Assembly (NCBI GenBank): GCA_018894615.1
Contig: JAHIPL010000005.1
Coordinates: 1,062 to 65,061, forward strand
From: Acidobacteriota bacterium
Lineage (GTDB): Bacteria > Acidobacteriota > Aminicenantia > Aminicenantales > Aminicenantaceae
Length of the DNA stretch: 64,000 nucleotides
Direction of reading: 5' to 3'
In this document: piece by piece, positions 1-64,000 of the stretch
How the letters are laid out: each line of letters opens with the position of its first letter
How positions within the stretch are numbered: the first letter of the stretch is position 1
Translations under genes and position numbers: made by a program
Notes under the pieces: model-generated
Databases searched by the model: none
Told to the model about the DNA's origin: nothing
The model's input: the letters and a program-made list of their open reading frames with translations, nothing else

Positions 1-1905
1 GATTCCAAGTGGGGTCTCAATCAGGGATTCGACACCTATTTTGACCGCTTTGACCTGAGCAAATACAAAACCATCTCCCTGGGCAATGTGCAGCGCCGCG
101 GTGACGAGGTCATCGATGAAACCCTGGCCTGGCTTGACCAGCACAAGGCCGGGCCCTTTTTTTCCTGGATTCATCTTTATGATCCCCACACCCCCTATGA
201 GCCGCCGCCGCCTTTTGATACCCGGTATTCCAATCGACCTTATGTGGGAGAGATCGCCTACACCGACTCCCAGTTGGCCCGCCTGTGGCTCTATCTGGAA
301 TCGCAGGGGCTCGTCGAAAACACCGTGCTGGTTTTTACCTCGGACCACGGTGAAAGCCTGGGAGAGCATCAGGAGAGCACCCATGGGTTTTTTATCTATC
401 AGGAAGGCATCCACGTTCCTCTTATTATAGTTACACCCGTTGAAAAATACCGGGGACACACGAACGGCTCCGTCGTCACCCTCGTCGACATCATGCCCAC
501 CGTTCTGGAAATGGCGGGATTGCCCTTGCCGGATCAGCTTCAGGGGCGCAGTCTTCTGCCTCTGATGACCGGGGAAAAAAAGTTCGAGGACTCCTTCGCC
601 TACGCCGAAACCTATTATCCCCGTTTCCATTACGGCTGGAGTGAACTGAAGAGCGTGCAGGACCGTCGGTTCAAGCTGATCATCGCTCCGGACCTCGAAC
701 TCTATGATCTGGACAACGATCCGGACGAAATGTCCAATCTCGTTGTTTCCATGCCGCAGGAAACACGGCGTCTTATGGAGTGGGCCAATTCCTTTCTGGA
801 GGAATCGGGGCAAAACGCCCTGGAGATGGACTACTCGAAAATGGACGAGGAGTCCCGCCAAAAGCTGGCCGCGCTTGGATATATCGGCACCTTTACGGAC
901 GCGTCCTCCCTTCAGGGCCGCCGGCTGGGTGATCCCAAGGAAAAAATCGTTGTCTTTAATCAGCTCTCCGAGGCGAAGGAAATGGGACTTCAGGGAGAAA
1001 CCGAAGAAGCCCTTCAGCTGATCGACCGCATCATCGCCGACGATCCCGATATCATCGACGCCTATTTCATGAAAGGCAACCTCTATTTCAAGGACAACCG
1101 GTTTCAGGAGGCCCTGGATACCTTCCGGATTGTTCTTGATAAAAAACCGGACGACGACTTCACGGCCATCAACATCGCCAACTCCCACATCCGTTTGGGC
1201 CAGCTGGACGAAGCGGAATCGTTCCTTACGGATTTTGTCAGAACGGTCCCTCCCGACTCTCAGATTTACCTCATCCTCGGAAATATCAGCTATATCCAGC
1301 GGGAATTTGACGAGGCGGAAAAACATTATTTGAAATGCATCGAACTCAATCCGGCATCCGCCTCCGCGTTCACCGCACTGGGCGGGATTTATGTCATCAC
1401 CGAACGCCTGGACGAAGCCAAATCCTTGCTCGATAAGGCCCTGGCCAGCAATCCTTCTCTACCCAATCTCCACTACAACTTCGCGCAGCTGTGGGAGGCG
1501 AAGAACGATCCGGCGGCCGCCGAGAAGGAATACAGGGTCGAGCTGGAAAATGTCCCTCACAATTTTCGAGCCAGCTTCAATCTGTCCCGTCTCTGCCGTC
1601 TTCAGAACCGCACGGACGAAGAGCAGGCCTTTCTGGAACAGACCGTGGAGTCCAATCCCCGCTTCCCCATGCCCTATTTGTATCTGGCGCGGATTTATCT
1701 CAACCGGAGTGAAAACTACCAGGAGGCGGTGGATCTTGTTCTGAAGGGCATCGAATTGAAGCCGGAGGAAAAGGACCTTCCTCTCGGATATTTTCTGCTG
1801 GCGGACCTCTACAACCGTCTTGGAAACCAGGTAAAATCCGAGGAATTTGCGGTTAAGGGGAAAGAGCTCGTCGATAAACTGCGCTCCAAAGGTCAAGCGG
1901 GCTGA
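1..1905 (+). CDS. Sulfatase-family hydrolase with C-terminal TPR repeats. 5'-truncated at the window edge: the frame is open from nt 1 and the listed GTG at 88 is internal.
   Basis: In-frame translation from nt 1 gives DSKWGLNQGFDTYFDRF. Sulfatase C-terminal-core motifs are present (FTSDHGE, LYDPHTPYEPP). About 300 aa of TPR-like repeats follow (AYFMKGNLYF, ALGGIYV, LARIYLN). Confidence 0.7.
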   Translation, partial: DSKWGLNQGFDTYFDRFDLSKYKTISLGNVQRRGDEVIDETLAWLDQHKAGPFFSWIHLYDPHTPYEPPPPFDTRYSNRPYVGEIAYTDSQLARLWLYLESQGLVENTVLVFTSDHGESLGEHQESTHGFFIYQEGIHVPLIIVTPVEKYRGHTNGSVVTLVDIMPTVLEMAGLPLPDQLQGRSLLPLMTGEKKFEDSFAYAETYYPRFHYGWSELKSVQDRRFKLIIAPDLELYDLDNDPDEMSNLVVSMPQETRRLMEWANSFLEESGQNALEMDYSKMDEESRQKLAALGYIGTFTDASSLQGRRLGDPKEKIVVFNQLSEAKEMGLQGETEEALQLIDRIIADDPDIIDAYFMKGNLYFKDNRFQEALDTFRIVLDKKPDDDFTAINIANSHIRLGQLDEAESFLTDFVRTVPPDSQIYLILGNISYIQREFDEAEKHYLKCIELNPASASAFTALGGIYVITERLDEAKSLLDKALASNPSLPNLHYNFAQLWEAKNDPAAAEKEYRVELENVPHNFRASFNLSRLCRLQNRTDEEQAFLEQTVESNPRFPMPYLYLARIYLNRSENYQEAVDLVLKGIELKPEEKDLPLGYFLLADLYNRLGNQVKSEEFAVKGKELVDKLRSKGQAG

Positions 1906-2070
1906 TCCGGCCTGTCGATCCGTCCCGTTCTTCAGTGGAGCACCCCTCCCCAAAGTTGCATTCAAGGCGGTGTTGCCTTACAATATTTAGTCCTTCAAAT
2001 TCCTTTTTTGACGGGTGGAGAGGCGTGTGATCAAAGCCAACAAAATCATAAATAAATAAAGGAGAAAAAT

Positions 2071-2592
2071 ATGAGCGAGATCAGCGAACAGGTGAAAAAC
2101 GCCATCCGCGAAGCCATCAAGCTGGAAATCAACGGACGAAAATTCTTCAACCATGCCGCCGATATGACCTCCCACGAGACGGGACAAAAGATGTTCCGCT
2201 ATCTGGCGGAGGAAGAAGTCAAACATATGGAAGTTTTTGGAGATCTTTTCAGCCAGATCCTGGGGGATGAGGATTGGAGACAGCTTGTTCATCCGGATGA
2301 GATGAAGGGCGAGGCTCCCCTCGTGACCAAGCTGAAAGCGCGGATGGCCCATGCCGAAAGCAAGGGAGAAGTTGAAGCCCTCAGCATCGGAATGGAGCTG
2401 GAATCGGATGCCATCCGTCATTTTCAGGAAGCCGTAGCCGCAACGAACGATCCCAAGGCCAAGTAAATATTCCGCGAGATTGCGGAGGAAGAGAAATTCC
2501 ACTACGATCTACTTCAGGCGCAGTATGATTACGTCATGCACACGGGCAACTACCTTGACGGCGCCGAGTTTAGAATGGACGGAAAGTGGTGA
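2071..2592 (+). pseudogene. Ferritin-like/rubrerythrin-like diiron four-helix-bundle protein interrupted by an in-frame TAA at 2464-2466. The frame continues open to TGA at 2590-2592.
   Basis: The first 131 aa carry E..H motifs (EEEVKHMEVF, ELESDAIRHF). After the TAA the same frame encodes IFREIAEEEKFHYDLLQAQYDYV, the expected last helix with its EEEKFH metal ligands. It is a paralog of the intact gene at 47038-47490. Confidence 0.5.
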
Positions 2593-2624
2593 TTGAAAAA
2601 TCGAAGAGCGTCGTTCCTGAATAA

Positions 2625-3323
2625 ATGTTTTCATCCCCTCTGATTGAAACAAATGATCTGGGGAAAGTTTATTCAACCGGCCGGATTCAGGTAAAGGCTC
2701 TCGACGGGATCAATCTCTCCGTTCCCAAAGGAGCTTTTCTGGGAATTGCCGGGCCTTCGGGCTCGGGAAAATCCACGCTGATGAATCTTCTCGGCGGATT
2801 GGACACTCCGACTTCCGGTTCCATTCAGGTTGCCGGAAGAATGGTGTCCTCACTTAATCATAAGGAACTGGCGCTTTACCGCCGTTTTCAGGTGGGGATG
2901 ATTTTCCAGTCATTCAACATCATTCCGGCCTACACGGCGAAAGAGAACGTCGCGCTTCCGCTCCTTTTTTCCGGAGTGCCCAAAAGGGAGCGCCTTCGTC
3001 GGGCCGAGGCCGTTCTGAGTCTGGTGGGCCTCGAAGAGCGGAAGGACCATAGACCATCCGAACTTTCGGGCGGTGAACAGCAGCGGGTGGCCGTCGCCCG
3101 GGCGCTTATCAACTCTCCGGATATCCTTCTGGCCGATGAGCCGACCGGCAATCTTGACAGCCGCACCTCGCAGGGCATCCTGAATCTTCTTCAGGAGATG
3201 AACCGGACCCAAAACCTGACCGTCCTGCTGATATCCCACGAGGGGTATCTTTTAAAAAAATATGCCGATGACATCATTTACCTTCATGATGGAAGGGTAA
3301 GGGAATCCGAGGCCGTGGAATAA
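2625..3323 (+). CDS. ABC transporter ATP-binding protein (LolD/MacB-type)
   Basis: Walker [13 protein letters not shown] signature [15 protein letters not shown], Walker [13 protein letters not shown]. Confidence 0.85.
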
Positions 3324-3325
3324 CC

Positions 3326-4669
3326 ATGCGCGTTGTCGATTCCCTGGAACAGGCTCTGTCCAATCTCTGGAAAAAAAAGCTGCGAACGTTTTTGACAACC
3401 TTCGGTGTCGTGATCGGCATCGGGGCTCTGGTGTCCATGATCTCCTTCGGACAGGGAGTCCAATACAATGTGACCGACCGGTTTCAAAAACTGGATCTCT
3501 TCAATTACATCACCGTTTTCCCGGCTGGGAAACAATCCCCGTTCTCTGGAGAACGAGCCGGATCTTCCGCCGAAAGCCCCAGGTCCGTGCTGGATGATGA
3601 TTCTTTGAAGGAGATAACGGCTCTCGAAGGGGTGGAGTCGGCCTTTCCCGAAGTTCGTTTTCCCGCCCGGATTCAATTTCGGGAGAAAACCCGATTCAGT
3701 CTGGTCCAGGTCATGCCCGCCGCCGTCGCCGCCACCGAACTGGTGAAACTGCGGGCGGGAGCATCTTTTGCGGACGATTATTCCCTTTCCCTCATCATCA
3801 GTGATTCCTTGTTGACCGAAATGGGAATCACCGACCCTGATTCGGTTATCGGCGAAGAGATCACACTTCTGACGCTGATGCTTGATTTAAGCCGTTTGAA
3901 CCTGTCGGACATGTCTTCACTGTTTCAAAACGGAAAACTTCCCTTTTCCGAGCAGAGTCACCGCTTCACCATTGCCGGAGTGGCGGAGCGCATGGGTTTC
4001 GGTGGTCCCACTCCGCTTCGCAGCGATGTTTATATCCCGTCCGGAACGGCAGCGGATATCCCGACCATATCGCTGACGAGCATCTGGGACTTTTTCCGTT
4101 CTTCCGGAAGCGCGGATGAATACTCCATGGTCAATGTCAAGGTGGATTCCCCCCGTGCTGTCGACCGTGTCAAGGCGTTTGCCGAAGAGAAGGGATTCCA
4201 GTCGTTCGCTCTCATCGACCAGCTGGAGGAAATCAGGACGGGTTTTGTCTTTATGGACATGTTCCTGGCGGCGGTGGGGATGATCGCTCTGGTCGTGGCG
4301 TCTCTTGGGATCGTCAACACCATGGTGATGGCTATCCTGGAACGAACCCGGGAAATCGGCATCATGAAGGCCGTCGGCGCCGGTGACGGGGATATTCGAA
4401 AAATATTTTTGTTTGAAGCGGGTCTTATCGGGCTGGCCGGAGGGGTGTTCGGCCTGTGCCTGGGCTGGATCGTAACAACGGCCATCAATTGGATCATCAA
4501 CGGTATCCTGGCCCGCCAGGGGATTCCTTTCGTCGACTATTTTTATTTTCCCCGTTGGTTGAATATGGGTTCCATTGTGTTTTCCATTCTTGTCAGCCTG
4601 ATCGCCGGGCTATATCCCATGCAGCGGGCGGCCCGGGTGGATCCGGTGGTGGCGCTCCGGCATGACTGA
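3326..4669 (+). CDS. ABC transporter permease, FtsX/MacB/LolE family
   Basis: Adjacent to the ATPase. It has an N-terminal TM, a large periplasmic domain and C-terminal FtsX-like TM segments (ILERTREIGIMKAVGA). Confidence 0.75.
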   Translation: MRVVDSLEQALSNLWKKKLRTFLTTFGVVIGIGALVSMISFGQGVQYNVTDRFQKLDLFNYITVFPAGKQSPFSGERAGSSAESPRSVLDDDSLKEITALEGVESAFPEVRFPARIQFREKTRFSLVQVMPAAVAATELVKLRAGASFADDYSLSLIISDSLLTEMGITDPDSVIGEEITLLTLMLDLSRLNLSDMSSLFQNGKLPFSEQSHRFTIAGVAERMGFGGPTPLRSDVYIPSGTAADIPTISLTSIWDFFRSSGSADEYSMVNVKVDSPRAVDRVKAFAEEKGFQSFALIDQLEEIRTGFVFMDMFLAAVGMIALVVASLGIVNTMVMAILERTREIGIMKAVGAGDGDIRKIFLFEAGLIGLAGGVFGLCLGWIVTTAINWIINGILARQGIPFVDYFYFPRWLNMGSIVFSILVSLIAGLYPMQRAARVDPVVALRHD

Positions 4670-4737
4670 GGGGCCGGCGGCCGATTGACCGGGAAACGGA
4701 AGAATGGATGTTCCGAATTTTTGATGGAGGAAAAAAG

Positions 4738-5985
4738 ATGAATGATAAACGACGGGTGAGTTTGATCGGCATATCGGCGCTGCTGATCCTTTTTGCTTCC
4801 TGTGCCGGAACGAATGAAGCGGACCTTTTGGAAAGGGCGCGGGTCATTCATGACGAGGTCCTGACCGTGGACACCCACTGTGACACTCCGATGCGTCTGA
4901 TCCGGGGGGAGTACGACATGGGCGAACGGCATGAATCCGGCGCGCGCGGAGGGAAAATCGATCTTCCCCGGATGAAGGAGGGCGGTCTGGATGCCGAGTT
5001 TTTTGCCGCCTTTGTCGGACAGGGAGAATTGACGCCGGAAGGATATGCCGCCGCCAGGGAAAGGGCCGACCGGATGATCGATGCCGTCGAAGAGATGTGC
5101 AGCCGTTATCCGGAGCTCGTGGAGAAGGCGACAACACCGGAGGATGCCGAACGGCTGGAGAACGCCGGGAAACGGGCGGCTTTCATCGGAATCGAGAACG
5201 GCTATCCCATCGGGCGGGATTTGGGTCTCGTGAAACACTTTTTTGATCGGGGGGTTCGCTCCATCACCCTCTGCCACGGCGGGGACAACGATATCTGCGA
5301 TTCCGCCACGGAAAGACGTAATCCTGAAGATGAAGGATTGAGTGAATTCGGCAGGGCGGTTGTCGAAGAGTGCAACCGTCTCGGTGTGATGGTCGATCTC
5401 AGCCATCTTTCGGAACGGTCCATCTACGATGTGCTGGAGCATTCCAGGGCTCCTGTTTTTGCCTCACATTCCAGCGTCCGGGCCCTCTGTGATCACCCGC
5501 GCAATTTAACAGACGACATGCTGAAAAAGCTTAAAGAGAATGGCGGGGTCATCCAGATTTGTCTGGTCAGCAGTTTTCTCAAAACACCCGAACCCAATCC
5601 CGAACGGGATAAGGCGCGAGAGGAACTCCGGGAACAGTACAGCACATCCGCCGACAGCGAGGATGAAGGGGTCCGTGACCGGATGCGCCAGGAATACCGC
5701 CGGATCCTTGAAAAACATCCCATGGAACGAGCCACTGTCAAGGATCTTGTGAACCACATCGATTATGTCGTTCGGCTGATAGGCGTGGCCCATGTCGGAA
5801 TCGGAACCGATTTTGACGGGGGAGGCGGCATCGACGGCTGTGATCATGTGGGCGAGATGCCTAACATTACGGTGGAACTGCTGCGGCGGGGTTATTCAAA
5901 AGAGGACATCGCCAAAATCTGGGGAGGAAATGTCATGCGCGTGCTGCGGGACGTCATCGAAACGGCTGCCGGGACGACCTCCTGA
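4738..5985 (+). CDS. Membrane dipeptidase (peptidase M19 family), lipoprotein. Start chosen at the ATG with the GGAGGA RBS; the ORF track starts at 4708.
   Basis: Lipobox LLILFASCAGT. Renal-dipeptidase-like HCDTP motif near the N-terminus and (beta/alpha)8 metallo-dipeptidase length. Confidence 0.7.
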   Translation: MNDKRRVSLIGISALLILFASCAGTNEADLLERARVIHDEVLTVDTHCDTPMRLIRGEYDMGERHESGARGGKIDLPRMKEGGLDAEFFAAFVGQGELTPEGYAAARERADRMIDAVEEMCSRYPELVEKATTPEDAERLENAGKRAAFIGIENGYPIGRDLGLVKHFFDRGVRSITLCHGGDNDICDSATERRNPEDEGLSEFGRAVVEECNRLGVMVDLSHLSERSIYDVLEHSRAPVFASHSSVRALCDHPRNLTDDMLKKLKENGGVIQICLVSSFLKTPEPNPERDKAREELREQYSTSADSEDEGVRDRMRQEYRRILEKHPMERATVKDLVNHIDYVVRLIGVAHVGIGTDFDGGGGIDGCDHVGEMPNITVELLRRGYSKEDIAKIWGGNVMRVLRDVIETAAGTTS

Positions 5986-6088
5986 CAATCAGCTCTTCGT
6001 CTTGCTTTTCGCGGGGTGTTTCCCTATGATGTGAGAAAAGGCCATTCCCATCAAAGAGCGACCCTCACGGCCGGCTTTAGAGAAAACC

Positions 6089-7579
6089 ATGATTTTTGTA
6101 AAAAAGTTCAAAGAATTTCATCTTTTCTCTTCACTTCAGACGCGGATTCTGATCATGGTCATTCTTCTCCTGACGCTGATCGTCGGCGCTCTCCTCATGA
6201 TGATCGGGAAGCGCGAGGTTCAGGCCATCTACAAGGAACAGATCCAGAAAGGGATTTTTATCTCAAGATACATCTCTCTTCGAATTCAGGATCAGTTTGT
6301 TCTTTCGAACGAAGAGGAATTAGCGCAGGAGATTCAAAGTCTGATCGATTACGAGCTGATATACGTCGTTGTCTACGACACCTTCGGTATGCCCTTCGCC
6401 TCCACCCGTTTTATTCAGCAGTTCGAGGAGATCTACCAGTACAGCCGGCTGCCCGTCATCGCCCGTCCGGACAGTTATTATTCCGAACGCAAGATGCTGC
6501 GGTTTCCTCTCACAGGCCAGATCCTGCGCATTCAGGAAGTGGAGATTCCTGTTTTTTATATGGAAAAATCCCAGAAATGGGGAAGCATCAAAATCGGGCT
6601 GTCCATGGAAGGCAGCCTGAAGGAAATCACGAAAACACGGCTTATCCTTCTTTTGATCGGATCGGCGGGGCTCCTCGTCGGCCTCATCGGGGCCATTTTG
6701 CTGGCCCGCCATATCACCAATCCCGTCAAGAAGCTTGTCGAAGGAACGAACAGGGTCGCCAGGGGGGACTTTTCCCATACGATCGTCATCCGCAGTCGCG
6801 ATGAGATCGGTGAGCTGGCGCAGAGTTTCAACCACATGAACCAACAGCTGCAGCACAGCCGGGCAAAGATTGAATCGGCCAATCAGCGACTCGTCGAAGC
6901 GGAAAAGCTGGCCTCCATCGGCCGGATGTCCGCCGGTATCGCCCATGAGATCAGGAATCCTCTGACATCCGTGAAGCTTAATATTCAGAAGGTGATGGGG
7001 AGCGACCATCTCCATGATGTGGAAAAGGAACACCTGGATATTTCCCGGGAGGGAATCCGGCAGATTGAAATATTCATCAAGGAACTGTTGAACTTCACCC
7101 GCATCTCCGTATTGAATCTGGATTATTTTTCTCCGATTGTTATTATGGACGAGTCCATCAAGATGCTGCTGGAATCTCTGGAACGGAAAAATATTCACAT
7201 CACACGTAATTACCGGGAGGAAGCCCTGCCGGTGCGGGTGGATGCCGATAAAATACGGCAGGTCTTTATCAACCTTCTTCGCAACGCCTCAGAAGCGGTC
7301 GATGACGGGGGATCGATCGAGGTGGCTGTTTCCCCGGCGGCGGAAAACGGCAGAAAGTGGATCCGGACCTCCATATCGGACGACGGCTGCGGCATTCCGG
7401 AGAAGGACTGGGAGTACGTATTCGAACCGTATTACACCACCAAAGCTTCGGGATTCGGCCTGGGCCTGGCCAATGCCCGCAAAATTATCGAACAGCACCA
7501 GGGCATCATCCGAGTCACACACAAAACCGGAGGGGGCACCAGATTTGACATCCTCCTCCCGTTGGAAGAGGAAATATGA
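6089..7579 (+). CDS. Sensor histidine kinase (TM, HAMP, HisKA, HATPase)
   Basis: H-box IAHEIRNPLTSV, G-box DDGCGIPE and GFGLGLA; N-terminal TM and a HAMP-like segment. Confidence 0.85.
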   Translation: MIFVKKFKEFHLFSSLQTRILIMVILLLTLIVGALLMMIGKREVQAIYKEQIQKGIFISRYISLRIQDQFVLSNEEELAQEIQSLIDYELIYVVVYDTFGMPFASTRFIQQFEEIYQYSRLPVIARPDSYYSERKMLRFPLTGQILRIQEVEIPVFYMEKSQKWGSIKIGLSMEGSLKEITKTRLILLLIGSAGLLVGLIGAILLARHITNPVKKLVEGTNRVARGDFSHTIVIRSRDEIGELAQSFNHMNQQLQHSRAKIESANQRLVEAEKLASIGRMSAGIAHEIRNPLTSVKLNIQKVMGSDHLHDVEKEHLDISREGIRQIEIFIKELLNFTRISVLNLDYFSPIVIMDESIKMLLESLERKNIHITRNYREEALPVRVDADKIRQVFINLLRNASEAVDDGGSIEVAVSPAAENGRKWIRTSISDDGCGIPEKDWEYVFEPYYTTKASGFGLGLANARKIIEQHQGIIRVTHKTGGGTRFDILLPLEEEI

Positions 7580-8910
7580 AATCCATCCTGATCATCGATG
7601 ACGATCCGCTCATACGGAAAACACTTTCCACGCACCTGTCCACGGAAGGTTATGAAATCCATACGGCGATGACCGGGGAAGAAGGCTTGGCCAAGTACGA
7701 TGAATGTTTTCCGGATCTGGTGCTGCTGGATGTGCGGCTGCCGGATATCGACGGCATTGAAACCCTTCGCCGGATCAAGGCAAAAAACAAAACGGCGACC
7801 GTCGTGATCATGACGGCCTATGACGACATGAAGACCACGGTTGAAGCCATCAAGGTCGGCGCCTTTGAATTTCTGGTGAAACCACTGGACTATGTCGACC
7901 TCGGTTTGACCATCGATAAAGCCGTACAGGTTCGCAGCCTTGAAGACAAATTGAGCTACATCGTCTCCGAACAGGAAAAAGAATACACCATCGACAACAT
8001 CATCGGCCGTTCCGTACCGATGAGGGATGTGTACAAGATGATCGGGTCCGTCGCCATCACCCGGACGAACGTGCTGATTCAGGGTGAGAGCGGGACGGGA
8101 AAGGAACTTGTGGCCAAGGCCATCCATTATAACAGCCCTTTCAGCAAAGAGCCGTTTATCGTCATCAACTGTTCGGCCATTTCCGACACGCTTCTTGAGA
8201 GTGAGCTGTTCGGACACGTCAAAGGGGCTTTTACGGATGCGGTCAGCGAAACCAGGGGGAGATTTGAGATCGCCGGAAAAGGGACCCTTTTTCTTGATGA
8301 AATAGGCGATGTGTCGACCAACCTTCAGTCCAAGCTGCTGCGGGTGATCGAGAGCAGGGATTTTATGAAGGTGGGAGGGGAGAAGGTGCTCAAGACGGAG
8401 GCCCGGATCATCGCCGCCAGCAACAAGAATCTCATACAGCTTGTTGAAAAGGGCGATTTCCGTGAAGACCTGTACTATCGATTGAAGGTTGTGGAGATTG
8501 TGCTGCCCCCTCTACGGGACCGGATGGAAGACATTCCCGAGCTTGTGGTTTATCTGCTTGAAAAAATAAACCGCGAAATTCGAAAAAATGTGCGAAAGGT
8601 GCCGCCCCAGATCTTGAAACTGCTGATGAACATGCCCTGGAAAGGAAATGTCCGTGAACTGGAGAATGCGCTGACCCGGGCCGTCATCCTGGCCAAGGGG
8701 GATGTGGTTCTGGAGGAAAACCTGCCTCTGGAGAGAGGGGAGCGGGTTCTTCTGCCCAAGGAACTGGTTCCGATGAAGGAAGTGGAGAAAAATTATATCC
8801 AGTATGTACTCAAATCCACCAAAGGGAACAAGACGCAGACCAGTCAGATCCTTCAGATCAGCCGCCCCACTCTCGACAAAAAGATCCGGGAATACGACCT
8901 GGAAATCTGA
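7576..8910 (+). CDS. Sigma-54-dependent response regulator (NtrC family)
   Basis: Receiver domain ILIIDDDPLIRK...LLDVRLPD; AAA+ sigma-54 interaction domain GESGTGKE, GAFTDA, ESELFGH; C-terminal Fis-type HTH. Overlaps the kinase stop by 4 nt. Confidence 0.9.
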   Translation: MKSILIIDDDPLIRKTLSTHLSTEGYEIHTAMTGEEGLAKYDECFPDLVLLDVRLPDIDGIETLRRIKAKNKTATVVIMTAYDDMKTTVEAIKVGAFEFLVKPLDYVDLGLTIDKAVQVRSLEDKLSYIVSEQEKEYTIDNIIGRSVPMRDVYKMIGSVAITRTNVLIQGESGTGKELVAKAIHYNSPFSKEPFIVINCSAISDTLLESELFGHVKGAFTDAVSETRGRFEIAGKGTLFLDEIGDVSTNLQSKLLRVIESRDFMKVGGEKVLKTEARIIAASNKNLIQLVEKGDFREDLYYRLKVVEIVLPPLRDRMEDIPELVVYLLEKINREIRKNVRKVPPQILKLLMNMPWKGNVRELENALTRAVILAKGDVVLEENLPLERGERVLLPKELVPMKEVEKNYIQYVLKSTKGNKTQTSQILQISRPTLDKKIREYDLEI

Positions 8911-9093
8911 ATCCCGGAGCCGGTGTAAATCCTTTTTTTATCTGTAAACATATTTTACTTTTCCCTGAAATAGAAACGGTGTTATCTTGTTGTTTTATAA
9001 CACGATAGAAAATAGAGTGTTGGCATGAATTATGCACTCTATCAAGGGTTTGAGGCTATAATGATTGCACAAAAACAGAGTTCTGCAGAAGGC

Positions 9094-9447
9094 ATGAAAG
9101 TGATCGTTGTCGTGGATGACGACGAATCGATACGAAAGACGTTTTTCCTGATCCTTCATGAAAAATACAGGGTGTATCTGGCCAAGGATTCAAAGGAAGC
9201 CCTGCAGCGGTTTTCTCCATCCGATATCGACCTGATCATCGCCGATCTGAAACTTCCCTATCACAGCGGCATCGAACTGATCGGAAAATTCCGCGAGGCA
9301 GGGTACTTGGGGCAGGCCATTCTGATCTCAGCCTTTCCCGACCAGATCGACGGTTTGGATCTGAGTCACCTCGCCATTGCTCGTTTTTTCACAAAACCGC
9401 TGGATCTGGAAGCCCTGGATAACTCCATCCACCTCCTTCTCAATTAA
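9094..9447 (+). CDS. Single-domain CheY-like response regulator. The ORF track starts at 9025; the start is moved to the Met with an RBS because a sigma-54 motif overlaps 9025.
   Basis: MKVIVVVDDDESIRKTF...DLIIADLKLP receiver motifs; no output domain. Confidence 0.7.
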   Translation: MKVIVVVDDDESIRKTFFLILHEKYRVYLAKDSKEALQRFSPSDIDLIIADLKLPYHSGIELIGKFREAGYLGQAILISAFPDQIDGLDLSHLAIARFFTKPLDLEALDNSIHLLLN

Positions 9448-9622
9448 TTGGGGACAGGCATCTTTTTTTCAAAAATATTTTTCCCCTCATTTTTTTAATA
9501 TAAAATCAGTCTTTTTTTTAGGGGAAAAGACAAATATAGTTGTTTTTCATCGAAATTAAAATAATTTTGAAAAAAAGATGCCTGTCCCCATTTATGATAT
9601 AATTTTTTTTGGATGGAGGAAG

Positions 9623-10123
9623 ATGGAAAAAAGGACATACAAGTTCTGCCCGCGCTGCGGGGCCACTCTGATGAAGGAGCAGGTCGAAGACAGACTGCGG
9701 TTCATGTGCACTCAGTGCTCCTGGATCCATTATGAGAATCCGCTTCCCTGCGTGGCGGCTCTTGTCCGGAATGAAAAGGGCGAGGTGCTTCTGATCAAAC
9801 GGGGGGTCGAACCGGCGGTGGGGAAGTGGGCTCTTCCGTCCGGATTTATCGAAATCGATGAAACGCCGGAAATAGCCTGCGTACGGGAACTGGAAGAGGA
9901 AACGGGACTGCTGGGCCGCATCACCGGTCTGCTGGGCGTATTTTCCCAGGAGTCCAGGGCCTACAACAGGGTTCTCATCATCGGCTATGCGGTTGAGGCG
10001 GAAGGAGAGCTCATTCCCGGTTCCGACTCCAGGGATGTCCGCTTTTTTCCTGCCGATGCTCTTCCGCCCATAGCCTTCTCCAGCCATCGGGAAATCGTTC
10101 AGACGTCGCTCAAGAACAGATGA
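9623..10123 (+). CDS. NUDIX hydrolase with N-terminal zinc ribbon (NudC-like)
   Basis: CPRCG...CTQC zinc ribbon; Nudix box GFIEIDETPEIACVRELEEETGL. Start placed at MEKRTYKF downstream of the inverted-repeat arm, with GGAGGA before the ATG. Confidence 0.75.
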   Translation: MEKRTYKFCPRCGATLMKEQVEDRLRFMCTQCSWIHYENPLPCVAALVRNEKGEVLLIKRGVEPAVGKWALPSGFIEIDETPEIACVRELEEETGLLGRITGLLGVFSQESRAYNRVLIIGYAVEAEGELIPGSDSRDVRFFPADALPPIAFSSHREIVQTSLKNR

Positions 10124-10986
10124 AAGTCACGCCGGAATGCTTTCCCTGTTTTTTCTCCCAGGCGGTCCGTACATGCCGGCATCTTGGGTTGGAGGACCAA
10201 CAGATATGGGACGTTCTGGAGGCGGTCCACCATCGACTTTCAGACATCAACCGGGAAGCCACTCCCTCGCGTATTGGAAAAGACGTCTACCATCTCCTTT
10301 CCGAAAAAACAGGTATTGTAGATCCCTATGAAGCCGTCAAAACAAGCTGCACACAAAAAGCGCTGGCCCTTTATCCCGATCTGAAAAGGAAGATTCGCGC
10401 CTCTTCCGATCCGTTCCGCCTTGCTGTTCGGGCCGCCATAGCTGGAAACGTGATCGATTTCGGAACAGGAAAGGACCTGGATCTTCAAAAGGACATCGAA
10501 GCCAATCTACAGCTTGAATTGGCCGTTGACTGGACGGATGAACTGCGCACCCTGGTCGAAAAGGCCCGCCATATCCTCTATATCGGGGATAACGCCGGGG
10601 AAACGGTGTTTGACCGCCTGCTGATCGAGGAATTGGAGAAACCGGTCACCTATGCCGTCCGTTCCGCCCCCATCATCAACGATGCCGTCGAAAAGGATGC
10701 CCGTCTGGCGGGACTGCATGAGGTCGCCCGCATCCTGCCCAGCGGATCCACCCTTCCGGGAACCGAATTGAAGGACTGCACGCCTGACTTCCTCGAAATA
10801 TTCCGTTCGGCGGATGTGATCATCAGCAAGGGACAGGGGAACTACGAGTGCCTCTCCGAGGAAACAGGGCCTCTCTTTTTCCTGCTCAAGGCGAAGTGCG
10901 CTGCCGTAGCCCGGGACATGGGAGTTCGTCAGGGCAGCCTTGTTCTTCTCCGCTCCCGCCTGTTTGACAGCATCCGTTCGTTGTGA
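10120..10986 (+). CDS. DUF89 (ARMT1-like) damage-control phosphatase family protein
   Basis: N-terminal CFPCF motif and GDNAGETVFD motif typical of DUF89. ATGA overlap with the NUDIX gene. Confidence 0.65.
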   Translation: MKVTPECFPCFFSQAVRTCRHLGLEDQQIWDVLEAVHHRLSDINREATPSRIGKDVYHLLSEKTGIVDPYEAVKTSCTQKALALYPDLKRKIRASSDPFRLAVRAAIAGNVIDFGTGKDLDLQKDIEANLQLELAVDWTDELRTLVEKARHILYIGDNAGETVFDRLLIEELEKPVTYAVRSAPIINDAVEKDARLAGLHEVARILPSGSTLPGTELKDCTPDFLEIFRSADVIISKGQGNYECLSEETGPLFFLLKAKCAAVARDMGVRQGSLVLLRSRLFDSIRSL

Positions 10987-11019
10987 ATACAATAGGAAAA
11001 AATCAGGGAGGTTTCATTC

Positions 11020-12351
11020 ATGTCCCAAAAAACGGATGTATTCGAAAATCCCCCCTCCTTTTTGTCGAGAAGGGAGTTTGTCAAATTTCTGGCGGCCGGA
11101 ACAGCCCTGTCCGCCGCGGCTCTGACCGAGGCCAATGCTTCCGTATATCAGAGCATCACTCAATTGAACGAAAAACACATTCGTGACGAGGCGCCGGACG
11201 GCCGGTACTGGGAATCCATTCAACGCCATTTCCTCTTCGAGGACGGTGTGATCATGATGAACAACGGCACGGTCGGCCCCATGCCTAAGCCCGTCTTCAA
11301 CACCCTCATGAAAACCTTCAAGGTGCAGGTCACCAATCCTTTCGACACCTACGATTACATTCCGCGCAAGAGGGACGAGGTCCGCCGCAGACTGGCCTCC
11401 TTCATCGGGGCCTCCCCCGGGGAAGTGGTTATGACCCGGAATACGACCGAGGGCCTGAATTTCATCGTCAACGGATTGGACATGAAGGAAGGGGATGAGG
11501 CCATCCTCTCGACCATGGAACATCCCGGAGGAACCAATCCCTGGAGCCTGAAAGCCGCCCGATACGGGGTCAAAATCGTAACCGTTCCCATCGGTTTGCC
11601 CCCAAAAAGCGTGGATGAATTTGTAAGCGGTTTTGAAAAGGCGATCACACCCCGGACAAAGATCATCACCATCAGCCACACCGTGTTCATTTCAGGTTTG
11701 ATTTCCCCCCTTAAGGAACTCTGCGCCATGGCCCACGCCAGAGGCATCCCCGTTCTGGCGGACAGTGCCCACGGCATCGGTATGCTGGACCTGAACATGA
11801 AGGACCTAGGCGTCGATTTCTTCGCCACCAGCCCCTATAAGTGGCTTGGGGCCCCCTGCGGTATCGGCGTCCTGTACATCAAAAAGGACTGGCATGATAA
11901 GCTCTGGCCGACCATCGCCTCCTCCGGCTGGGACACCCACACCGACGCCCTCAGGTTTGAAACCCTGAGCCAGAGGGCCGACGCCATCATGGTCGCCCTC
12001 GGCGAAGCCCTCGATTTTCAGGATCATATCGGGAAGACCCGGATCGAACGGCGCATCAAAGCCCTGGCCGCCTACCTGAAGCAGGAGCTGAAAAAAATAC
12101 CCGGCATCAGACTTCACACGGCTGATGATCCTTACATCAGCGGCGGTCTGACGGCCTTTTCCGTCGAGGGGGTGGATCACGGGACCATCGTCGATTACGT
12201 GCGGCAGCGTGACAATATCGTCGTTCGAACCGTGGGGGATGTCAAACAGGGAACTCACGGCATCCGTGTTTCCACACCTATCTATATCAATTACAGCCAT
12301 ATCGACACACTGGTGGAAGGGATCAGAACGCTCGCCGCTCACAGGGGCTAA
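11020..12351 (+). CDS. Class V aminotransferase-fold PLP enzyme with twin-arginine (Tat) signal peptide
   Basis: Tat motif SRREFVKFLAAGTALSAAALTEANA; PLP-lysine motif TSPYKWLGAPCGIG; cysteine desulfurase/IPN-epimerase-like fold and length. Confidence 0.7.
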   Translation: MSQKTDVFENPPSFLSRREFVKFLAAGTALSAAALTEANASVYQSITQLNEKHIRDEAPDGRYWESIQRHFLFEDGVIMMNNGTVGPMPKPVFNTLMKTFKVQVTNPFDTYDYIPRKRDEVRRRLASFIGASPGEVVMTRNTTEGLNFIVNGLDMKEGDEAILSTMEHPGGTNPWSLKAARYGVKIVTVPIGLPPKSVDEFVSGFEKAITPRTKIITISHTVFISGLISPLKELCAMAHARGIPVLADSAHGIGMLDLNMKDLGVDFFATSPYKWLGAPCGIGVLYIKKDWHDKLWPTIASSGWDTHTDALRFETLSQRADAIMVALGEALDFQDHIGKTRIERRIKALAAYLKQELKKIPGIRLHTADDPYISGGLTAFSVEGVDHGTIVDYVRQRDNIVVRTVGDVKQGTHGIRVSTPIYINYSHIDTLVEGIRTLAAHRG

Positions 12352-12574
12352 AAGGCGATTTCCTCTCCGGCTCAATCCCGCCTGCATTCCGTCCGGCAGG
12401 ATCCTTTCCTTGTCGCTGCGGCAGCAAAATGTTGTTTTGCCGTTTTGTTTGGGACTTTATATAATAAGTTCTTTTTTGTCCTGAATGAAGAGGAAAGAAA
12501 AAAGAGTGGAAAGAATAAATAGATCGGATACATGGTTTCAGCGGTGTGCCGGCTTCAGGGTGTCAATCGATTGA

Positions 12575-13777
12575 ATGATGAATGAGGGAATGAATCCGAT
12601 ATTGCTCGTCACGGCGGTTTTAGTCGTCCTTGCCGCCCTCTTTTTTCTTGAAAAAATGAATCATAACCGCCGACTGCGGCGGATTCCGCTGCGCATCTGT
12701 GTGACGGGAACAAGGGGCAAATCCAGCGTGACGCGGATGCTCATCAGTATTCTGCGGTCCTCGGGAAAAAGGGTGGTGGCCCGGACGACCGGGAGTGAGC
12801 CCATCCTTCATCTTCCCGATGGAACGGAACATCTCCTGCGCCGCAGAGGGAAGCCGAACATCCTTGAAGGAAAGCGTATTGTCCGGGAAGCGGTCCGTCA
12901 AAAAGCAAATGTTCTGGTGTCGGAATTGATGGCTGTTCAGCCCGAAACCCTTCACATGGAGTCCGCTTTTATTTTTCAACCCCAACTTCTGGTGGTCACC
13001 AATGCCCGGGCGGATCACCTGGACACCATGGGTGTCTCGCCGTCGAAGATTGCGAAGAGCCTGACGGCCGCTTTTCCGCGGGGAGGGACGGTGTTTCTGC
13101 CCGAAGAAGAGTTGGATCCTGCCTTCGAAAGGGCGGCGGACGAAAGGGGATCCGTCATCGTGAGGGTGTCCACCGAGGAGGGACCGCTTCGAGATGAAGA
13201 AGAGGACCGTCCTCTTGAATTTTCCGTCAACCAACGTCTGTGTGCGGCTGTCGCCCGCAGCCTCTCCGTTGAGGAGAACGGGATTATAAACGGTCTGGCC
13301 GGGTACAGGCCGGATTTCGGCGCACTCAGAGTCTGGGAACTGGAGTCCGGCAAAAAACGGAGATCTATTCTGGCGGTCAGTGCCTTTGCCGCCAATGACC
13401 CTCTATCCACCCGGATGGCGCTTGAACGTCTGAGAGTGAAGACGGAAGGATACAATCAGCGTATCGGTCTGTTGAATCTTCGGGCGGACAGGGGAGACAG
13501 AACCCGTCAGTGGCTGAATGCTCTTTCGGAGGAGAGGTTTCTGGATATCCGCGAATTTGTGCTTCTGGGAGAACCTGTGCGTCCTGTTCGGAAAAAGCTT
13601 CAAGCGGCCGGATACAGCGTTCCCTGTGTCTTCGGGCCGGGTGTTCCGCCGGATGTCCTGATGAACAGTCTGTTTGACCGGTTTGGCGGCGGATTTGTGC
13701 TGTTTGGGATGGGAAACATGGCGGTTGCCGCCGCCAGGTTGGTGCGGTACTGGGAAAAAACAGGGGAAAAGGCATGA
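12575..13777 (+). CDS. pgsB: Poly-gamma-glutamate synthetase PgsB/CapB (Mur-ligase-like)
   Basis: N-terminal TM then RICVTGTRGKSSVTRM, aligning with B. subtilis PgsB RVNINGIRGKSTVTRL; Mur ligase core. Confidence 0.8.
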   Translation: MMNEGMNPILLVTAVLVVLAALFFLEKMNHNRRLRRIPLRICVTGTRGKSSVTRMLISILRSSGKRVVARTTGSEPILHLPDGTEHLLRRRGKPNILEGKRIVREAVRQKANVLVSELMAVQPETLHMESAFIFQPQLLVVTNARADHLDTMGVSPSKIAKSLTAAFPRGGTVFLPEEELDPAFERAADERGSVIVRVSTEEGPLRDEEEDRPLEFSVNQRLCAAVARSLSVEENGIINGLAGYRPDFGALRVWELESGKKRRSILAVSAFAANDPLSTRMALERLRVKTEGYNQRIGLLNLRADRGDRTRQWLNALSEERFLDIREFVLLGEPVRPVRKKLQAAGYSVPCVFGPGVPPDVLMNSLFDRFGGGFVLFGMGNMAVAAARLVRYWEKTGEKA

Positions 13778-14211
13778 TTGTTGAAACATTTGTGATCGGT
13801 ATTGTGCTGGCGCTCCTGTTTGCGGAACTGACCGATATCTACCCCGGGGGCATCGTTGTTCCGGCCTTTCTGGCTCTTCACGGCGGGGAACCGGCTAAGA
13901 TTCTTCTCACTGTGGCGGCGGCGGGCCTGGCCTTCGGATGCGTTTTCTGTATTTCCCGGGTGGTCCTCCTCTTCGGAAAGCGGCGCTTTGTCCTCTGCCT
14001 CCTGTTCGGGGTGTTCTGGTCGCTTGCGGCCGGGCTGCTCCTGCCGGACCTGTTTGTACAGGGGCAGGAACTGAGGGTGATCGGATGGATCGTCCCCGGA
14101 CTTCTGGCCAATACGCTGATGCGGCAGAAGGCGCTGCCCACATTCGCCGGCCTGGTGGTTGTGACGAGCGCCGCCTATTTTGCGACGGGGTTGCTGTCCT
14201 CTCTGTATTGA
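13774..14211 (+). CDS. pgsC: Poly-gamma-glutamate biosynthesis membrane protein PgsC/CapC
   Basis: 145-aa polytopic membrane protein starting MIVETFVIGIVLALLFAELTDIYPGGIVVPAFLAL, similar to the CapC N-terminus; translationally coupled to pgsB. Confidence 0.75.
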   Translation: MIVETFVIGIVLALLFAELTDIYPGGIVVPAFLALHGGEPAKILLTVAAAGLAFGCVFCISRVVLLFGKRRFVLCLLFGVFWSLAAGLLLPDLFVQGQELRVIGWIVPGLLANTLMRQKALPTFAGLVVVTSAAYFATGLLSSLY

Positions 14212-14215
14212 CGGG

Positions 14216-15370
14216 ATGGGGAAAAGACGGACCATGACTTTGAAAAGCGGGCGAAACGGGGGAAAAAAGAATCGCCTTTCCTTTTTTCCCTATCCCAAGC
14301 CGGAAGGCCGGTTGCACCAAAAACGCCTTGTCGGTGTTGCCTGCCTGGGTATCGTTCTCTATGCCGCTTCCCTTTTATTTGGAGCAAATACCGAATTGAA
14401 AAAGGATATGCGCAAGGCTTCCCGTCTGATGGAGCAGGCTCTGGTGTCGGTTCGGGACTGCCGTGTCTCCCGAGGGATCGCCATGGAGGAGACCAGCGAC
14501 ATCAACAGGACGGGGCTCATCGGATGGGAGCATTCACCGATCACCACGTCTATCGGGCATTTGGAGGCGAAGCGGACGACGACCAACCCCAATTTTGCCG
14601 GCCTGCTTGTCTATCTTCTCTCCCAGGCGGGAGTGAAAAAGGGAGATGTCATCGCGGTCGGCGCATCCGGGTCTTTTCCTGCGCTGATTGTGGCCACCCT
14701 CTGCGCTTCCAGGGCTCTAGAGCTCGAGCCTGTCGTCTTTCTCTCCCTCGGAGCATCCCAGTGGGGTGCCAATCTTCCGGAGTTTCACGCGCTGGACATG
14801 TGGCGGTGCCTTGGGGAGGACGGGATTGTTACTTTCAAGCCGGCCGCCCTTTCCCTGGGAGGGGTGCAGGATATCGGCCGGGAGATGTTGCCTGAAGGGC
14901 GGCGGATCCTGCAGGGGGCTCTGGAGGCATCGGGCACCCCGGTTTTTAGGGACAGCCCCCTCGAAAATAATGTTGCGGAACGTATGCAGTTGTACCTTCA
15001 ATCCGCCGGGGGCCGGCCCATCAAGGCTTTTGTCAACATCGGCGGCAGCTGGGCCAATATGGGCACGGATTCGGTCATCCTCGAGGTCGAGCCCGGCTTG
15101 TCAAGGAGCGTCCCTCTTCCTCCGGTCCAGCGACGTGGTGTGATTCAGGCCATGGCAGCCCGGGGCATTCCGGTTATTCACTGCCTGTTTATCAGGGGGC
15201 TGGCGTCGGAGTACGGGCTTCCCTGGGACCCGAAATCCCTCCCACCGGCCGGCCGCGGGGCTCTCTACCGGATGCCGAATGGCCGCAGCCTTGTGTTTTT
15301 GATGCTGGGATTCGTTTATTTCCTCACGGTTTTGTTGTGGGTCGGACTGGAGTTTCGTTCGAGAAAATAA
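14216..15370 (+). CDS. Poly-gamma-glutamate system accessory protein (a family replacing PgsA in three-gene cassettes). N- and C-terminal TM segments, no metallophosphatase motifs. Start uncertain: TTG 14180, ATG 14216 or ATG 14234.
   Basis: Directly follows pgsBC. The large extracytoplasmic domain lacks the CapA/PgsA GNHE/GD motifs. Assignment rests on genomic context and recollection of a pgs-associated family. Confidence 0.45.
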   Translation: MGKRRTMTLKSGRNGGKKNRLSFFPYPKPEGRLHQKRLVGVACLGIVLYAASLLFGANTELKKDMRKASRLMEQALVSVRDCRVSRGIAMEETSDINRTGLIGWEHSPITTSIGHLEAKRTTTNPNFAGLLVYLLSQAGVKKGDVIAVGASGSFPALIVATLCASRALELEPVVFLSLGASQWGANLPEFHALDMWRCLGEDGIVTFKPAALSLGGVQDIGREMLPEGRRILQGALEASGTPVFRDSPLENNVAERMQLYLQSAGGRPIKAFVNIGGSWANMGTDSVILEVEPGLSRSVPLPPVQRRGVIQAMAARGIPVIHCLFIRGLASEYGLPWDPKSLPPAGRGALYRMPNGRSLVFLMLGFVYFLTVLLWVGLEFRSRK

Positions 15371-15378
15371 GTCCTGAT

Positions 15379-16548
15379 TTATTCGTAGACGATCCGGTTG
15401 GGATCGGCCGTGGCCGGATTTTTAAGGAAGGCTCCGACCCCTCTGTCGACGATGTCGGAATAGCGGGGAACACCGGAGACCACCAGCCCTCTATCCGCTT
15501 TTTCCTCGGTCCAGAGTTCGAAGATCTGAAGCAGAGTGGAGCAGTGGCGGCCGACGCGAAGGGCGATGGGCCAGCCGTTTTCGTCGATTTTTTCAAACAG
15601 AAGTCCGTGTTTTCCCGCTCGAACGATAAACCGGTCCTTTCCTTCCAGAAGGAGTTTTCTGTCCGTCCTTCCGCGGGTGGCGTCGAGGAAGGGCTCGGGT
15701 GCCTCCAGCAGCAGGGAAATGGCGTCCGTGTGATCGCCGATCTCCCGGTGGCTCAGTCCCCGGAGGGCCTCGGGCGAGTTTTCCATGCCGATATTGAATC
15801 CCTCCATGCCCGAGATCATCATAGAGGAAAAGGCGGCCAGATCCTGACCTTTGGAATGGGCGACGATGGTGCTGATGACGGGGTACTGGAGTTCGGCCTC
15901 ATGAAGGTCGATGACGATGTCGATCCCCTCTTTTTTAATAAGTTCGGTCATGGCGAAGCAGGTCTGTTCGGTCAGCGTCCCGTGGGGCCGGCCGGGCCAG
16001 GTGCGGTTGATATTCCGAATATCGATGTAGGCCAGTTCCTGTCTGGAGGGGTAGTGGATATAGATCTCCGGATCGGGCCACTGGTCGAGAGGATTGGACC
16101 AGCGATCTCCCATACGGAAAGTCCGGCTGCCGAAGTTGGTTTCGATGGAGTAATCCGTCGGGTAGGCCCCGCCCAGCCGTGTGACCGTTGTCGCGCTTCG
16201 ATTGGTGGAGAGAATGAGGAAAAGCCGCCCTTTTTGAACGACGGCATTTTCGGCAAATATCCAGGCAGCAAGACGTCCGGCGGGTTCCTCCGGATGGGAG
16301 CCGCCCAGGACCAGGATCGCACCTCCCGGTTCCTCTCCTTCCAGGACATAGACATGGGCGTCATTGATGGTGCCGCTTATCCCGTCGAAATAATCGCTGA
16401 GATTTTTGACATCCGTAACCCCGGGGCCGAGAACGACCGGTTCTCTCAGGTTGCGGTGGCGGTAAAACTGTAATCCGGCGGAGATGAGGACAACGAGGGC
16501 CAGGAGGGAAAATGCTGTTTTACGCAGTGTGGCGGCGTGATCTTTCAT
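15379..16548 (-). CDS. Secreted M14-like zinc peptidase (succinylglutamate desuccinylase/aspartoacylase-carboxypeptidase fold). Candidate gamma-glutamyl hydrolase.
   Basis: N-terminal signal/TM LLALVVLISAGL; zinc motif GGSHPEEPAG (HxxE) with a downstream His; convergent with the pgs operon. Confidence 0.5.
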   Translation of the reverse strand: MKDHAATLRKTAFSLLALVVLISAGLQFYRHRNLREPVVLGPGVTDVKNLSDYFDGISGTINDAHVYVLEGEEPGGAILVLGGSHPEEPAGRLAAWIFAENAVVQKGRLFLILSTNRSATTVTRLGGAYPTDYSIETNFGSRTFRMGDRWSNPLDQWPDPEIYIHYPSRQELAYIDIRNINRTWPGRPHGTLTEQTCFAMTELIKKEGIDIVIDLHEAELQYPVISTIVAHSKGQDLAAFSSMMISGMEGFNIGMENSPEALRGLSHREIGDHTDAISLLLEAPEPFLDATRGRTDRKLLLEGKDRFIVRAGKHGLLFEKIDENGWPIALRVGRHCSTLLQIFELWTEEKADRGLVVSGVPRYSDIVDRGVGAFLKNPATADPNRIVYE

Positions 16549-16557
16549 GGTCGTTTC

Positions 16558-16707
16558 CTATTTCAGGCGGAGAAGGCGCAGAATAAAGGGCAGCAGGACG
16601 ATGAGGTAAAGAATTTCATCCTGCCATTTTTTACTGCGCAGAAAATTGATCATCAGCAGAACGGCGACGGCCGCCGCCAGAATGTAGTACATAACGGTTA
16701 TCATCAT
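16558..16707 (-). CDS. Small hydrophobic membrane protein (49 aa); it has no ORF-track entry because it is under 60 aa.
   Basis: Translation MMITVMYYILAAAVAVLLMINFLRSKKWQDEILYLIVLLPFILRLLRLK. Sits 10 nt downstream of the permease gene on the same strand. Confidence 0.35.
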   Translation of the reverse strand: MMITVMYYILAAAVAVLLMINFLRSKKWQDEILYLIVLLPFILRLLRLK

Positions 16708-16717
16708 TCTATTCTCT

Positions 16718-18004
16718 CTAAAGCATCGTTAAAAAAGCGAGTTTTTTGCTGAAGAGGACCATCAGCGTTCCGACGACCGCAATCAGCACGGCCGGGATCA
16801 GACAGTGTTTGAGCATTTCCCTGTAGGGCTCTTCCATGTGGACCGTATCCTTGGTCAGACGTCCGATGATGGCGGTGGGCGGCAAGGCGTCACCCAGAGG
16901 CCAGATGACACTCATGCCGGCCAGAGCGACGATAGGGTTGAGCCCGATGGTGTTGAACAGGAGCACAAGCGGGACGCCGAGCACGGGCGCGGCTCCCCAC
17001 ATGAGGACGGCCTCGGAAACGGGAAGTGTCAGAGCGAGGGTGGCGACCACGATAAACACGGGAAGGGTCACCACTGTAACCGCGATGAGGCCCCGGACAC
17101 CGGTGAGAGTCATGATCTGTACCAGAATTCCGACACAGGTCAGGGTGCCGATGAGGGGGAGGAGCTGCCGGATGGTATCCCGTGCTATTCGGAATACGGA
17201 CAGTCGGATCGGAGACAGGAGGAGGGACAGCAGGGCGGAGACGACAAACATCAGGGGCAGACCCACGATGGGAAGACTATGGGGCCAGACTCTCCCCGCT
17301 GCGATGAGGAAAAAGAAGGCGACAAAGGGAAGAATAACACGCAGCCAGTTCATTTTGTCCGGGGCCTCCGGCAGTTCCTTCAGGGCCTTGTCGAGGTCGA
17401 CCCGTTTGCCTTTCCAGCCCAGAATAAAGATTGTCAAAAGAGAAAGAAGGACACAGGGGATGAGAAGGGGCAGGAAAAATCCGACATAGGGCATATTGAC
17501 GCCGGCCGCTGTGAGCATGGCCCACAGGCTCACCGGAGGCGCTGCGGCGCTCAGCCCGGCGATGATGAACACGATGGCCGCTGTCCTCGGGCGGGACAGA
17601 CCCATGTAGCCGAGAACGACGGCGATCATGCCGCCTGTGATAAGCACGGTGACGCTTCCCGCACCGGTCAGTGCGCCCGGGATGAGGAGGATCAGGGTCA
17701 GCAGTAGAAAAAGGAGAATCTTGCTGTGGTGAAATTTCCTGAGAATGCCACGGATGACAAAGGCCACGCCGCCGGATTCCTTGAGCAGGTTCATGAAAAA
17801 AGTGGCGGTGATAAAAATCAGAATGATGTCCAGGTAGGTGAAGGCGCCCTCGGCGATGTGCCGGGCCGGGATGCCTGCTCCTCCGGCAAGGGCGCCGGCG
17901 AGGGCGGCGAAAAACATGGACAGTTCGGTGGAGATTTTAAATAATTTGGCCAGAATATAGGCGGCCACCATGCTGAGGAGAATGATTTCAGGGGAGAGAG
18001 TCAT
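16718..18004 (-). CDS. Polytopic permease, ion-transporter superfamily type (TRAP-DctM/GntP/DcuC-like, about 12 TM). Probable organic anion transporter.
   Basis: 428 aa, highly hydrophobic, with repeated G-rich helices. The family assignment is by overall architecture only. Confidence 0.4.
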   Translation of the reverse strand: MTLSPEIILLSMVAAYILAKLFKISTELSMFFAALAGALAGGAGIPARHIAEGAFTYLDIILIFITATFFMNLLKESGGVAFVIRGILRKFHHSKILLFLLLTLILLIPGALTGAGSVTVLITGGMIAVVLGYMGLSRPRTAAIVFIIAGLSAAAPPVSLWAMLTAAGVNMPYVGFFLPLLIPCVLLSLLTIFILGWKGKRVDLDKALKELPEAPDKMNWLRVILPFVAFFFLIAAGRVWPHSLPIVGLPLMFVVSALLSLLLSPIRLSVFRIARDTIRQLLPLIGTLTCVGILVQIMTLTGVRGLIAVTVVTLPVFIVVATLALTLPVSEAVLMWGAAPVLGVPLVLLFNTIGLNPIVALAGMSVIWPLGDALPPTAIIGRLTKDTVHMEEPYREMLKHCLIPAVLIAVVGTLMVLFSKKLAFLTML

Positions 18005-18031
18005 GGTTAGTCGATTTTGTGGATTTGAAGG

Positions 18032-18652
18032 CTACCGATGAAAAAGCTTTTGGATTTCGGAAATCAGATCCAGATTTTTTTCCACTTCGATGAGCGGGAT
18101 GTTTTTTTCTTTGGCGATGATGCTGAAACGGTTGTCTGAATTACCTTCCTTGTGGATGAGGAGAATGTCGGAAAAGGGAGCGACGGCGTCGATGCTCTGT
18201 TCATCCGTTGTGTCTCCGGCTGACGCACCCTGGGAACGGCGTTTCATGCCTTCGATGTGGGAACCGATGACGGTCATTCCCTGCTTTTTCGCTTCCGCGA
18301 TCAACGCTTCCGTCCGGCTCAGTTCATCCTCCATGGAAATGCCGGCCGCTCCCATGCCTTTGAGGCTGGCGCCCATGACGATGATGAGGGTTTTGAAAGG
18401 CGTGCCGGCTTCCTTTCCGGCTTTGAGGTCCTCTGAACTGGCCATTTCGGAGATCTCGTAAGCGATGGGATCGTATTCGAGCTTAGCCCGCATGAAGATG
18501 ACCTTCAACATGGCCGGGCCCGGGCTTTGGCCGCAGGATGTGATGAGGACGGGAAGTTCCGGCTTGGGCCCTTCGGGCTGGGCTGTCGATACGACGCTGC
18601 AGAGCATCAGAACGACCGCTGCCGCAACAACCACCCTGTATAATCTATGCAT
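18032..18652 (-). CDS. Secreted alpha/beta protein of unknown function (signal peptide)
   Basis: Signal sequence MHRLYRVVVAAAVVLMLCSVVSTAQP; no recognisable motif. Lies between the LarA-like and permease genes on the same strand. Confidence 0.4.
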   Translation of the reverse strand: MHRLYRVVVAAAVVLMLCSVVSTAQPEGPKPELPVLITSCGQSPGPAMLKVIFMRAKLEYDPIAYEISEMASSEDLKAGKEAGTPFKTLIIVMGASLKGMGAAGISMEDELSRTEALIAEAKKQGMTVIGSHIEGMKRRSQGASAGDTTDEQSIDAVAPFSDILLIHKEGNSDNRFSIIAKEKNIPLIEVEKNLDLISEIQKLFHR

Positions 18653-18713
18653 GATTCCTCCTGTGAAACGTTATTATCGGGAAAATCATCTTATGCCAAT
18701 CCCTTCCCCCACG

Positions 18714-20090
18714 TCAACTATTGGGGTCAGGCCTCAAAAGGGGAATGGCGTAGGGGCCGTCCTTGAGGATGGCGATGCGGGGGGGGCGGTTCAAGCGGCG
18801 CCTGAGCGCAGCGACGGTCCAGTCGACGGTTCTGTTCAGCAGGACGGAAAGATCCTTCGTCCGGGCGGTGATGGTCTGTGCGTCCGTTCCCGGAATCCAG
18901 TCGAAATCCTTTTCTCTTATATCCGGACAGCAGTAGAGAAGGTGGTCGGGAGGAATGATCCGAAAGAGCCGTGCCCACATCTGGGGCTCCCACTGCTCCG
19001 GAACAAATGTCCAGTCGGGATCTTTAATGGCCTGTTCGTACATGTCCGGTCCCAGATCATTGAGCAGCCGGAGCATTTTTTTATAATGTGGGCCGCCGAT
19101 GGGATCGTTATCCGGGTGGCGGGCGGCGAGAATGCAGTATCCGTCCGGTTCGAGAATGGACGCGCAGACCGCTCCGGCTTTGGCCGCCTGGTAGTGGTTG
19201 ATGCCGACAAATCCCGCATGGGTGATGACAAGATCGTAACGGTCACGGACGGGAATGCCGACGTAGGATTGAAGGCAGCGGACCGCGGATTTGTGGGCTT
19301 CGACCAGATCGCCCGAAAAGACCCCGGACAGAGAATATTCGGCGTTCAGGGTGACATTGACGATAAAATCGCACCCGACCATGCGCGCAACGGCAAGAGC
19401 TTCCTCGTGGACGGGATTGCCTTCGAGGACCAGGTCGGCCGCTTTGGGGGAGGAGAGAATATGTCCGCCGTGAATGAGCTGTGTGCAGTGTTCGCCGATA
19501 AGGCCCGGGCAGATGGATTTTCTTCCCCCGGACGCACCGGCCATGAAGTGACTTTCAACGAGGCCGGTCAGGATTTTGATGTCTGCATCCCGGTAATGGC
19601 GGTTGATGAGGATTTTCCCGAGGAGAGGACGGTCGCCGATATGCACCAGATCATCCATTCGACGGCAATCGTGGTTGAGGACCTGAATGCCGTTCCGGAA
19701 AACATCGTCCGGTAGAAGGGCGCGAACGGCTTTTTCATTCAGCGGATGATGGGTGCCCGTGGCGATAAGAAGCTGAATGGCGGATTCCTTCAACCCGGCT
19801 CTCTTCATTTCCTGAAGAAGGGGGACAAGAAGACCCTCTTTCCCTTTGTAAGGAACAGGACGTGTGTTGTCGGAAAGAACCACAACGGCCCGGGCCTCAG
19901 GGTTTGCCCTGAGGCGGGATCGAATGATGTCCTTCAGGGGAGGCGAACCGATGGGCTTTCGAAGCGACCGTTCGATTTCTTCGCGGGGATTCCGGAGACG
20001 GGGAGCCGCGCCCATTTGGAGAACGACGGCCCCCGCGGGAACCTGCAGCGTCAGTTCCGTATGGCCGAGATCCAGTTTGATCGTGTTCAT
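18714..20090 (-). CDS. LarA-family protein (nickel-pincer-nucleotide-dependent 2-hydroxyacid racemase/epimerase family, DUF2088)
   Basis: LarA-like length and motifs: ATGTHHP (metal-binding His pair region), AGASGGRKSICPGL (GGRK with the cofactor-tethering Lys) and later conserved His residues. Confidence 0.65.
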   Translation of the reverse strand: MNTIKLDLGHTELTLQVPAGAVVLQMGAAPRLRNPREEIERSLRKPIGSPPLKDIIRSRLRANPEARAVVVLSDNTRPVPYKGKEGLLVPLLQEMKRAGLKESAIQLLIATGTHHPLNEKAVRALLPDDVFRNGIQVLNHDCRRMDDLVHIGDRPLLGKILINRHYRDADIKILTGLVESHFMAGASGGRKSICPGLIGEHCTQLIHGGHILSSPKAADLVLEGNPVHEEALAVARMVGCDFIVNVTLNAEYSLSGVFSGDLVEAHKSAVRCLQSYVGIPVRDRYDLVITHAGFVGINHYQAAKAGAVCASILEPDGYCILAARHPDNDPIGGPHYKKMLRLLNDLGPDMYEQAIKDPDWTFVPEQWEPQMWARLFRIIPPDHLLYCCPDIREKDFDWIPGTDAQTITARTKDLSVLLNRTVDWTVAALRRRLNRPPRIAILKDGPYAIPLLRPDPNS

Positions 20091-20298
20091 TGTTATGTTG
20101 CATTTTATCAGAATTCAACAGGGATGGTAAGCATGACACGGAGCATGACACAGAGCATGACACAGGGAGAAGGGGCTTGAATAAAAGAGAACCTCCTTTT
20201 CGCAGCAGAATGATCACAGCGGAATGATCACACGAAGCAGAATGATCACCATTGACTTCTGAAGTAATATCTGATATATCACATATCAGAGGTCGCCG

Positions 20299-20982
20299 AT
20301 GACAGGTCCTTCGTTACTGAATCTTCTCTCCCTGAAGGATCAGGTCTATGATTATCTTCGGGAGCGAATGAAAAAGGGTGAACTGCGGCCAGGTGCCGCC
20401 ATCAACACGGATGAAACCTCCGAGAGGCTCGGCATCAGCAAAACTCCGCTCAGAGATGCGCTCATCCGGCTCGAGGTGGAAGGATTTGTCACCATCCTCC
20501 CGCGGCGCGGTGTCATTGTGAACAGGCTGTCCCTCGCTGAAATAAAAGATTTTTATCAGATAATCGGCGCCCTGGAAAGCACGGCTCTTCTGTCCGCCGC
20601 TCCCCGGATGGGCGTCCGGGAGGTCGAGCGGATGAAGCGTCTGAACGGGCGGATGCGCGACGCTCTGGCCAAAGACAATTTTGAGCTGTATTACAACCAC
20701 AATCTGGCCATGCACAATGTTTATATCGATGTCTGCGGAAACGGGACAATCAGATCCACCCTTGACACTTTAAAAAAGCGTCTCTATGACTTTCCACGCT
20801 CACCCGATTTTATCAAGGAATGGGAAGAACGCTCCACGGAGGAGCATCAGACGTTTATTCAGCTTCTCTCCGATGGGCGGTTCGACGAGGCGGCCCTTTA
20901 CATGCGGGACGTGCACTGGTCTTTCGAGGTTCAAAAACCATTTCTTGTGAAATACTACTCGATTGAAGAAGATCATGTATAA
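20299..20982 (+). CDS. GntR-family transcriptional regulator (FadR/FCD subfamily)
   Basis: N-terminal winged HTH LGISKTPLRDALIRLEVEGFV; C-terminal all-helical FCD-like ligand domain. Confidence 0.85.
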   Translation: MTGPSLLNLLSLKDQVYDYLRERMKKGELRPGAAINTDETSERLGISKTPLRDALIRLEVEGFVTILPRRGVIVNRLSLAEIKDFYQIIGALESTALLSAAPRMGVREVERMKRLNGRMRDALAKDNFELYYNHNLAMHNVYIDVCGNGTIRSTLDTLKKRLYDFPRSPDFIKEWEERSTEEHQTFIQLLSDGRFDEAALYMRDVHWSFEVQKPFLVKYYSIEEDHV

Positions 20983-21880
20983 AGGCATCATTTTCGACAT
21001 CAAGCGCTATGCCATCCATGACGGCCCCGGCATTCGGACCACGGTTTTTTTAAAAGGCTGCCCGCTTTCCTGCCGGTGGTGTCACAATCCGGAGGGGATC
21101 GAGAGCGGGAGGCGGCTGATGTTCCGGGACAACCGGTGTCTGGGATGCGGAGAATGTGCGGCGGTCTGTCCCGAAGGCGCAATTGATCTGAAGGATGGAA
21201 AAGCCTTCGTCCGGCCCTCCGCCTGCCGCCTTCATTCCGCTTGTGTGGATGCCTGCCCCACCGAGGCCCTTCAGATGATCGGCCGTCTCGTGACCCCCCG
21301 GGAGATGATGGAGGAGATCGAAAAGGATCGCGTCTTTTTTGAAGAATCCGGCGGCGGTGTGACATTTTCAGGGGGCGAGCCCCTGGCTCAATTCCCTTTT
21401 CTGCTGGAATGCCTGCAGGCCTGCCGGAAAGCGGGGATCCGCACCTGCGTGGACACCTGCGGCCTGGCTTCCTCTGAGCACCTCGCCGCCGCGGCCGCAT
21501 TCACCGATCTTTTCCTCTATGACATCAAGGTGATGGATGAAGCGCGGCACATCGAAGCAACGGGAGTGTCCAATCGATCGATCCTCGCCAACCTTAAAAA
21601 ATTGTCCGCGGACGGGCATTTCATTATCGCCCGCATCCCCCTGATCCCCGGCATCAACGACGACCGGGACAACCTCCGCCGGACCGTTCGGTTTTTGCGG
21701 GAGAACACACCCCTTCGACGGATCAGCCTGCTGCCCTATCACACCATCGCCGATCAGAAATATGCCCGTCTTCAGGAGACCCGGAGAATGGAGAGGATTC
21801 AGACTCACTCCCAAGAGGAGATTCAGACCATCACCACATTCATCCAGGATCTCGGTCTGGAAGTGAGAATAGGAAGTTAA
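20963..21880 (+). CDS. Glycyl-radical enzyme activating protein (radical SAM with extra ferredoxin-like clusters)
   Basis: CPLSCRWCHNPE radical SAM cluster; CLGCGECAAVCPEGAI and CRLHSACVDACP auxiliary clusters; GGEP motif. Overlaps the GntR gene by 20 nt. Confidence 0.85.
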   Translation: MKKIMYKGIIFDIKRYAIHDGPGIRTTVFLKGCPLSCRWCHNPEGIESGRRLMFRDNRCLGCGECAAVCPEGAIDLKDGKAFVRPSACRLHSACVDACPTEALQMIGRLVTPREMMEEIEKDRVFFEESGGGVTFSGGEPLAQFPFLLECLQACRKAGIRTCVDTCGLASSEHLAAAAAFTDLFLYDIKVMDEARHIEATGVSNRSILANLKKLSADGHFIIARIPLIPGINDDRDNLRRTVRFLRENTPLRRISLLPYHTIADQKYARLQETRRMERIQTHSQEEIQTITTFIQDLGLEVRIGS

Positions 21881-21882
21881 AA

Positions 21883-24246
21883 ATGAACAAACGCATTCAT
21901 CGATTAAGAGAACAATCACTGACCGTCAAACCCGGTATTTCCGTGGAACGGGCCCGTCTGCTCACGGAATTTTATACAGATCCCGAATCCGCCTCTCTCT
22001 CCGTGCCTGTTTGCCGGGCTGCCGCTTTTCGGCACATCATGGCCAACAAAACCGTCTGCATCAACGAGGGAGAGCTCATCGTTGGAGAGCGGGGGCCCTC
22101 TCCCAAGGCGACACCGACCTATCCCGAGATCACCGTTCACAGCGTGGAAGATTTCGAGATCCTGAACTCCCGTGAAAAGACATCCTATTCCGTGGATGAG
22201 AAGAGCAAAGCCGTTTACCGCGACACGATCATCCCCTTCTGGAAGGGGCGGTCCATCCGGGATCGAATTCTTTCATCCGTATCGCCGTCCTGGATGGATG
22301 CTTACGAGGCGGGGATCTTCACGGAATTTATGGAGCAGAGGGCGCCGGGTCACACCGTTCTGGATGACAAGATCTACCGTAAGGGGATGCTGGACTTCAA
22401 AAGGGAGATAGCGGAGAGTATCGCCCGGCTGGATTTCCTGGAGGACCCGGAGGCCTTCGACAAGCGGGAACAGCTCAGAGCCATGGACATCGCCGCGGAG
22501 GCCCTTATCTGTTTTGCCGGGCGGCACGCGGAAAAAATCGATGAAATGGCGGCGAACGAAAGCGATCCCTCCCGCAGAAAGGAACTGGACAGGATGGCCG
22601 ATGTCTGTCGGAGGGTCCCGGCCCAAGCCCCGCGGGATTTCTGGGAAGCCCTGCAGTCCTACTGGTTCGTCCACCTGGGAGTCATCACCGAACTGAACGG
22701 GTGGGATTCCTTTAATCCCGGCCGTCTGGACCAGCATCTGTTTCCGTTCTATAAAAAAGGGCTGGAGGACGGCTCTCTCACAGAAGAGGGGGCCCGGGAG
22801 CTGCTTCAGGCGTTCTGGATCAAGTTCAATAATCAACCGGCGCCGCCCAAGGTGGGTGTCACGGCTGAGGAAAGCGGGACTTACACCGATTTCGCCCTTA
22901 TCAACACGGGCGGGGTGAAGGAGGACGGATCGGATGCCGTCAACCCCCTTTCCTATCTCATTCTGGATGTCATCGAGGAGATGCGGATTCTTCAGCCCAG
23001 CTCGTGCGTCCAGCTCAGCAAGAAGAATCCGGAGAGTTTCATTCACCGGGCCATCAAGGTGATCCGGACGGGATTCGGCCAGCCCTCGATTTTTAACACG
23101 GACGCCATCGTTCAGGAACTGGTCCGGATGGGGAAAACCGTCGAGGATGCCCGCAACGGAGGCGCCAGCGGATGTGTGGAAGTGGGGGCTTTCGGTAAGG
23201 AAAACTACACATTGACGGGCTACTTCAATATGGTCAAGGTCCTGGAGATCACTCTGAACAACGGCGTCGATCCCCGGACGGGAAAAACCATCGGCCTTCA
23301 AACAGGAGACCCGGCGGGATTCAATTCCTTTGAAGAGCTATTTTCCGCCTTTCGCCGCCAGATCCGTCACTTTGTCGACATCAAAATCGAAGGGAACAAT
23401 ATCATCGAGCGGCTTTACGCACTCCATGTCCCGGCCCCCTTTCTCTCTCTGCTTATCGACGACTGCATTCTGAAGGGAAAGGACTACCATGAGGGCGGGG
23501 CCCGCTACAACACCTCCTATATTCAGGGCGTGGGCATGGGCTCCATCACGGATTCTCTGACGTCCATCCTCTACCATGTCTACCACAAAAAAGATCTGAC
23601 CATGGCCGGGCTGCTGAAAATGCTGGCGGAAGATTTCGAGGGGGCTGAAATCTGGCGGCAGCGCTTTCTCAATAAAACCCCGAAGTACGGAAACGACGAC
23701 GACTACGCCGACGATGTCATGCGCTCCATTTTTGAAGTGTACTACGAGACCATCGACGGCCGGCCCAATACAAAAGGCGGAACCTACCGCATCAACCTGC
23801 TGCCGACGACCGTGCACGTCTACTTCGGAAAAGTGACCGGAGCCACACCCGACGGGCGACGGGCGAATCAGCCGCTTTCCGAGGGCATCTCTCCCGTCCA
23901 GGGAGCGGACCGCCAGGGGCCGACGGCCGTCGTCAAGTCGGCGGCAAAAATGGACCATGTGCGGACGGGCGGCACGCTTCTCAATCAGAAATTCGCCCCG
24001 TCTCTTCTGGCCGGACAGGAAGGGGTGGCCAATCTCGCTTCCCTCGTCCGGTCCTATTTCAAGATGGACGGGCACCATATCCAGTTTAATGTCGTCAGCG
24101 CCGACACGCTCCGCAATGCAAAAGACAATCCGGAACAATACCGGGATCTGATCGTCCGGGTGGCCGGCTACAGCGATTATTTCTGTGACTTGAGCGAGGC
24201 CCTTCAAAATGAGATCATTCAGCGAACCGAGCACGAAGCGTTTTGA
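21883..24246 (+). CDS. Glycyl radical enzyme, single-Cys 1,2-eliminase class (CutC/HypD/GDH-like), substrate unknown
   Basis: C-terminal glycyl radical motif RVAGYSDYF; active-site loop GGASGCVEVG (Cys-x-Glu as in dehydratase/lyase GREs, not the PFL Cys-Cys); 787 aa. Confidence 0.85.
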   Translation: MNKRIHRLREQSLTVKPGISVERARLLTEFYTDPESASLSVPVCRAAAFRHIMANKTVCINEGELIVGERGPSPKATPTYPEITVHSVEDFEILNSREKTSYSVDEKSKAVYRDTIIPFWKGRSIRDRILSSVSPSWMDAYEAGIFTEFMEQRAPGHTVLDDKIYRKGMLDFKREIAESIARLDFLEDPEAFDKREQLRAMDIAAEALICFAGRHAEKIDEMAANESDPSRRKELDRMADVCRRVPAQAPRDFWEALQSYWFVHLGVITELNGWDSFNPGRLDQHLFPFYKKGLEDGSLTEEGARELLQAFWIKFNNQPAPPKVGVTAEESGTYTDFALINTGGVKEDGSDAVNPLSYLILDVIEEMRILQPSSCVQLSKKNPESFIHRAIKVIRTGFGQPSIFNTDAIVQELVRMGKTVEDARNGGASGCVEVGAFGKENYTLTGYFNMVKVLEITLNNGVDPRTGKTIGLQTGDPAGFNSFEELFSAFRRQIRHFVDIKIEGNNIIERLYALHVPAPFLSLLIDDCILKGKDYHEGGARYNTSYIQGVGMGSITDSLTSILYHVYHKKDLTMAGLLKMLAEDFEGAEIWRQRFLNKTPKYGNDDDYADDVMRSIFEVYYETIDGRPNTKGGTYRINLLPTTVHVYFGKVTGATPDGRRANQPLSEGISPVQGADRQGPTAVVKSAAKMDHVRTGGTLLNQKFAPSLLAGQEGVANLASLVRSYFKMDGHHIQFNVVSADTLRNAKDNPEQYRDLIVRVAGYSDYFCDLSEALQNEIIQRTEHEAF

Positions 24247-24325
24247 TTCGGTTTTCAGATGGACAATACTTTTAGCTTCGGGTATTCTTAACTTTCACAT
24301 CAGGTAAAACGAACAAGAGGGGAAA

Positions 24326-25930
24326 ATGAGCAAAAAATGGGGTTTTTATCTTTTGATCGGGATGTTCGCCGGATTATGGGGATGCCGCCCTCCCGCGGAA
24401 ACAGGAGAAATCACCCCTGCTGAAATCGAAGCCCATATCCGTTTTCTGGCCGACGATCTTCTGGAAGGGAGAGCCGTTGGAAGCCGGGGGCATGAACTGG
24501 CCGTCCTGTACCAGGAAAACCATTTTCGCGGCCTGGGACTCGAGCCTGCCTTCGGCGGCGGCTACCGCCAGTCCTTTTTTCTGAAGGCAGCTCTGCCGGA
24601 TGAAAAAGCTTCCGTGGAAGTGTTTTCAGAGAGAGGCTCGTTCTCGCTGTCCAATCAGGAACATTTTGTCATCAACAGTGCCAGAGAAGATGTTCCGGAT
24701 GGAGTCGAAGGAGAGCTCGTCTATGCCGGTTTTCTCATTCAGGCGCCGGAAAGGGACTGGGATGATCTGAAGGAAAAGGATGTCAAGGGAAAGGTGCTGC
24801 TGGTCGAGATCAACGAGCCCGGAAATGAGGCCGGAGGAATTTTTGACGGGGAGGACATGACCTACTACGGCCGCTGGACCTACAAGTTTGAAAAGGCGTC
24901 CGAGCTGGGCGCCACCGGCATTCTGATCATCCACAACACCGGGGGCGCCGCCTACGGGTGGGAGGTCGTCAGGAGTTCTGCGACGGGAGAGAGCTGCTTT
25001 CTCCCCGATGTGGAAAACAGGCTCTTTTTCCAGGGATGGATCAGCGGGGAAACAGCCGACCGCATTTTTTCCGCCGCCGGATTCGACAGGGCGGAGTGGG
25101 CCCGTCGGGCGGAAGAACGGGATTTTGAACCGGCTGCCCTGGGAGTGAACGTGCGTGTGCGGCAGCGTCCCCGCTTCCGCACGGTCGAAACGGAAAATGT
25201 GGCCGCCCTTCTGCGCGGCCGGCACAAAAAACACACCGGCCGGACCGTTATCCTGTCCGCTCATTTTGATCATTTCGGAATAGACCCGGCGCTCGAAGGG
25301 GATCAGATTTACAACGGTGCTGTGGATAACTGCGCCGCTTCAGCCGCGATGCTGTCACTGGCCCGCTTTTATGCGGACCATGTCGATGATCTGAAGGTGG
25401 ATCTTCTATTTGCGGCGGTGACGGCGGAGGAGCAGGGGCTTCTGGGTTCGAATTATCTGGCCCGTCACCTCCCCGTTCCAAAGGAAAATGTTCTGGCCAA
25501 CCTCAATTTCGAGATGACCGGTGTCTGGGGGGAAACCCAGGACGTTTACGGGATAGGAGCCAAACAGTCCGACCTGGATGAGATCTGCAGCGAAGCCGCC
25601 CGGAAATGCGGTTACCGCTACATTCCCGAGCGGGACGGAAATCTGGGCTATTTTTTCCGCTCCGATCAATTGAGTTTTGCCCGGGTCGGCATTCCGTCCG
25701 TCTGGCTTCACGAAGGCATCACCTCACGCGGCGGAGACCCGAATTATATACAACGGAAACATGAGGAGTTCAGGGCATCCCGATACCACAAGGTGGCCGA
25801 TGAAATGGATGAAGACTGGGATCTGTCGGGAACCCGTCAAATCACCCGCTGGGCTCAGGCCATCATTTCCCTTCTGTCGGAGAGGAGTGATCTGCCGCAG
25901 TTCAAGTCTTCAAGTTCGTTCAGGCGATGA
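24326..25930 (+). CDS. M28-family peptidase with PA domain (aminopeptidase/glutamate carboxypeptidase-like), lipoprotein
   Basis: Lipobox FAGLWGC; M28 metal-binding motifs (HFDHFG, DNCAASAAMLSLA, EEQGLLGS); PA domain insert. Confidence 0.75.
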   Translation: MSKKWGFYLLIGMFAGLWGCRPPAETGEITPAEIEAHIRFLADDLLEGRAVGSRGHELAVLYQENHFRGLGLEPAFGGGYRQSFFLKAALPDEKASVEVFSERGSFSLSNQEHFVINSAREDVPDGVEGELVYAGFLIQAPERDWDDLKEKDVKGKVLLVEINEPGNEAGGIFDGEDMTYYGRWTYKFEKASELGATGILIIHNTGGAAYGWEVVRSSATGESCFLPDVENRLFFQGWISGETADRIFSAAGFDRAEWARRAEERDFEPAALGVNVRVRQRPRFRTVETENVAALLRGRHKKHTGRTVILSAHFDHFGIDPALEGDQIYNGAVDNCAASAAMLSLARFYADHVDDLKVDLLFAAVTAEEQGLLGSNYLARHLPVPKENVLANLNFEMTGVWGETQDVYGIGAKQSDLDEICSEAARKCGYRYIPERDGNLGYFFRSDQLSFARVGIPSVWLHEGITSRGGDPNYIQRKHEEFRASRYHKVADEMDEDWDLSGTRQITRWAQAIISLLSERSDLPQFKSSSSFRR

Positions 25931-26021
25931 GAACTGGTGCGCCTGGACGGGCGCAAGCGGGCGGCGAATATTAAATAATATTTCTTAAAGCCGATATAAT
26001 TATGTGTTAAAATAAATCATC

Positions 26022-26843
26022 ATGGATAGGACAGATCCTCATAAAGAATCCCATTTCACCGAATTCCTCAAACCTTCCCAGGTCGTTTTTGATCTCAGTG
26101 CCGACGACAAGGTTCAGGCTCTGGAAGAACTTCTGGATGTTCTTGTCAAGGAAAACCTGATCAAAAATAAAAAACCCGTTTTAACGAGAATCATCGATCG
26201 TGAACGGCTGGAAACGACGGCCATCGGTGACGGGGTCGCCCTTCCGCACGCGCGGGTCAACACGGGAAGCAACATCGTCGTTGCAGTCGGATACTCGAAG
26301 GGAGGAGTCGAGTTTGACGCCGTCGACGGGAAAAAGGTCCACATCATCATTCTCATTGTGTGGAACCCGGCCCTCCCCGGACTTTTTAATCACCTTTTTG
26401 CCGGATTGGCCCAGTTCCTGCGGCGTCCTGATTTTCGGGAGCGGCTCTATTCCGCCGGCAGCAAAACCGAATTGTACGGAGTGCTGTCCGAGATTCATCT
26501 GAGTCTCCCCCGTTCGGATGACCAGATCGTCAGCCGCGGCAGCCTACTCTGGCGGCTTCAGGAAATCCAGAGGGATAAGAAAAAAGCGACCGGCGCCGTT
26601 ATGAAGAAATTGACCGAAGAGGCCGATTTCATCCGCGGAGAACTGGATGAGTCCCTGCTGGACCGATTCGACCGCCTGATGGAACGTTATGGTTTTGCCG
26701 TGTCCGAAGTCGAGGACGGCGCCTGCATGGGCTGTTTCATCAATCTTGCCACGGGAATGAGCTCCGCCCTCGAGGGACGCAACGATATTTTTGTCTGCGA
26801 AAACTGCGGCAAGTTCATTATCGACTCTAAAAAGAAAAAATAG
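26022..26843 (+). CDS. PTS EIIA-Ntr (PtsN)-like domain fused to a coiled-coil and C-terminal C4 zinc ribbon
   Basis: EIIA type 2 motif with phosphorylatable His GVALPHARV; C-terminal CMGC...CENCG zinc ribbon preceded by a charged coiled-coil segment. Confidence 0.65.
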   Translation: MDRTDPHKESHFTEFLKPSQVVFDLSADDKVQALEELLDVLVKENLIKNKKPVLTRIIDRERLETTAIGDGVALPHARVNTGSNIVVAVGYSKGGVEFDAVDGKKVHIIILIVWNPALPGLFNHLFAGLAQFLRRPDFRERLYSAGSKTELYGVLSEIHLSLPRSDDQIVSRGSLLWRLQEIQRDKKKATGAVMKKLTEEADFIRGELDESLLDRFDRLMERYGFAVSEVEDGACMGCFINLATGMSSALEGRNDIFVCENCGKFIIDSKKKK

Positions 26844-28404
26844 GAAGACCTGACCCCAATTTCACTTTGACGAGGGGAGTAGGGGTGAGGAGGCGGCAGA
26901 CGGGATATTCGAGCTGCCCGCGGCCCCACTGGGAGGCCAGGTATTTGTCGAAATAATTCCAGACGACGAGGCCGTCATCGCTTTCCGCTTCGAGGAGATA
27001 GGAGGCGACGAGTCCCAGCGGTTGTCCTGTGCCGACAAAAATGGTCCCGGCCGGAAATTCCCTGGTTTCAACGGCGTATTCTCCGGTTACGGAATTCATG
27101 TAGTGCCCCTGGTATAAACGGGGATTGGCCTTCAGCTCCTTCACAGCATATGTTTCCACTTCCAGTTTCACAGGCTCAAGGAGTTGTTCGACGACAACTC
27201 CGTGCTGAAGCAGCTTGTGAATGACGGCCTCGTCACGCACCGTGAGAAAATAACCGTACGGCCGACGAATGGTTTTTTTTGCGAAATAATCGGCATAAAA
27301 AGGGAGGAGGTAGGTTTTTATCCTGTCCGTTTTTGTGACCCGCGGGAAACGCCTCCCCTCGACTTCTTCGATTTCCATTTCGTATCCGATCAGCGTGATG
27401 GGTTCTTTAAGGGGACGGACGTCGTATTCGAGAGCCCAGAGGTCTTTTTCGGTCGGATTCATTCCGGTCTGAATGGTTTTCCGGTCGGCCGCAGCAACGA
27501 GGTCCCTCATTTCCCCGGCATGGGCGGAACAGAAATCAAGCACGCTCAGCAGAAAATGATAACAGCCCAGAACCCGGGTCCTGTAGTCGGCGTAGGCGTA
27601 GTTTTCATTGAGAATGGCCATTCGGTTCCGGAGACCGATGTAGTTGGTGATGTAGCGGGGTTCGGGCCCTGCGGGGCTCCATCCCTTTTCCGGATCCCGG
27701 AAATCCATAAAATTCCCGTAAGGAACACCGAGCGTGTCGTACTTGTCCTTCATGGTCGTCTGGACGGACGGGAGCAGGGTGTCCCGCACATAGCTGATGA
27801 GCGCCGCGTCACCGTTGGGATTCAGCGCTCCGACATATGTGACCGGCTCGATGTGATAGGAACCGTTTGTCGTGTGGCAGTCGATAAACAGAGTCGGATC
27901 CCAGCGGTTGAGCACGTTTTGTACAAGGCCCGTCACCTCCGGGCTTTCCTGTTTCATGCCGTCCGCATTAAAAACAGGCGCCACCAGAAGGACCAGATTG
28001 TCGAGATAGGGAGGTTTCTCCTGGGACAAGATGTCCCGGATGAGCATCAGGGACGCCTCCTTGCCCTCCACCTCGCCGGCGTGGATGTTGGCCTGGATGT
28101 AGATGACGGCTCTTTTGTCGTTTCGAAGTTCGGCCGGTGAGGCGGGCGGCGGGTTGCCGATGATCAGCAGGGGAATGCTTCGACCCTCCGTGCTGACACA
28201 GAGGATCTCCAACTGCATTCGGTCTGTCCGTTTCTGAAGGGCGTGAATGAATTGTTTCACATCCTTGTAGGTCGAGGTGGCTTTGAAATCACTCTTTTCA
28301 GCCACGGTTTGAAGGGGCTGGTCCGCTGCGCTCGAAACCGGGGAAAAGGCGAGAGCCAGCAGTATTCCCACAAAAAGAAGGGATCGAATTGACGGAGATT
28401 TCAT
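26827..28404 (-). CDS. Secreted M14 zinc carboxypeptidase. Start moved from the track's 28431 to the MKSPSIRS Met.
   Basis: Signal peptide with AxA (SSAADQ); M14 zinc motif IQANIHAGEVEGKEA (HxxE); length typical for the carboxypeptidase A/T family. Confidence 0.75.
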   Translation of the reverse strand: MKSPSIRSLLFVGILLALAFSPVSSAADQPLQTVAEKSDFKATSTYKDVKQFIHALQKRTDRMQLEILCVSTEGRSIPLLIIGNPPPASPAELRNDKRAVIYIQANIHAGEVEGKEASLMLIRDILSQEKPPYLDNLVLLVAPVFNADGMKQESPEVTGLVQNVLNRWDPTLFIDCHTTNGSYHIEPVTYVGALNPNGDAALISYVRDTLLPSVQTTMKDKYDTLGVPYGNFMDFRDPEKGWSPAGPEPRYITNYIGLRNRMAILNENYAYADYRTRVLGCYHFLLSVLDFCSAHAGEMRDLVAAADRKTIQTGMNPTEKDLWALEYDVRPLKEPITLIGYEMEIEEVEGRRFPRVTKTDRIKTYLLPFYADYFAKKTIRRPYGYFLTVRDEAVIHKLLQHGVVVEQLLEPVKLEVETYAVKELKANPRLYQGHYMNSVTGEYAVETREFPAGTIFVGTGQPLGLVASYLLEAESDDGLVVWNYFDKYLASQWGRGQLEYPVCRLLTPTPLVKVKLGSGLPIFSF

Positions 28405-28630
28405 GACGGCTGTTCCTTTTTTAAAAAGCATTGAAAGGTGAAAAGTGTAGGGGATTTTTCCCTGGTAGTCAAACTATTTCAATCCCAGGATTTTGCCCGC
28501 TTCCAGAAGACGGATGGCCTCATCCAGCCGACATCGTTCCGGCCTTTGTTAATCCATGGATATCATTTGCCGGCGCTTTTTTGACAGGAAGCCGTTTTGC
28601 CTGTCATAATATGGGAGAAAAGACTGAACC

Positions 28631-29050
28631 ATGACGATATATGGAATCTCCCGCAAAAAGGAAGACGCGCTGCGGCTTCGTTTGGAAGAACTGGGCATTC
28701 AGGAAGCCGATATCATCGAAAAATTCATCCGTTCCGGGGGAAGCGGTGGACAGAATGTCAACAAGGTCTCCACCTGCGTGTATCTGAAACATGTGCCCAC
28801 CCGGATCGAAGTCAAATGCCAGGAGGAGAGATCCCAGGCGCTCAACCGCTACCGGGCCCGTCAGATCCTGGCCGACAAGATCGAGACTGAAATCAAAGGA
28901 CGGGAAAGCGAAGAGCAGCAGCGGTTCGAAAAAATCCGCCGACAGAAGCGAAAGAGGTCAAAAAGAGCCAAGGAAAAAATGCTGGAAGACAAACGAATCC
29001 GCTCCGTCAAAAAGGTTCTGCGCCGCAAACCGTCCCCGAAAGAGGAATAG
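28631..29050 (+). CDS. GGQ-motif peptidyl-tRNA hydrolase, ArfB/YaeJ-like ribosome rescue factor
   Basis: RF-1 catalytic motif SGGSGGQNVNKVST; 139 aa with a highly basic C-terminal tail (RRQKRKRSKRAKEK), as in ArfB. Confidence 0.6.
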   Translation: MTIYGISRKKEDALRLRLEELGIQEADIIEKFIRSGGSGGQNVNKVSTCVYLKHVPTRIEVKCQEERSQALNRYRARQILADKIETEIKGRESEEQQRFEKIRRQKRKRSKRAKEKMLEDKRIRSVKKVLRRKPSPKEE

Positions 29051-29083
29051 CCTTATCCCTCCAGAGAGGGGAGAAAAAACGGC

Positions 29084-30331
29084 CTACTCGTTGGCCAGGC
29101 GGAGCATGGCCCGCAGCAGCAGATTGGCTCCCTTTTCCAGGTCATCCCAGTCGATGTTCTCTTCGGGAGAATGGCTGATGCCGTCTTCGCAGGGGATGAA
29201 GATCATTCCGGCATCGGTAAGTTCAGTCAAAAGCTGCGCGTCGTGACCGGCTCCGCTCGGCATCCGCATGCAGGCATATCCCAAAGCCCCGCATTCCTCC
29301 TCCAGGAGATCTGTGATGCGTGACGGGATCACGACCGGTTCGGTTCTGTCGACCGGCGACATGGTGAACCGGAGCCCCCGGGTGACGGCGATGTCTTCGG
29401 CCATGCGGGGGAGCTGCTTCTCCATGTCCCTCAGCGCTTCGACGGACGTGCTGCGGAAATCAAGAGTGAAATCCGTCCGGCCGGGGACGATGCTGAAAAC
29501 CCCGGGGTGGGTGAACACTCTGCCGACTGTCAGCATGCTGCCGTAATGCTCGGTGGCCACATAATGGGTGCTTTTGAGGGCAAAATCCGCCAGGCCAAGA
29601 AAAGCGTCCTGCCGCAGTTCAAAAGGAGTTGTACCGGCATGGCCGGCCCTTCCTGAAAAGCGGCACAGCCAATAATTTTTCCCTGCGATTCTGTCCACGA
29701 TGCCGATGGTCCGGTCATCCGTTTCCAGAACCGAGCCCTGTTCGATATGGATCTCCAGAAAAGCCTCCAATTCCGGCCGGGACAGATGGGCCTCGAGAAT
29801 GCCGTCGATGGTGAATTCCGTCTCGGCCAGGACATCCCGAAAAAACAGTCCGAAAGGTGTCTTTCCTTCCTCCAGGAGTTTGCGGTCGAGATGACCCAGA
29901 AAGGCGCGGCTTCCCAGGAAATCCCCGACGAGGTTGCCCTCCTCGTCCGTGAAGGAGGCCATTTCCAGGGGCCTGCGGTGAGCGAAACCCTCCTCCTTGA
30001 TCCGGCGGCAGCATTCGAGTGCGGTCAGAACACCGATGGAACCGTCAAACCGGCCGCCGTTGATGACGGTGTCGATATGGGAACCGGACATGACGGTTTT
30101 TCCTTCTCCGTCGAGGCGCCCGAATATATTTCCCGCCCCGTCGCAGCGGTAGGCCAGGCCGGCGTCCTCAATCCGGCACTTCAGCCAGGCGCGGGCCTCA
30201 AGGTCTGCCGGACTGAAAGAAGGCCGGCTTATTCCGCCCTGGGGATCGCTTCCGAAGCAGGCCAGCTCCAGAATGTCCTTTTTCAATCGATCAAAATTTA
30301 CGGTAAGCCCCATCGCTTCTTCCTTTTTCAT
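29084..30331 (-). CDS. M20-family amidohydrolase (allantoate amidohydrolase / N-carbamoyl-L-amino-acid hydrolase type)
   Basis: M20 dimerisation-domain architecture; conserved HIDTV and FTDEEG motifs. Confidence 0.7.
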   Translation of the reverse strand: MKKEEAMGLTVNFDRLKKDILELACFGSDPQGGISRPSFSPADLEARAWLKCRIEDAGLAYRCDGAGNIFGRLDGEGKTVMSGSHIDTVINGGRFDGSIGVLTALECCRRIKEEGFAHRRPLEMASFTDEEGNLVGDFLGSRAFLGHLDRKLLEEGKTPFGLFFRDVLAETEFTIDGILEAHLSRPELEAFLEIHIEQGSVLETDDRTIGIVDRIAGKNYWLCRFSGRAGHAGTTPFELRQDAFLGLADFALKSTHYVATEHYGSMLTVGRVFTHPGVFSIVPGRTDFTLDFRSTSVEALRDMEKQLPRMAEDIAVTRGLRFTMSPVDRTEPVVIPSRITDLLEEECGALGYACMRMPSGAGHDAQLLTELTDAGMIFIPCEDGISHSPEENIDWDDLEKGANLLLRAMLRLANE

Positions 30332-31041
30332 ATAAGGAGGAGGTCCCCCATATCCCGGACCGCCGTATCGATCCCCACGATGGCCGCACGGGCCACGATG
30401 GAAAAGCCGATGCTGAATCCGGTGATGTCCTCGATGGCTGCGACCGGTTCCACATTGTGGTAGTCCAGGCCGTGACCCGCATGCACTTCAAGCCCTAGAT
30501 CCGCCGCATGGGCCGCGGCCAGCCGGACGGCCTCCAGCGCCTCATCTCTCTTCCGGCCCTGGGGTGATTCGGCATAAGGCCCGGTGTTGATCTCGATCCT
30601 GTCCACATTCAGCTTGCGGCAGGCCTCGATCTGCCTTATTTCCGTGTCTACAAAAATGCTGACTTTCACACCCGCCGCCTGGAGTTCCCGGATATGGGAT
30701 TCCAGGTGCTTCTGCTGCCCGGCCGCATCCAGCCCCCCTTCCGTTGTCAGCTCTTCAGGCTGTTCCGGAACCAGGGACACAAAATCCGGTTTGACTTTGA
30801 GAGCGATTTTTTTCATGTCCTCCGTCGCCGCCATCTCCACATTCAGGGATGTCCGAACGGCCTCACGGAGACGGTGAAGATCCTTTTCTTTGATATGGCG
30901 TCGATCGCCGCGGATATGGCAGACGATGCCTTCCGCACCGGCCTGTTCGGCCAGCAAAGCCGCCAGAACGGGATCGGGATCGCTGCTTCTTCGGGCTTCA
31001 CGAAGGGTGACAAAATGGTCGATGTTGACTGATAAACGCAT
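30328..31041 (-). CDS. pdxJ: Pyridoxine 5'-phosphate synthase
   Basis: MRLSVNIDHFVTLREAR...DPDPV matches the PdxJ N-terminus; 237 aa. Confidence 0.85.
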   Translation of the reverse strand: MRLSVNIDHFVTLREARRSSDPDPVLAALLAEQAGAEGIVCHIRGDRRHIKEKDLHRLREAVRTSLNVEMAATEDMKKIALKVKPDFVSLVPEQPEELTTEGGLDAAGQQKHLESHIRELQAAGVKVSIFVDTEIRQIEACRKLNVDRIEINTGPYAESPQGRKRDEALEAVRLAAAHAADLGLEVHAGHGLDYHNVEPVAAIEDITGFSIGFSIVARAAIVGIDTAVRDMGDLLLI

Positions 31042-31092
31042 ATCGATTCTCCTTTGTTCCCTGCAAATCGGGACGTTTCCCCTTCAGTCCCT

Positions 31093-31818
31093 CTATTTCT
31101 TCGGCGCTTTCTTTTTTGCGGTCGGATTGGATGCGGAGTCTTCCGCCTCTCCATCGATTTTTTGAATCTGAATCAGGACCCGGACTTCCCTCTGAGAAGA
31201 GCCCCAGCTTAAATCGGAATTGGGAAGGATCAGGCCGACGACGATCTCCCGGGATTCAGTGAGGTTGGATCTGTCGATGGGTTGTGTTTTAAGGGTATCC
31301 GAGTCTTTGAATTTGCTGGAGGGGCCTCTGACCGGGACTTCGGTCGGGATGAGATTGTACTGCGTCAGCTTATAGCCTTCCGGCATCTTGTTTTCAAAGA
31401 CGGCTTCCACTTTCAGGAAAACCTCCTCGATGGCTTCCAGCTTCATCATCACCTGGGACGGCGAAACCGTTTTGACTTCAACCCCTTCGGGCACCAAAAT
31501 CATATCCGGGGTCAGCGGAAAATTTTCCTGATTGACTTTGACCTGTCTCAGCTCCAGAGCGGCGACGACATCCGCGGCCGTAATCCGGCTGATCAGCCGG
31601 CGGGAGGCGCGGATCTTGACGGTAACGGCCGCGATCGGGCTTTCCACGACTTCGATGTCGGGGGGGATGTTGCGCAGCTCGAGAGGCACGGTGACCGTTT
31701 TTTCCGAAAAGATTTTTTCCTCCGGAATGAAGCTGAGCCAGAGAACGAGAGCGATAAGAAAAGAAAAAAGCTTCAATCCCCAGTTTCGAATGAAAATGTC
31801 TCTCAGTATTAGATGCAT
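31093..31818 (-). CDS. YbbR-like domain protein (CdaR, regulator of diadenylate cyclase)
   Basis: N-terminal TM then repeated YbbR-like beta domains; immediately downstream of cdaA. Confidence 0.65.
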   Translation of the reverse strand: MHLILRDIFIRNWGLKLFSFLIALVLWLSFIPEEKIFSEKTVTVPLELRNIPPDIEVVESPIAAVTVKIRASRRLISRITAADVVAALELRQVKVNQENFPLTPDMILVPEGVEVKTVSPSQVMMKLEAIEEVFLKVEAVFENKMPEGYKLTQYNLIPTEVPVRGPSSKFKDSDTLKTQPIDRSNLTESREIVVGLILPNSDLSWGSSQREVRVLIQIQKIDGEAEDSASNPTAKKKAPKK

Positions 31819-31819
31819 T

Positions 31820-32587
31820 TTATTTCATATGTTCGAAAAGAATTGTTTTAAGGTCTTCTATTTTGATGTTTTTATTCAGCTTCCCGCCGATTGCCAGGGA
31901 TTTCATTCCCGTTTCCTCGGAAACGACAATAACGGCGGCGTCCGTTTCCTGACTGAGCCCGATTGCAGCCAGGTGCCGGGTTCGTGTCTGGAATTCCGGC
32001 CCGATCTTGTGGGCGGCCGGCAGAGGAAGAAGACATCCGGCGGCGAGGATTTTGTTTCCTTTGAGGATGACGGCGCCGTCGTGAAGGGGTGAATGGGGGA
32101 AAAAGATGCTGCCGAGAAGATCCTTTGTGAGCTCCGCATGGAGGATGGTTCCGCTTTCGATATAGCTTTTAAGGGAGATTTTTTTCTCGATGGCGATCAG
32201 AGCGCCTGTTTTTGTGCGGGACATATATTCGACCGCGATGAAAAGGTCCTTCCATTGTTCCGAAACCGTCCGGATGAAGTATCGGTTCCGGAATGAACGG
32301 GACCCGAGTGATGTCAGGAAGCGCCTGATTTCTCCCTGAAAAAGGATGATGACACCGATGATCAGGTAATTGGAAAAATTGCTGATGAGCCCGTGGGAAA
32401 CAACCATATTGGCCCATTTGGTGATCAGAAAAAAAAGGCCGATGAGAGCCAGCCCCATGGCCATCTGATAAGCTTTGCTGTCCTTGATCAGCATGATGAC
32501 CGAATAGATGATGACGGTCATCAGCAGAATGTCAAAGAAATCCGCCAGAGTTGAGTGTGTCAGCGCATAGAGAATGTTTGAAAACAT
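31820..32587 (-). CDS. cdaA: Diadenylate cyclase CdaA (DisA_N domain)
   Basis: Three N-terminal TM helices; DAC motifs TGALIAIE, HDGAVIL, GTRHLAAIGLSQETDA. Confidence 0.85.
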   Translation of the reverse strand: MFSNILYALTHSTLADFFDILLMTVIIYSVIMLIKDSKAYQMAMGLALIGLFFLITKWANMVVSHGLISNFSNYLIIGVIILFQGEIRRFLTSLGSRSFRNRYFIRTVSEQWKDLFIAVEYMSRTKTGALIAIEKKISLKSYIESGTILHAELTKDLLGSIFFPHSPLHDGAVILKGNKILAAGCLLPLPAAHKIGPEFQTRTRHLAAIGLSQETDAAVIVVSEETGMKSLAIGGKLNKNIKIEDLKTILFEHMK

Positions 32588-32613
32588 AGCTGTTCGAAAG
32601 CCCTTATTTTATA

Positions 32614-33486
32614 TTAACCCATTCCGACCGCCGGAAGGGTTTCTTCCTGAAGAATACGCTCCGCCACCTGAAGAGCCCTTTTTACGGGAGCGACATCGTG
32701 GACACGGATGAGATGAGCGCCCTTCATGCGGCTTAAAAGGGAAGCGGCGATGGTTCCTTCCAGACGTTCATCGACCGGAAGGTCCAGTATGGCGCCCAAG
32801 AAGGATTTTCTGGAAACGCCCACCAGAATGGGTCGGCCCAAGTCGGCGAACGAGTCCAGGTGGTTGATCAGGTGCAGGTTGTCCTCTAACCTTTTTCCAA
32901 AACCGATCCCCGGGTCCAGAATGAGGGATTCCTCCGCGATTCCGAAGTCTGCGGCGGCGGCCATTCGTTCTCGAAAAAAATCCTTGATTTCACCCAGGAC
33001 ATCGTTGTAGGAAGGGAACATCTGCATGGTTTTCGGCGTTCCCCGCATGTGCATGAGAACGACCGGCACTCCTTTTCGGGCGGCCAGCTCCCCCATGTGC
33101 GGATCAGCCCGCAGCGCGCTGATGTCGTTGATGATGTCGGCCCCCGCATCCAGGGCGGCTGCGGCCACCTCGGCTTTGACGGTATCGATGGAGATGGGAG
33201 CGTCTGTTTCGTTCCTCAGCCTGCGGATGACGGGGATCACCCTTTTCATCTCTTCGTCGGCGCTGACGGGATCGGATCCCGGACGGCTGCTCTCACCTCC
33301 GATATCGAGAATATCCGCACCCTGGCGGAGCAGTTCAAGGCCCTGTTCGACGGCGGACTCTCGTTCAAGATAGAATCCTCCGTCGCTGAAGGAATCAGGG
33401 GTCGCATTGAGCACGCCCATGATCCAGGCGGCCCGGTCGAACCGGATGTGTTTGTTCCGTAGTCGAAGAATGGGCCTCTTCATCAC
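32614..33486 (-). CDS. folP: Dihydropteroate synthase
   Basis: GVLNATPDSFSDGG pterin-binding motif. Confidence 0.9.
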   Translation of the reverse strand: MMKRPILRLRNKHIRFDRAAWIMGVLNATPDSFSDGGFYLERESAVEQGLELLRQGADILDIGGESSRPGSDPVSADEEMKRVIPVIRRLRNETDAPISIDTVKAEVAAAALDAGADIINDISALRADPHMGELAARKGVPVVLMHMRGTPKTMQMFPSYNDVLGEIKDFFRERMAAAADFGIAEESLILDPGIGFGKRLEDNLHLINHLDSFADLGRPILVGVSRKSFLGAILDLPVDERLEGTIAASLLSRMKGAHLIRVHDVAPVKRALQVAERILQEETLPAVGMG

Positions 33487-33489
33487 CTT

Positions 33490-35403
33490 TTAAGCATTCA
33501 CCGCCGCCGGCTTTTTGACCGTTTTGGTACTTTTTTTCTCTTTTGAGGGAGTAACTTTTTTATTTGCTGAGCTCTCCGCCGGGCTTTTCATTTTAGGCAG
33601 GTCATCTCCGTTGAGAAGGATGGCTATTTCACCCGCGGAGAGAATTTCTCTTTCGAGAAGCATGTCCGCGATTTTGATGAGCATGTCCTTGTTTTTGGAC
33701 AGGATGTCTTTGGCCCGCTTGAAATTGCGTTCGATCATCTTTTTCACTTCGGCGTCGATGAGCTCCGATGTGTGCTCGCTGAAATTTTTATGCGTGGTCA
33801 GGTCCCTGCCAAGAAAAATGAGATCATCCCGTTCTCCGAAGGTCAGAGGACCGAGATCGGACATCCCGTACAGGCAGACCATTTTGCGGGCGACATCCGT
33901 GGCTTCCTTGAAGTCGTTGGCCGCTCCGGTGGTCGTTTTTCCCAGAATCATCTCTTCGGCCACCCGGCCCGCCATCCAGACGGCCAGTTTCGCTTCCAAG
34001 TAAACCTTGGAGTATGTGTATTTGTCGTCCAGAGGGAGCTGCTGGGTGAGGCCCAGCGCCATTCCCCGGGGGATGATGGTCACCTTGTGAATGGGGTCCG
34101 CACCCGGGATCAGGGCCGCCACGAGCGCGTGTCCGGCTTCATGGTAGGCCGTGCTCTCCTTCTCTTCCTCGCTGATGATCATGCTCTTCCGCTCGACACC
34201 CATGAGCACCTTATCCTTCGCGCTTTCAAAGTCGAGCATGATGACGTTTTCCCGGTTAAACCGGGCGGCAAGCAGGGCCCCTTCGTTGACCATGTTGGCC
34301 AGATCGGCGCCGGTGAATCCCGGGGTGGAGCGGGCCAGAACTTTCAGGTCGACATCCTTGGCCAGGGGGATTTTTTTGATGTGGACGCGCAGTATCTGTT
34401 CCCGGCCCTTGACATCGGGCATGTTGACGATAACGCTGCGGTCGAAACGGCCGGGCCGGAGAAGGGCGCTGTCGAGAATGTCGGGCCGGTTCGTGGCGGC
34501 GATCAGAATAACGCCCTCGTTGGAGTCGAATCCGTCCATCTCGACAAGCAGCTGGTTCAGTGTCTGCTCGCGCTCGTCGTGCCCGCCTCCGAGTCCGGCG
34601 CCGCGCTGACGGCCGACGGCGTCAATCTCATCGATAAAGATGAGGCAGGGAGCGTGTTTTTTCCCCTGGTCAAAAAGATCGCGAACGCGGGAGGCGCCGA
34701 CGCCCACAAACATCTCGACAAAATCCGAGCCGCTGATGGAGAAAAAGGGCACTCCCGCTTCGCCGGCCACAGCCCTGGCTAGGAGGGTTTTTCCCGTTCC
34801 CGGCGCGCCGACCAGAAGAACGCCTTTCGGGATGCGGCCTCCCAGTTTCTGGAATTTTTTCGGATCCCTCAGGAAGCCGATGATCTCCTGCAGTTCCTCT
34901 TTGGCTTCATCAATGCCTGCCACATCCTGAAAGGTCACCCGTTTCTGAATGTCGGAAAACATTTTTGCCCGGCTTTTGCCGAAGGACATGGCCTTGTTGC
35001 CTCCGGACTGCATCTGCCGCATGAAAAAAATCCAGAAAACGATGAGGATGAGGATGGGAAAGAAGGTGAAAAGATGGCTGTACCAGGGAGTCCTGGACAC
35101 ATCCTTGACTTTTATGGTCACATTGTGGGAGCGAAGGATTTTGACGAATTCATCATAATTCGGCGGGGTTACCGTCTTCACCTGCGTCGAGTCGTTGTAT
35201 TTCCCCTTGATCTGACTGCCTTCGATGGTCACCTCGATGACGTTATTGGCTTCGACCTGGGTCATAAAATCGCTGAAATCCACTTCTGTTTTGGCGGTAC
35301 TGGGGGTCTGGAGAACACTCCACAGGAGAACGATGATGATTCCTGCCGCGATCCAGAAGATGATATTTTTGTACGGTTTCGGCTGCAAAATTTTATCAGG
35401 CAT
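33490..35403 (-). CDS. ftsH: ATP-dependent zinc metalloprotease FtsH
   Basis: Walker A GAPGTGKT, second region of homology, HEAGHAL zinc motif, N-terminal TM pair. Confidence 0.95.
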
Positions 35404-35535
35404 ACTTTTATCCTTGTAAACGCAGTTATTCTAACATGTTTTCATCCGGTTGTCAGCAAAAATGGGCTTTTCAAAGTTGTGTCCACATCCTTTATACATT
35501 CGGGCTGCGCTATTCATTCATCCCGCTCCAATAAC

Positions 35536-35564
35536 TTGACGGGAACTGGTGCTTTGTGTAGAAT
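35536..35564 (+). promoter_or_regulatory. Sigma-70 promoter for tRNA-Ala: TTGACG, 17-nt spacer, TAGAAT
   Basis: Near-consensus -35 and -10 hexamers with a 17-nt spacer, ending about 14 nt upstream of the mature tRNA 5' end. Confidence 0.7.
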
Positions 35565-35578
35565 GCTTTGACCCGCGT

Positions 35579-35654
35579 GGGGCTGTAGCTCAGCTGGGAG
35601 AGCATTTGACTGGCAGTCAAAAGGTCGCCGGTTCGATCCCGGTCAGCTCCACCA
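35579..35654 (+). tRNA. tRNA-Ala (anticodon GGC), CCA encoded
   Basis: Cloverleaf folds by eye: 7-bp acceptor stem with the G3:U70 Ala identity pair, D-loop AGCTGGGA, anticodon loop CTGGCAG, T-loop TTCGATC, 3' ACCA followed by a T-tract. Confidence 0.85.
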
Positions 35655-36194
35655 TTTTTATTCAACCCCGTTCGTTCTTTTACCGGATTTTTTTGATCAT
35701 TCCATCTGATTTCCTGCTGTCATAGATCAAATGAATCGATCCGTGTCACGCTTATCGACAATTCGGGAGGGATCGGTATGCATCAATTGATTTTTTTCCG
35801 GATCGGATGAATAATGGTCGCATCGGATGAAGGAGGACAATATGGGAAAAGGCCGAGGTCGGGCAGGTCCGCCAGGCGCATATTGTCAAGCGGTTTGAGG
35901 AGCAGACGATCACCCACAAGGGGAAGACCGTCAACGCTTACAGCGCCGAGGTCGAAGACGACGAAGGCCGGAAAATGTCCGCGACAGTGAGCCTGGAGCT
36001 GCCGCCGATCGCCCTCTTCTCGTGCGAGGACGAAACCCTCAGGATGACCATCAATGACTGGGGGAGCGGGGCCGAGTCCAAGGTTGAGGGCCTGCCCATT
36101 CCATTCTTCCTGTGGATTGTGGAGCAGGTCGCCGCCGGTGCGGACGACTCCAAGCCCAAAAAGGTCATCAAAAAAAATCCTGATCCGCAGGCAG

Positions 36195-37982
36195 TCAGTC
36201 GATTTTGAGCCAGGTGAACCAGAGGGGATGGTGCTTCTTGTACCATTCGAGCACGTCCCTCAGAATGACCTGGTCCTCCTTTGAGATGACCTCGGCCGGT
36301 ATTCTGTCGAAGTGCACCCGGATCTGTCCCTCCCGTTCATACTCCAGCGCCTCCGAACAGAGGGTCTGGAGTTCGTTTCGAATGCGGCCTGAGTCGGAAA
36401 TTTTGACGGCTCGGGAGCGGAAATCCTCACCGTAGATGAACCGGATGAGGAGCGGATTGAAGACCAGCCGCTGCTCTTCGGGCTTTTCCATCAGCCGCAT
36501 GGTGAGGGTGACCCTCTTGTCGGCAACCGGAGTGGCGATGCGGGCCGTGACCTTGTAGACGCCTTCTTCCAGGGCTTCCACACCGGGAGCGCCGGAGTAG
36601 GGATCATCACACATGTACCCCGAAAGGGCAACGACGTCCCAGTGCTTTTCCGGGAAAAAATCGTCGGCGCGGATGACCCTGTCCGTGTCGGGCAGTCCCG
36701 CCTCGTGGGCTTCCAGAATCAGTTCCCTGTAAAGGCTTATTTTTTCATCGTCCAGCTTGAACTCGAAGAGCGCTTCCAGTTTTTCCTTGAAGTCGGGAGC
36801 GTCCGGATCGAGAGACATGACCCTCTGTTCCTTTTCGATGGGAAGTTCGAATTTGGAGGTGAAGGTGACGAGGGTTCCGTCGAGACCGAGCATGGGCGCC
36901 AGGCTGACCGCCTGCATGGCTTCGGCCGAGGCCGCGTATCCGTCGATGATGAAGAGGTGCTTCTCGTTTTCGCTGTCTTTCCAGGTGCCGACGGTATAGG
37001 TCGGCGCATAGGTCCCTGAATCCGTAAAGGCTTTCATCCCGGACGGCAGGTCCCAGTCTCCTTCCACAAGATGAACCCCGGTTTCCCGCCACTGATCCCA
37101 CAACCACCCCAGCCGCTTGATGCGGCTCTGTCCGCCCAGAGTCCAGACATGGATGTTCTCCCTCTGCAGCCCGGGGTAGGTTTTCTCGACGGCATCCACG
37201 ATTTTCCGCCGCGGGGTTAAAAAATCGATGAGAACGGAATCCTCGGCCGCCTTCCTCACCACCTCACAGGGAAGGAACAGATTACCCATATAGCCTTCGT
37301 AGGGTTTGGTGATGATGAGCGGCTGATTGAAAATATGAAGGACGGTCAGCGGGCCCGTCGATTTCCCCTCGGCGAATCGGGAGGTGTTTTCCAGCGTGTC
37401 GATGGCCGCGCCCCAGACGGTTATGCCGGACTCCTTGATTTCCGTCCAGAACTCTTTCCAGCCGTAGACCTCGTCGTTCAGGAGGCGGGTCACCCGGGCA
37501 TCCAGCCATTTGGCTACCTGGGGACGGGCATACACACGGCCGAAACCCAGCTGGGGGTTTGAGCCCATCTCCTTTGTTTCCCCCACTTTTGGCATCAGCC
37601 CCTCACCCATGCAGACCAGGATGGCGTGGTTTTCGGGCAGCTGTCTCGAGGCGTACCAAAGGCTCTCGCTCATGGCGTAGGCCGATATGGCGTCGGCGTC
37701 TTTTTTGATTTGGTTCAGGATCTTTTTTTCCTGGTTCAATCCCTCTCCGAAACGTCCGAAAAGCTTCGTGCCGAGCGCGGTCACGGCCACCGTCATGAGC
37801 ATGAGCCTTTCCATGCGGCCGTCCATGAAAGAGATATTATTGCTGAATTCTGGGACGGGTTCTCCCCTCAGCCATTCGACCTCGACGTCTTCCAGCCAGA
37901 GATGCATGCGTCCCAGAATGGGGCGGGTGTCAAAAGCCCACTGAGAAATGAGATCCCTTCTTTTGCGGTCGGATAATGTCAT
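36195..37982 (-). CDS. Large cytoplasmic protein of unknown function (595 aa)
   Basis: Long ORF with strong coding character and no recognisable catalytic motif. I cannot assign a family from sequence alone. Confidence 0.5.
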   Translation of the reverse strand: MTLSDRKRRDLISQWAFDTRPILGRMHLWLEDVEVEWLRGEPVPEFSNNISFMDGRMERLMLMTVAVTALGTKLFGRFGEGLNQEKKILNQIKKDADAISAYAMSESLWYASRQLPENHAILVCMGEGLMPKVGETKEMGSNPQLGFGRVYARPQVAKWLDARVTRLLNDEVYGWKEFWTEIKESGITVWGAAIDTLENTSRFAEGKSTGPLTVLHIFNQPLIITKPYEGYMGNLFLPCEVVRKAAEDSVLIDFLTPRRKIVDAVEKTYPGLQRENIHVWTLGGQSRIKRLGWLWDQWRETGVHLVEGDWDLPSGMKAFTDSGTYAPTYTVGTWKDSENEKHLFIIDGYAASAEAMQAVSLAPMLGLDGTLVTFTSKFELPIEKEQRVMSLDPDAPDFKEKLEALFEFKLDDEKISLYRELILEAHEAGLPDTDRVIRADDFFPEKHWDVVALSGYMCDDPYSGAPGVEALEEGVYKVTARIATPVADKRVTLTMRLMEKPEEQRLVFNPLLIRFIYGEDFRSRAVKISDSGRIRNELQTLCSEALEYEREGQIRVHFDRIPAEVISKEDQVILRDVLEWYKKHHPLWFTWLKID

Positions 37983-38130
37983 AATATTTCACCTTTCATA
38001 TGATGAATGATAATATGAAGAACCCATCATTTGACTGTTATATAACAGAGGCGCCGGATTTATGCAATATCTCATCCTCCTTTCTGATCTACGTCAAGGA
38101 AATGTCCGTCATCATAAAAAAATAGACGAT

Positions 38131-38862
38131 TCAGGAAAGGAATCGAAGTGATTTGGGAACGCGCTCCACATGATAGATAAGCACCCGCTGAAAAAATTTT
38201 CGAATCCCCTGTAATTCTTCAGGAGTGAAATCGCTGACCGGTTCTGTCGGAGGGGGATTCTTTTTTGTCCAGATGATAAACGGGTGAAGGGCGGCCGGAA
38301 CGATGTCTTTTTTATGGGCGGCGCACCCATCGCAGAGGGCGCCGTCCAGCCTGGGTGAGAGCCAGGCTGATTGAACGAGGGCGCCGCCGCAGGTGCCGCA
38401 AGCCCGCAGATCCGGCTCCAGACCCCCGGCACGCAGAAGCCAGGCCTCAAAATAGGCGCTCAGCAGCTCCAGTTCGCCCCCTTTTTTGAGGGCCTGAAGG
38501 GTCCGCAGCAGAAGACGAAAAAGGATATCTTCTCTGGAATGAAGGGGAACGAATTCCTGAACCAGTTCGGCGTAGTAGCAGAGACTAAACGAGACGCGGC
38601 TGTCGCACTGGAGATCAAAAAAGGATTCCTGCAGTTCACACTGGCTGACCGTTACAAGATCCCGGCCTTCCTTTTCATAATAAACGATGTGCACATGGGA
38701 GGGGGGTTCCAGGCTGCTTCCGAAGCGGTTTCCGAATTTGCGGGCTCCTTTGGCGATGCCCCGCAGAATCCCCTTCTCCCTGGTGAAAAAGGTGATCAGC
38801 TTGTCCTGTTCGCTGAAGGGGCCTGTTTGAAGGATGAGGGCTTCCGAGCGTTCAATCGCCAT
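38131..38862 (-). CDS. recO: DNA repair protein RecO
   Basis: N-terminal OB fold MAIERSEALILQTGPFSEQDKLITFFTREKGILRGIAKGARK; C-terminal Cys cluster. Confidence 0.85.
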   Translation of the reverse strand: MAIERSEALILQTGPFSEQDKLITFFTREKGILRGIAKGARKFGNRFGSSLEPPSHVHIVYYEKEGRDLVTVSQCELQESFFDLQCDSRVSFSLCYYAELVQEFVPLHSREDILFRLLLRTLQALKKGGELELLSAYFEAWLLRAGGLEPDLRACGTCGGALVQSAWLSPRLDGALCDGCAAHKKDIVPAALHPFIIWTKKNPPPTEPVSDFTPEELQGIRKFFQRVLIYHVERVPKSLRFLS

Positions 38863-38878
38863 TGTTCGTTTTAAGGGG

Positions 38879-40240
38879 TCAACTCAGCTTGGAGAGAAAC
38901 AGAGTGGCCAGGCCGAGGAGAGAGAGAAAGCCGATGGAATCCGTACACATGGTCAGCAGGTTGACCGATCCCAGGGCCGGATCGAGGCGAAGGAGTTTCA
39001 GAATGAGGGGGATCAATGTCCCTACCAGGGCGGCTACAAACAGGTTGATGATGATGGCCATCCCGATGATAAGGCCGAAAAAGGGCCTCTGAAAGAGGAC
39101 GGAGGTGATGCCGCCGAGGATGAGACCGATGACGGCGCCGTTCCCTAGTCCGACCATCAATTCCTTGAAGAGGGCTTTGCGGGCGGACATCCAGTCCGCC
39201 TGGCCGATCGCGATCTCTCTCACGATGATGGCGATGGTCTGGTTGCCCGCGATTCCTCCCAGGGAGGCGACAAGCGGCATAAAGACGACCAGAATCACCA
39301 GTTTTTCAATCGTTCCCGTGAACTGCTTGACGACCAAGGGCGCGACCGAAGCGGTCAGCAGGCTTAACAGGAGAAACGGCAGTCTCTTTTTGATGGATTT
39401 AAGCGGACTGTCCTGGATTCTGTCGGATGAATCCAGGGAGACCATCTTGTACATGTCTTCCGTCGCTTCCTTGTCGATGACATCGATCACATCATCCACG
39501 GTTACGACCCCGACCAGTATGTTTTCCTCATCGACGACTGGTATGGCGACCAGGTTGTAATCGGCCACGCTGCGGGCCACCTGCTCCTGGTCCGTGTCCG
39601 TTCTCACATTGATGATGTCCCGCGTCATGATATCCTGCAGCTTCGTGTTGGGCCTAGCGAACAGGAGCTGGCGGAGGGAGATCACCCCCACCAGGTGAAA
39701 TCCGTCGTCGACCACGTACATGTAAAAAGCGGATTCAACGTCTCCTTCGAGCTGCATGGCCGTGATGGCGTCGCTGACATTGGTGCTCTGGTTGAGAGCA
39801 TAGAAGTCAGGCGACATGATGCGCCCGGCGGTTTCCTCCTCGTAGTGGAGAAGTTCCTGAACCTCGCCCGAAGGCTCTTCCTCCATCTCCTCCAGAATTT
39901 TTTCCTGCATTTCTTCGGGAAGGAGGGGCAGAATGGAAGCCACGTCGTCCGAAGCGATGATTTGAAAGATATCCGAGATCTGGGAGATCGGAAGTTCACG
40001 AATGATGCCCGCGGCGTCTTCCTCGTCCAGTTCGCTCAGGACTTCGGCCGCTTTCTGGCTGTCCCGCTCGTGCAGCGTATTGAACAGGGTGAGTTTTTCC
40101 CGGGTGACGAGGTGTTCCATGACGGAGGAGATATCCGCGGCGTGGAAATTTTTCAAAAGGTTCCATAAACGGGTCATCGAACCCATGTTGATGAATTTAC
40201 GCGTCGAGCTGATAACGATTCGCTGTGATTGAACCTTCAT
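38879..40240 (-). CDS. mgtE: Magnesium transporter MgtE. The ORF track extends to a TTG at 40414; the ATG at MKVQSQ is more likely.
   Basis: MgtE N-domain, tandem CBS domains (VVDDGFHLVGVISLRQL, IPVVDEENILVGVVTVDDVIDVI) and C-terminal 5-TM MgtE channel. Confidence 0.85.
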   Translation of the reverse strand: MKVQSQRIVISSTRKFINMGSMTRLWNLLKNFHAADISSVMEHLVTREKLTLFNTLHERDSQKAAEVLSELDEEDAAGIIRELPISQISDIFQIIASDDVASILPLLPEEMQEKILEEMEEEPSGEVQELLHYEEETAGRIMSPDFYALNQSTNVSDAITAMQLEGDVESAFYMYVVDDGFHLVGVISLRQLLFARPNTKLQDIMTRDIINVRTDTDQEQVARSVADYNLVAIPVVDEENILVGVVTVDDVIDVIDKEATEDMYKMVSLDSSDRIQDSPLKSIKKRLPFLLLSLLTASVAPLVVKQFTGTIEKLVILVVFMPLVASLGGIAGNQTIAIIVREIAIGQADWMSARKALFKELMVGLGNGAVIGLILGGITSVLFQRPFFGLIIGMAIIINLFVAALVGTLIPLILKLLRLDPALGSVNLLTMCTDSIGFLSLLGLATLFLSKLS

Positions 40241-40346
40241 TGTACGCCTCTCCGGGAAACCTCTAATACTTAACATAAATTCGGAACAGAGTAAATAAAA
40301 GGGAGACATGATCACCGTTGCGGCGGCTTCGCAGTCGGCCGGTATT

Positions 40347-41696
40347 TCAGACGAAGGAAATTCTGAGATCCTGAATCTTTTTTTCCAGGTACACCGGTTC
40401 AACGCCCAATTCAACGGCGGCTTCTTTGATTCTCCAGTTGTGTCTGATCAGGGTCTGATGGATGTATTCCTTTTCAAACTGGGCCCGGGCCTGATCCAGC
40501 GGCTTGATCCCCGACACAAACTGGGATTCGATCGGCTCCACCAGGAGAAACAGGTGGGATTCCCTTATTTCATCATCTTTGACCATAATCACGAAACGTT
40601 CGATCACATTGATCAGCTCGCTGATGTTGCCCGGCCAGGAATAATTGGTGAATGCCTCGAGGGCCTCCTCGCTCATTTTTTTTTGTTTTTTCCCGTCTGA
40701 ATCGGCGAAGTGTTTGAGGTAATGATCGATGAGCAGAGGAATGTCCTCCCGCCTCTCCCGCAGGGAAGGAAGGAGAATGGGGATGACATTCAGTTTGTAG
40801 TATAAATCCTCCCGGAATTCATCCCTGGTGATCATTTTTTTCAGATCCCTGTCGGTGGCGGCGATGATGCGTGTGTTGAAGGGGATTTTTTCGCCGTCTT
40901 CAGCGGATTCCACCTGTCCCGCGTCCAGGACTTTCATCAACCGGGCCTGTGTGGAGAGGGGAATTTCCGCCACCTCATCCAGGAAAAGAACGCCGTTGTT
41001 CGCCAGTAGGATTTTGCCTTTCTTGGCACCCGTTGTCTCCGAAGCCGCTCCTGATGAATAACCGAACAATTCTCCGTCTATCAGGTTTTCAGGAATCGCC
41101 CCGCAGTTGACCTGTACAAATTTATTGTTCCGCCGCGGGCTCTGCTGATGGATGAGGCGGGCCACCAGTTCCTTTCCTGTTCCGTTTTCTCCGGTGATAA
41201 GGACGCGGCCGTTGGATGGGGCGGCGGTCTGAACGGCCTCCTTGACTTTTTTGATGGAAGGGTGCTCCCCGATCAGATTTCGGCGGGCTTCAATTTTTTC
41301 CCTCAGCAGCAGGTTCTCCGCTTCCAGGTGACTCTGTTTCAGCGCGTTGTTGACCGTGAGGACCACTTTTTCCAGGGAAAGGGGTTTCTCCAGATAGTCA
41401 TATGCCCCCAGTTTTGTCGCCCGCACGGCAGACTCGACGGACCCGTGACCGGAGATCATCACGACCTGAATATGAGGGCACAGGTCTTTTACTTCGCACA
41501 GGATGTCGATGCCGTTTTTTCCGGGAAGCCAGATATCCAGCAGGATCAGGTCAAAGGATTCCGTCCGGAGGAGAGACAGGCCTTCCTCACCTGACGCCGT
41601 CGTCCGAACGGTGAAGTTTTCATCCTCCAGAATTCCCTGCAGAGAGGAACGGATCCCCGCTTCATCGTCGATAATGAGTATTGTGTTGTGGCTCAT
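40347..41696 (-). CDS. Sigma-54-dependent response regulator (NtrX/AtoC-like)
   Basis: Receiver ILIIDDEAGIRSSL...LLDIWLPG; AAA+ GENGTGKE, GAIPENLIDGELFGY; Fis HTH. Confidence 0.9.
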   Translation of the reverse strand: MSHNTILIIDDEAGIRSSLQGILEDENFTVRTTASGEEGLSLLRTESFDLILLDIWLPGKNGIDILCEVKDLCPHIQVVMISGHGSVESAVRATKLGAYDYLEKPLSLEKVVLTVNNALKQSHLEAENLLLREKIEARRNLIGEHPSIKKVKEAVQTAAPSNGRVLITGENGTGKELVARLIHQQSPRRNNKFVQVNCGAIPENLIDGELFGYSSGAASETTGAKKGKILLANNGVLFLDEVAEIPLSTQARLMKVLDAGQVESAEDGEKIPFNTRIIAATDRDLKKMITRDEFREDLYYKLNVIPILLPSLRERREDIPLLIDHYLKHFADSDGKKQKKMSEEALEAFTNYSWPGNISELINVIERFVIMVKDDEIRESHLFLLVEPIESQFVSGIKPLDQARAQFEKEYIHQTLIRHNWRIKEAAVELGVEPVYLEKKIQDLRISFV

Positions 41697-43888
41697 ACCG
41701 GCACCTGAATTGTGAATTTTGCGCCATGGGGTTCGATGTTGGTCACATCAATGGTTCCGTTGTGGTCGCTGATGATCTGGTTTACGATGGCCAGGCCCAA
41801 CCCCGTCCCTTTCTTTTTTGTGGAGAAATGGGGAAGGAAGAGCTTGTCCAGATCCTCCTTGGAAATTCCCGGCCCGGAGTCGGCGATATGGATGATTACT
41901 TTTTTGTGACGTTCATCATACTCGGTTTTGATACGGATCTCTCCTTTTTTATTCATGGCGTCGATGGCATTATCGAGAAGGTTGTTGAAAACCCTGCGCA
42001 TCTGTTCGGGATCGATCCGAATGGATTCAGGCACGGCGGGGGAGAGATCGGTTTCGATGCGGATTTCCGTGAAAATCCCTTTGAACGGAGCGATCGTTTT
42101 TTCCAGAATGGTGTGGATGTGGCTCGATTCGAGTTTGATGCTCGGAAGCCGCGCGAAATTGGAAAACTCGTTCACGAGTGCTTTAATGGTCCGTGCCTCC
42201 TGAACGATGGTCTGCGCGCCCTCGGCGATGCCCGAATGATCCTCGGGTTTCTCGATGAGGTTTTTAATGATTCGCTCGGCCGACAATTGAATGGGGGTCA
42301 GCGGATTTTTTATTTCGTGGGCGACTCTCTGGGCGACTTCCTTCCAGGCCGACAGTTTCTGGGCTTTGATGAGCTGAGTCAGATCGTCGAAAACGAGAAT
42401 CATTCCTGAAAAATTCTCGTTGGCTTCATGCAGGGGGGAAATCGTCAGGGCAAGGGATGATTTATGATCATCGATGGTGAGAGTGATTTCTTCGTTTATA
42501 AGGCTGAAGCTTTTGTGCAGGCCGTTTTCTATCAGGCGGACAATTTTTGAGTATTCGGAGTTGTTGAGCACATCGTTATAGGATTTCCCGACGGAATCGA
42601 CCTCGTCCAGTCCCAGCATGTTGGCGGCGGAGGGATTGATGGTGGTGATCACCCCCTCTGCATCCAGGGTGAAAACACCCGTCGTGATGTTGTTCAGGAT
42701 TGTTTCGATAAACTGTTTTCTTGATTCGAGTTCGGATGTTTTCTGGGCGATATTCAGCTGCCCTTCCTGGATATCGGTGATCATCTGGTTGAAGGAATCG
42801 ATCAGTGTTCCCAGTTCGTCTGAAGCGGGGTCTTCCACCCGGACGGAGAGATTGCCCCTTGAAACCTCCCGGGTGGCGTTGGCGAGTTTTTCAATGGGAA
42901 CGGTGATGGCCTTTGAAAGGTGAAAGGCGATCCAACTGGCGGCAAAGATGATAAGAAGAGTGACGAAGATAAGGGTCATCAGGTAGGCTGATTTTACGCC
43001 CGGTTTCTGAATTTTCTGGTGCCGGTACATGTCCACATAGGTGTTGATGGCGTTGATGCGGCGGGTGTAGCTCTGCGGCAGGAATTTCCCGGCGACGACG
43101 AGAAGTTTTCCTTCGGGAACCTCGATGGAAATCCCGCGGCGGACCAGGTCACCGTTGCCCAGAGTGTGAATGGCGGCATAGGATTCACCCAGATGGGCTC
43201 TCAGGATGCGGTTTTTCTTGACGTCCGTGTAGAACTGCATGGGAAGGTTGGAATTGAAAACGATGAACAGCTCTTCCTCACCGAGAAAAAATCCGATTTC
43301 ATCCAGATAGTACTCCTTGAGTTTGTCCTTCATGACCTGTTCGAGTTCGTACCGGTCCTCTATGATTTTATAGGCGCTGTTCTTGATAAAATTGGCGAGC
43401 AGTTCGGCATAATGCTGGGTGATTTCTTCGGCGTTCAGGTAGTATCCCTCCGCAAGCCTCTCCGTGTCCTCAAGAATCTTTTCGATGGGGGTTTTGAACA
43501 GGTTTTCGATATTTCGTGAAATCAGATCGCTGGCGAATAAAAACAGAAGCAGCGTGGGGATCAGGGACAGGGTGATGAAGAAAAGGAGGAGGCGGGTTTT
43601 GAAATGGGACCCGATGACTTTCCGCCTTCTCTCCAGATACAGCTTGATCAGATTCCGGCCGAGAACAAAAAGGAGAACGAGGAACAGGATGAGGACGATG
43701 AGCTGAAGGGAAAAGAGCAGAAATTTGGTGACGACCGTGGGGGAAAAACGCTGGGCTTCCCGGAAGAGAAACTGCACGGTGAAAAAGAGAACGATAAGAA
43801 CCAGAATGAGAACGATGAAGATGCGGGGGCCTTTTTTTCTTGAATTGTCCATGGTCTTACTCGGGGGAATTCCGTGGAATCGAAGCAT
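41693..43888 (-). CDS. Sensor histidine kinase, NtrY-like (TM pair, HAMP, PAS, HisKA, HATPase)
   Basis: H-box VAHEIKNPLTPIQLSAE; N/G boxes NLLDNAIDA and DSGPGI...GTGLGLAIV; N-terminal TM helices and HAMP. Confidence 0.85.
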   Translation of the reverse strand: MLRFHGIPPSKTMDNSRKKGPRIFIVLILVLIVLFFTVQFLFREAQRFSPTVVTKFLLFSLQLIVLILFLVLLFVLGRNLIKLYLERRRKVIGSHFKTRLLLFFITLSLIPTLLLFLFASDLISRNIENLFKTPIEKILEDTERLAEGYYLNAEEITQHYAELLANFIKNSAYKIIEDRYELEQVMKDKLKEYYLDEIGFFLGEEELFIVFNSNLPMQFYTDVKKNRILRAHLGESYAAIHTLGNGDLVRRGISIEVPEGKLLVVAGKFLPQSYTRRINAINTYVDMYRHQKIQKPGVKSAYLMTLIFVTLLIIFAASWIAFHLSKAITVPIEKLANATREVSRGNLSVRVEDPASDELGTLIDSFNQMITDIQEGQLNIAQKTSELESRKQFIETILNNITTGVFTLDAEGVITTINPSAANMLGLDEVDSVGKSYNDVLNNSEYSKIVRLIENGLHKSFSLINEEITLTIDDHKSSLALTISPLHEANENFSGMILVFDDLTQLIKAQKLSAWKEVAQRVAHEIKNPLTPIQLSAERIIKNLIEKPEDHSGIAEGAQTIVQEARTIKALVNEFSNFARLPSIKLESSHIHTILEKTIAPFKGIFTEIRIETDLSPAVPESIRIDPEQMRRVFNNLLDNAIDAMNKKGEIRIKTEYDERHKKVIIHIADSGPGISKEDLDKLFLPHFSTKKKGTGLGLAIVNQIISDHNGTIDVTNIEPHGAKFTIQVPV

Positions 43889-44630
43889 CTTCCAGGAACC
43901 GGTCCAGTGTATCGGGTGTAAGGCGGATGTTTCTCAAAACATCTCCGGATCGCCCCAGCCGTTTACCGGGGCGGCCGTTGAGTGTATAGATGAATCCTCC
44001 CAGGTTTCCGCAGTGGATGAGAATCTCGTTTTCAGCCGCCGCCCGGAATCGGAATCCCGGGGAATGATTGCCGTCCAGGATCAGGCGGCCGTCGCTGATG
44101 ATCTGCATCCAGGTCTCCTCCTGGAAATCCAGGTGCATCACCAGCCCACTTTCAGCGGCCTGGATTTCCTCCCACACTTCGTCCGGGATGGTGAACAGCT
44201 TTTCGGGCGGACGTGTGGGGAGAATCTGCTCTTCAAGGAAGGGATCATTCCCGCTCCGAAAAAGGAGATAGACGGCCGTCAGGCCGGAGACAAGAACGAT
44301 CACAACCAGGCAGAAAATGAAGAGACTCCTTATCTTATGGAAAACCGGTTTCTTTGTTCGCGGCTCGTGGGGAGGCGCGTCATCCATCTCGCTGCGAAGG
44401 CGTTCCTCCTCCATGAACTGGTTCAGAAAATCCTCCGTATCCAACCCGAGGTGGCCGGTGTAGGCACGAATGATGCCCTTGATGAAAAACCGTCCGGGCA
44501 GCAAGTCGATCTGATCTTCCTCGAGGGCTCTGAGAAAATGAAGGTTGATTTTTGTGGTGTCGGCGATTTCTTTGAGCGAAATGCCGCGGAGTTCCCTTTC
44601 CCTTTTCAGATCCTGTCCGAGTGTGGCCAT
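43857..44630 (-). CDS. RodZ-like HTH (XRE) membrane protein with DUF4115-type C-terminal domain
   Basis: N-terminal XRE HTH LRGISLKEIADTTKINLHFLRALE; single TM; C-terminal domain. Overlaps the kinase gene by 32 nt. Confidence 0.6.
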   Translation of the reverse strand: MATLGQDLKRERELRGISLKEIADTTKINLHFLRALEEDQIDLLPGRFFIKGIIRAYTGHLGLDTEDFLNQFMEEERLRSEMDDAPPHEPRTKKPVFHKIRSLFIFCLVVIVLVSGLTAVYLLFRSGNDPFLEEQILPTRPPEKLFTIPDEVWEEIQAAESGLVMHLDFQEETWMQIISDGRLILDGNHSPGFRFRAAAENEILIHCGNLGGFIYTLNGRPGKRLGRSGDVLRNIRLTPDTLDRFLEDASIPRNSPE

Positions 44631-44735
44631 TTTGTTTGAATTGTAGAACAGCTGGCCTCAGGCTGTCAACACGACATCCGTCCGCAGGGCGGATTCAACG
44701 CAAGGGAATGGCGGTTCCTTGATCTCCGTTTTCCA

Positions 44736-45551
44736 TTATATTTTCAGGAATTTTGACAGCGAGGAAAAACTTCCCAGGAATCCGATGAGGGAGCCGCTCA
44801 CGAGCAGCGCCAGGATCTGGGAAACGGACAGAAAGCGGAACTGGATCAATTCTCCGATCACACCCGGGGAAGAGCCGAGGTAAAGCGGGAACAGGGCCGT
44901 CACCAGCCAGAGAAGAAAAACCGCCAGAACTCCTCCCAGCAAACCCAGAAAGACGCCTTCCATAACGAAGGGGATTCGAATGAACCAGTTTGTGGCTCCC
45001 ACCAGGCGCAAAATAGCGATCTCGTTTTTCCTGGCCAGAACATTCAGTTTGATCACATTGGAGATGATGAAAAAGGATGCGAATATCAGGATTCCCCCCA
45101 GAAAAAAACCCACGGCGCGGATCAGTCGGTCAAAGGTCCGCATGCGTTCGATCCATTCCCGGTTGTATTGGATATCACTGATCCCTTCCCTGGTCCGCAT
45201 GCGTTCCACCAAGTCCCGGCCGGCGGCTGTGTTTAGGCTGTCCCTGCTGAATGTGGCCTCTAGGGAAGAGGGAAATGGATTCCTGTTCAGATTCTGAAGC
45301 ACGGATTCAAGATCCGGGAATTTGGTTTTGAAAGCGGCAAGGGCTTCTTCCCGATTGACCAGCCTGATCCGGCTGAAGAGGCGGGAGTCTTCCATCTCTT
45401 TTTGAATGGCCGCGACGGTTTCCATCGAGCTGGTTTCACTCAGAAAAAAAACGATGACCTGATCATCGGAGACACTCCGGGTGAGGAACTTGATGTTGTT
45501 GGAAAGCGCCAGGAATATCCCCAGTGTAAGGAAGGTCAGACAGATGATCAT
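44736..45551 (-). CDS. ftsX: Cell division permease-like protein FtsX. The true start is probably upstream with a non-canonical codon (see the finding at 45552-45713).
   Basis: FtsX extracellular domain followed by 3 C-terminal TM helices (LVGATNWFIRIPFVMEGVFLGLLGG); downstream of ftsE. Confidence 0.8.
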   Translation of the reverse strand: MIICLTFLTLGIFLALSNNIKFLTRSVSDDQVIVFFLSETSSMETVAAIQKEMEDSRLFSRIRLVNREEALAAFKTKFPDLESVLQNLNRNPFPSSLEATFSRDSLNTAAGRDLVERMRTREGISDIQYNREWIERMRTFDRLIRAVGFFLGGILIFASFFIISNVIKLNVLARKNEIAILRLVGATNWFIRIPFVMEGVFLGLLGGVLAVFLLWLVTALFPLYLGSSPGVIGELIQFRFLSVSQILALLVSGSLIGFLGSFSSLSKFLKI

Positions 45552-45631
45552 GACGGAAAAAATATTTCGGATCCTGTACTGCCAGATACTGTTGGCCGTA
45601 GCCCGGGAGAAATATTTCAGATTGACGAGGC

Positions 45632-46297
45632 TCAGAGTTGTTCCTTTCTCAACACTCTTCCTTTGAAGAGAAACAAAATGCTGTGACCGAAATACCGGAT
45701 GAGCTCCCTGTCATGCGTGCAGATGATGACGGTGGTCCCTTTTTCGTTGATCTCCTGGAAAAGACTCATGATTTCAAACGCCAGTTTGATGTCGAGATTG
45801 CCTGTCGGCTCGTCGGCCAGAATGATTTTCGGGTTATTGACGATGGCCCTGGCGATGGCGACTCTCTGTTGTTCCCCGTAGGACAGGCGGGAGGGCAGCT
45901 CCCACATCTTTTTTTGAAGGCTCACCATACGGAGGGCGTTAAACACACGGGTGCGGATGTCCTTCCCCGTCATCCCCAGGATGCGAAGGGCTACGGCCAC
46001 GTTTTCAAACACTGATTTGTGAAAAAGGAGCCGGAAATCCTGAAAGACGATTCCCATGGACCGGCGCAGCTCATAGAGCTTGTTGTCCGGGATCTTGAGG
46101 ATGTTGCGCTGATCGATGACGATTTGCCCTTCCGTGGGAAGCAGCTCCCTGTAGAGGATCTTGAGAAGAGTGGATTTTCCCGAACCGCTGGGCCCGGTGA
46201 TGAAGGTGAATTCTCCCGGATTGATAAAAAAGCTCACATCGGAAAGGGCCCAGTCGTTCCCTTGATATTTTTTCCAGATGTGGTAGAGTTCAATCAT
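45632..46297 (-). CDS. ftsE: Cell division ATP-binding protein FtsE
   Basis: Walker [10 protein letters not shown], signature LSYGEQQRVAIARAI, Walker [12 protein letters not shown]. Confidence 0.9.
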   Translation of the reverse strand: MIELYHIWKKYQGNDWALSDVSFFINPGEFTFITGPSGSGKSTLLKILYRELLPTEGQIVIDQRNILKIPDNKLYELRRSMGIVFQDFRLLFHKSVFENVAVALRILGMTGKDIRTRVFNALRMVSLQKKMWELPSRLSYGEQQRVAIARAIVNNPKIILADEPTGNLDIKLAFEIMSLFQEINEKGTTVIICTHDRELIRYFGHSILFLFKGRVLRKEQL

Positions 46298-46358
46298 ATC
46301 GGACTCGGTGAGTTTTTCCAGACCAGAATATCAAAGAGGGAGCCGTATGACAAGATAA

Positions 46359-46511
46359 ATCAGGGAATGAAAAGGGTCATCACCCATCCGAACAGGAGGG
46401 ACCCGAAAATCATGATGAGGAAGAGGGTGAGCCCGTAGCGGATCCTGGATTTCCGGCTGTCTCTGCGAAGAAGGGCCAGGACAATGCAGACAAAGGCGGC
46501 GTAGAGGACCA
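46359..46511 (-). CDS. Small membrane peptide (50 aa), upstream of ftsEX on the same strand
   Basis: Translation MVLYAAFVCIVLALLRRDSRKSRIRYGLTLFLIMIFGSLLFGWVMTLFIP, two predicted TM helices. It has no ORF-track entry because it is under 60 aa. Confidence 0.3.
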
Positions 46512-46535
46512 TGGAGAAGAAGTGGCTGTTTGCGA

Positions 46536-46934
46536 TCACTTTTTCTTCCCTCTGGCGATATCAAAAGCGTCCAGCGCGACAAGATAGTTGAGAAGGCCGG
46601 CCCCGGCGATGTAAGCGGTTCCGTACTCGAAGGACAGGCTGGACAGTTTTCCCAATCCGATGGGAGTCAGTCGGGACAGCAGATAGAGAAGCCCGTAACC
46701 AAGATCGGAGAAAAATTCGAGGATTGTCAGAGGATTTTCGGTTTGGTATTCAAATATCCGGCCGTCCATCAGGAGTCCCAATCCCGCCATGGCGGTGATG
46801 CAGACGAAGAAGATGGCCGCCCGGGCATATTTTCGCTGGAGCCCATGACCCAGCCCGGGAATGAACCACCCCGCGGCCAGCAGAAGAATGTTTCGTAAAG
46901 TCATTTTTGAAAATGCATCATACCCTAACACCAC
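46536..46934 (-). CDS. Membrane protein of unknown function (3 TM; motif GWFIPGLGHG)
   Basis: Hydrophobic helices; no catalytic motif. Confidence 0.45.
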   Translation of the reverse strand: MVLGYDAFSKMTLRNILLLAAGWFIPGLGHGLQRKYARAAIFFVCITAMAGLGLLMDGRIFEYQTENPLTILEFFSDLGYGLLYLLSRLTPIGLGKLSSLSFEYGTAYIAGAGLLNYLVALDAFDIARGKKK

Positions 46935-46977
46935 AGGATTGGCAAGATTCGGTCGATTTTGTGAATCGGGCCTTGTG

Positions 46978-47006
46978 TTGCACGCCGTCCGCCGATTCTC
47001 TATAAT
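46978..47006 (+). promoter_or_regulatory. Sigma-70 promoter: TTGCAC, 17-nt spacer, TATAAT
   Basis: Consensus -10 TATAAT at 47001-47006 with TTGCAC 17 nt upstream, about 30 nt upstream of the rubrerythrin-like ATG. Confidence 0.6.
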
Positions 47007-47037
47007 ATTCGGTTATACACCACCGGAAGGAGAAATC

Positions 47038-47490
47038 ATGGACTTTTCAAGTTTCGAAAAAATAGTTGAGTTCGCCATCGCCAGGGAAGAGGATGCCATT
47101 CAGGCCTACGGGGCGATGTCAGGGAAGGCCAAGGTTCCAGGACTCAAAAATCTGCTTCTCGAGCTTCGGAATGAAGAAAAAAATCATAAAAGACTGCTGG
47201 AGGATCTCGATAAAAAAGAATTGAAAGACCTTGAGATCAAGGACGTCCTCGATCTCAAAATATCCGATTATCTTGTGGAAGAACCTCTGAACGGCGATGT
47301 CACTTTTCAGGATCTGTTGATATTTGCCGCCAAAAAGGAGCAGAAGGCGGTTGAACTGTACACCGTCCTGCGCGATCGCCTGGATCGACCGGAATTCATC
47401 AAGCTGTTTGATTATTTGATTGAACAGGAAAAAAACCATAAACTGAAACTGGAAGCGGAATACGACGACAGCGTCTATCAGGAAGATTGA
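47038..47490 (+). CDS. Rubrerythrin-like ferritin-like diiron protein (no rubredoxin domain). The ORF track starts at 46861; ATG 47038 has the RBS GGAAGGAG.
   Basis: Two ExxH helices (EEKNHKRL, EQEKNHKLK) plus upstream Glu ligands; 150 aa four-helix bundle. Confidence 0.75.
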   Translation: MDFSSFEKIVEFAIAREEDAIQAYGAMSGKAKVPGLKNLLLELRNEEKNHKRLLEDLDKKELKDLEIKDVLDLKISDYLVEEPLNGDVTFQDLLIFAAKKEQKAVELYTVLRDRLDRPEFIKLFDYLIEQEKNHKLKLEAEYDDSVYQED

Positions 47491-47520
47491 TTTCCGTTCC
47501 GTTTGAACAAGGAGGATAAC

Positions 47521-47682
47521 ATGGAAAAATGGGAATGCACGGCCTGCGGTTATATTTACGACCCGGAAAATGGAGATCCGGACAGCGGCGTCAAGCCGGG
47601 AACCCCTTTTGAGGAACTCGCCGAAGACTGGGTTTGCCCCCAGTGCGGGGTCGGAAAAGAATTTTTTCAGAAGATGTCCTGA
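47521..47682 (+). CDS. rub: Rubredoxin
   Basis: [49 protein letters not shown]: two CxxCG knuckles, 53 aa, RBS AAGGAGGA. It has no ORF-track entry because it is under 60 aa. Confidence 0.9.
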
Positions 47683-47737
47683 TCCCGTTTGTCATTCATC
47701 CTTTGAGCCCTGAACCGTCCGTGGCGGGAGAAGTGAT

Positions 47738-48943
47738 ATGCGCGTCTGTATTGTAGGGAATGGTCTGGCCGGGGCCATGTTCGCCAAGTCCCTGAGGGAT
47801 CTGGGGGGGGACATGGATATCGACATCTACGGGGAAGAACCCTATCTGTATTATCCCCGTCCCAACATGATCGAGTATCTGGCCGGCCGGATTCCCTTTG
47901 AGCGCATGTTCGCGTTTGAGGCGGACTGGTATGACAAAAGGCGTCTCGGTGTGCATTTGAAAACACCGGTGACGGGATTGTTTCCCGATTTGCGGGAGAT
48001 CGAAATCGCAGGGAATCAGAGGGAGACCTACGACGTTCTGGCCGTCGCCTCCGGAGCCCGGTCCTTTGTCCCTCCCATCAAAGGGGCGGATTCGTCCCAT
48101 GTCTTCACCTTCCGGACTCTGGATGAGTGCCGGGCTCTGATCGACCGTCTCCAAAAAAAGAAAGGCCTGATTATCCTGGGAGGAGGGCTGCTGGGGCTTG
48201 AAATCGCCAGAGGGGCCCGCGCTCGGGGAGCGGACGTGGATGTGGTTGAATTCTTCGGCCGTCTTCTGCCCCGGCAGCTGGATGAGGAGGGTGCGGCTCT
48301 CCTGCGGAAGCAGATAGAGGGAATGGGCATTCGAGTCCATCTGGGTAGGGCCTGCCGCGAGATCCGGAACGACGGCGAAAATCTCCGCCTTCAGTTCAAG
48401 GAAGGGGAGGACATGGTCGCGGAATCCACCGTGATTGCCGCCGGGGTGCGGCCCAATATCGATCTGGCTCAAAGTGCCGGACTGGAAACCGATAAGGGAT
48501 TGGTCGTGAATGATGGGCTGCAGACGTCCCATCCCTCCATCTACGGCATCGGCGATGCCGTCCAGTTCCGCGACCGGGTGTACGGCATCATCCCCGCCGC
48601 CTTCGAACAGGCGAGAACGGCGTCCCGGCATGTCATCGGAGAGGACGTCCGTTACACTGGAACCATCCCCTCCAATACCCTAAAAATCGCCGGCCTGGAT
48701 GTCACTTCCGTCGGTCTCGTCAATCCGGAAAATGAGGAGACGGAGGAGATAGGCTGGAGGGAAGAAGAACGGGGCATGTACAAAAAGCTTGTTTTGCGGG
48801 ACGGAATGATCATCGGCGCCATCTGGATGGGGACAAAACAGGGGATCGGCGAGATCAACAGGCTCATCGCGGCGGGAACCTCCATTGAGCAGTGGAAAAA
48901 TGACATCCTCCATGAGGATTTTGATTTTTCAGTCATCCTATGA
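47738..48943 (+). CDS. NAD(P)H:rubredoxin oxidoreductase (FAD-dependent pyridine nucleotide-disulfide oxidoreductase family)
   Basis: N-terminal FAD motif RVCIVGNGLAGA, second Rossmann motif ILGGGLLGLE, downstream GDAVQF motif; adjacent rubredoxin. Confidence 0.8.
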   Translation: MRVCIVGNGLAGAMFAKSLRDLGGDMDIDIYGEEPYLYYPRPNMIEYLAGRIPFERMFAFEADWYDKRRLGVHLKTPVTGLFPDLREIEIAGNQRETYDVLAVASGARSFVPPIKGADSSHVFTFRTLDECRALIDRLQKKKGLIILGGGLLGLEIARGARARGADVDVVEFFGRLLPRQLDEEGAALLRKQIEGMGIRVHLGRACREIRNDGENLRLQFKEGEDMVAESTVIAAGVRPNIDLAQSAGLETDKGLVVNDGLQTSHPSIYGIGDAVQFRDRVYGIIPAAFEQARTASRHVIGEDVRYTGTIPSNTLKIAGLDVTSVGLVNPENEETEEIGWREEERGMYKKLVLRDGMIIGAIWMGTKQGIGEINRLIAAGTSIEQWKNDILHEDFDFSVIL

Positions 48944-49944
48944 AAAAAAACACATTGATTCTGGCCTGTTTTTTCTCCTTCGGACTCGCTCTTTTCGGTG
49001 AAACACACGGATACCTGTCTTTCTCCTACGGCGGTGTCACAAAGCTGAGCGAAACCCTGAAGGGGTCCTTTGCTCATCCGGAAGCGGGAGTACTGCTGAG
49101 CGGCGCTCTCGGCACCAACATCCGGGCCCTTACCGAATTCAGCCTGGAATCCGGTTCGGCGCCCGTTTTGGAACAGGCCTGGATAGGATTCGGAGAGGCG
49201 GATGTTTTTCTCGTCAAGGCCGGTCTGATCCCTGTGCCCTTCGGCCGGTACAACCGGATCAACCGCCCGTACTCTACCCTCCTGGTTGAAGCGCCGCTCT
49301 CCGTTCAGTCTTTTTACCCTCACCGCTGGACGGATCCGGGATTGAGTGTTGAGGGACGCCTGGCCGGTTTTTCCTATGCGCTTTACGCCGGGAACGGGCT
49401 GGGTGAAGCGGGCATTTTGAATGAAAGACCGGCCCTCTCCGACAATAACACCGGAAAGAGCTGGGGAGGCCGGATCGGGCTGACGCTTTTTGAATCCGTC
49501 GAAGTGGCGTATTCCCGCCATACGGGCCCCTACAGCGATGACGGCGACAGAAACCTGAGACTGGAAGCCCTGGATGCTCATTTGTTCTGGGGAAGCCTGA
49601 ATGTCCAGTTTGAATGGATCAGGGGACAGGTGGACAACCCGGAGGGATATGAAAAAGGGTCGTTGGACGGCGGTTATGTGCTCCTCCGCTACGGCCGCCG
49701 GGGGGTGGTGCCTTTCGTTTCCTATCAGATGATGGATTACGAGGACGGTTTTCATGGGAGCGGTTTTACAGGGGAGGACGGGCCCGGGGCCGGGATTTTT
49801 TCCCGCCGCAGGCGCTGGGCCTACGGCTTGTCCTATAGACCCGTGAGCGGGCTGGTTTTGAAATTGGAGATCGATGCGGATACGGACAGGGATACCGGAA
49901 ACCGCAGTCATGCGGTCACGTTTCAGGCCGCCCTTTTCTTTTAA
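48940..49944 (+). CDS. Putative outer-membrane beta-barrel protein
   Basis: Signal peptide MKKNTLILACFFSFGLALFG; alternating hydrophobic beta-strand pattern; C-terminal aromatic FF; ATGA overlap with the reductase gene. Confidence 0.5.
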   Translation: MKKNTLILACFFSFGLALFGETHGYLSFSYGGVTKLSETLKGSFAHPEAGVLLSGALGTNIRALTEFSLESGSAPVLEQAWIGFGEADVFLVKAGLIPVPFGRYNRINRPYSTLLVEAPLSVQSFYPHRWTDPGLSVEGRLAGFSYALYAGNGLGEAGILNERPALSDNNTGKSWGGRIGLTLFESVEVAYSRHTGPYSDDGDRNLRLEALDAHLFWGSLNVQFEWIRGQVDNPEGYEKGSLDGGYVLLRYGRRGVVPFVSYQMMDYEDGFHGSGFTGEDGPGAGIFSRRRRWAYGLSYRPVSGLVLKLEIDADTDRDTGNRSHAVTFQAALFF

Positions 49945-50011
49945 ACTTGTTTCCTTCCGGGACATTTGATAAAATTAATCTTTTGTCCTTTTTTCAATTT
50001 AAATACGGTGA

Positions 50012-51328
<1,317 letters not shown>

Positions 51329-51437
51329 GTCTGGCCGGGAAACCGCCCGGAATAACGACATATCGGTGTTACTGCGGGGGCGAGACATACATGATGACGC
51401 ATTTTTTTATTTCCCCTGGCGGCGGCTGCAAATAATC

Positions 51438-51453
51438 TGGCATAAAAACTGCG
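51438..51453 (+). promoter_or_regulatory. Candidate sigma-54 (-24/-12) promoter: TGGCAT-N5-cTGCg
   Basis: GG and GC dinucleotides at the canonical 11-nt register, about 110 nt upstream of the nifU-like gene. Confidence 0.35.
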
Positions 51454-51565
51454 GTTTATATCTTCTGCAGCCTCATGGATTTAGGCATGGCGAATAATCG
51501 TGGAAAAATGGCTGAGGATAGGCTACTATAGGACAAGGTTATATTTTTTTCTTCAGGAGAAATAA

Positions 51566-51784
51566 ATGAAAGAACGAGTGGAAAAAGCGCTGGACAAAGT
51601 AAGGCCCTCCCTTCAGGCCGATGGCGGAGATGTGGAGTTGGTCGATGTGGTGGACGGCGTCGTCAAGGTGAAATTAACGGGCGCCTGCGGGGGATGCCCC
51701 ATGTCTCAGATGACTTTGAAGATGGGGATTGAGCGCATTCTGAAAAAGGAAATACCCGAAGTGAAGGAAGTGGTTCAGGTTTGA
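51566..51784 (+). CDS. Nfu/NifU C-terminal-domain Fe-S cluster carrier protein
   Basis: [11 protein letters not shown] CxxC motif in a 72-aa NifU-like domain. Confidence 0.8.
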
Positions 51785-51838
51785 ACAGAGGTTCGACGGC
51801 GGGATCCTCCGGACGATCGAATCCTGGACATAATCAAT

Positions 51839-53026
51839 ATGGGAAAAACATATTTCGATCATATGAACGGAACACCGGTCCATCCCGATGTTGCCGCTGT
51901 GATGGCGCATCATCAGAGAAACGTGTACGGAAATCCGCAGAGCCCGCACACTCCGGGTCAGACGGCTATGTCGGCCCTGGACAAGGCGAGAGAACAGACC
52001 GCCTCGCTTATCAACGCTCACGCCGATGAGATCTATTTCACTTCCAGCGGTTCGGAGTCCAATAATTTTGCACTGACGGGACTTGCCTCCGCCAATCAAA
52101 AAAAGGGCCGTCATATCATCGTGTCCGCCGTGGAGCATTTTTCCGTCCTTCACCCTTTAAAAAGGATGGAGAAAGCCGGATTCAGCGTGACCGAAGTTCA
52201 GGTGGACCGCACCGGGAAAGTCGATCCGGATGATGTGAAAAAGGCCCTGCGGGACGACACCGTTCTTGTTTCCGTGATGCTGGCCAACGGTGAGGTGGGG
52301 ACCATTCAGCCCATAAGGGATATTGCCGGGTTGTGCCGGGAAAAAGAGGTGATTCTCCACACGGATGCCGTGGCGGCGGCGGGAAATATGCCTGTTGATG
52401 TCCGTGCTCTGGGAGTGGATGCCCTCAGCCTGGCCGCCAATCCGTTTTACGGGCCCAAGGGAAGCGCCGCCCTCTTTCTTCGCAAGGGAGTGAGAATCAG
52501 GCCCTTTATCGAAGGCGGGATTCAGGAGGGAGGCCGCCGCGCCGGAACGGAAAATCTGGCGGGGATTGTCGGCATGGGAGAGGCCGCCGCCATCGCCTTT
52601 AGGGAGATGGACGGCCGGATGAACCGGATGAAGGCGCTTCGTGACGGGGTGATCGAGAAGCTGCCCCGGGTGGTGGATCATGTCCATCTGACCGGGCATC
52701 CGGTGGATCGCCTTCCTCATCACGCCAGTTTCTGTGTGGAATTCATTGAAGGCGAGGCAATGCTGCTGTCCCTCGATATGAAAGGGATTGCGGCCTCCAG
52801 CGGTTCCGCCTGCATGTCCAAGGCGCTCAAGGCGTCCCACGTGCTTCTGGCCATGGGATACGATCATGCCCTGGCCCAGGGATCTCTGGTTTTCAGCTTT
52901 ATCGAAAACAATGCGGAGGAGGATACCGGATACTTTCTGGATGTCTTTCCGCCCATCGTCGAGCGGCTGAGAGGGATGTCGCCTCTTTATGCCAAATATT
53001 TGGAGGAGAACAAGAATGTACAGTGA
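51839..53026 (+). CDS. nifS: Cysteine desulfurase NifS/IscS
   Basis: PLP-lysine region and active-site loop SSGSACMS with the catalytic Cys; class V aminotransferase fold. Confidence 0.9.
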   Translation: MGKTYFDHMNGTPVHPDVAAVMAHHQRNVYGNPQSPHTPGQTAMSALDKAREQTASLINAHADEIYFTSSGSESNNFALTGLASANQKKGRHIIVSAVEHFSVLHPLKRMEKAGFSVTEVQVDRTGKVDPDDVKKALRDDTVLVSVMLANGEVGTIQPIRDIAGLCREKEVILHTDAVAAAGNMPVDVRALGVDALSLAANPFYGPKGSAALFLRKGVRIRPFIEGGIQEGGRRAGTENLAGIVGMGEAAAIAFREMDGRMNRMKALRDGVIEKLPRVVDHVHLTGHPVDRLPHHASFCVEFIEGEAMLLSLDMKGIAASSGSACMSKALKASHVLLAMGYDHALAQGSLVFSFIENNAEEDTGYFLDVFPPIVERLRGMSPLYAKYLEENKNVQ

Positions 53027-53582
53027 TAAAGTCATGGAACATTTCGAAAATCCACGCAATGTCGGTGTGATCAAAGACGCCGACGGTGTGGGGGAAATCG
53101 GGAACGCCGTCTGCGGCGACATGATGAGCTTTTATATAAAAGTGAAGAACAATGTCCTGGAAGACGTCAAATTCAAGACGTTCGGCTGCGGTGCCGCCAT
53201 CGCCGTGTCCAGCATGGTCAGCGAAATGGCCATCGGTAAAACCGTGGAAGAGGCCTTAAAAATCACCAACCAGGATGTGGCCAAGGAATTGGGCGGGCTT
53301 CCGAAAAACAAGATGCACTGCTCCAATCTCGGCGCCGATGCGCTGCACAAGGCCATCGAGGACTTTCAGGGAAAAAACAGGGATGTGGGCAAAGCCGTCT
53401 CCAAAAAACCGGCGGCGGTGAAGGACACGTCCTGTCCCTTCTGTGAAGGCCCCATGGAAGGATTTGAGAAGTACTGCAAGGCCTGCCACATCGATTTTGA
53501 GGACTGCGTTTCCTGCGGGATGCCCCGAAAAACAAACGACGAGAAATGCCCCCACTGCGGAGCCACCCGGGTTCGGGTTTGA
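53016..53582 (+). CDS. Fe-S scaffold, IscU/NifU N-terminal domain with a Cys-rich C-terminal extension
   Basis: GNAVCGDMMSFYIKV, FKTFGCGAAIA and HCSNLGADAL are the three scaffold Cys motifs; C-terminal CPFCEG...CKAC...CVSCG...CPHCG. Confidence 0.85.
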   Translation: MYSDKVMEHFENPRNVGVIKDADGVGEIGNAVCGDMMSFYIKVKNNVLEDVKFKTFGCGAAIAVSSMVSEMAIGKTVEEALKITNQDVAKELGGLPKNKMHCSNLGADALHKAIEDFQGKNRDVGKAVSKKPAAVKDTSCPFCEGPMEGFEKYCKACHIDFEDCVSCGMPRKTNDEKCPHCGATRVRV

Positions 53583-53595
53583 CGGAAGGGAACCC

Positions 53596-54501
53596 ATGGA
53601 CAAAAATGACATGATGGACAGAATCCGGGAGTTGAAAAAGGACCGGAACGCGGTGATCCTCGTCCATAATTACCAGATCGGTGAAGTCCAGGATGCCGGT
53701 GATTTTATCGGTGACAGCCTGGAGTTGAGCCGGAAGGCGGCCCGTGTGAAGGAGGACGTGATCGTGTTCTGTGGTGTCCACTTCATGGCCGAAACCGCGG
53801 CCATCCTCGCCCCCGGGAAAACCGTCCTCATTCCCGACAGTTCGGCCGGCTGTCCCATGGCGGATATGATCACGGCCGAGGACATGGTCCAATGGAAGAA
53901 GAGGTATCCGGGCCGTAAATCTGTCTGTTATATCAACACATCGGCCGCCGTCAAGGCCGAATGCGACATCTGCTGCACGTCATCCAACGCCGAAAAAGTT
54001 GTGGACGGCCTCGAGGGAGAGGAAATCCTCTTTGCCCCGGACAAAAACCTGGCGGCCTGGGTCGCCCGCACCAGCTCAAAAAAAATCATCCCCTGGGACG
54101 GTTATTGTTACGTTCACAACAATATTCGCGCGGCCGACGTCCGGCGGAAAAAAGAGGAACATCCCGAAGCCGAAGTCTGGGTGCATCCCGAATGTCCGCC
54201 GGAAGTGATCGATCTGGCCGACAGGGTGCTCTCCACCGGCAAGATGGTGAAGGAAGCACGGGTCACGGACAGGAGCGTCATCATCGGTACGGAATCGGGA
54301 ATCGTCTACAGGCTCAAAAAGGAAAATCCCGGAAAGATCTTTTATCCCGTCAAGAATACGGCCGTCTGCCGAAACATGAAAAAAATCACTCTGGAAAAGG
54401 TTTTCCTGTCCCTGGAAAAAATGCAGTTCCATGTGACCGTTCCTCCCCTTATCGCCGAGCGGGCGAGAGGCGCCATCACCCGAATGGTGGACCTGGTTTA
54501 A
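53596..54501 (+). CDS. nadA: Quinolinate synthase NadA. The ORF track starts at 53443; ATG 53596 follows an RBS just after the scaffold gene stop.
   Basis: MDKNDMMDRIRELKKDRNAVILVHNYQ; conserved Cys ligands (GCPMA, CTSSNA, GYCYVHN). Confidence 0.85.
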   Translation: MDKNDMMDRIRELKKDRNAVILVHNYQIGEVQDAGDFIGDSLELSRKAARVKEDVIVFCGVHFMAETAAILAPGKTVLIPDSSAGCPMADMITAEDMVQWKKRYPGRKSVCYINTSAAVKAECDICCTSSNAEKVVDGLEGEEILFAPDKNLAAWVARTSSKKIIPWDGYCYVHNNIRAADVRRKKEEHPEAEVWVHPECPPEVIDLADRVLSTGKMVKEARVTDRSVIIGTESGIVYRLKKENPGKIFYPVKNTAVCRNMKKITLEKVFLSLEKMQFHVTVPPLIAERARGAITRMVDLV

Positions 54502-54504
54502 ACC

Positions 54505-55620
54505 ATGAAACGCGGATTTCGAATAGGAAAAATCGCCGGGATCGATATCCATGTCGATTCAAGCTGGTTCATCATCTTCGTCCTTTTTTCCTGGATGCTG
54601 GCGACAACCTATTTTCCCGGCAGTTTTCCGGGCGCCGGGCCGATCATTTACTGGCTGCTCGGCCTTGTCACCAGCCTTCTTGTTTTTGTTTCCGTCCTTA
54701 TCCATGAACTGGCCCATTCCCTCGTGGCCATCAAGCAGGGCGAAAAAGTCGACCGCATCACCCTGTTCATTCTGGGGGGAGTGGCCCAGATCACGGACGA
54801 GCCGAAGGAGCCCCTCTCCGAGTTTGTAATGGCGGTGGTCGGCCCCCTCACCAGTTTCATCCTGGCTTCATTTTTTTTCATGCTGTCTCTCCTTTTTTTC
54901 GGTGTCAGCGCGGCCCTGCGGTCGGCCCTGATCTATCTGGCCATCATCAACACCGTGCTGGGGCTGTTCAATCTGATCCCTGGATTTCCCATGGACGGCG
55001 GCCGGGTGCTGCGTTCCATCCTGTGGTCCATGACGGGGGATCTGCGCCGGGCGACCCGGATCGCCTCCTTTTCCGGCCAGGCCTTTTCCTTTCTCCTTGT
55101 TTTTCTTGGTATTCTTGAGGTTCTGCGCGGATCTTTATCCGGCCTCTGGCTGATTTTTGTGGGCTGGTTCCTTCAGAACGCCGCTGTCCGCGGCTACCGG
55201 CAGGTGGTGATGAAAACCCAGCTTCGCGGCACAAAAGCCAGGGATCTGATGGTGGAACACTTCACCGTCGTTGACGGAGGCATCACGGTTCAGATCCTTG
55301 TCGATCATTTTATTTTAAAGAAGAAGGAGCGGATTTTCCTTGTCGGAGGGGAGGACTATCTGCGCGGCATCGTCTGCACGGACGACGTCAAAAAAGTGCC
55401 GAAGATGCAGAGGGGGGAGACGTTTGTTCAGGACATCATGACACCGCGAGACAGGCTTGAGTTCGTCGGCCCCGATGAGGACGGTGAGGCGATTCTGAGG
55501 AAACTGGCCGCCCGGGATGTCAATCTGATTCCCGTCATGGACGAAGAAAAACTGATAGGTGTCATCTGTCAGAGCGATCTTCTTCGCTACATCCAGCTGA
55601 AGAATGAACTGAAATCCTGA
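54505..55620 (+). CDS. M50-family site-2 protease homolog with tandem CBS domains
   Basis: HELAHSLVA (HExxH) in TM helix; LIPGFPMDGGRVL second motif; C-terminal CBS pair. Confidence 0.8.
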   Translation: MKRGFRIGKIAGIDIHVDSSWFIIFVLFSWMLATTYFPGSFPGAGPIIYWLLGLVTSLLVFVSVLIHELAHSLVAIKQGEKVDRITLFILGGVAQITDEPKEPLSEFVMAVVGPLTSFILASFFFMLSLLFFGVSAALRSALIYLAIINTVLGLFNLIPGFPMDGGRVLRSILWSMTGDLRRATRIASFSGQAFSFLLVFLGILEVLRGSLSGLWLIFVGWFLQNAAVRGYRQVVMKTQLRGTKARDLMVEHFTVVDGGITVQILVDHFILKKKERIFLVGGEDYLRGIVCTDDVKKVPKMQRGETFVQDIMTPRDRLEFVGPDEDGEAILRKLAARDVNLIPVMDEEKLIGVICQSDLLRYIQLKNELKS

Positions 55621-55627
55621 GGATCGC

Positions 55628-56269
55628 ATGGAACAGATTAAAATAAGGACGGAGGCCATCGTCACCATTCTTCGCCGGACCGACCCGGAGAGCCGGACAG
55701 CCCTCCAATTCCGGAATCCGCTGCAGATTCTTGTCGCCACCATCCTGTCCGCTCAGTGCACGGACGCCAAGGTCAATGAAATAACTCCCGATTTGTTCGC
55801 CGCGTATCCGACCGCCGGGGCATTTGCCGCGGCCGATCCCGCCGATCTGGAGGAGCGGATTCACCCCACCGGCTTTTTCCGGCAGAAAACCAGAAGCATT
55901 ATCGGGGCCGCCCAAAAAATCGTGAGGGACTTCGGCGGCGAGGTTCCGGATTCCATGGCCGATCTGATCACCCTTCCCGGCGTGGCGCGGAAAACAGCCA
56001 ACATCGTCCTTTCCAGCGGTTACGGAAAAGCGGAAGGCATTGCCGTCGATACGCATGTCAAACGCCTGGCCGTCCGGCTCGGCCTCAGTTCCGAGACAAA
56101 TCCGGACAAGATCGAACAGGATCTCCTGCGGATCGTGCCCCGGGATGCCTGGCTGGATCTCAACTATCTTCTGGTCAACCACGGCCGGCAGATCTGTCAG
56201 GCCCGAAACCCGCGGTGCACGGAATGCCCCCTTCAGGCCCTCTGCCCTTCGGCCGATCCCCGGCCCTGA
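55628..56269 (+). CDS. nth: Endonuclease III
   Basis: HhH-GPD motif LPGVARKTANIVL; C-terminal 4Fe-4S Cys cluster CQARNPRCTECPLQALC. Confidence 0.9.
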   Translation: MEQIKIRTEAIVTILRRTDPESRTALQFRNPLQILVATILSAQCTDAKVNEITPDLFAAYPTAGAFAAADPADLEERIHPTGFFRQKTRSIIGAAQKIVRDFGGEVPDSMADLITLPGVARKTANIVLSSGYGKAEGIAVDTHVKRLAVRLGLSSETNPDKIEQDLLRIVPRDAWLDLNYLLVNHGRQICQARNPRCTECPLQALCPSADPRP

Positions 56270-56394
56270 CCTTTTCCGACAATATTCATCTTTTCCAATC
56301 CTCCTTCAACTGTGCTATAAAAAAAGCCCCGTCACTAAGAACATTGGAGAATTAATCCACAAAAAACGGAAAAGAACTAAAAAGGGTAACAGCC

Positions 56395-57402
56395 ATGGAA
56401 AAGGAAGCTCTGCTCTATGAAACCATCGCCGGGAATGTGTGCCTCTGTCGGCTGTGCGCCCACGGCTGCCGCATCGAGGACGGCTGCTCCGGTGTCTGCC
56501 GGGTGAGGGGAAACCGCGACGGGACGCTCTACTCCCAAGTGTACGGGGAACTCATCGCCACCCACGTTGATCCCATTGAAAAAAAACCGCTTTTTCATTT
56601 TTATCCCGGCAGCCTGTCCCTGTCCATCGCCTCCGCCGGATGCAATTTCCGCTGTTCGTTCTGCCAGAACTGGCAAATCTCCCAAGCTCCGCGCGAAGGC
56701 GGGACGCACACAGGTCCGGATACAAGCCCTGGTGAGGTGGTGGAAAACGCGGTCCGCCGGCGGTGCCGCAGCATCTCCTACACCTACACGGAGCCGACCA
56801 TCTTTTTTGAGTTTGCCCTGGACACGGCCCGGCAGGCGCAGGCGGCAGGCTTGGAAAACGTGTTTGTCACAAACGGCTACATGACCAAGGAAGCTCTGGA
56901 AACCATCCACCCGGCGCTCCATGCCTGCAATGTCGACCTCAAGTCCTTTCGCGATTCCTTCTATCGAACCATGTGCGGAGCCCGGCTTCAGCCCGTTCTG
57001 GATTCCATTCGCACCATGAAGGCCCTCGGCATCTGGCTGGAAATCACCACCCTGGTCATTCCCGGTCAAAACGATTCCGAGGCGGAATGGGCCGACATCG
57101 CCGGATTCATTCACGATCTAGACCCGGATATTCCCTGGCACCTCAGCCGGTTCCACCCCGACTACGAATACGACGCGGCCCCGGCGACGCCCCTGGAAAC
57201 CCTGCAGCGGGCCCATGCCGTCGGGCGCGGGGCCGGACTCCGGTATGTGTACATCGGAAATGCGCCGGGATTGGCGGAGGACACGGTCTGCCCGACCTGC
57301 GGAAAAGTCCTTGTCCGCCGTTCCGGATATTCCGTCGCCCTCGAACATCTGAAGGAGGGCGCCTGCGGGGCCTGCGGCGCCGTTATCGCCGGAAGATTCT
57401 GA
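56395..57402 (+). CDS. AmmeMemoRadiSam-system-type radical SAM enzyme (PflX/AmrS-like)
   Basis: N-terminal Cys-rich segment CRLCAHGCRIEDGCSGVCRVRGN, then radical SAM CNFRCSFCQNW; C-terminal CPTCG...CGACG. Confidence 0.75.
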   Translation: MEKEALLYETIAGNVCLCRLCAHGCRIEDGCSGVCRVRGNRDGTLYSQVYGELIATHVDPIEKKPLFHFYPGSLSLSIASAGCNFRCSFCQNWQISQAPREGGTHTGPDTSPGEVVENAVRRRCRSISYTYTEPTIFFEFALDTARQAQAAGLENVFVTNGYMTKEALETIHPALHACNVDLKSFRDSFYRTMCGARLQPVLDSIRTMKALGIWLEITTLVIPGQNDSEAEWADIAGFIHDLDPDIPWHLSRFHPDYEYDAAPATPLETLQRAHAVGRGAGLRYVYIGNAPGLAEDTVCPTCGKVLVRRSGYSVALEHLKEGACGACGAVIAGRF

Positions 57403-57496
57403 ACGGCGTCCGACCCTTCCCTGTCCGACCATTCCCTTCCCTTTCCCCTCCGATTTCGATATGATGAAGGGCTGTACCCCGGATTTTGAATCGCAC

Positions 57497-57925
57497 ATGG
57501 AGAGAGGATACGAGTTTCTGAAACACACCGCCGACGCCAAGTTCCGCGCCTGGGGACCGACCCTGGAAGAGGCATTCGAAGAGGCGGCATCGGCGATGCT
57601 GTCCCTGATGTGGGATGTCCGGATCCTCTCCCGAACGAGGACGGTGGAAAAGGAGTTCGAGGGAAAGGACCACCACCAGCTGCTCCTTCAATTTTTGGAG
57701 GAGATCCTTTATCTCCTCGATGCGCGGTCCTTTCTGGTGGTTCAGGCTCAGGTGGTGGAAATGGGTGAAACGAAGGGCCGGCCGTGGCTCCGCTCCCGCT
57801 ACTCCGGCATGATGAAAAACGACGAGACGGTCGTTCATGGTGAAGTCAAGGCCGTCACTTACAGCGAGATGGATATTCATCTGGATGATGCTAAAGCGGT
57901 TGTTCAGGTGGTTGTCGACCTCTAG
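57497..57925 (+). CDS. Archease (RtcB cofactor/chaperone). Start at MERGYEF; the ORF track starts at 57461.
   Basis: MERGYEFLKHTADAKFRAWGPTLEEAFEEAA matches the archease N-terminus; about 140 aa. Confidence 0.8.
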   Translation: MERGYEFLKHTADAKFRAWGPTLEEAFEEAASAMLSLMWDVRILSRTRTVEKEFEGKDHHQLLLQFLEEILYLLDARSFLVVQAQVVEMGETKGRPWLRSRYSGMMKNDETVVHGEVKAVTYSEMDIHLDDAKAVVQVVVDL

Positions 57926-57936
57926 CGGACGAAAAA

Positions 57937-59358
57937 ATGGAATTAAAGCGCATCAGCGACACCGCCTGGGAGATTCCGGCCCAGGGAGAAATGAAGGTTC
58001 CGGTCGTTCTTTTTTCCTCCCCCTCTCTGCTCGACACCATCCGGCAGGATAAAACTCTGACCCAGGCCCGGAATGTGGCCTGTCTGCCTGGGATTATTCG
58101 CGCTTCCTATGTGATGCCGGACGGACATCAGGGATATGGATTTCCCATCGGAGGCGTGGCCGCGTTCGACCGGAAAGAAGGCATCCTTTCTCCCGGGGGG
58201 GTAGGCTACGATATCAACTGCGGTGTGCGGCTTCTGCGGACGGATTGGAAAGCAAAAGACATTCTGCCTCACCTGGATTCCCTGCTGACGGGAATTTTTC
58301 AGGAAGTGCCGGCCGGGGTCGGCAAGAGCGGTCTGACCCGAGTCAAAGCCGGAGTGCTCAAGGATGTTTGCGTCCGGGGAGCGGAATGGGCCGTTGAAAA
58401 CGGGTACGGATGGGAAGAGGATCTACTGAAAACGGAAGAGGACGGCCGGATGCCGGGTGCGGACTCCGCTTTTCTCACCCAGAGAAGCATCGAGCGGGGA
58501 ATTCCCCAACTGGGGACCCTCGGAGCCGGGAACCATTTTTTGGAGATTCAAAAGGTCGTTCGGATTTATGACAGCGCCGCTGCTTCCGTTTTCGGAATTC
58601 GGGAGGTGGATCAGGTGGTCGTCATGATCCACTGCGGCAGCCGGGGGCTGGGTCATCAGGTCGCATCCGACTACATCCGGCAGATGGAAAACGCAAAGCA
58701 GAGCATTCCGCTTCCCGACCGGGAGCTCATCTGCGCTCCCATTCACTCGGAACTGGGCCGCCGCTACTTCAAATCCATGGCCGCCGCAGTCAACTTCGCC
58801 TTTGCCAACCGGCAGATGATCACCCACCGGGTGCGTACGGTATTCGAGAAAAATATGGGGACCTCGGACGGAATGAACCTGGTGTACGATGTCTGTCACA
58901 ATGTGGCCAAGTTCGAAACACATGAAATCGACGGGGAATCGAGGTCGCTGTGCGTCCACCGGAAGGGGGCCACCCGAAGCTTCGGCCCGGGACGGGATGA
59001 GGTGCCTGAAGCCTACCGGTCCATTGGACAACCCGTCCTCATTCCCGGGAGCATGGGGACGGCTTCTTATATTCTCGTCGGCACTGAGAAAGCGGAAAGC
59101 CTGAGTTTCGGGTCCACGGCGCACGGGGCCGGGAGATTGATGTCCCGCCATGAGGCCGCACGCCGCTTTCGCGGCGAGGAGGTGAAAAAGGAAATGGAGG
59201 CTCGCGGCATCTCCCTGCGGTTTACCGGATGGAAAGGCGTGGCGGAAGAAGCGGCGGGAGCCTACAAGGATGTGGAGGAGGTGGTGGATGTGTCCCACCG
59301 CGCCGGTCTCGGGCGGCTCGTCGCCCGCGTGGAACCCATCGGGGTCATGAAGGGATAA
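57937..59358 (+). CDS. rtcB: RNA-splicing ligase RtcB
   Basis: GHQGYGFPIGGVAAFD, GVGYDINCGV, GAGNHFLEIQ and HGAGR metal/GTP-binding motifs; 473 aa. Confidence 0.95.
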   Translation: MELKRISDTAWEIPAQGEMKVPVVLFSSPSLLDTIRQDKTLTQARNVACLPGIIRASYVMPDGHQGYGFPIGGVAAFDRKEGILSPGGVGYDINCGVRLLRTDWKAKDILPHLDSLLTGIFQEVPAGVGKSGLTRVKAGVLKDVCVRGAEWAVENGYGWEEDLLKTEEDGRMPGADSAFLTQRSIERGIPQLGTLGAGNHFLEIQKVVRIYDSAAASVFGIREVDQVVVMIHCGSRGLGHQVASDYIRQMENAKQSIPLPDRELICAPIHSELGRRYFKSMAAAVNFAFANRQMITHRVRTVFEKNMGTSDGMNLVYDVCHNVAKFETHEIDGESRSLCVHRKGATRSFGPGRDEVPEAYRSIGQPVLIPGSMGTASYILVGTEKAESLSFGSTAHGAGRLMSRHEAARRFRGEEVKKEMEARGISLRFTGWKGVAEEAAGAYKDVEEVVDVSHRAGLGRLVARVEPIGVMKG

Positions 59359-59427
59359 ACAGTAGGAAATGAGCGGAGGAGAAACAAACCGTGTGGGCCC
59401 GGAAAAACGGACCGCACAGGACCGGAG

Positions 59428-60978
59428 GTGACGTTGAAAGTGATATTGGCCGGATACAACATCGACAGCGAGGTGATCGAGGAGCTGAAAAAGACCCACC
59501 CGGAGCGCTCGGATATCACCCCGGAAACACTGTCGGCGGCCTATGCCCGCATTTCGAGAGACCCCCGGCCCGTTTACGAGCTTCGAGCCGCCGCCCGGGA
59601 GGAGGTCGATAAGGCCCGCCGGTCCAATCAGACCATCATCTTCAAAATGGGCCATCATTCCGTGGCAGAACACGCCGTGTTCAATTTTGATATTCTGGGC
59701 ATCAGCCGGCTCGCGATTGAAGAGGTGGAGCACTTCCGTCTCGCTTCATTCACTGAAAAATCACAGCGGTATATCACGTTGGAGGATGATTTTGTCATTC
59801 CGGCGGAGATCAAGGCGTCCGGCAGGGAAAAAATATTTGTAGAAACCGTTCGGGCCCAGAACGCCCTTTATCACACACTCTATGTCAGCCTGAAACCATT
59901 CATTTTTGAAACCCATGCGGACCTGGCGGCAGACCGGAAAAACCACTCCGTCCTGGACGGGTGGGCCAAAGAGGACGCCCGCTATATCGTTTCCCTCGCT
60001 ACCGGGGGGCAGCTGGGCATGACATGCAATGCGCGGAGCCTGGAATACATGATCCGCCGGTTTTCCGGGAGCTGTACTGCTGAAATCACCGAGCTCAACC
60101 GGAAGCTCCACGATCTGGCTAAGGCCGTCGCTCCCTCCATCCTTCTTTTCACCGAACCCAATCCGTTTGACGTAAAAACCTATTCGGACCTCATGGCCGC
60201 CGCACCCGCTTTTGGTCCGGCGGATGATTCTGAAGCCGAAACCGATGTGCGGCTTGTGGATTTCACTCCCGGCGCCGACGAGAAGGTGCTGAGCGCGCTC
60301 CTTCATTCCGTGTCGGACAGGTCTTTTGACGACTGCCTGGAAGCCGTCCGTGCGCTTTCAGGTGAAAAAAAGAAAAATCTCATAAAAAAGGCCTTTCGCC
60401 GCATGGAATTTTTTGATTCCGTCCCGCGTGAATTTGAACACGCCCGGCTGACCTATGACCTTGTCATTTCGGCCTCCTGCTTCGCTCAGCTCAAGCGCCA
60501 CCGCATGGCGACCATCACCGCCCAGGCCTATGACCCGAGTCTGGGAGTCACCGTGCCTCCCTCCATTCGGGCCGTCGGATTGGAGGGGGTCTTCATGGAG
60601 ATGATTGAACGGACCAACAGGGTGTATTATGACCTGGAGAAGCATGCGGGGCGGGCGGCGGCCTATCTTCTGACCAATTCCCACCGCAAAAGGGTGCTGC
60701 TGGAAGTCAACGCCCGGGAACTCTATCACATCAGCCGGCTTCGGGAAGATCCGACGGCGCAGTGGGACATCCGGAAAATCACCCGTTCCATGACCGGAGC
60801 GGCGAAAAAAGCCATGCCGCTTGTGTGCCTGCTGATCGGGGGAAAGAATGATTTTTCACAGATTTATGAGAACGTGTTCGGAACAAAACCGACCCTTTTC
60901 CCGCCTCCGGACATCCGCCCCCGGACCTTCCCTCTGTCGGAGGGAGAAATCCCGGAGGACATATCCGACACGAAGTAA
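59428..60978 (+). CDS. Tandem (fused double-domain) ThyX-like flavin-dependent thymidylate synthase homolog
   Basis: Domain 1: GHHSVAEHAVF...HFRLASFTEKSQRY...NARSLEYMIRRF. Domain 2: FEHARLTYDL...LKRHRMATITAQAY...VNARELYHISRLREDPTAQWDIR. Both align to the ThyX core (FEH, RHR-x7-S-x-RY, NARSL, AQWEI). Confidence 0.6.
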   Translation: MTLKVILAGYNIDSEVIEELKKTHPERSDITPETLSAAYARISRDPRPVYELRAAAREEVDKARRSNQTIIFKMGHHSVAEHAVFNFDILGISRLAIEEVEHFRLASFTEKSQRYITLEDDFVIPAEIKASGREKIFVETVRAQNALYHTLYVSLKPFIFETHADLAADRKNHSVLDGWAKEDARYIVSLATGGQLGMTCNARSLEYMIRRFSGSCTAEITELNRKLHDLAKAVAPSILLFTEPNPFDVKTYSDLMAAAPAFGPADDSEAETDVRLVDFTPGADEKVLSALLHSVSDRSFDDCLEAVRALSGEKKKNLIKKAFRRMEFFDSVPREFEHARLTYDLVISASCFAQLKRHRMATITAQAYDPSLGVTVPPSIRAVGLEGVFMEMIERTNRVYYDLEKHAGRAAAYLLTNSHRKRVLLEVNARELYHISRLREDPTAQWDIRKITRSMTGAAKKAMPLVCLLIGGKNDFSQIYENVFGTKPTLFPPPDIRPRTFPLSEGEIPEDISDTK

Positions 60979-61094
60979 TCCTGACAATCCCTCCCATCGG
61001 AACATCGGCGCACATCAATTTGCCGGGACGGCTCCCCTTTTGCCCCTAAATCCGAAGTCTGGGAAGATTCCCTCCGTTAAATGGGTCTAACAGA

Positions 61095-61787
61095 TTGAAG
61101 ACCGTTCGCTGGAAGGAGATCGAGATGACGCGGACAAGAAAAACGATGCGACGCATGATGAGCGCTGTTTTGATCCTGACGGCGAGCTGCGCCTCATTCG
61201 GGCTTTCGGCGCGGGGAGGAGAAGAGGGTCTTGATTCACGGGTCAGAGCCTTTCTGGAAACTCACGATTGGGGAAGAGGGGACATGAATGTCCCTGCCGT
61301 CGACGGACAGACCCTCCACGACATCATCGTCCAAAACGGCTACACGCGGGCGCTCGAGATCGGAACCTCGACCGGCCATTCCGGCATCTGGATCGCCTGG
61401 GCGCTGAGTAAAACCGGGGGGAAACTGATCACCATCGACATCGATAAGCGGCGGCATGAGGAGGCCGTGAAAAATTTTAAAAAAGCGGGGCTTTCGAAAT
61501 ACATCGATGCCCGTCTCGGCGACGCCCACACCCTCGTGCCCGAACTGGAAGGGCCTTTCGACTTCGTTTTCAGCGATGCGGACAAGAACTGGTACAAGAA
61601 CTATTTCATCGCCGTTTTTCCCAAGCTCGAAGTCGGGGGATGCTACACCACCCATAATGTTTACGAGCGGTGGGGCCGGGGAAGGGGCGGCGGGTATCTG
61701 GACTATCTGAAAAGCCTGCCCAACATGGAAACCGCGGTGGATGAACGGGGCGGCGGCCTGGCCGTCAGCTACAAAAAAACGAAATAA
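61095..61787 (+). CDS. Class I SAM-dependent O-methyltransferase (family 3, caffeoyl-CoA OMT-like) with N-terminal signal/lipoprotein-like peptide
   Basis: LEIGTSTGHSGIWIAWAL SAM-binding motif I; downstream DFVFSDADKNWY; N-terminal MRRMMSAVLILTASCASFG. Confidence 0.75.
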   Translation: MKTVRWKEIEMTRTRKTMRRMMSAVLILTASCASFGLSARGGEEGLDSRVRAFLETHDWGRGDMNVPAVDGQTLHDIIVQNGYTRALEIGTSTGHSGIWIAWALSKTGGKLITIDIDKRRHEEAVKNFKKAGLSKYIDARLGDAHTLVPELEGPFDFVFSDADKNWYKNYFIAVFPKLEVGGCYTTHNVYERWGRGRGGGYLDYLKSLPNMETAVDERGGGLAVSYKKTK

Positions 61788-61933
61788 CACTCGTTCTCCA
61801 TCCCCGGCGATTTGAATTTCTTTGGATGATCCGCGAGATTCTGCCATCATCGAAATTTCCGTTCTTCGGCGGAGTTGACAATCCGTTTCCTGCGTACTAT
61901 AGACGTACTGTAATTCTTCTGAGGAGGGAGAGC

Positions 61934-63379
61934 ATGCGTCTTATATCCATTCGAATCCTTTCCGCGGCCTTTATGGTTCTTCTGGTTTTAGGCTGCCGCC
62001 CCGGAGAGGACGCAAAAAAAAGTGAACCGGCCGTCTCGGGAGAGCAGCAAGAGACCCGAGCTCAGTTCGACGAACGGATGGAGTGGTGGCGGGAAGCCCG
62101 ATTCGGGCTGTTCCTTCACTGGGGACTTTATGCCATTCCGGCCGGAGAGTGGAAAGGGGAAACCAATCATGCCGAGTGGATCCTGCAGACCGCACAGATC
62201 CCGGTGGATGAATATGTGCGGTTCGCCCCGCAGTTCAACCCTGTGGAGTTCGACGCCGCCGACTGGGTCCGAATGGCCAAAGAGGCAGGAATGAAATACA
62301 TCGTCATCACCTCCAAGCATCACGACGGATTCTGCCTGTTCGATTCCGAAATGACGGACTTCGATGTGATGGATGCCACACCTTTCAAGCGGGACATTCT
62401 GAAGGAACTGGCCGAGGAGTGTCGAAAACAGGGGCTGAAAATGTGCTGGTACCACTCCATTATGGACTGGCATCACCCGGACTACCTGCCCCGCCGCTCC
62501 TGGGAAAACCGGGCGGCGGATGATGCTGATTTTGACCGTTACGTCGATTACATGAAGGCCCAGGTGAAAGAGCTGATCACAAACTACGGGGAAATCGGTG
62601 TGTTGTGGTTCGACGGGGAGTGGGAGAAGACCTGGACACCGGAGCGGGGGCTTGACCTTTACTGCTACGTCCGCTCCCTTCAGCCGAACATCATCATCAA
62701 CAACCGGGTGGGCAAGGGACGGGCCGGTATGGCGGGCACCTATGATCCGGGAAGCGCCTCGGGTGATTTTGGAACACCGGAGCAGGAGATCCCGGCCACC
62801 GGGCTGGACTATGACTGGGAAACCTGCATGACCATGAACGATTACTGGGGCTACAACAGGAATGATCCCAACTGGAAGTCCGAAATCGACCTCATTCAAA
62901 AACTGTCCGACATCGCGAGCAAGGGGGGCAACTTTCTGCTCAACGTCGGACCCACGGCTGAAGGATTGTTCCCTCCGGAAAGCGTGGAGCGCCTGGCCGC
63001 CATCGGCCGCTGGATGAAAACAAACGGGGACAGCATTTACGGAACGACGGCCAGCCTGTTTGAGAAGCTGGATTGGGGGCGGTCCACCACCAAAGGACGT
63101 ACGCTCTACTTCCATGTGTTCGACTGGCCCGCCGACGGCCGCCTGGTCGTTCCCGGCCTGCTGACCAAGGCGGACAGAGCCGTTCTCCTTTCCTCTTCCG
63201 GCGAACCACTGGACATGTTTGTTGAGGACGACCATGCGGTCATCACGGTTCCCGCCGAGGCACCCGACAAGGCCGTGTCCGTCGTCGCCTGCACCTTTGC
63301 TTCCGAACCCGAGGTGATGCGATCGCCGGATATCGCACGGGTGATTCCTCCCTCTATTCCGGTCCGGGTTTTGAGATGA
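61934..63379 (+). CDS. Alpha-L-fucosidase (GH29), lipoprotein. Start at MRLISIRIL after the RBS GGAGGGAG; the ORF track starts at 61826.
   Basis: GH29 motifs FGLFLHWGLY and ITSKHHDGFCLFDS; lipobox LLVLGC. Confidence 0.85.
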   Translation: MRLISIRILSAAFMVLLVLGCRPGEDAKKSEPAVSGEQQETRAQFDERMEWWREARFGLFLHWGLYAIPAGEWKGETNHAEWILQTAQIPVDEYVRFAPQFNPVEFDAADWVRMAKEAGMKYIVITSKHHDGFCLFDSEMTDFDVMDATPFKRDILKELAEECRKQGLKMCWYHSIMDWHHPDYLPRRSWENRAADDADFDRYVDYMKAQVKELITNYGEIGVLWFDGEWEKTWTPERGLDLYCYVRSLQPNIIINNRVGKGRAGMAGTYDPGSASGDFGTPEQEIPATGLDYDWETCMTMNDYWGYNRNDPNWKSEIDLIQKLSDIASKGGNFLLNVGPTAEGLFPPESVERLAAIGRWMKTNGDSIYGTTASLFEKLDWGRSTTKGRTLYFHVFDWPADGRLVVPGLLTKADRAVLLSSSGEPLDMFVEDDHAVITVPAEAPDKAVSVVACTFASEPEVMRSPDIARVIPPSIPVRVLR

Positions 63380-63456
63380 AGCCGGTCCCGGCGGAGGTCC
63401 TCTTTCATAAAGAGAATTGAGGGAGGTCCATCCTTGGATTCGATTCCTGATGGTCA

Positions 63457-64000
63457 TCATTTGTATAGCAGGTTGAACTCGATTCCGATTTCCAGCCCCG
63501 CGTATGCAAAGGAGCGGACGATGGCACCGGGATTTCGAACCACCCGTCCGGAATCCCAATACTCATTATAATCGAACTGCTCCCTGGGCTGGGTTTCAAT
63601 CTCAAACTCCATTCGGCGCCCTCTTTTTCGCATCAGGACCTGGGCGGTGAGTTGAGCGGTCAGAAAAACCCGGTTGTTCAGGCGGTACTTCCCTCCCAGG
63701 CCCGACTTGATCGTGGTCATGGTTTTTTCCGGCCCCAGCCGGAAGCGGTCCAGGACCTTTTCCTGATCGCCGGACAGGGTGTAGAAACCCGCCAGGACGG
63801 TCATATAGGGCACCCAGCGCGTCCGCGCGTCCCACATTTTGAAATTGTAAGTCACGCCGGCGAGGAAGGAGTGGATGGCCCAGAAATGTGTCTGGGGATC
63901 TTCGTAGTGATCGATGGGGAAATATTTCCACTTAAAAGTAGCAGGATCCTGCACCCATAGGCCGTACCAGTCCAGGTGGCTGAGGTAGCGGGCCTGCTGG
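63457..64000 (-). CDS. Hypothetical protein, 5'-truncated at the window end (the frame stays open beyond 64000; the listed M at 63954 is an internal GTG)
   Basis: In-frame upstream translation QQARYLSHLDWYGLWVQDPATFKWKYF continues to the window edge; no recognisable motif. Confidence 0.35.
   Translation of the reverse strand, partial: QQARYLSHLDWYGLWVQDPATFKWKYFPIDHYEDPQTHFWAIHSFLAGVTYNFKMWDARTRWVPYMTVLAGFYTLSGDQEKVLDRFRLGPEKTMTTIKSGLGGKYRLNNRVFLTAQLTAQVLMRKRGRRMEFEIETQPREQFDYNEYWDSGRVVRNPGAIVRSFAYAGLEIGIEFNLLYK

Follow-up and report, generated by a model that had tools for sequence, protein, structure and literature searches.

The ferritin-like gene that starts at position 2071 of the window, by which we mean the whole 64,000-nucleotide stretch of DNA that was analysed, is interrupted by an in-frame TAA produced by a single transversion (AAA, Lys, to TAA) that is confined to one assembly. 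The reading that we favour, with a probability of roughly 0.65, is that this private A>T nonsense substitution created a real and recent loss-of-function allele. Whether it proves to be a nascent pseudogene or an artefact, the change is an ordinary private nonsense substitution and not a recoding event.

Under the favoured reading, an A>T transversion at position 2464 has turned Lys132 into a stop codon in an otherwise intact and strongly conserved gene of an Aminicenantes bacterium; the change is private to the strain or assembly and would be very recent. Translation would end in the loop ahead of helix 4, yielding a 131-aa, three-helix fragment without the second ExxH pair, which is predicted to be almost certainly incapable of folding into the bundle or of binding a di-iron centre and is therefore probably non-functional. 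The allele would thus be a nascent pseudogene, possibly a population variant that happened to be caught by the assembly consensus.

A four-helix diiron gene with an internal stop codon

The ORF opens with the ATG at 2071, and the reading frame past the TAA continues as IFREIAEEEKFHYDLLQAQYDYVMHTGNYLDGAEFRMDGKW up to the TGA at 2590-2592 (Table 1). Coordinates and sequence agree with the earlier note, which had described a ferritin-like diiron gene split by TAA, and the product joined across the stop is a complete 173-aa rubrerythrin/ferritin-like four-helix bundle. When the stop was masked, the Pfam domain PF02915 (Rubrerythrin) matched residues 12-150 of the joined product at 59.5 bits, crossing the stop, and the 131-aa ORF alone matched over residues 12-130 at 39.1 bits; the gathering threshold of this domain is 22.8 bits. 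An AlphaFold2 model of the joined product, for which 22 homologues were supplied as input, had a mean pLDDT of 86.6 and a pTM of 0.82, with main helices at residues 6-32, 36-64, 99-124, and 134-158. By these helix limits, the stop (codon 132) falls within the loop that leads into helix 4, and the ORF as encoded retains three of the four bundle helices. The presence of a fourth helix downstream of the TAA, as had been proposed, is borne out by the modelled helix at 134-158 and by the invariance of E141 and H144 in the alignment.

Table 1. Features of the ferritin-like gene, its downstream neighbours, and the rubredoxin-linked module, in window positions
Feature	Position	Strand	Remarks
Shine-Dalgarno-like AGGAG	2060..2064	+	6 nt 5' of the ATG; read from the sequence; kept in the 94%-identical relative L001
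Truncated ORF, 131 aa	2071..2466	+	helices 1-3, predicted ligands E19, E49, H52, E111; from PF02915, AlphaFold2 limits, and alignment
Premature TAA, codon 132	2464..2466	+	T at base 2464; conspecific contigs all have A (AAA, Lys)
In-frame remnant, 41 codons and TGA	2467..2592	+	helix 4 (134-158), E141-x-x-H144, C-terminal tail AEF.MDGKW
ABC-transporter ATPase	2625..3323	+	downstream neighbour of the ferritin-like gene
MacB/FtsX-type permease	3326-4669		next after the ABC ATPase
Rubrerythrin-domain protein, 150 aa ("paralog" of the earlier note)	47038..47490	+	same Pfam domain as the ferritin-like gene
Rubredoxin gene, 53 aa	about 47521-47682		next after the 47038 ORF
Rubredoxin-reductase-like flavoprotein, 401 aa	47738-48943		Rubredoxin_C domain; after the rubredoxin gene

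All six predicted metal ligands (E19, E49, H52, E111, E141, and H144) are invariant in the family alignment of 22 homologues. The di-iron ligand set E ... ExxH ... E ... ExxH is complete in the joined product and incomplete in the truncated one, since E141 and H144 are encoded after the TAA. Part of the diiron site would accordingly be missing from the short product, as had been claimed, although the extent is less than the half that was then suggested: two of the six predicted ligands and one of the four helices.

Structure searches with the joined product (Foldseek against the PDB) returned ferritin-like bundles as the best matches, among them 2fzf of P. furiosus, MJ0754 of M. jannaschii, and many bacterioferritins. 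The closest structure was 2fzf (phmmer E = 2.4e-7 in a PDB sequence search, Foldseek E = 6e-4), and the PDB sequence search also matched TM1526 of T. maritima (1vjx). Judged by these matches and by the model, the joined product is a ferritin-like (Rubrerythrin-domain, COG1633-type) predicted diiron protein. It has the four-helix ligand pattern in common with the stand-alone COG1633-type PF02915 proteins (2fzf, TM1526 1vjx, and MJ0754) and differs from them in that the window gene is interrupted and that its own family carries an invariant C-terminal tail, AEF(Q/R)MDGKW. Classical rubrerythrins have a C-terminal, rubredoxin-like Cys4 domain (CxxC...CxxC); the 173-aa sequence contains no cysteine and no Rubredoxin domain detected by Pfam, and for want of that domain the window protein is not a classical rubrerythrin. 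Matches to three further models stayed below their cut-offs, namely EncB_fam (NCBIfam; 39.4 bits against 90), ferrit_encaps (NCBIfam; 33.8 against 125), and PF22277 (Pfam; 17.3 against 27), and despite the weak, sub-threshold similarity to encapsulin cargo in the NCBIfam models, no encapsulin gene lies near the ferritin-like gene. The C-terminal tail (G.WL..AEF(Q/R)MDGKW; window 2545-2589, residues 159-173) is near-invariant or invariant throughout the family, yet it was modelled with a pLDDT of only 47-63; such a tail may serve as a docking or interaction peptide.

Conservation of the full-length form and the private base change

Conspecific contigs were retrieved using the downstream ABC ATPase gene as an anchor. 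An identical ATPase protein is present on 15 contigs, of which 10 were retrieved, and these aligned with the window without indels over as much as 6.3 kb, at 99.3-99.9% identity. Nine of the 10 hold the complete ferritin-like gene, where the gene upstream of the ATPase is called as an intact 173-aa Rubrerythrin-domain protein, and the remaining one (L011) begins past codon 132. A tenth contig covering the site, from JGI, was found with a DNA pattern in which the variant base was left free. Codon 132 reads AAA in all ten covering contigs, which come from ten different samples or assemblies, and also in a 94%-identical relative (L001). The window differs from the ten covering contigs at 3-5 positions per 522 nt of the ferritin-like gene, and within positions 1-6400 just two bases are private to it, the A>T at 2464 and a synonymous C>T at 1140. 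The TAA allele was not encountered a second time: the exact DNA pattern with N at the variant base gave 0 matches among genome contigs and a single match among metagenome contigs, reading AAA, and the exact 131-aa protein has no record in the protein collection. The 41 codons after the stop carry no further window-private change, and 10 of the 12 substitutions that separate the window from L001 across these codons are synonymous; the event, if real, would therefore be very recent.

The same picture holds at greater evolutionary distances. A homologue search of a collection of 5.8 billion proteins yielded 479 homologues, and the best 120 of these are 170-174 aa long, nearly all of them exactly 173; the named matches among the best 120 are annotated as "ferritin family protein" or "rubrerythrin" and derive from Candidatus Aminicenantes MAGs. 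None of the homologues listed has the 131-aa form. In the alignment of 22 homologues, position 132 is Lys in every sequence, and the most conserved part of the protein is the stretch that follows it (IF..I.EEEKFH.DLLQ.Q.D, together with the tail AEF.MDGKW), with E140, E141, K142, F143, H144, and the C-terminal tail invariant. Given the near-uniform homologue length of exactly 173 aa and the peak of family conservation past the stop, the split arrangement is not a matter of chance. The earlier note had also entertained the opposite outcome, in which the short form would be the norm and the downstream helix unconserved; the usual length of 173 aa and the conservation of the post-stop stretch clearly contradict it.

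A species-level set of 80 loci (48-72% identity, one genome per GTDB species, nearly all of them Aminicenantes MAGs) had K at codon 132 in 38 cases, E in 38, D in two, Q in one, and A in one, and no in-frame stop was present in the gene at any of the 80 loci. The comparison with orthologs that had been proposed as a check thus returned a sense codon at position 132 in 10 of 10 conspecific contigs, in L001, and in 80 of 80 species-level loci.

Explanations for the stop codon

Whether the window base is real was approached through an indirect test, in which 29 conspecific loci were piled on the window, giving 27,555 positions with at least four other assemblies and 230 segregating sites. Over these positions, 17 SNVs and no indels are private to the window. 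The 15 private SNVs in coding sequence comprise seven synonymous, seven missense, and one nonsense change, where random substitutions in the window genes would be expected to be 24% synonymous and 3.3% nonsense; at least seven synonymous changes out of 15 arise by chance with P = 0.045, a value that concerns 15 sites only and says nothing on the single site 2464. The synonymous excess weakly favours real variants over errors. The window thus resembles a cleanly assembled sequence from a genuine strain that is slightly distinct, and a true private nonsense SNV is accordingly plausible.

The main rival holds that an error of sequencing, polishing, or consensus building put the T at 2464, or that the minority allele of a mixed population was called there, and that the true gene reads AAA and is intact. 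We regard this as the less probable account, albeit one to be taken seriously, as the variant is a singleton missing from all ten covering conspecific contigs, the gene is otherwise perfectly preserved with no decay downstream, and nonsense changes in genes so conserved are over-represented among errors. Artefact-like lesions do arise at the same Ala-Lys-Lys site, as a frameshift in another assembly (L110) illustrates, and the clustering of private SNVs could mean that the window is a mosaic assembly of co-existing strains. Error is, however, at odds with the lack of a single private indel over 27.5 kb of comparable sequence and with an excess of synonymous changes among the private SNVs, a pattern typical of real variants; moreover, A>T is not a typical homopolymer-length error, and slippage is excluded for the window lesion, in which one base was substituted and the A run is only four long.

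Several features of the assemblies were recorded alongside this test. The private SNVs are tightly clustered at 36189-36214, 41258-41265, and 48016-48018, with 2-4 SNVs falling within 3-26 nt and adjacent missense changes included, a pattern that points to short tracts of recombination, or to a consensus that is a mosaic of co-existing strains, rather than to independent point mutations. In the species-representative MAG that contains L110:3386-3400 (CAZLLG010000026.1), an A9 run shifts the frame by +1 at precisely the place of the window TAA, where relatives read GCA-AAA-AAA-ATA, an A8 run. The Ala-Lys-Lys-Ile codons at this site form an A7-A8 homopolymer in many Aminicenantes species (e.g., L001:440-450 and L033), and the A7-A9 tract could be a slippage-prone or error-prone spot. 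In L002:314-2281 (Logan SRR7522511), the upstream sulfatase-TPR gene is split into calls of 240 and 391 aa, whereas it measures 764-776+ aa on other conspecific contigs, so broken genes occur sporadically in assemblies of this population.

The two accounts in which the interrupted gene would still work fare much worse. One accepts the TAA as real and supposes that read-through or recoding, for example through a suppressor tRNA or a leaky context, still yields a useful amount of the full-length 173-aa protein; we consider it very improbable. The same low standing applies to its stricter version, in which the TAA is fixed in the strain and usefully decoded by a suppressor tRNA encoded elsewhere or through a leaky AAG-TAA-A; if that were true, the intact downstream frame would reflect continued selection and not mere recency. 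That frame is indeed perfectly intact, and since position 132 accepts K, E, D, Q, or A, depending on the species, a residue inserted there by a near-cognate tRNA would probably be harmless; as much would hold for any fresh nonsense allele. The stop is followed by A, and TAA-A is not the strongest termination context in E. coli. Against read-through, a stop at 132 occurs in none of the ten conspecific contigs, the 80 species-level loci, or the 22 aligned proteins, and with no relative carrying it, no decoding mechanism could have been selected. Genome-wide reassignment of TAA was rejected, as TAA is the ordinary terminator of 22 of the 54 long, non-overlapping ORFs in the window; the other window genes agree, uninterrupted, with the gene calls on conspecific contigs. 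The window holds no suppressor tRNA, its sole tRNA being tRNA-Ala(GGC), and nothing distinctive was seen in the RNA past the stop, whose fold is no better than that of shuffled sequences (positions 2455-2560: MFE -25.5 kcal/mol, z = -1.5; 19 of 200 shuffles fold equally well; no bacterial consensus signal exists for comparison). Both release factors recognise UAA, the least leaky of the bacterial stops, and with a basal leakage of about 1e-4 to 1e-3, full-length protein would be made in traces. To our knowledge, no programmed read-through of UAA has been established in bacteria, and a literature search on Aminicenantes and stop codons returned nothing relevant to recoding.

Least credible of all is a functional short or split form, in which the 131-aa product would work alone or as an oligomer, or a separately made helix 4 would assemble with it. 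Two-helix encapsulated ferritins, which build di-iron sites across subunit interfaces, offer a precedent, and the weak NCBIfam matches to EncB/EncFtn models point the same way; those scores, however, lie far under the cut-offs. The 131-aa form is seen in none of the ten conspecific contigs and in no homologue listed. No ATG, GTG, or TTG with a ribosome-binding site follows the TAA, and the first ATG after it is codon 156, past the ExxH motif; a separately restarted helix-4 peptide was rejected on these grounds. Among the three options that had been put forward at the outset, nonsense mutation and sequencing error both stand, with AAA in the close relatives, and the basis for read-through or recoding falls away, with the stop in no relative.

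Genomic neighbourhood and comparison with known systems

The ferritin-like gene lies 33 nt upstream of the ABC ATPase gene in the window species and in the 94%-identical relative (L001:603-1301), and the MacB/FtsX-type permease gene follows the ATPase in the window species; the three genes may be co-transcribed. The ORF at 47038 belongs to a different setting. The order of this ORF, the rubredoxin gene, and the flavoprotein gene is found in the window and in 23 conspecific contigs and constitutes a classical rubredoxin-linked oxidative-stress module. The earlier note had pointed to the 47038 ORF as an intact paralog of the broken gene. The two do have a Pfam domain in common, but close paralogy does not hold up, as the similarity to the 173-aa family is limited to the ExxH helices (BLASTP E = 0.007) and the ORF sits in another operon. 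We thus rejected it as a close, function-backing paralog; on sequence comparison, it is a distant superfamily relative and not a recent duplicate. Some redundancy between its product and that of the broken gene is possible.

Structural variation among conspecific contigs was observed elsewhere in the window. The interval between a 595-aa ORF and recO (37982-38131) shows strain-level structural polymorphism: some conspecific contigs (L015:10738-14966 and L016:2976-7075) have genes for a 741-aa PKD-domain protein and a 620-663-aa protein beside recO, and neither of these large genes is present in the window or in other conspecific contigs. After window position 46959, upstream of the gene for the 150-aa rubrerythrin-like protein, some conspecific contigs hold extra sequence (84 aligned bases in total across loci, first seen in L015), and the adjacent DUF6677 gene (46536-46934, - strand) is called with either 122 or 84 aa, depending on the contig.

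For practical purposes, the annotation should mark this gene as an internally stopped pseudogene, unless reads show AAA, in which case the base should be corrected. The window TAA is unsuitable as evidence of recoding and has little significance beyond annotation. If the variant is real, it would illustrate on a small scale how a strain within an uncultivated Aminicenantes population can lose one ferritin-like protein of the several that serve in oxidative stress or iron handling. A check of private variants against conspecific metagenome contigs, as performed here, is a quick way to settle flags of "split genes".

Known recoding systems such as the UGA read-through that yields the Q-beta A1 protein, selenocysteine insertion at UGA, and pyrrolysine insertion at UAG likewise combine an in-frame stop with a conserved open frame, although the likeness is superficial. 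Those systems, and the reassignments of genetic codes 4, 25, and 15, involve TGA or TAG and are conserved among orthologues or reassigned genome-wide; the window stop, unlike them, is a TAA, is present in one assembly only, and has the same codon terminating many other window genes. The closer comparison is with nonsense-mutation pseudogenes and strain-level loss-of-function alleles, in which a one-base change converts a sense codon to a stop, relatives retain the full-length gene, and the gene has not decayed, all of which is common to the window gene. This class of nonsense alleles is already known, and the window case is no different in kind.

Follow-up and report, generated by a model that had tools for sequence, protein, structure and literature searches.

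The window, a stretch of 64,000 nt from a Candidatus Aminicenantes MAG, contains a three-gene poly-gamma-glutamate-type set, pgsB, pgsC and a third coupled gene, with a PLP enzyme gene upstream and, convergent on the opposite strand, a zinc hydrolase gene downstream. The cassette genes are already annotated in databases, and polyglutamate cassettes of this type are known and catalogued. All five genes of the original prediction are present, and with their neighbours they are arranged in the window as follows.

9578-10123, plus strand: NUDIX hydrolase, in the co-directional block upstream of the PLP gene
10120-10986, plus strand: ARMT1-like damage-control phosphatase, in the same block
11020-12351, plus strand: Tat-exported PLP enzyme of class V fold, a neighbour outside the cassette (Aminotran_5, E=1.6e-52)
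12437-12465, plus strand: TTGCCG-17-TATAAT, a promoter-like site within the AT-rich gap of 223 nt that precedes pgsB (10/12 consensus matches)
12575-13777, plus strand: pgsB, ATP-dependent Mur-ligase-type gamma-glutamyl ligase (TIGR04012 and Mur_ligase_M)
13774-14211, plus strand: pgsC, small polytopic membrane protein that partners PgsB (TIGR04011 and PF14102)
14216-15370, plus strand: poly-gamma-glutamate system protein, in the place of PgsA/CapA (TIGR04332)
15379-16548, minus strand: divergent AstE/AspA-type (M14-like) zinc hydrolase, a neighbour (PF24827, profile and Foldseek matches)
16558-16707, minus strand: hydrophobic protein of 49 aa, with 10 nt between its gene and the preceding permease-like gene and 9 nt between its gene and the hydrolase start
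16718-18004, minus strand: polytopic membrane protein of 428 aa, probably a permease, with weak similarity to DctM (TRAP large subunit)
18032-18652, minus strand: DUF6305 protein with a signal-like N-terminal sequence (PF19823, 8e-45)
18714-20090, minus strand: homolog of the LarA-like nickel-pincer 2-hydroxyacid racemases, opening the minus-strand string (Lar_N, 1.9e-43)
20299-20982, plus strand: GntR/FCD regulator, divergent from the LarA-like gene

All three cassette genes score above the cut-offs of NCBI curated HMMs. PgsB (278.1 bits against TIGR04012, cut-off 222.7) matches Mur_ligase_M and has a P-loop, GTRGKSS, and an N-terminal hydrophobic anchor, and PgsC scores 100 bits against TIGR04011 (cut-off 96.45) and 109 bits against PF14102. 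The TGA stop codon of pgsB overlaps the ATG of pgsC as ATGA, and both the identities and the coupling of these two genes are as first proposed. The third ORF extends from 14180, a mechanically assigned TTG start, to 15370; its likely initiating ATG is that of 14216, separated by 4 nt from the pgsC stop codon, or that of 14234. With 325.4 bits against TIGR04332 (cut-off 100), its product belongs to the PgsA-replacing poly-gamma-glutamate system protein family that the original prediction had named. As the protein has no Pfam match at E<=10, it has no PGA_cap/PgsA domain, again as predicted. Its description as bitopic has to be abandoned, since the AF2 model (pLDDT 92.5) places a transmembrane helix at each end, at residues 25-48 and 353-377. 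The ~300-aa alpha/beta domain between these helices is predicted to face the periplasm, and no solved relative of the fold was found. In a family alignment of 71 sequences, invariance is limited to K113 and S147 and to the structural residues G97, P149, G178 and G288; conservation reaches at least 90% at D89, D213 and R250. A Ser-His-Asp triad was considered and is excluded because neither H316 nor D332 is conserved across the family.

The pgsB-pgsC-TIGR04332 set is the sole invariant unit across 160 related loci, 80 from Aminicenantes species and 80 metagenome loci from a distant lineage that is ~35% identical, and the gene order is kept in both sets wherever enough sequence is present. From its sequence, the site at 12437-12465 is a candidate for the cassette's own promoter; it is a consensus match only. 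The seven promoter-like sites found in the whole region are not above the 5.4 expected from shuffles. Such sites are present on either side of the PLP gene, in the gaps to its neighbours.

By curated HMMs, PgsB and PgsC are orthologous to their counterparts in Bacillus subtilis PgsBCA(E) and Bacillus anthracis CapBCADE, and the systems have in common translational coupling and a gene order in which B and C are followed by a third protein that is anchored in the membrane and has an extracytoplasmic domain. The third protein of the window differs, however, from Bacillus PgsA/CapA in its lack of PGA_cap or any other Pfam domain, its two transmembrane helices and its structurally unmatched alpha/beta domain; the operon also lacks PgsE/CapE and a GGT-type CapD and, unlike Bacillus, the host is presumably diderm. 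The same three-gene architecture is seen in TIGR04332-type cassettes, among them Francisella tularensis capBCA, with Francisella CapA assigned by annotation only (PMC5362203). NCBI and JGI have applied the name poly-gamma-glutamate system protein to many Aminicenantes MAG proteins; in the literature, no paper was found on a TIGR04332-type cassette in Aminicenantes, nor a demonstrated product for any TIGR04332-type cassette.

By homology to Bacillus PgsBCA, PgsB would be membrane-anchored and paired with PgsC, and would use ATP to add glutamate in gamma-amide linkage on the cytoplasmic side. The domain of the third protein outside the cytoplasmic membrane would do the job ascribed to PgsA, moving the growing chain off the synthase and out, so that the protein would be a non-homologous replacement of PgsA. 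The three coupled genes are probably transcribed from a promoter of their own within the 223-nt upstream gap. The product might instead be something other than a free or capsular glutamate homopolymer, with gamma-glutamyl units added to another acceptor or assembled into a short oligomer, and with Lys113 and Ser147 catalytic, in a transferase or hydrolase, rather than involved in export. Such a role is consistent with the invariance of these two residues and the absence of a solved relative of the fold, and with the Francisella precedent, in which CapA carries the system protein annotation (PMC5362203) and capBCA plays no part in capsule production and has no assigned product (PMC4688374). This alternative is, nevertheless, unlikely as PgsB and PgsC exceed equivalog-level cut-offs for polyglutamate synthases, no acceptor-specific gene is conserved beside the cassette in the 160 loci, and family conservation argues against the Ser-His-Asp triad. 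Synthesis and export of a poly-gamma-glutamate chain is, therefore, the role that we prefer for the cassette.

The upstream neighbour has the predicted class V aminotransferase fold and a canonical Tat signal, in which SRREFVK precedes a hydrophobic stretch and ANA, with the twin-arginine kept in all 120 homologs examined. The PLP lysine (SPYKW) is present and there is no cysteine after residue 281. PvdN, a periplasmic enzyme of pyoverdine tailoring, is its nearest functionally characterised relative: the PvdN structure 5i90 is the second-best PDB match (E=2.3e-34) and PvdN also the second-best NCBIfam model, although the scores against the PvdN (139.7 bits) and SufS (167 bits) models are below the respective cut-offs of 650, an equivalog cut-off, and 475. 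The two enzymes share the fold, Tat export and the PLP lysine, but the window enzyme has no pyoverdine context and its conserved partners are NUDIX, ARMT1-like, DUF362 and DUF6599 proteins. Only 34 nt separate the PLP gene from the ARMT1-like gene, as compared with the 223-nt gap to pgsB, and the NUDIX/ARMT1-DUF362-(DUF6599)-PLP block ends with the PLP gene in six of seven related loci, in four of which opposite-strand genes part it from pgs. By this organization, the upstream NUDIX-ARMT1 block would end with the gene of the Tat-exported, PvdN-related enzyme. The block is present in one locus that lacks pgs (L170). Across Aminicenantes, the PLP gene directly adjoins pgsB in 3 of 57 species and lies within 8 kb in 8 of 35; a GWxTD protein (11 loci) is a commoner upstream neighbour, as is an M28+M19 fusion peptidase encoded in line with pgs (14 loci, in 14 species). 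In two loci (L008 and L010) the PLP gene is 22 nt from pgsB, a spacing with which co-transcription is possible there. The residue on which PvdN acts is a gamma-linked glutamyl whose alpha-amino and alpha-carboxyl groups are both free (PMC6206403). This substrate chemistry is that of the N-terminal residue of poly-gamma-glutamate and so counts against the PLP enzyme being a mere bystander.

Downstream, the stop codons of the third gene and the convergent hydrolase gene are 8 nt apart. Assignment of the hydrolase to the M14-like AstE/AspA superfamily stands; the match to AstE_AspA_cat (PF24827) is weak (21.5 bits, where the gathering score is 25), with about half of the homologs having a precomputed match to this family. 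A profile search of the PDB returned 2qj8 (E=3e-5) and, with E between 1e-3 and 1e-2, DoeB (6twl/6twm), 3na6 and 3cdx, and the top Foldseek matches, obtained with a poor model as query, are all AstE/AspA or M14 enzymes. HPEE (H85, E88), DLHE (H216) and N179-R182 are invariant, the zinc-ligand motifs across 24 homologs, and the NRTWPGR motif aligns with NLNRxFPGR in AstE/AspA-family enzymes of solved structure. The Asn-Arg pair of such a motif serves in M14-type enzymes to bind a free carboxylate, a group that every polyglutamate residue carries. The HxxE...H pattern and the N-R motif are shared with succinylglutamate desuccinylase, aspartoacylase and DoeB, but the window enzyme differs from these in having an N-terminal membrane helix, about 60 extra residues, and genes for permease-like, 49-aa and DUF6305 proteins always nearby. 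That the enzyme is secreted, as originally predicted, could not be established, as its single N-terminal hydrophobic helix has similar positive charge on either side.

The hydrolase gene is the last of a minus-strand string whose genes are tightly packed, 9, 10 and 27 nt apart. The conserved unit begins with the DUF6305 gene, followed by the permease-like, 49-aa and hydrolase genes, and the hydrolase always travels with these partners. For the 49-aa protein, related contigs have gene calls of 48-49 aa, and tblastn gives matches in 36 loci. The permease-like protein, 72-82% identical across Aminicenantes and always beside the hydrolase, matches PF06808 (DctM) below threshold (E=0.024) and has no PDB or NCBIfam match; no PDB relative of the DUF6305 protein was found, and the LarA-like protein falls below all NCBIfam equivalog cut-offs. 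From the LarA-like gene to the hydrolase, the string most likely serves uptake and hydrolysis of a carboxylate or N-acyl-amino acid.

The original prediction had been made to depend on a family match for the third gene, which is present, and on synteny of the flanks with pgsBC in related genomes, which is confined to one phylum. None of the 80 loci of the distant TIGR04332 lineage has a homolog of the PLP enzyme, hydrolase, permease or DUF6305 protein, and no flanking family is common to more than five of them. The PLP enzyme and hydrolase belong to other gene groups and stand beside the cassette only in related species, where the neighbour proteins are 64-82% identical (the hydrolase 66-76%, far above the pgs genes) and, in the same loci, the pgs genes 35-59%. 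With neighbours this similar, shared ancestry of gene order suffices as an explanation, and the genomes compared are sufficiently related that synteny can persist as mere background. It is, therefore, probable that the window holds a self-contained pgsB-pgsC-TIGR04332 cassette between two unrelated transcription units, and the closeness of the flanks would reflect chromosome order conserved among Aminicenantes with no shared pathway.

A functional link specific to Aminicenantes may, from these comparisons, exist for the hydrolase unit and pgs; the DUF6305-permease-49aa-hydrolase unit would then cleave and import gamma-glutamyl units in polyglutamate turnover or recycling, with the PLP enzyme unrelated. 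In 32 of 48 species the unit is found downstream of pgs, convergent every time and within 300 nt in 14, and both the carboxylate-binding motif and the permease-like partner would fit such a role. However, in the other 16 of these 48 loci, all having at least 8 kb downstream (for example L005, L006, L169 and L171), pgs occurs with no unit nearby, several of them with the pgs-LarA backbone intact, and in L001 the unit is present and pgs absent. With the unit missing from the distant lineage and inherited gene order enough to account for the proximity, and with M19 and M28 genes in the same window of a peptidase-rich genome, in which a peptidase beside any gene is unsurprising, this link is quite improbable.

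The self-contained cassette is also preferred to the make-and-trim module of all five genes that was first proposed, in which glutamate outside the cytoplasm is the substrate of the exported PLP enzyme, for interconversion or modification, and the polymer that of the hydrolase, for trimming or release: the arrangement recurs in L004/L077 and, with small gaps, in L032, PvdN acts on gamma-linked glutamate (PMC6206403), PghP is a zinc enzyme related to carboxypeptidase A, and B. subtilis pgdS, directly downstream of pgs, is a precedent for a hydrolase gene there (PMC4497714), but such a module is very unlikely given that each flank sits in a different, tighter gene string, the PLP gene so rarely adjoins pgsB, both flanks are missing from all 80 distant loci, the units occur one without the other, and the hydrolase is encoded on the opposite strand, inside another operon, with no sequence match at E<=10 to the PgdS, PghP or GGT/CapD families. 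In one locus (L002), a C69 dipeptidase gene follows the TIGR04332 gene, in line with pgs.

All five genes that the original prediction had grouped as one make-and-trim polyglutamate module are present where it had placed them. Four of them are on the forward strand:

11020-12351, + strand, PLP enzyme of class V fold (Aminotran_5, 1.6e-52)
12575-13777, + strand, pgsB (TIGR04012, PF08245, P-loop)
13774-14211, + strand, pgsC (TIGR04011, PF14102)
14216 or 14234 to 15370, + strand, sys, the third cassette gene (TIGR04332)

The identities proposed for PgsB and PgsC are borne out by HMM searches, with both proteins above the curated cut-offs. PgsB scores 278.1 bits against the equivalog model TIGR04012 (cut-off 222.7), with residues 11-392 of 400 covered, and has a P-loop (GTRGKSS, residues 44-50) and a Mur_ligase_M domain (PF08245, 38.7 bits; gathering score 24). 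By family membership, it is a predicted ATP-dependent gamma-glutamyl polymerising enzyme. PgsC scores 100 bits with TIGR04011 (cut-off 96.45) and 109 bits with PF14102 (27). The pgsC gene directly follows pgsB and its ATG overlaps the pgsB stop codon as ATGA, consistent with the coupling that had been noted.

There are two candidate ATG codons for sys, at 14216, 4 nt past the pgsC stop, and at 14234. The product matches TIGR04332, the "poly-gamma-glutamate system protein" model, with 325.4 bits (cut-off 100) over profile positions 7-307 of 307, and because this model is family-specific, the PgsA-replacing family to which the original prediction had assigned it is confirmed. No Pfam family, including PGA_cap, is matched at E≤10, and the protein is therefore not a PgsA/CapA protein, as had been proposed. 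An AlphaFold2 model built from an alignment of 71 diverse family members (pLDDT 92.5, pTM 0.88) has one transmembrane helix at each end, residues 25-48 and 353-377, with an alpha/beta domain between them. Positive charge is abundant at both termini and so, by the positive-inside rule, this domain should face the periplasm. K113, S147 and four structural residues (G97, P149, G178 and G288) are invariant in the 71 members, and D89, D213 and R250 are nearly so. A Ser-His-Asp triad (GASGS...H316...D332) was considered and discarded, as H316 and D332 are not conserved family-wide. A structure search with the confidently modelled fold found no solved relative. By position and topology, the sys product is a predicted analogue of PgsA, and the cassette is proposed to work like Bacillus PgsBCA with the difference that PgsA is replaced by a non-homologous protein. 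A terminator-like hairpin with a T-run, a consensus match only, is located just past the sys stop codon (15404-15417, + strand), inside the 3′-end of the convergent hydrolase gene, and could terminate the pgs transcript.

The three genes remain together over very large distances. TIGR04332-type proteins form 1,256 clusters at 50% identity (E≤0.001), and sys directly follows pgsB-pgsC in the window and in all of the ~160 related loci that have upstream sequence. Word-indexed homolog lists were dominated by Aminicenantes in every case (hydrolase and PLP enzyme at ≥67% identity, sys at 42-58%), and the Aminicenantes locus scan, made with a 17-sequence sys subset of the 71-sequence alignment, also returned matches almost only from this lineage. 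For the set outside the phylum, 50%-identity representatives were clustered and a metagenome scan was seeded with a remote subgroup of TIGR04332 proteins, whose identity to the window sys protein is ~35%. In these distant metagenome loci, pgsB-pgsC-sys is retained in 80 of 80 wherever the contig reaches. Homologs of the hydrolase, PLP enzyme, permease-like protein and DUF6305 protein are present in none of the 80 at E<1e-3, and no flanking family is common to more than five. Only the three cassette genes are conserved as a unit. The core of the original reading thus stands, based on the curated HMMs, but the functional tie of the flanking genes to it is unsupported by synteny: the PLP gene abuts pgsB in only 3 of 57 Aminicenantes loci and both flanks are absent from the distant loci, and the five-gene module is not upheld. 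Adjacency in one genome, even when it recurred within one phylum, was insufficient to define a module.

Aminicenantes are a widespread, uncultured, anaerobic lineage whose members routinely carry the PgsA-less polyglutamate cassette, and even in very distant bacteria this cassette behaves as an independent unit of three genes. For all the genes, the nearest database entries are MAGs labelled Candidatus Aminicenantes or Acidobacteria, and in many of these the third gene is already listed by NCBI and JGI as a "poly-gamma-glutamate system protein". We found no literature on this cassette in Aminicenantes, essentially none on TIGR04332, and no proven product for the TIGR04332-type cassette family. 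In Francisella, the CapA of capBCA is annotated as a poly-gamma-glutamate system protein (PMC5362203); capBCA is needed for virulence, is not the capsule locus, and its product is unknown (PMC4688374). The novelty that remains is the TIGR04332 domain itself, and the question of interest is the role of this protein rather than the flanks that had been emphasised. Larger forms also exist. TIGR04332 proteins P0276, P0338, P0353, P0370 and P0373 have 546-683 aa with an extra domain that has no Pfam match. At one related locus a 671-aa form follows pgsB-pgsC (L088:1529-3544) and is itself followed by genes for a 399-aa protein without an assigned family, an FGE-sulfatase-domain protein, an HGSNAT-like acyltransferase and an S9 peptidase.

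The PLP enzyme does carry the predicted Tat signal (SRREFVK); 103 of 120 homologs match a strict [ST]RRxF[LVIM]K motif, and all 120 have the twin arginine. The PLP-binding lysine motif reads SPYKW in the window protein and in the eight homologs displayed. Among NCBIfam models, the PvdN model NF051467 ranks second (139.7 bits, far below its equivalog cut-off of 650). Among PDB matches, 5i90, a structure of PvdN, also ranks second at E=2.3e-34, narrowly after 4w91, an "aminotransferase" entry that states no function. PvdN is the nearest functionally characterised relative. Cysteine desulfurase activity was rejected: the score with the SufS/CsdA model TIGR01979 is 167.4 bits (cut-off 475.1), and the only two cysteines, in KELCAMA and GAPCGIG, leave none after residue 281, the C-terminal region in which the catalytic cysteine of SufS falls, within the active-site loop.

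Genomically, the PLP gene is tied to the genes upstream of it rather than to pgs. It begins 34 nt past an ARMT1-like phosphatase gene, which overlaps a NUDIX gene, and is separated from pgsB by a 223-nt AT-rich gap, in which a promoter-like sequence spans 12437-12465. Rfam has no match in this gap, and the idea of a riboswitch or another RNA there was dropped. Viewed from the PLP homologs, a NUDIX/ARMT1-DUF362-(DUF6599)-PLP block is present in six of seven loci; in four of these (L005, L006, L169 and L171) PLP is cut off from pgs by radical-SAM and GntR-aminotransferase genes on the opposite strand, and L170 has the block and lacks pgs. Viewed from the cassette, the comparison covers 80 Aminicenantes genomes at species level; among loci with enough upstream sequence, the distance from PLP to pgsB is at most 300 nt in 3 of 57 and at most 8 kb in 8 of 35. 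It abuts pgsB in the window, in L004/L077, and in L008 and L010 (22-nt gap). This PvdN-like, cysteine-less, Tat-exported family is conserved across Aminicenantes, usually after DUF362 and DUF6599 genes, which overlap each other by 4 nt (L169:8069-11332, L171:8121-11332); this pair is absent from the window. DUF362-DUF6599-PLP may be a periplasmic three-gene system.

The downstream flank is the last gene of a string transcribed from the opposite strand, with a GntR/FCD regulator gene divergent from it and gaps of 61, 27, 10 and 9 nt in the order of transcription:

18714-20090, − strand, LarA-like racemase homolog, head of the string
18032-18652, − strand, DUF6305 protein with a signal-like N-terminus
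16718-18004, − strand, 428-aa polytopic membrane protein; sole family hint, a sub-threshold similarity to DctM
16558-16707, − strand, 49-aa hydrophobic protein
15379-16548, − strand, hydrolase, last gene of the string

The M14-like fold assigned to the hydrolase is supported. Its direct score with AstE_AspA_cat (PF24827) is 21.5 bits, below the gathering score of 25; many homologs, 71-77% identical, carry a precomputed PF24827.2 match. A profile of 24 homologs matches four members of this family with known structures, PDB entry 2qj8 at 3e-5 and DoeB, 3na6 and 3cdx at 1e-3 to 1.3e-2. H85, E88, N179, R182 and H216 are invariant in the 24 and align with the corresponding segments of 2qj8 and DoeB, giving the zinc-ligand pattern HxxE...H and the carboxylate-binding Asn-Arg pair. 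The hydrolase is thus a predicted divergent M14-like member of the AstE/AspA superfamily. A model from the 24 close homologs is poor (pLDDT 55.9), so the Foldseek matches obtained with it, all AstE/AspA or M14 enzymes and none significant, are weak corroboration. There was no match to the PghP family, AstE_AspA_cat being the sole Pfam family at E≤10, and no PghP structure in the Foldseek top 50 with this low-confidence model. The protein had been described as secreted; it has one hydrophobic helix, at the N-terminus, with positive charge similar on either side, and secretion is therefore not established. The 428-aa protein scores 13.9 bits with DctM (PF06808; gathering 23.8, E=0.024) and has no PDB or NCBIfam match. 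A search with the hydrolase scored 4,217 related proteins at E≤0.001, and wherever a related locus is long enough, the partners of the hydrolase keep their order and strand. The conserved unit of DUF6305, permease-like, 49-aa and hydrolase genes (15379-18652, − strand) looks like an uptake-plus-hydrolysis system; we found no literature on DUF6305. Together with the PvdN-like periplasmic PLP family, it may merit separate interest. Next to the LarA-like gene, at 20299-24246 on the + strand, are genes for the GntR/FCD regulator, for a radical-SAM activase (20963-21880) and for a PFL-like glycyl-radical enzyme of 787 aa (21883-24246); the same enzymes flank LarA in L001.

Of the 48 Aminicenantes species with ≥8 kb of downstream sequence, 32 have the hydrolase unit on the downstream side of the cassette, in convergent orientation in every case, and in 14 it is within 300 nt. 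A functional tie is weakened by exceptions in both directions: L001 has LarA and the hydrolase unit, followed by an SNF transporter gene, and no pgs, and L005, L006, L169, L171 and others retain pgs and LarA with the hydrolase unit missing. In the same loci, neighbour proteins are 64-82% identical as against 35-59% for PgsB, PgsC and sys. With neighbours this similar, the relatedness of the genomes is sufficient for the adjacency to be explained by inherited gene order. By gene, window versus L004-L086, the values are 35-44% for PgsB, 42-56% for PgsC and 45-59% for sys, and 66-76% for the hydrolase, 72-82% for the permease-like protein, 75-82% for a sigma-54 regulator and 64-74% for the PLP enzyme. 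The higher divergence of pgs (12575-15370) suggests fast evolution or exchange of surface-polymer genes. The window also has genes for an M19 membrane dipeptidase (4708-5985, + strand) and an M28 peptidase (24326-25930, + strand), and in a genome rich in peptidases, a peptidase beside any given gene is less significant.

A joint function can be formulated for the few loci in which PLP abuts pgsB. PvdN is Tat-exported and acts on pyoverdine, whose gamma-linked glutamate it turns into succinamide (PMC6206403), and the N-terminal gamma-linked Glu of the polymer would similarly have a free alpha-amino and alpha-carboxyl group. The PvdN-like enzyme would tailor this residue on the exported polymer, capping that would shield the chain from GGT-type exo-hydrolysis, and the hydrolase and permease would recycle gamma-glutamyl units. 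We consider this very improbable, and favour the cassette as a unit separate from its flanks. A hydrolase gene beside pgs has a precedent in pgdS (PMC4497714), which, with other peptidase genes in line with pgs, makes a polymer-trimming enzyme there plausible in principle; nothing specific points to the window hydrolase in this role.

Two other genes are found immediately upstream of pgsB more often than PLP in Aminicenantes, encoding an M28+M19 fusion peptidase in 14 loci and a GWxTD protein in 11. The fusion, 781 aa, is encoded directly upstream of pgsB in 14 species with a median gap of 132 nt (L082:5831-8176, + strand), and a C69 dipeptidase gene is located 2 nt after sys in L002/L003 (L002:11230-12798, − strand). 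By position, these two are better candidates for polymer processing than the window hydrolase. A protein of ~190 aa, p193, which has two transmembrane helices at its N-terminus and matches no family (L051:3165-3746, − strand), is encoded convergent to sys, −13 to +84 nt from its stop codon, in 17 listed loci without the hydrolase unit (L051, L005, L006, L014, L017, L024, L035, L036, L042, L044, L047, L048, L050, L053, L054, L064 and L067). Where that unit is present, p193 is located between the permease-like and DUF6305 genes; the window is without it. By either count, p193 accompanies the cassette more constantly than any other neighbour in this phylum.

Follow-up and report, generated by a model that had tools for sequence, protein, structure and literature searches.

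The sequence comparisons reported here strongly support the view that a palindromic region upstream of a GntR-family regulator gene is the operator of a local GntR/FCD repressor, which would control an anaerobic trans-4-hydroxy-L-proline dehydratase operon in a bacterium of the Acidobacteriota. The region is part of a stretch of 64,000 nt (the whole of which is called the window) and lies in an intergenic control region whose divergent neighbours are the GntR gene (20299-20982, plus strand) and a LarA-like gene (18714-20090, minus strand). The layout of this intergenic region is best explained as two back-to-back predicted core promoters with a fast-evolving spacer between them. Three sequence features had originally been predicted in it, i.e., a palindrome, an array of tandem 12-mers and an array of short boxes, and all three are present at the positions then given, beyond chance expectation. 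Taken as a whole, an account in which the putative GntR operator covers the predicted -10 of the hypD promoter, and in which the direct repeats are recent tandem duplications outside the conserved control, appears probable to us, and we hold it with moderate confidence.

The product of the regulator gene has the architecture of a GntR winged-helix domain followed by an FCD domain (PF00392, 56.5 bits against a cutoff of 27; PF07729, 62.6 bits against a cutoff of 24.3), and the nearest solved structures are the GntR-family FCD proteins 3fms/3sxy. Among NCBIfam models the protein comes closest to a phosphonate-associated regulator, at a score far under the cutoff. Homologues of the regulator come from Aminicenantes/Acidobacteriota metagenome-assembled genomes; three histidines, H139, H183 and H206, are invariant across 39 of them and are candidate metal/effector histidines of the FCD domain. 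HypD is an equivalog-level match to NF043068 (1312.8 bits against a cutoff of 1100) with 6vxc as its top PDB match, and the activase scores 363 bits with NF043069, under the equivalog cutoff of 425. The GntR, activase and HypD genes (Table 1) abut or overlap, as expected of an operon, and a gene for an M28 peptidase follows downstream of HypD at 24326. On the other side, beyond the LarA-like gene, the minus strand encodes DUF6305 and two poorly characterised proteins. The LarA-like neighbour is found only in this species and a sister species, and none of about 35 GntR-activase-HypD loci described below has this neighbour; exact look-up of the LarA-like protein of the window returned no record.

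Table 1. Coordinates of genes, promoter elements, operator parts and repeats in and around the divergent intergenic region of the window
Feature	Position	Strand	Remark
Divergent LarA-like gene (Lar_N domain)	18714..20090	-	under every NCBIfam LarA-homologue cutoff
Predicted LarA-like promoter	20102..20130	-	-35 TTACCA (20130..20125), 17 nt, extended -10 TGATAAAAT (20110..20102)
Species-specific middle segment with both arrays	20114..20251		138 nt
Three tandem 12-mers, AGCATGACAC(G/A)G	20130..20165	+	adjoin predicted -35 of LarA-like promoter
Three 14-nt units, AGC(A/G)GAATGATCAC	20204-17, 20218-31, 20236-49	+	end 2 nt before hypD -35
Predicted -35 of GntR/hypD promoter, TTGACT	20252..20257	+	same in sister species
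24-bp symmetric element, putative operator, TAATATCTGATATATCACATATCA	20265..20288		four TGATAT-like hexamers; dyad 20276/20277
Operator hexamer 1, TAATAT	20265-70	forward
Operator hexamer 2, TGATAT	20272-77	forward
Operator hexamer 3, ATATCA	20276-81	reverse
Operator hexamer 4, ATATCA	20283-88	reverse
Palindrome of the original prediction, TCTGATAT-ATCAC-ATATCAGA	20270..20290		hexamers 2 and 4 plus flanking bases
Predicted extended -10 of GntR/hypD promoter, TGATATATC (TG-n-TATATC)	20272..20280	+	on operator dyad
GntR-family regulator, FCD effector domain (FadR subfamily)	20299..20982	+	227 aa; PF00392, PF07729
Glycyl-radical activase	20963..21880	+	overlaps GntR gene
trans-4-Hydroxy-L-proline dehydratase HypD (glycyl-radical enzyme)	21883..24246	+	NF043068; PDB 6vxc

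The two arms of the predicted palindrome, TCTGATAT (20270-77) and ATATCAGA (20283-90), are 8 nt long, perfectly complementary and separated by a 5-nt spacer as had been described, but its axis at 20280 is not the conserved one: the conserved dyad lies at 20276/20277, and the palindrome forms part of a 24-bp element. Its mirror image, made of hexamers 1 and 3 (TAATATCTGATATATCA), was found independently by a palindrome search. The conserved consensus reads T(G/A)ATAT-s-TGATAT|AT(T/C)A-s-ATATCA, and the 24-bp element can be taken either for a pair of overlapping 17-bp sites, shifted by 7 bp, or for a single extended site. The 24-mer is two-fold symmetric: 9 of its 12 mirror pairs are each complementary at 25 or more of the 31 sites. 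Pair 7/18 varies without covariation (complementary in 9 of the 31), and pair 9/16 is mostly G/T because TATATT is kept as the -10 in most species. The half-site core, both in the window and in the consensus, is TGAT/ATCA; it has one mismatch per half-site to the FadR-subfamily core TKGT/ACMA, and the originally proposed GntR operator style with a T.GT/AC.A core is not what the half-sites show.

The element was compared across 80 loci with GntR relatives (52-64% identity) in species-representative genomes, onto which the proteins of the window were mapped. The gene order GntR-activase-HypD occurs in about 35 of the 80 loci, nearly every one of which carries, as judged by eye, the same element just upstream of the GntR start. 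In all 31 loci in which the activase gene is adjacent to GntR (HypD is present too wherever the contig reaches far enough), the 24-mer of the window is matched with 1-7 mismatches (median 3), whereas in 48 of 48 GntR-relative loci without an adjacent activase/HypD the best match has at least 8 mismatches; the best matches in shuffled controls have 7-13. Scored as the joint presence of motif, regulator clade and target genes across species, the association thus holds in 31 of 31 loci versus 0 of 48. A matrix built from the other species only gives 41 bits at 20265-20288, the sole strong operator site within the 64-kb window, where the next best site reaches 12.4 bits. When the 80 loci were scanned (811 kb), nearly all sites of at least 18 bits, and all strong ones, turned out to lie immediately before the gene that opens an activase-HypD operon. 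The conservation, symmetry and position of the motif, and its co-occurrence with the GntR clade and the activase-HypD genes, are evident from these aligned loci.

It is the activase-HypD genes, and not the GntR gene, that the motif accompanies. At one locus (L007) it lies directly before the activase gene, 1.2 kb downstream of GntR, and not before GntR; at another (L010) it faces a divergent activase-HypD pair; and at three (L024, L036 and L044) it precedes an activase-HypD operon at a distance of 3.6 kb from GntR. A weaker half-element is found upstream of a sodium:solute symporter-GntR operon in L026, L036 and L044. The promoters of the neighbouring genes of the window and those of related GntR genes are without the motif, and a metagenome scan with the promoter/operator pattern returned two contigs, both of which were also reached by protein look-up. 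An operator over the -10 that controls the GntR-activase-glycyl-radical enzyme operon, as originally predicted, is supported by these comparisons, in which the motif precedes every orthologous GntR-activase-HypD operon examined.

The candidate promoter of this operon, originally given as TTGACT (20252-57), 17 nt and TATATC (20275-80), is likewise found in the sequence, and the palindrome does overlap the predicted extended -10. Among 33 orthologous sites, 24 have a hexamer with at least four of six matches to TTGACA, separated by 15-18 nt (17 in most) from the central TATAT(T/C) downstream of it, and the central -10 hexamer is TATATT in 23 and TATATC in five; the promoter scan missed the GntR/hypD promoter of the window on account of the C at position 6 of its -10. 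On the opposite strand, the predicted extended -10 of the LarA-like gene is just 12 nt from the ATG (20090), which suggests a very short leader, and there is no Shine-Dalgarno sequence; CATTTTATCAGAA of this promoter is conserved in the sister species. A single half-site-like sequence, TTATCAGA, was considered as an extra operator at the LarA-like promoter and rejected, the weight-matrix scan giving no second site.

The direct repeats are of a different character. The 12-mers had been described as three perfect tandem copies; they do occupy 20130-20165 but read, in order, AGCATGACACGG, AGCATGACACAG and AGCATGACACAG, i.e., they are 35/36 identical rather than perfect. With a Tandem Repeats Finder score of 65 they form the top array of all those in the 64-kb window. 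The three boxes were also correctly placed (core GAATGATCAC at 20208-17, 20222-31 and 20240-49), but each extends into a longer unit of 14 nt or, in another reading, of 17 nt (CGCAGCAGAATGATCAC, 20201-17; CACAGCGGAATGATCAC, 20215-31; CGAAGCAGAATGATCAC, 20233-49). The tetranucleotide ACGA is inserted at 20232-35, between the second and third 14-nt units, and the start-to-start spacings of the box units are 14 and 18. When 260-nt upstream regions were shuffled, only about 3.6% had any direct repeat of at least 9 nt within 40 nt; among the comparable upstream regions of GntR relatives, 7 of 79 contain one such repeat each and none has comparable arrays. No further exact copy of either repeat core was found in the 64 kb, where one-mismatch copies occur at chance level.

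The 12-mer core AGCATGA-CAC and the box sequence AGAATGATCAC can be aligned with one substitution and one indel, at a score of 22 versus a shuffle mean of 9.6 (a score reached by 26 of 2000 shuffles), and the two arrays are thus related: together they are six same-orientation variants of one unit, AG(C/A)ATGA(T)CAC. The units are near-identical, including the bases between cores, and the spacings across all six (12, 12, 53, 14 and 18) are irregular, without the helical phasing that a period of about 10-11 or 21 bp would give. GATC occurs in every box and CATG in every 12-mer. At 0.86 and 0.90 of Markov expectation, respectively, neither tetranucleotide has an unusual frequency in the window; a methylation switch at these sites is speculation. 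GATCACA resembles, by eye, the right half-site of CRP, and a CRP/FNR-like reading was rejected since no inverted partner is present at the required spacing.

Exact-protein look-ups yielded 12 further contigs of the same species, with 99.3-99.9% DNA identity to the window, and four from a sister species, whose GntR is 81% identical and whose DNA is about 80-83% identical to that of the window. The gene order of the sister species is the same (DUF6305 and LarA-like genes on one strand; GntR, activase and HypD genes on the other), both of its core promoters and the operator are conserved, and its intergenic region, 126 nt in length, is without either array. In blastn alignments of the window with the sister species, homology ends at 20113 and begins again at 20252, bracketing both arrays exactly and leaving the promoters and the operator outside the unshared middle segment. 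No further copy of this segment turned up in the rest of the window or among about 0.8 Mb of related loci, so it is not a dispersed element. A mobile element or MITE was considered and rejected as well, with no second copy found and with apparent 18-nt inverted arms that overlap bases conserved in the insert-less sister species. Neither the sister species nor any of the 80 other loci has the repeat arrays, so the search of orthologous loci separates the features: the palindrome is conserved and the repeats are not. In the place of the boxes, most orthologous promoters carry an A-rich tract, and the boxes could thus have taken over a function. In the sister species one degenerate copy of the unit (ACATGGTCAT) can be seen by eye upstream of its -35.

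Within the species, nine contigs are identical to the window in this region. Two others (L090 and L093, the latter being the same contig as L086) lack 1 nt of 12-mer unit 1 and the 4 nt at 20096-99, so that unit 1 is damaged in three of 13 contigs, two of which are independent. A further contig (L081) has a single 12-mer; the resulting 24-nt difference is the sole indel in a 7.9-kb alignment with the window, in a contig that ends 250 nt upstream of the GntR start, and the single 12-mer could be an assembly collapse. All 13 contigs of the species have the three boxes, with one substitution, which spares the core; none of the 13 has a change in a box core, although chance alone would put only about 0.7 hits there. 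Lineage restriction, near-identical units, irregular spacings and strain indels together fit recent tandem duplication in a fast-evolving spacer, and this is the most likely origin of the direct repeats as judged from these alignments. Immediately upstream of the -35 is the classical position of an activator site, and each array adjoins the -35 of one of the two predicted promoters. With the unchanged box cores, this location makes a species-specific regulatory role possible; the data neither support nor exclude a regulatory role of the direct repeats.

The direct repeats had originally been suggested to be either sites for a second regulator or phase-variable elements, and neither suggestion fared well. 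We regard it as unlikely that the six units bind a second regulator, either an activator or a protein of nucleoid type, which controls one or both divergent promoters in this species. The triplet of units immediately upstream of each predicted -35, the core and orientation shared by the two arrays, the invariance of the box cores among the 13 strain contigs and the degenerate copy in the sister species would all suit such a protein. The units, however, are conserved neither in the sister species, where the genes diverge in the same way, nor in any of the 80 loci, their cores are not enriched elsewhere in the 64 kb, their spacings are unphased, and one strain has only a single 12-mer while two have a damaged unit. 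The bases between the cores are as identical as the cores themselves, which suggests recent copying rather than selection of sites. Distinctly doubtful is a more far-reaching proposal, namely that the six units constitute a recent, species-specific binding platform for a regulator that couples the LarA-like and hydroxyproline operons, with gain and loss of units tuning expression; if true, it would be an observed birth of cis-regulatory sites by tandem duplication in an uncultured phylum. As to phase variation, a contingency element in the 12-mer array that switches the LarA-like or the hypD operon would find its evidence in the drop from three copies in most contigs to one in L081, which is 99.3% identical to the window and differs from it by that sole indel in 7.9 kb. 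This amounts to one contig of 13, weak evidence of instability, and the single copy may be an assembly artefact at a contig end, while 10 of 13 independent assemblies have the identical three-copy allele. An array of just three 12-nt units should slip at a low rate, and its place outside the -35/-10 spacer is not that of a classical phase switch; the array also lies outside coding sequence, upstream of the predicted LarA-like -35 and far from the core of the hypD promoter. Phase variation is on these grounds highly improbable.

The conserved 24-mer might, for its part, be a strong promoter only, with an extended -10 and an AT-rich discriminator and no protein operator. The TG-n-TATAT(T/C) at its centre is an extended -10, which would by itself call for part of the conservation seen there (TGATATAT), and position 16 is T in most species, which breaks the symmetry in favour of the -10 consensus. 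We nevertheless consider this reading very unlikely: conservation reaches 8-10 nt beyond the -10 in both directions with mirror symmetry, the outer hexamers mirror one another and are conserved to about the same degree as the -10, the promoters of neighbouring genes and of related GntR genes do not have the motif, and the motif co-occurs specifically with this GntR clade and HypD. Judged from the aligned sites, the conservation of the outer hexamers, on both sides and in mirror image, exceeds the needs of a promoter. An RNA-based control has hardly any probability in our estimate, whether through a hairpin of the palindrome in the 5' leader or through a leader peptide, MLCVMLRVMLTIPVEF (20158..20108, minus strand), encoded across the 12-mers and regulating the LarA-like gene. 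A fold of -7.4 kcal/mol is possible for the hairpin, but the intergenic region folds no better than shuffled sequences (z = -1.45), a permissive Rfam scan of 19800-20600 gave no match, the predicted start site falls inside the palindrome, and the variability of operator pair 7/18 without covariation argues against a paired RNA. The minus strand of the 12-mers reads MLCV/MLRV/ML.. in a 16-codon ORF, and the sister species also has a 16-codon minus-strand ORF with the same TGA end; against a leader peptide, the mini-ORF has no Shine-Dalgarno sequence, is cut to 8 codons in L081 and is frame-shifted in L090/L093.

Returning to the operator reading, we infer that this GntR binds the site, and we infer the sign of its control, its effector and the start points of transcription, as follows. 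A sigma-70-type promoter (TTGACT, 17 nt, TG-n-TATATC) would drive the GntR-activase-HypD operon, probably together with the M28 peptidase gene, and its extended -10 would lie at the centre of the 24-bp operator (20265-20288). Transcription would be expected to start near 20287 on the plus strand and, on the minus strand, near 20095. The FCD-type GntR protein, the product of the first gene of the operon, would bind this operator as one or two dimers and block RNA polymerase, so that the operon and the synthesis of GntR itself would be repressed until release by an effector, which is most plausibly hydroxyproline or a related metabolite. The six repeat units would have arisen by recent tandem duplication (replication slippage) in the non-conserved spacer of one species; they would stand outside the conserved control logic and might at most tune promoter strength or the spacing between the two promoters.

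Among the FadR-subfamily (FCD) GntR regulators, PdhR, LldR and UxuR/ExuR are local repressors with palindromic operators, and regulators of this subfamily are typically dimers on two-fold symmetric operators. The pair described here has in common with such repressors the GntR winged helix-turn-helix and FCD domains, a regulator gene first in or beside a catabolic operon, and an AT-rich two-fold symmetric operator, the inner TGAT-AT-ATCA of which has a geometry of the TGGT-AT-ACCA type. It differs from them in its target, a glycyl-radical enzyme operon of Aminicenantes, in the four hexamers over 24 bp, which suggest two overlapping 17-bp sites or an extended single site, and in its TGAT/ATCA core, one substitution per half-site away from the FadR-subfamily motif TKGT/ACMA (Suvorova et al. 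2015, as quoted in PMC6608401). HypR is a GntR/FadR-type repressor of hydroxyproline utilisation in Sinorhizobium meliloti, other Proteobacteria and Streptomyces coelicolor (PMC5343134, PMC6608401). In Proteobacteria the HypR regulons are autoregulated (PMC5343134); in S. coelicolor HypR has been shown experimentally to be an autorepressor whose site, with the motif CTNTGC(A/C)ATGTCAC, covers the -10 of its own promoter (PMC6608401). The regulator of the window resembles HypR in belonging to the GntR/FadR subfamily, in its probably metal-binding FCD domain, in its putative autoregulation, which by analogy would here be autorepression over the -10, and in its association with hydroxyproline catabolism. 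The HypR regulons, in contrast, belong to the aerobic epimerase/oxidase pathway, whereas the genes found here encode the anaerobic glycyl-radical HypD and its activase, and the S. coelicolor motif is unrelated to the TGATAT hexamers.

The boxes of OmpR/PhoB-type response regulators are direct-repeat activator sites that adjoin the -35 with periods of 10-11. The repeats of the window share with such boxes and with contingency loci the presence of short direct repeats just upstream of a -35 and one apparent between-strain difference in copy number. They are unlike OmpR/PhoB-type boxes in their periods (12, 14 and 18 nt), in not being conserved in orthologous promoters and in having no cognate regulator gene nearby, and unlike simple-sequence contingency loci in that the tract is not in a promoter spacer or an ORF and each array has only three copies.

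No transcriptional regulator of a glycyl-radical hydroxyproline dehydratase was found in the searchable literature. By its sequence, the present case is an ordinary regulator-operator pair of known kind, a FadR-type GntR whose predicted symmetric operator covers the -10. Phylum and pathway are both unstudied, and the case provides a concrete, testable pair for this enzyme. The direct repeats illustrate the turnover of a spacer by tandem duplication between divergent promoters and, on present evidence, no new mechanism. The 24-bp operator may serve as a metagenome marker for hydroxyproline-responsive genes and as a starting part for a hydroxyproline biosensor. For the Aminicenantes, an uncultured and widespread anaerobic lineage, the comparisons point to a small regulon of activase and HypD, probably with the M28 peptidase and, in some species, possibly with the sodium:solute symporter too.

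Two short reading frames of 16 codons, MLCVMLRVMLTIPVEF in the window and MTMCCGGITVIFPAFF in the sister species (locus L082), lie on the minus strand and stop at the same TGA, within the sequence TTCTGATAAAAT that both species conserve ahead of the LarA-like gene. No ribosome-binding site was found for either minus-strand frame, and they are therefore probably fortuitous. The spacer separating the 12-mer array from the 14-nt units carries a perfect Shine-Dalgarno-like octamer, AAGGAGGT, but no start codon is placed close enough for it to serve. In two contigs of the same species (L090 and L093), TTAT at 20096-20099 is missing together with one base of the first 12-mer unit (20130-20141), and this total loss of 5 nt lets the ATGs of the 12-mer array read in frame into the LarA-like gene; for L090, gene calling gives a product of 479 aa instead of 458 aa. 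Just one more tandem repeat in the window reaches a similar Tandem Repeats Finder score (score 62, period 21, 2.1 copies); it sits within a long ORF (54505-55620) and is not an intergenic array.

The divergent cluster encodes the LarA-like protein, which falls under all cutoffs for LarA homologues, a DUF6305 protein, a 428-aa protein without a Pfam match, and a weakly AstE/AspA-like protein. This species and its sister are the only ones in which the LarA-like/DUF6305 pair adjoins the hypD (trans-4-hydroxy-L-proline dehydratase) operon.

Features located in the window and in the fetched loci (L-numbers)
Feature	Locus	Position	Strand
16-codon ORF MLCVMLRVMLTIPVEF	window	20108-20158	minus
16-codon ORF MTMCCGGITVIFPAFF	L082	2231-2281	minus
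Octamer AAGGAGGT	window	20191-20198	minus
Divergent cluster	window	15379-20090	minus
Tandem repeat	window	54855-54899	
Half-operator TGATATCTGATATATT	L026, L036, L044	853, 3553, 3953	
Operator-like site TGATATCTTGTGTATTAAATATCA	L010, L009	7154, 6106	
Element TTGACTTGGGGCGCGCATGTCAATATCCTAA	L039, L042, L046, L047, L049, L054, L055, L062, L070, L071, L076	about 60-90 nt upstream of GntR relative	

Operator-like sequences were also seen before other genes. A half-operator (18.5 bits on the operator weight matrix) precedes a 657-aa sodium:solute symporter (PF00474) followed immediately by GntR at three loci, and the symporter is a candidate hydroxyproline/proline transporter of the hypD-operator regulon. 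The site TGATATCTTGTGTATTAAATATCA (22.6 bits), upstream of ATP-citrate-lyase-like genes in L010 (ATP-grasp_2/Citrate_bind, CoA-ligase and citrate synthase C-terminal domain), may belong to the regulon or match by chance.

Some of the GntR-activase-HypD loci (L008, at about 5975-6000, L023, L031 and L038) form a subgroup in which the operator lies ~100 nt upstream of the GntR start, and a second conserved block, CTTGAACCACCC....GGTGTTTGATACATTAAACAACAGAAAGGGTGGTTT-ATG, adjoins the start codon. The arms of this block, AACCACCC/GGGTGGTT, are complementary, and the palindrome TGTTTGAT-AC-ATTAAACA lies inside it; the block may function as another promoter/operator or as a leader RNA. A separate group of GntR relatives has its own conserved upstream element, TTGACTTGGGGCGCGCATGTCAATATCCTAA, with direct/inverted TTGAC..GTCAA, and presumably represents a distinct regulon. 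Four loci (L006, L011, L015 and L019) lack HypD and have the GntR relative directly before an M28 peptidase with 63-65% identity to that of the window (24326-25930). Upstream of GntR they carry TTGACTTTGGTTAAATATTTATATACATATAATCC, an AT-rich hexamer pattern whose resemblance to the hypD operator suggests that related regulators use related operators.

Follow-up and report, generated by a model that had tools for sequence, protein, structure and literature searches.

A tandem ThyX protein with catalytic residues partitioned between its two halves, predicted to form a two-site thymidylate synthase

Here we describe a tandem ThyX protein encoded in the window, the 64-kb stretch of DNA analysed in this work, in which the known catalytic and ligand-binding residues of ThyX are divided between two domains of a single chain. 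The contiguous RHR-x7-S(-x-R-Y) signature is found in neither domain alone and is complete only across both halves. We interpret the protein as a tandem FDTS that makes dTMP by ordinary ThyX chemistry and assembles as a dimer with two complete and two dead sites, a reading to which we assign a probability of roughly 0.7. Ordinary dTMP synthesis is the most likely function. The coding sequence occupies positions 59428..60978 of the forward strand, stop codon included, and both the list of open reading frames and the sequence itself identify it as a real ORF of 516 aa starting from the GTG at 59428.

The Thy1 profile PF02511 matches the protein twice, and the proposal of an initial annotation of this DNA that both halves align to the ThyX core is borne out. 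Scored alone, against a Pfam cutoff of 24.8 bits, the N-half (aa 3-266) matches profile positions 8-191 with 113.9 bits, and the C-half (aa 267-516) matches positions 1-190 with 93.0 bits. The protein also passes the cutoff of the thyX equivalog TIGR02170 (128.8 bits compared with 87.9), and the two halves align with each other at 25% identity (E = 4e-8). The N-terminal ThyX domain (Pfam stretch aa 31-237; 59518..60138, forward strand), to which we ascribe a loop-donor role, carries the folate-loop, H53, active-site-loop and R147 residues, whereas the C-terminal ThyX domain (aa 275-464; 60250..60819, forward strand), the putative RHR/arginine donor, carries Q75, RHR, R174, Q180 and W181. In the AlphaFold2 monomer model (pLDDT 92.9, pTM 0.90), the two domains are packed confidently on each other as a pseudo-dimer, and ThyX structures are the sole Foldseek matches, with TM values of 0.74-0.76 to M. 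tuberculosis ThyX. Rather than a TrmFO/RlmFO-type, GidA-like Rossmann flavoprotein with a catalytic cysteine, Pfam and NCBIfam profiles indicate Thy1 only, and the fold is that of ThyX only. The C-terminal tail (aa 492-516; 60901..60975, forward strand) is not conserved and is predicted to be disordered (pLDDT 44-60); it has no counterpart in the relatives, whose coverage of the query is 95-96%.

Both halves were aligned to T. maritima TM0449 (sequence identical to PDB 1kq4), the numbering of which is used here for residues of canonical ThyX. The N-half contains H102-F103-R104 where RHR is expected, in agreement with the HFR noted in the initial annotation, followed by an intact loop, S107-x4-S112-Q-R114-Y115, which includes E110 and a lysine directly before S112 (59731..59772, forward strand); the spacing S-x3-SQRY given previously was wrong, the alignment yielding S-x4-SQRY. 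The equivalent of H53, H76 (59653..59655, forward strand), is specific to the N-half, being His in 62 of 62 N-halves of the diverse relatives described below and V, P or A in the C-halves. Equally specific to the N-half are E182 and R185, the equivalents of E144 and R147 (59971..59982, forward strand; 62/62), at which the C-half varies, with D, E or A at the R147 position. The C-half contains Q354 and an intact R357-H358-R359, followed by a shortened loop, M-A-T-I-T-A365-Q-A367-Y368 (60487..60531, forward strand), with a 2-residue deletion at E86-L87 and with S88 and R90 replaced by A365 and A367, respectively. Thus, the second half indeed retains RHR and has lost the Ser, but its supposed loss of RY is only half correct: the Arg is gone, whereas the Tyr stays (Y368, equivalent to Y91 and present in 60 of 62 family members). 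R439, the equivalent of R174, and the motif A444-Q445-W446-D447-I448 lie further downstream (60742..60771, forward strand), with R439 and Q445 present in 62/62 and W446 in 60/62 relatives. Of the C-terminal elements NARS and AQW(D/E)I, originally attributed to both halves, NARS is found in the first half (aa 201-204), but AQWDI (aa 444-448) is confined to the second, the N-half having S215-C-T-A-E-I at this position (that is, Q180 replaced by T/L and W181 by A). The confinement of AQWDI to one half increases the complementarity between the two.

Conservation of this partition was assessed in 62 diverse relatives, with 35-52% identity to the window protein, and in 40 proteins from a distant gut clade of Oscillospiraceae (~25% identity) that is separate from the main family. 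The complementary loss of motif residues proposed in the initial annotation is common to all 62 relatives and all 40 gut-clade members. Among the 62 relatives, R28, S30, H53, E86, S88, R90, E144 and R147 are retained in the N-half only; Q75, R78, H79, R174, Q180 and W181 in the C-half only; and E58, R80, Y91, N163 and R165 in both. In the numbering of the window protein, the N-half residues R41, S43, H76, E81, R104, E110, S112, R114, E182, R185 and R203 are invariant (62/62) and Y115 nearly so (61/62), with positions 102 and 103 variable; in the C-half, E337, Q354, R357, H358, R359, R439 and Q445 are invariant (62/62). The window protein has all the half-specific invariants of these diverse members. 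Across the family, the C-half equivalent of S88 is P, A or S and that of R90 is P, D or N, and at the R174 position of the N-half no more than 36 of 62 proteins have R. The partition is sharper in the gut clade: Ala replaces R174 in the N-half, and both R90 and Y91 have disappeared from the loop of the C-half; the exceptions in this clade are V at E86 and H at Q75, and the window protein matches the clade pattern at nearly every key position. Each of S30, H53, Q75, R78, H79, R80, E86, S88, R90, Y91, R147 and R174 is found in 62/62, or at least 60/62, proteins in one half, and each known catalytic or ligand-binding residue is invariant either in a single half or in both. With this half-by-half invariance shared by 62/62 relatives and 40/40 gut-clade members, the partition is not due to chance.

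The published roles of these residues fit the partition. The active site of canonical ThyX lies among three monomers, with H53, which stacks on folate and flavin, contributed by 'monomer-3' and with R78 stabilising FADH- (PMC11940539). The residues essential to T. maritima ThyX include S88, R90 and Y91, and R174 acts in dUMP activation (PMC8316439). In PBCV-1 ThyX, monomer A contributes Q75 and R182 (equivalent to R174) and monomer B contributes S88/Q89, and Q75, Q188, R90 and E152 (equivalent to E144) line one inhibitor pocket at the subunit interface (PMC3498832). Each of these PBCV-1 residues is invariant in just the half predicted by the composite-site model. Together with the conservation pattern, the published PBCV-1 and T. 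maritima chain roles support the earlier suggestion of a covalent pseudo-dimer with asymmetric, heterodimer-like composite sites.

Under the proposed assembly, two chains would form a pseudo-tetramer (N1, C1, N2, C2) resembling the canonical ThyX homotetramer. The C-half would play the part of the monomer that provides Q75, R78-H79-R80, R174 and Q180/W181, residues predicted to stabilise the flavin N1/C2=O, polarise the uracil and wall the pocket. The mobile active-site loop, with E86, S88, R90 and Y91, would come from one N-half, and H53, S30, E144 and R147 would likewise be supplied by an N-half, the chain roles of E144 and R147 being taken only from the PBCV-1 pocket description. If H53 is donated by a third monomer, the donor would be the N-half of the other chain, with both N-halves related by the true two-fold axis. 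A complete site would thus consist of a C-half and two N-halves, with two such sites per homodimer, each binding one FAD, dUMP and CH2-THF and being reduced by NAD(P)H, for a predicted stoichiometry of one FAD per ~57 kDa chain. The mirror-image sites, with an N-half in the RHR role and C-halves in the loop and H53 roles, are presumably inactive. The residue partition combined with three-monomer sites fits one complete and one dead site type, with two sites of each per homodimer. Absence of the key residues from both composite sites, the refuting outcome named in the initial annotation, is not seen: of the two site types, one retains every key residue for FAD, dUMP and folate, and hardly any remain in the other.

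The true start codon is probably not the GTG at 59428 but the TTG at 59434, which would yield a protein of 514 aa. A GGAGG Shine-Dalgarno-like sequence at 59424-59428 is followed, 5 nt downstream, by this TTG (59434-59436; the entire region, 59424..59436, forward strand). An identical public protein (P0001) is 514 aa long, with a gene call that begins at TTG 59434, and the family consensus N-terminus is MKVxLAGYN. A promoter and terminator scan around the gene gave no signal beyond shuffled expectation.

As stated in the initial annotation, rtcB lies directly upstream (57937-59358; Pfam RtcB, 564 bits), separated by a gap of ~70 nt. The other neighbours in the window include nadA, an M50/CBS protease, nth, a radical-SAM protein, archease, an O-methyltransferase and a fucosidase, and the genomic context of tandem thyX is housekeeping, without a biosynthetic cluster. 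About 30 Aminicenantia loci share the order nadA - M50/CBS - nth - radical-SAM - archease - rtcB - thyX, often with an insertion of 1-3.5 kb ahead of thyX. Outside Aminicenantia, nearly all sampled phyla lack this order, a single Omnitrophota locus (L058) having the upstream archease-rtcB pair. A functional link of thyX with rtcB and archease was considered and rejected, the adjacency reflecting lineage synteny within Aminicenantia only. All-against-all clustering of the neighbours from 80 loci likewise recovered the Aminicenantia synteny only and no recurrent biosynthetic neighbours. The search of the 80 loci for nucleotide-metabolism neighbours (tmk, dut, dcd, glyA, thyA, folA) detected one glyA and nothing else; a dTMP-kinase-like gene adjoins the tandem thyX of one distant member. 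No thyA, folA, tdk or second or single-domain thyX was detected within the 64-kb window, and no thyA, folA or second thyX in the 80 related loci (+/-10 kb).

The tandem ThyX architecture is neither rare nor new; it characterises a very large, already annotated and barely studied family. Species-representative genomes with the tandem form number at least 566, and its protein clusters run into the thousands; all carry the annotation FAD-dependent thymidylate synthase. The chains are about 450-570 aa long. Two Thy1 domains are found in the best 120 word-index matches, in nearly all of the best 150 representatives and in 80/80 genome loci. The closest relatives of the window protein are from Aminicenantia MAGs, and the family is spread across Aminicenantia, Omnitrophota, Elusimicrobiota, gut Oscillospiraceae and DPANN archaea, and possibly Chlamydia. 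In phage records, ThyX has a single domain, the sole tandem match coming from an unverified scaffold that is probably bacterial. The PDB contains no tandem ThyX structure, and Valas & Bourne 2009 (PMC3224940) was the only paper that a literature search for ThyX in tandem, duplicated or fused form brought up; it reports that non-Dehalococcoides Chloroflexi (most Chloroflexi) have only a duplicated ThyX, 'not characterized', and no ThyA. The structural and kinetic studies of ThyX that we found all concern single-domain homotetramers with four identical sites. ThyX without ThyA has been reported in the literature for 6 of 6 Acidobacteria.

A ThyX-fold enzyme neofunctionalised for another substrate (UMP as in PolB, another nucleotide or RNA), distinct from the thymidylate synthase of the cell, is an unlikely alternative, even though ThyX paralogues of changed specificity are known, in the form of PolB from polyoxin biosynthesis (PMC5954106, PMC7226160), and the contiguous RHR-x7-S occurs in neither half. 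Every dUMP-contacting and catalytic residue is invariant in the composite site, the TIGR02170 cutoff is passed, and the gene occupies housekeeping contexts in at least 566 species of many phyla, with no nucleoside-antibiotic or modification cluster around it; the dTMP-kinase-like neighbour of one distant member and the Chloroflexi reported with the duplicated form only (PMC3224940) also argue against this possibility. No evidence was found for the RNA or nucleotide methylation suggested in the initial annotation. S88, R90, Y91, R174, R78 and H53, the residues with a demonstrated importance for dTMP synthesis, are all invariant in one half or the other.

There is an outside chance that the protein is an obligate 'half-of-sites' enzyme, the pseudo-sites of which have been recruited for allosteric nucleotide sensing or as a dedicated NAD(P)H/electron-donor site, of a kind that canonical ThyX does not have; if so, the tandem family would represent a mechanistically distinct class of thymidylate synthase. 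The 'dead' sites may keep ligand binding or another role, given that E58, N163 and R165 are found in both halves and that N-half E98 is conserved in 59 of 62 proteins. The idea that the degenerate pair of sites has acquired a new role, either in nucleotide-based regulation or as a dedicated NAD(P)H site, with the other pair making dTMP, appears rather doubtful. The lineage-specific conservation of 'dead'-site positions, including N-half E98 in the main family and Q, F, E and F at N-half positions 98-103 in 40/40 gut-clade members, speaks in its favour, as does the lack of a separate NADPH domain in canonical ThyX (PMC3498832); however, because the conserved 'dead'-site residues differ between the clades, a structural constraint fits better than a shared ligand site.

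It is still less probable that all four pseudo-tetramer sites work through substitute residues, as in an ordinary four-site ThyX. Close relatives usually have K or R at the N-half R78 position and often K or R at the C-half R90 position, K, H and R are frequent at N-half position 102, and E58, R80, N163, R165 and Y91 are present in both halves. However, these substitutes are not conserved in the diverse set (K/H/S/R at N-half position 102, P/D/N at C-half position 367), and the second site type jointly lacks H53, S88, E86 (deleted), R147, Q75, H79, Q180 and W181, to which the gut clade adds the absence of R174, R90 and Y91. Each of S88, R90, Y91 and R174 is critical on its own in the T. maritima enzyme (PMC8316439). 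Finally, an assembly or annotation artefact, or a decaying pseudo-enzyme, can hardly be credited: the apparent half-size homologue P0251 that hinted at split genes reflects a 10-N scaffold gap, by which a split two-gene intermediate (P0251 plus the adjacent Thy1 gene) was also rejected, an uninterrupted 450-570 aa ORF is found in thousands of independent assemblies, and strong purifying selection is indicated by the dozens of residues that do not vary.

The tandem ThyX, read as a thymidylate synthase, is a variant of a known enzyme and reveals no new pathway or system. ThyX is of interest as a target for antibacterial drugs and as a model enzyme with unusual flavin chemistry, and the fused form, by sorting the residues of a shared site into two specialised halves, constitutes a natural experiment that assigns residues to subunit roles. 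From the partition, we predict a two-site enzyme with a single FAD for each 57-kDa chain. The fused form may also explain why certain ThyX sequences, those of chlamydiae among them, appear so divergent when aligned or placed in phylogenies. For annotation, rules that require RHR-x7-S in one domain would wrongly call both halves inactive.

Among known systems, the duplicated ThyX of Chloroflexi has the same architecture as the window protein, described in a paper without residue analysis (PMC3224940). PolB is likewise a ThyX-fold enzyme and uses flavin/folate C5-methylation (PMC5954106, PMC7226160), but it is single-domain, is a second copy beside a normal ThyX, resides in an antibiotic cluster and prefers UMP, none of which appears to apply to the gene in the window. 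Thermus thermophilus Thy1 (PDB 6J61), one of the structural matches of the tandem protein, also exceeds the canonical length; however, its 270-aa chain is described as carrying an additional domain at the C-terminus, which is no second copy of the ThyX domain.

The ThyX sequences of chlamydiae show unusual divergence (PMC6171736), and the ThyX of Chlamydia trachomatis is an active, purified enzyme (used in Basta et al. 2012). Compared with canonical ThyX (T. maritima TM0449, M. tuberculosis Rv2754c, PBCV-1 A674R), the tandem protein has the same fold, predicted composite sites built from several domains and, once both halves are combined, the same full set of catalytic and ligand residues; it differs in that the two domains are in one chain, the residues are split between them, and the loop of the C-half is 2 residues shorter. 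Two sites per four domains are predicted for the tandem form, in contrast to the four identical sites of the canonical homotetramer. The C. trachomatis ThyX is presumably about 529 aa long, which would make it tandem, and in that case, working thymidylate synthase activity would already have been shown for a tandem ThyX. This chlamydial enzyme is reportedly the subject of Griffin et al. 2005 in JBC. H. pylori ThyX, in work of Leduc et al., is said to have active sites shared between monomers, the subunits being separate polypeptides. The same sharing principle indicates how two differently defective domains, here joined in one chain, can still form a complete site.

The product of the forward-strand ORF at 59428..60978 is a genuine fused tandem ThyX, as the initial annotation had proposed. 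It has two Thy1 domain matches (Pfam); run separately, the halves reach 113.9 bits (N-half) and 93.0 bits (C-half), and both cover the profile almost entirely. The two halves are homologous to each other (25% identity, E = 4e-8), and the protein passes the cutoff of the NCBIfam thyX equivalog TIGR02170 (128.8 bits vs 87.9). The ORF is uninterrupted and does open at the GTG at 59428 (516 codons counted from there), but this start codon is uncertain. The true start is probably the TTG at 59434, because it lies five bases behind a forward-strand GGAGG (59424-59428), an identical public protein of 514 aa is called from it, and the N-terminal consensus of the family is MKVxLAGYN. The last 25 residues (PPPDIRPRTFPLSEGEIPEDISDTK; 60901-60975) are predicted to be disordered and lack a counterpart in any relative.

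Each half, together with 40 relatives of each, was aligned with T. maritima ThyX (sequence identical to PDB 1kq4). The N-half carries H102-F103-R104 in place of RHR and retains S107-x4-S112-Q-R114-Y115, so that HFR and SQRY are as originally read, with S-x4 rather than S-x3 spacing. The C-half retains R357-H358-R359, and its loop is two residues shorter, with A365 at the position of S88 and A367 at that of R90; the reported loss of Ser and Arg thus stands, but the Tyr is retained (Y368). The AQW(D/E)I element, previously assigned to both halves, is replaced in the N-half by SCTAEI, which makes the complementarity of the halves stronger, not weaker.

The same division of residues was found among 62 diverse members of the family (35-52% identity to the query; T. 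maritima numbering). R28, S30, H53, E86, S88, R90, E144 and R147 are invariant in the N-half only, and Q75, R78, H79, R174 and Q180 in the C-half only, where W181 is also present in 60 of the 62. Both halves keep E58, R80, N163, R165 and Y91 (the last in 61/62 N-halves). In the N-half, the positions of Q75, R78 and H79 are variable, Glu stands in for R74 in 59/62, L173 has been lost, and Arg occupies the R174 position in only 36/62. The C-half has V/P/A at H53, P/A/S at S88, P/D/N at R90 and D/E/A at R147, and E86-L87 are deleted. The same split recurs, more sharply, in proteins of gut Oscillospiraceae MAGs that form a clade of their own and share about 25% identity with the window protein: R174 of the N-half is changed to Ala, and the C-half also lacks R90 and Y91. 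Because the complementary motif loss noted in the initial annotation is common to the 62 members and this distant clade, the alignments indicate that the partition is ancient and under selection, rather than drift of a single gene.

Published residue roles suggest how the halves could cooperate. In canonical ThyX, three monomers contribute to each active site (PMC11940539). T. maritima ThyX depends critically on three residues of its mobile active-site loop, S88, R90 and Y91, and its R174 serves to activate dUMP (PMC8316439); the reduced flavin is stabilised by R78, and stacking on flavin/folate is the role of H53, which sits on 'monomer-3' (PMC11940539). In PBCV-1 ThyX, monomer A contributes Q75 and R182 (= R174) to the uracil pocket and monomer B contributes S88/Q89, and Q75, Q188 (= Q180), R90 and E152 (= E144) line a single subunit-interface pocket (PMC3498832). 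The confinement of Q75, R174 and Q180 to the C-half and of S88, R90 and E144 to the N-half fits a scheme in which the C-half would always act as 'monomer A' and the N-half as 'monomer B'. If the N-half-specific H53 comes from a third monomer, D2 geometry requires that the loop and H53 be supplied by the two N-halves, which are related by the one true two-fold that a tandem dimer possesses. On this scheme a homodimer would have two sites that are complete (C + N + N') and two others (N + C + C') with nearly all functional residues lost. We infer this dimer-of-tandems assembly, the predicted structure (pLDDT 92.9, pTM 0.90) covering the monomer alone. In the PDB, Foldseek matched nothing but ThyX chains with a single domain (best TM 0.74-0.76), which indicates that no tandem ThyX structure had been solved up to April 2026.

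The function is most likely ordinary dTMP synthesis, considering that the composite site holds every residue needed, the curated equivalog threshold is passed, and the gene lies in housekeeping contexts. Two publications point the same way: non-Dehalococcoides Chloroflexi are reported to lack ThyA and to rely on a domain-duplicated ThyX as their only form (Valas & Bourne, PMC3224940), and in a COG census the Acidobacteria (6/6) and Chlamydiae (6/6) had ThyX but not ThyA (PMC5954106). Neither the 64-kb window nor 80 related loci contained thyA, folA or a second thyX. The ThyX of C. trachomatis has been purified as an active enzyme; a length of about 529 aa would make it a putative tandem protein. 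Chlamydial ThyX sequences are very divergent (PMC6171736).

Upstream of thyX, a same-strand run (53443-59358) comprises nadA, an M50/CBS protease, nth (endonuclease III), a radical-SAM protein (judging from its sequence, probably AmmeMemoRadiSam-type), archease and RtcB; the last three look like an RNA-repair module. This order is kept in about 30 Aminicenantia MAG loci, identically in L005, for example, and is absent in nearly all other phyla sampled, which assigns the window to Aminicenantia or its close vicinity; ThyX identity there reaches 64% at best. Such lineage limitation, together with the extra DNA often held in the rtcB-thyX interval of Aminicenantia loci, speaks against thyX being functionally linked to RtcB. 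Synteny ends at thyX, as the downstream genes, a class-I O-methyltransferase with a putative N-terminal signal/anchor (61095-61787) and an alpha-L-fucosidase (61826-63379), have homologues in 0 and 2 of the 80 loci, respectively. An antisense ORF over rtcB and the thyX start (58423-59733, minus strand; 436 aa) is most likely not a gene, since its 'homologues' in 36 loci mirror sense-strand conservation. No promoter or terminator signal stood out around thyX. The sole RNA gene detected in the window (Rfam, ARAGORN) is tRNA-Ala(GGC) at 35579-35654.

Tandem ThyX is widespread. A word-index search returned more than 5560 relatives, the best 120 all of 490-535 aa, and an exhaustive search of 50%-identity representatives gave 3509 matches, 461 of them below 1e-30, with nearly all of the best 150 at 450-570 aa. 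At least 566 loci with relatives were found in species-representative genomes; hosts among the loci listed include Aminicenantes/Acidobacteriota, Omnitrophota, Elusimicrobiota, Syntrophaceae, WOR-3, Planctomycetia, Margulisiibacteriota and one Methanosarcinales MAG, and one representative carries a Nanoarchaeota annotation. An apparent split tandem at 3751-3762 of a related locus (L081; GCA_023228195.1 JALOBR010000045.1), with adjacent Thy1 genes of 250 and 253 aa, was rejected because the 10 N between them are a scaffolding gap. A human faecal scaffold recorded as 'UNVERIFIED Bacteriophage sp.' (L083; MT835736.1 15006-19211) encodes a 458-aa tandem ThyX (ORF 1435-2811) from a cluster of 2337 member sequences. 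The relatives of this protein belong to Oscillospiraceae MAGs of the gut, e.g. Ca. Fimenecus, so the scaffold probably derives from a bacterium and not from a phage. A putative dTMP kinase-like ORF (610-1287, minus strand) divergently adjoins thyX there.

In the literature searched, a duplicated ThyX is mentioned only by the 2009 paper PMC3224940, as uncharacterised, and the half-by-half partition with its two-site consequence appears undescribed. The architecture itself is common and already annotated, relatives named by their source being nearly always 'FAD-dependent thymidylate synthase', and the evolutionary route to it is a familiar one, in which duplication and then fusion are followed by subfunctionalisation of the shared sites.
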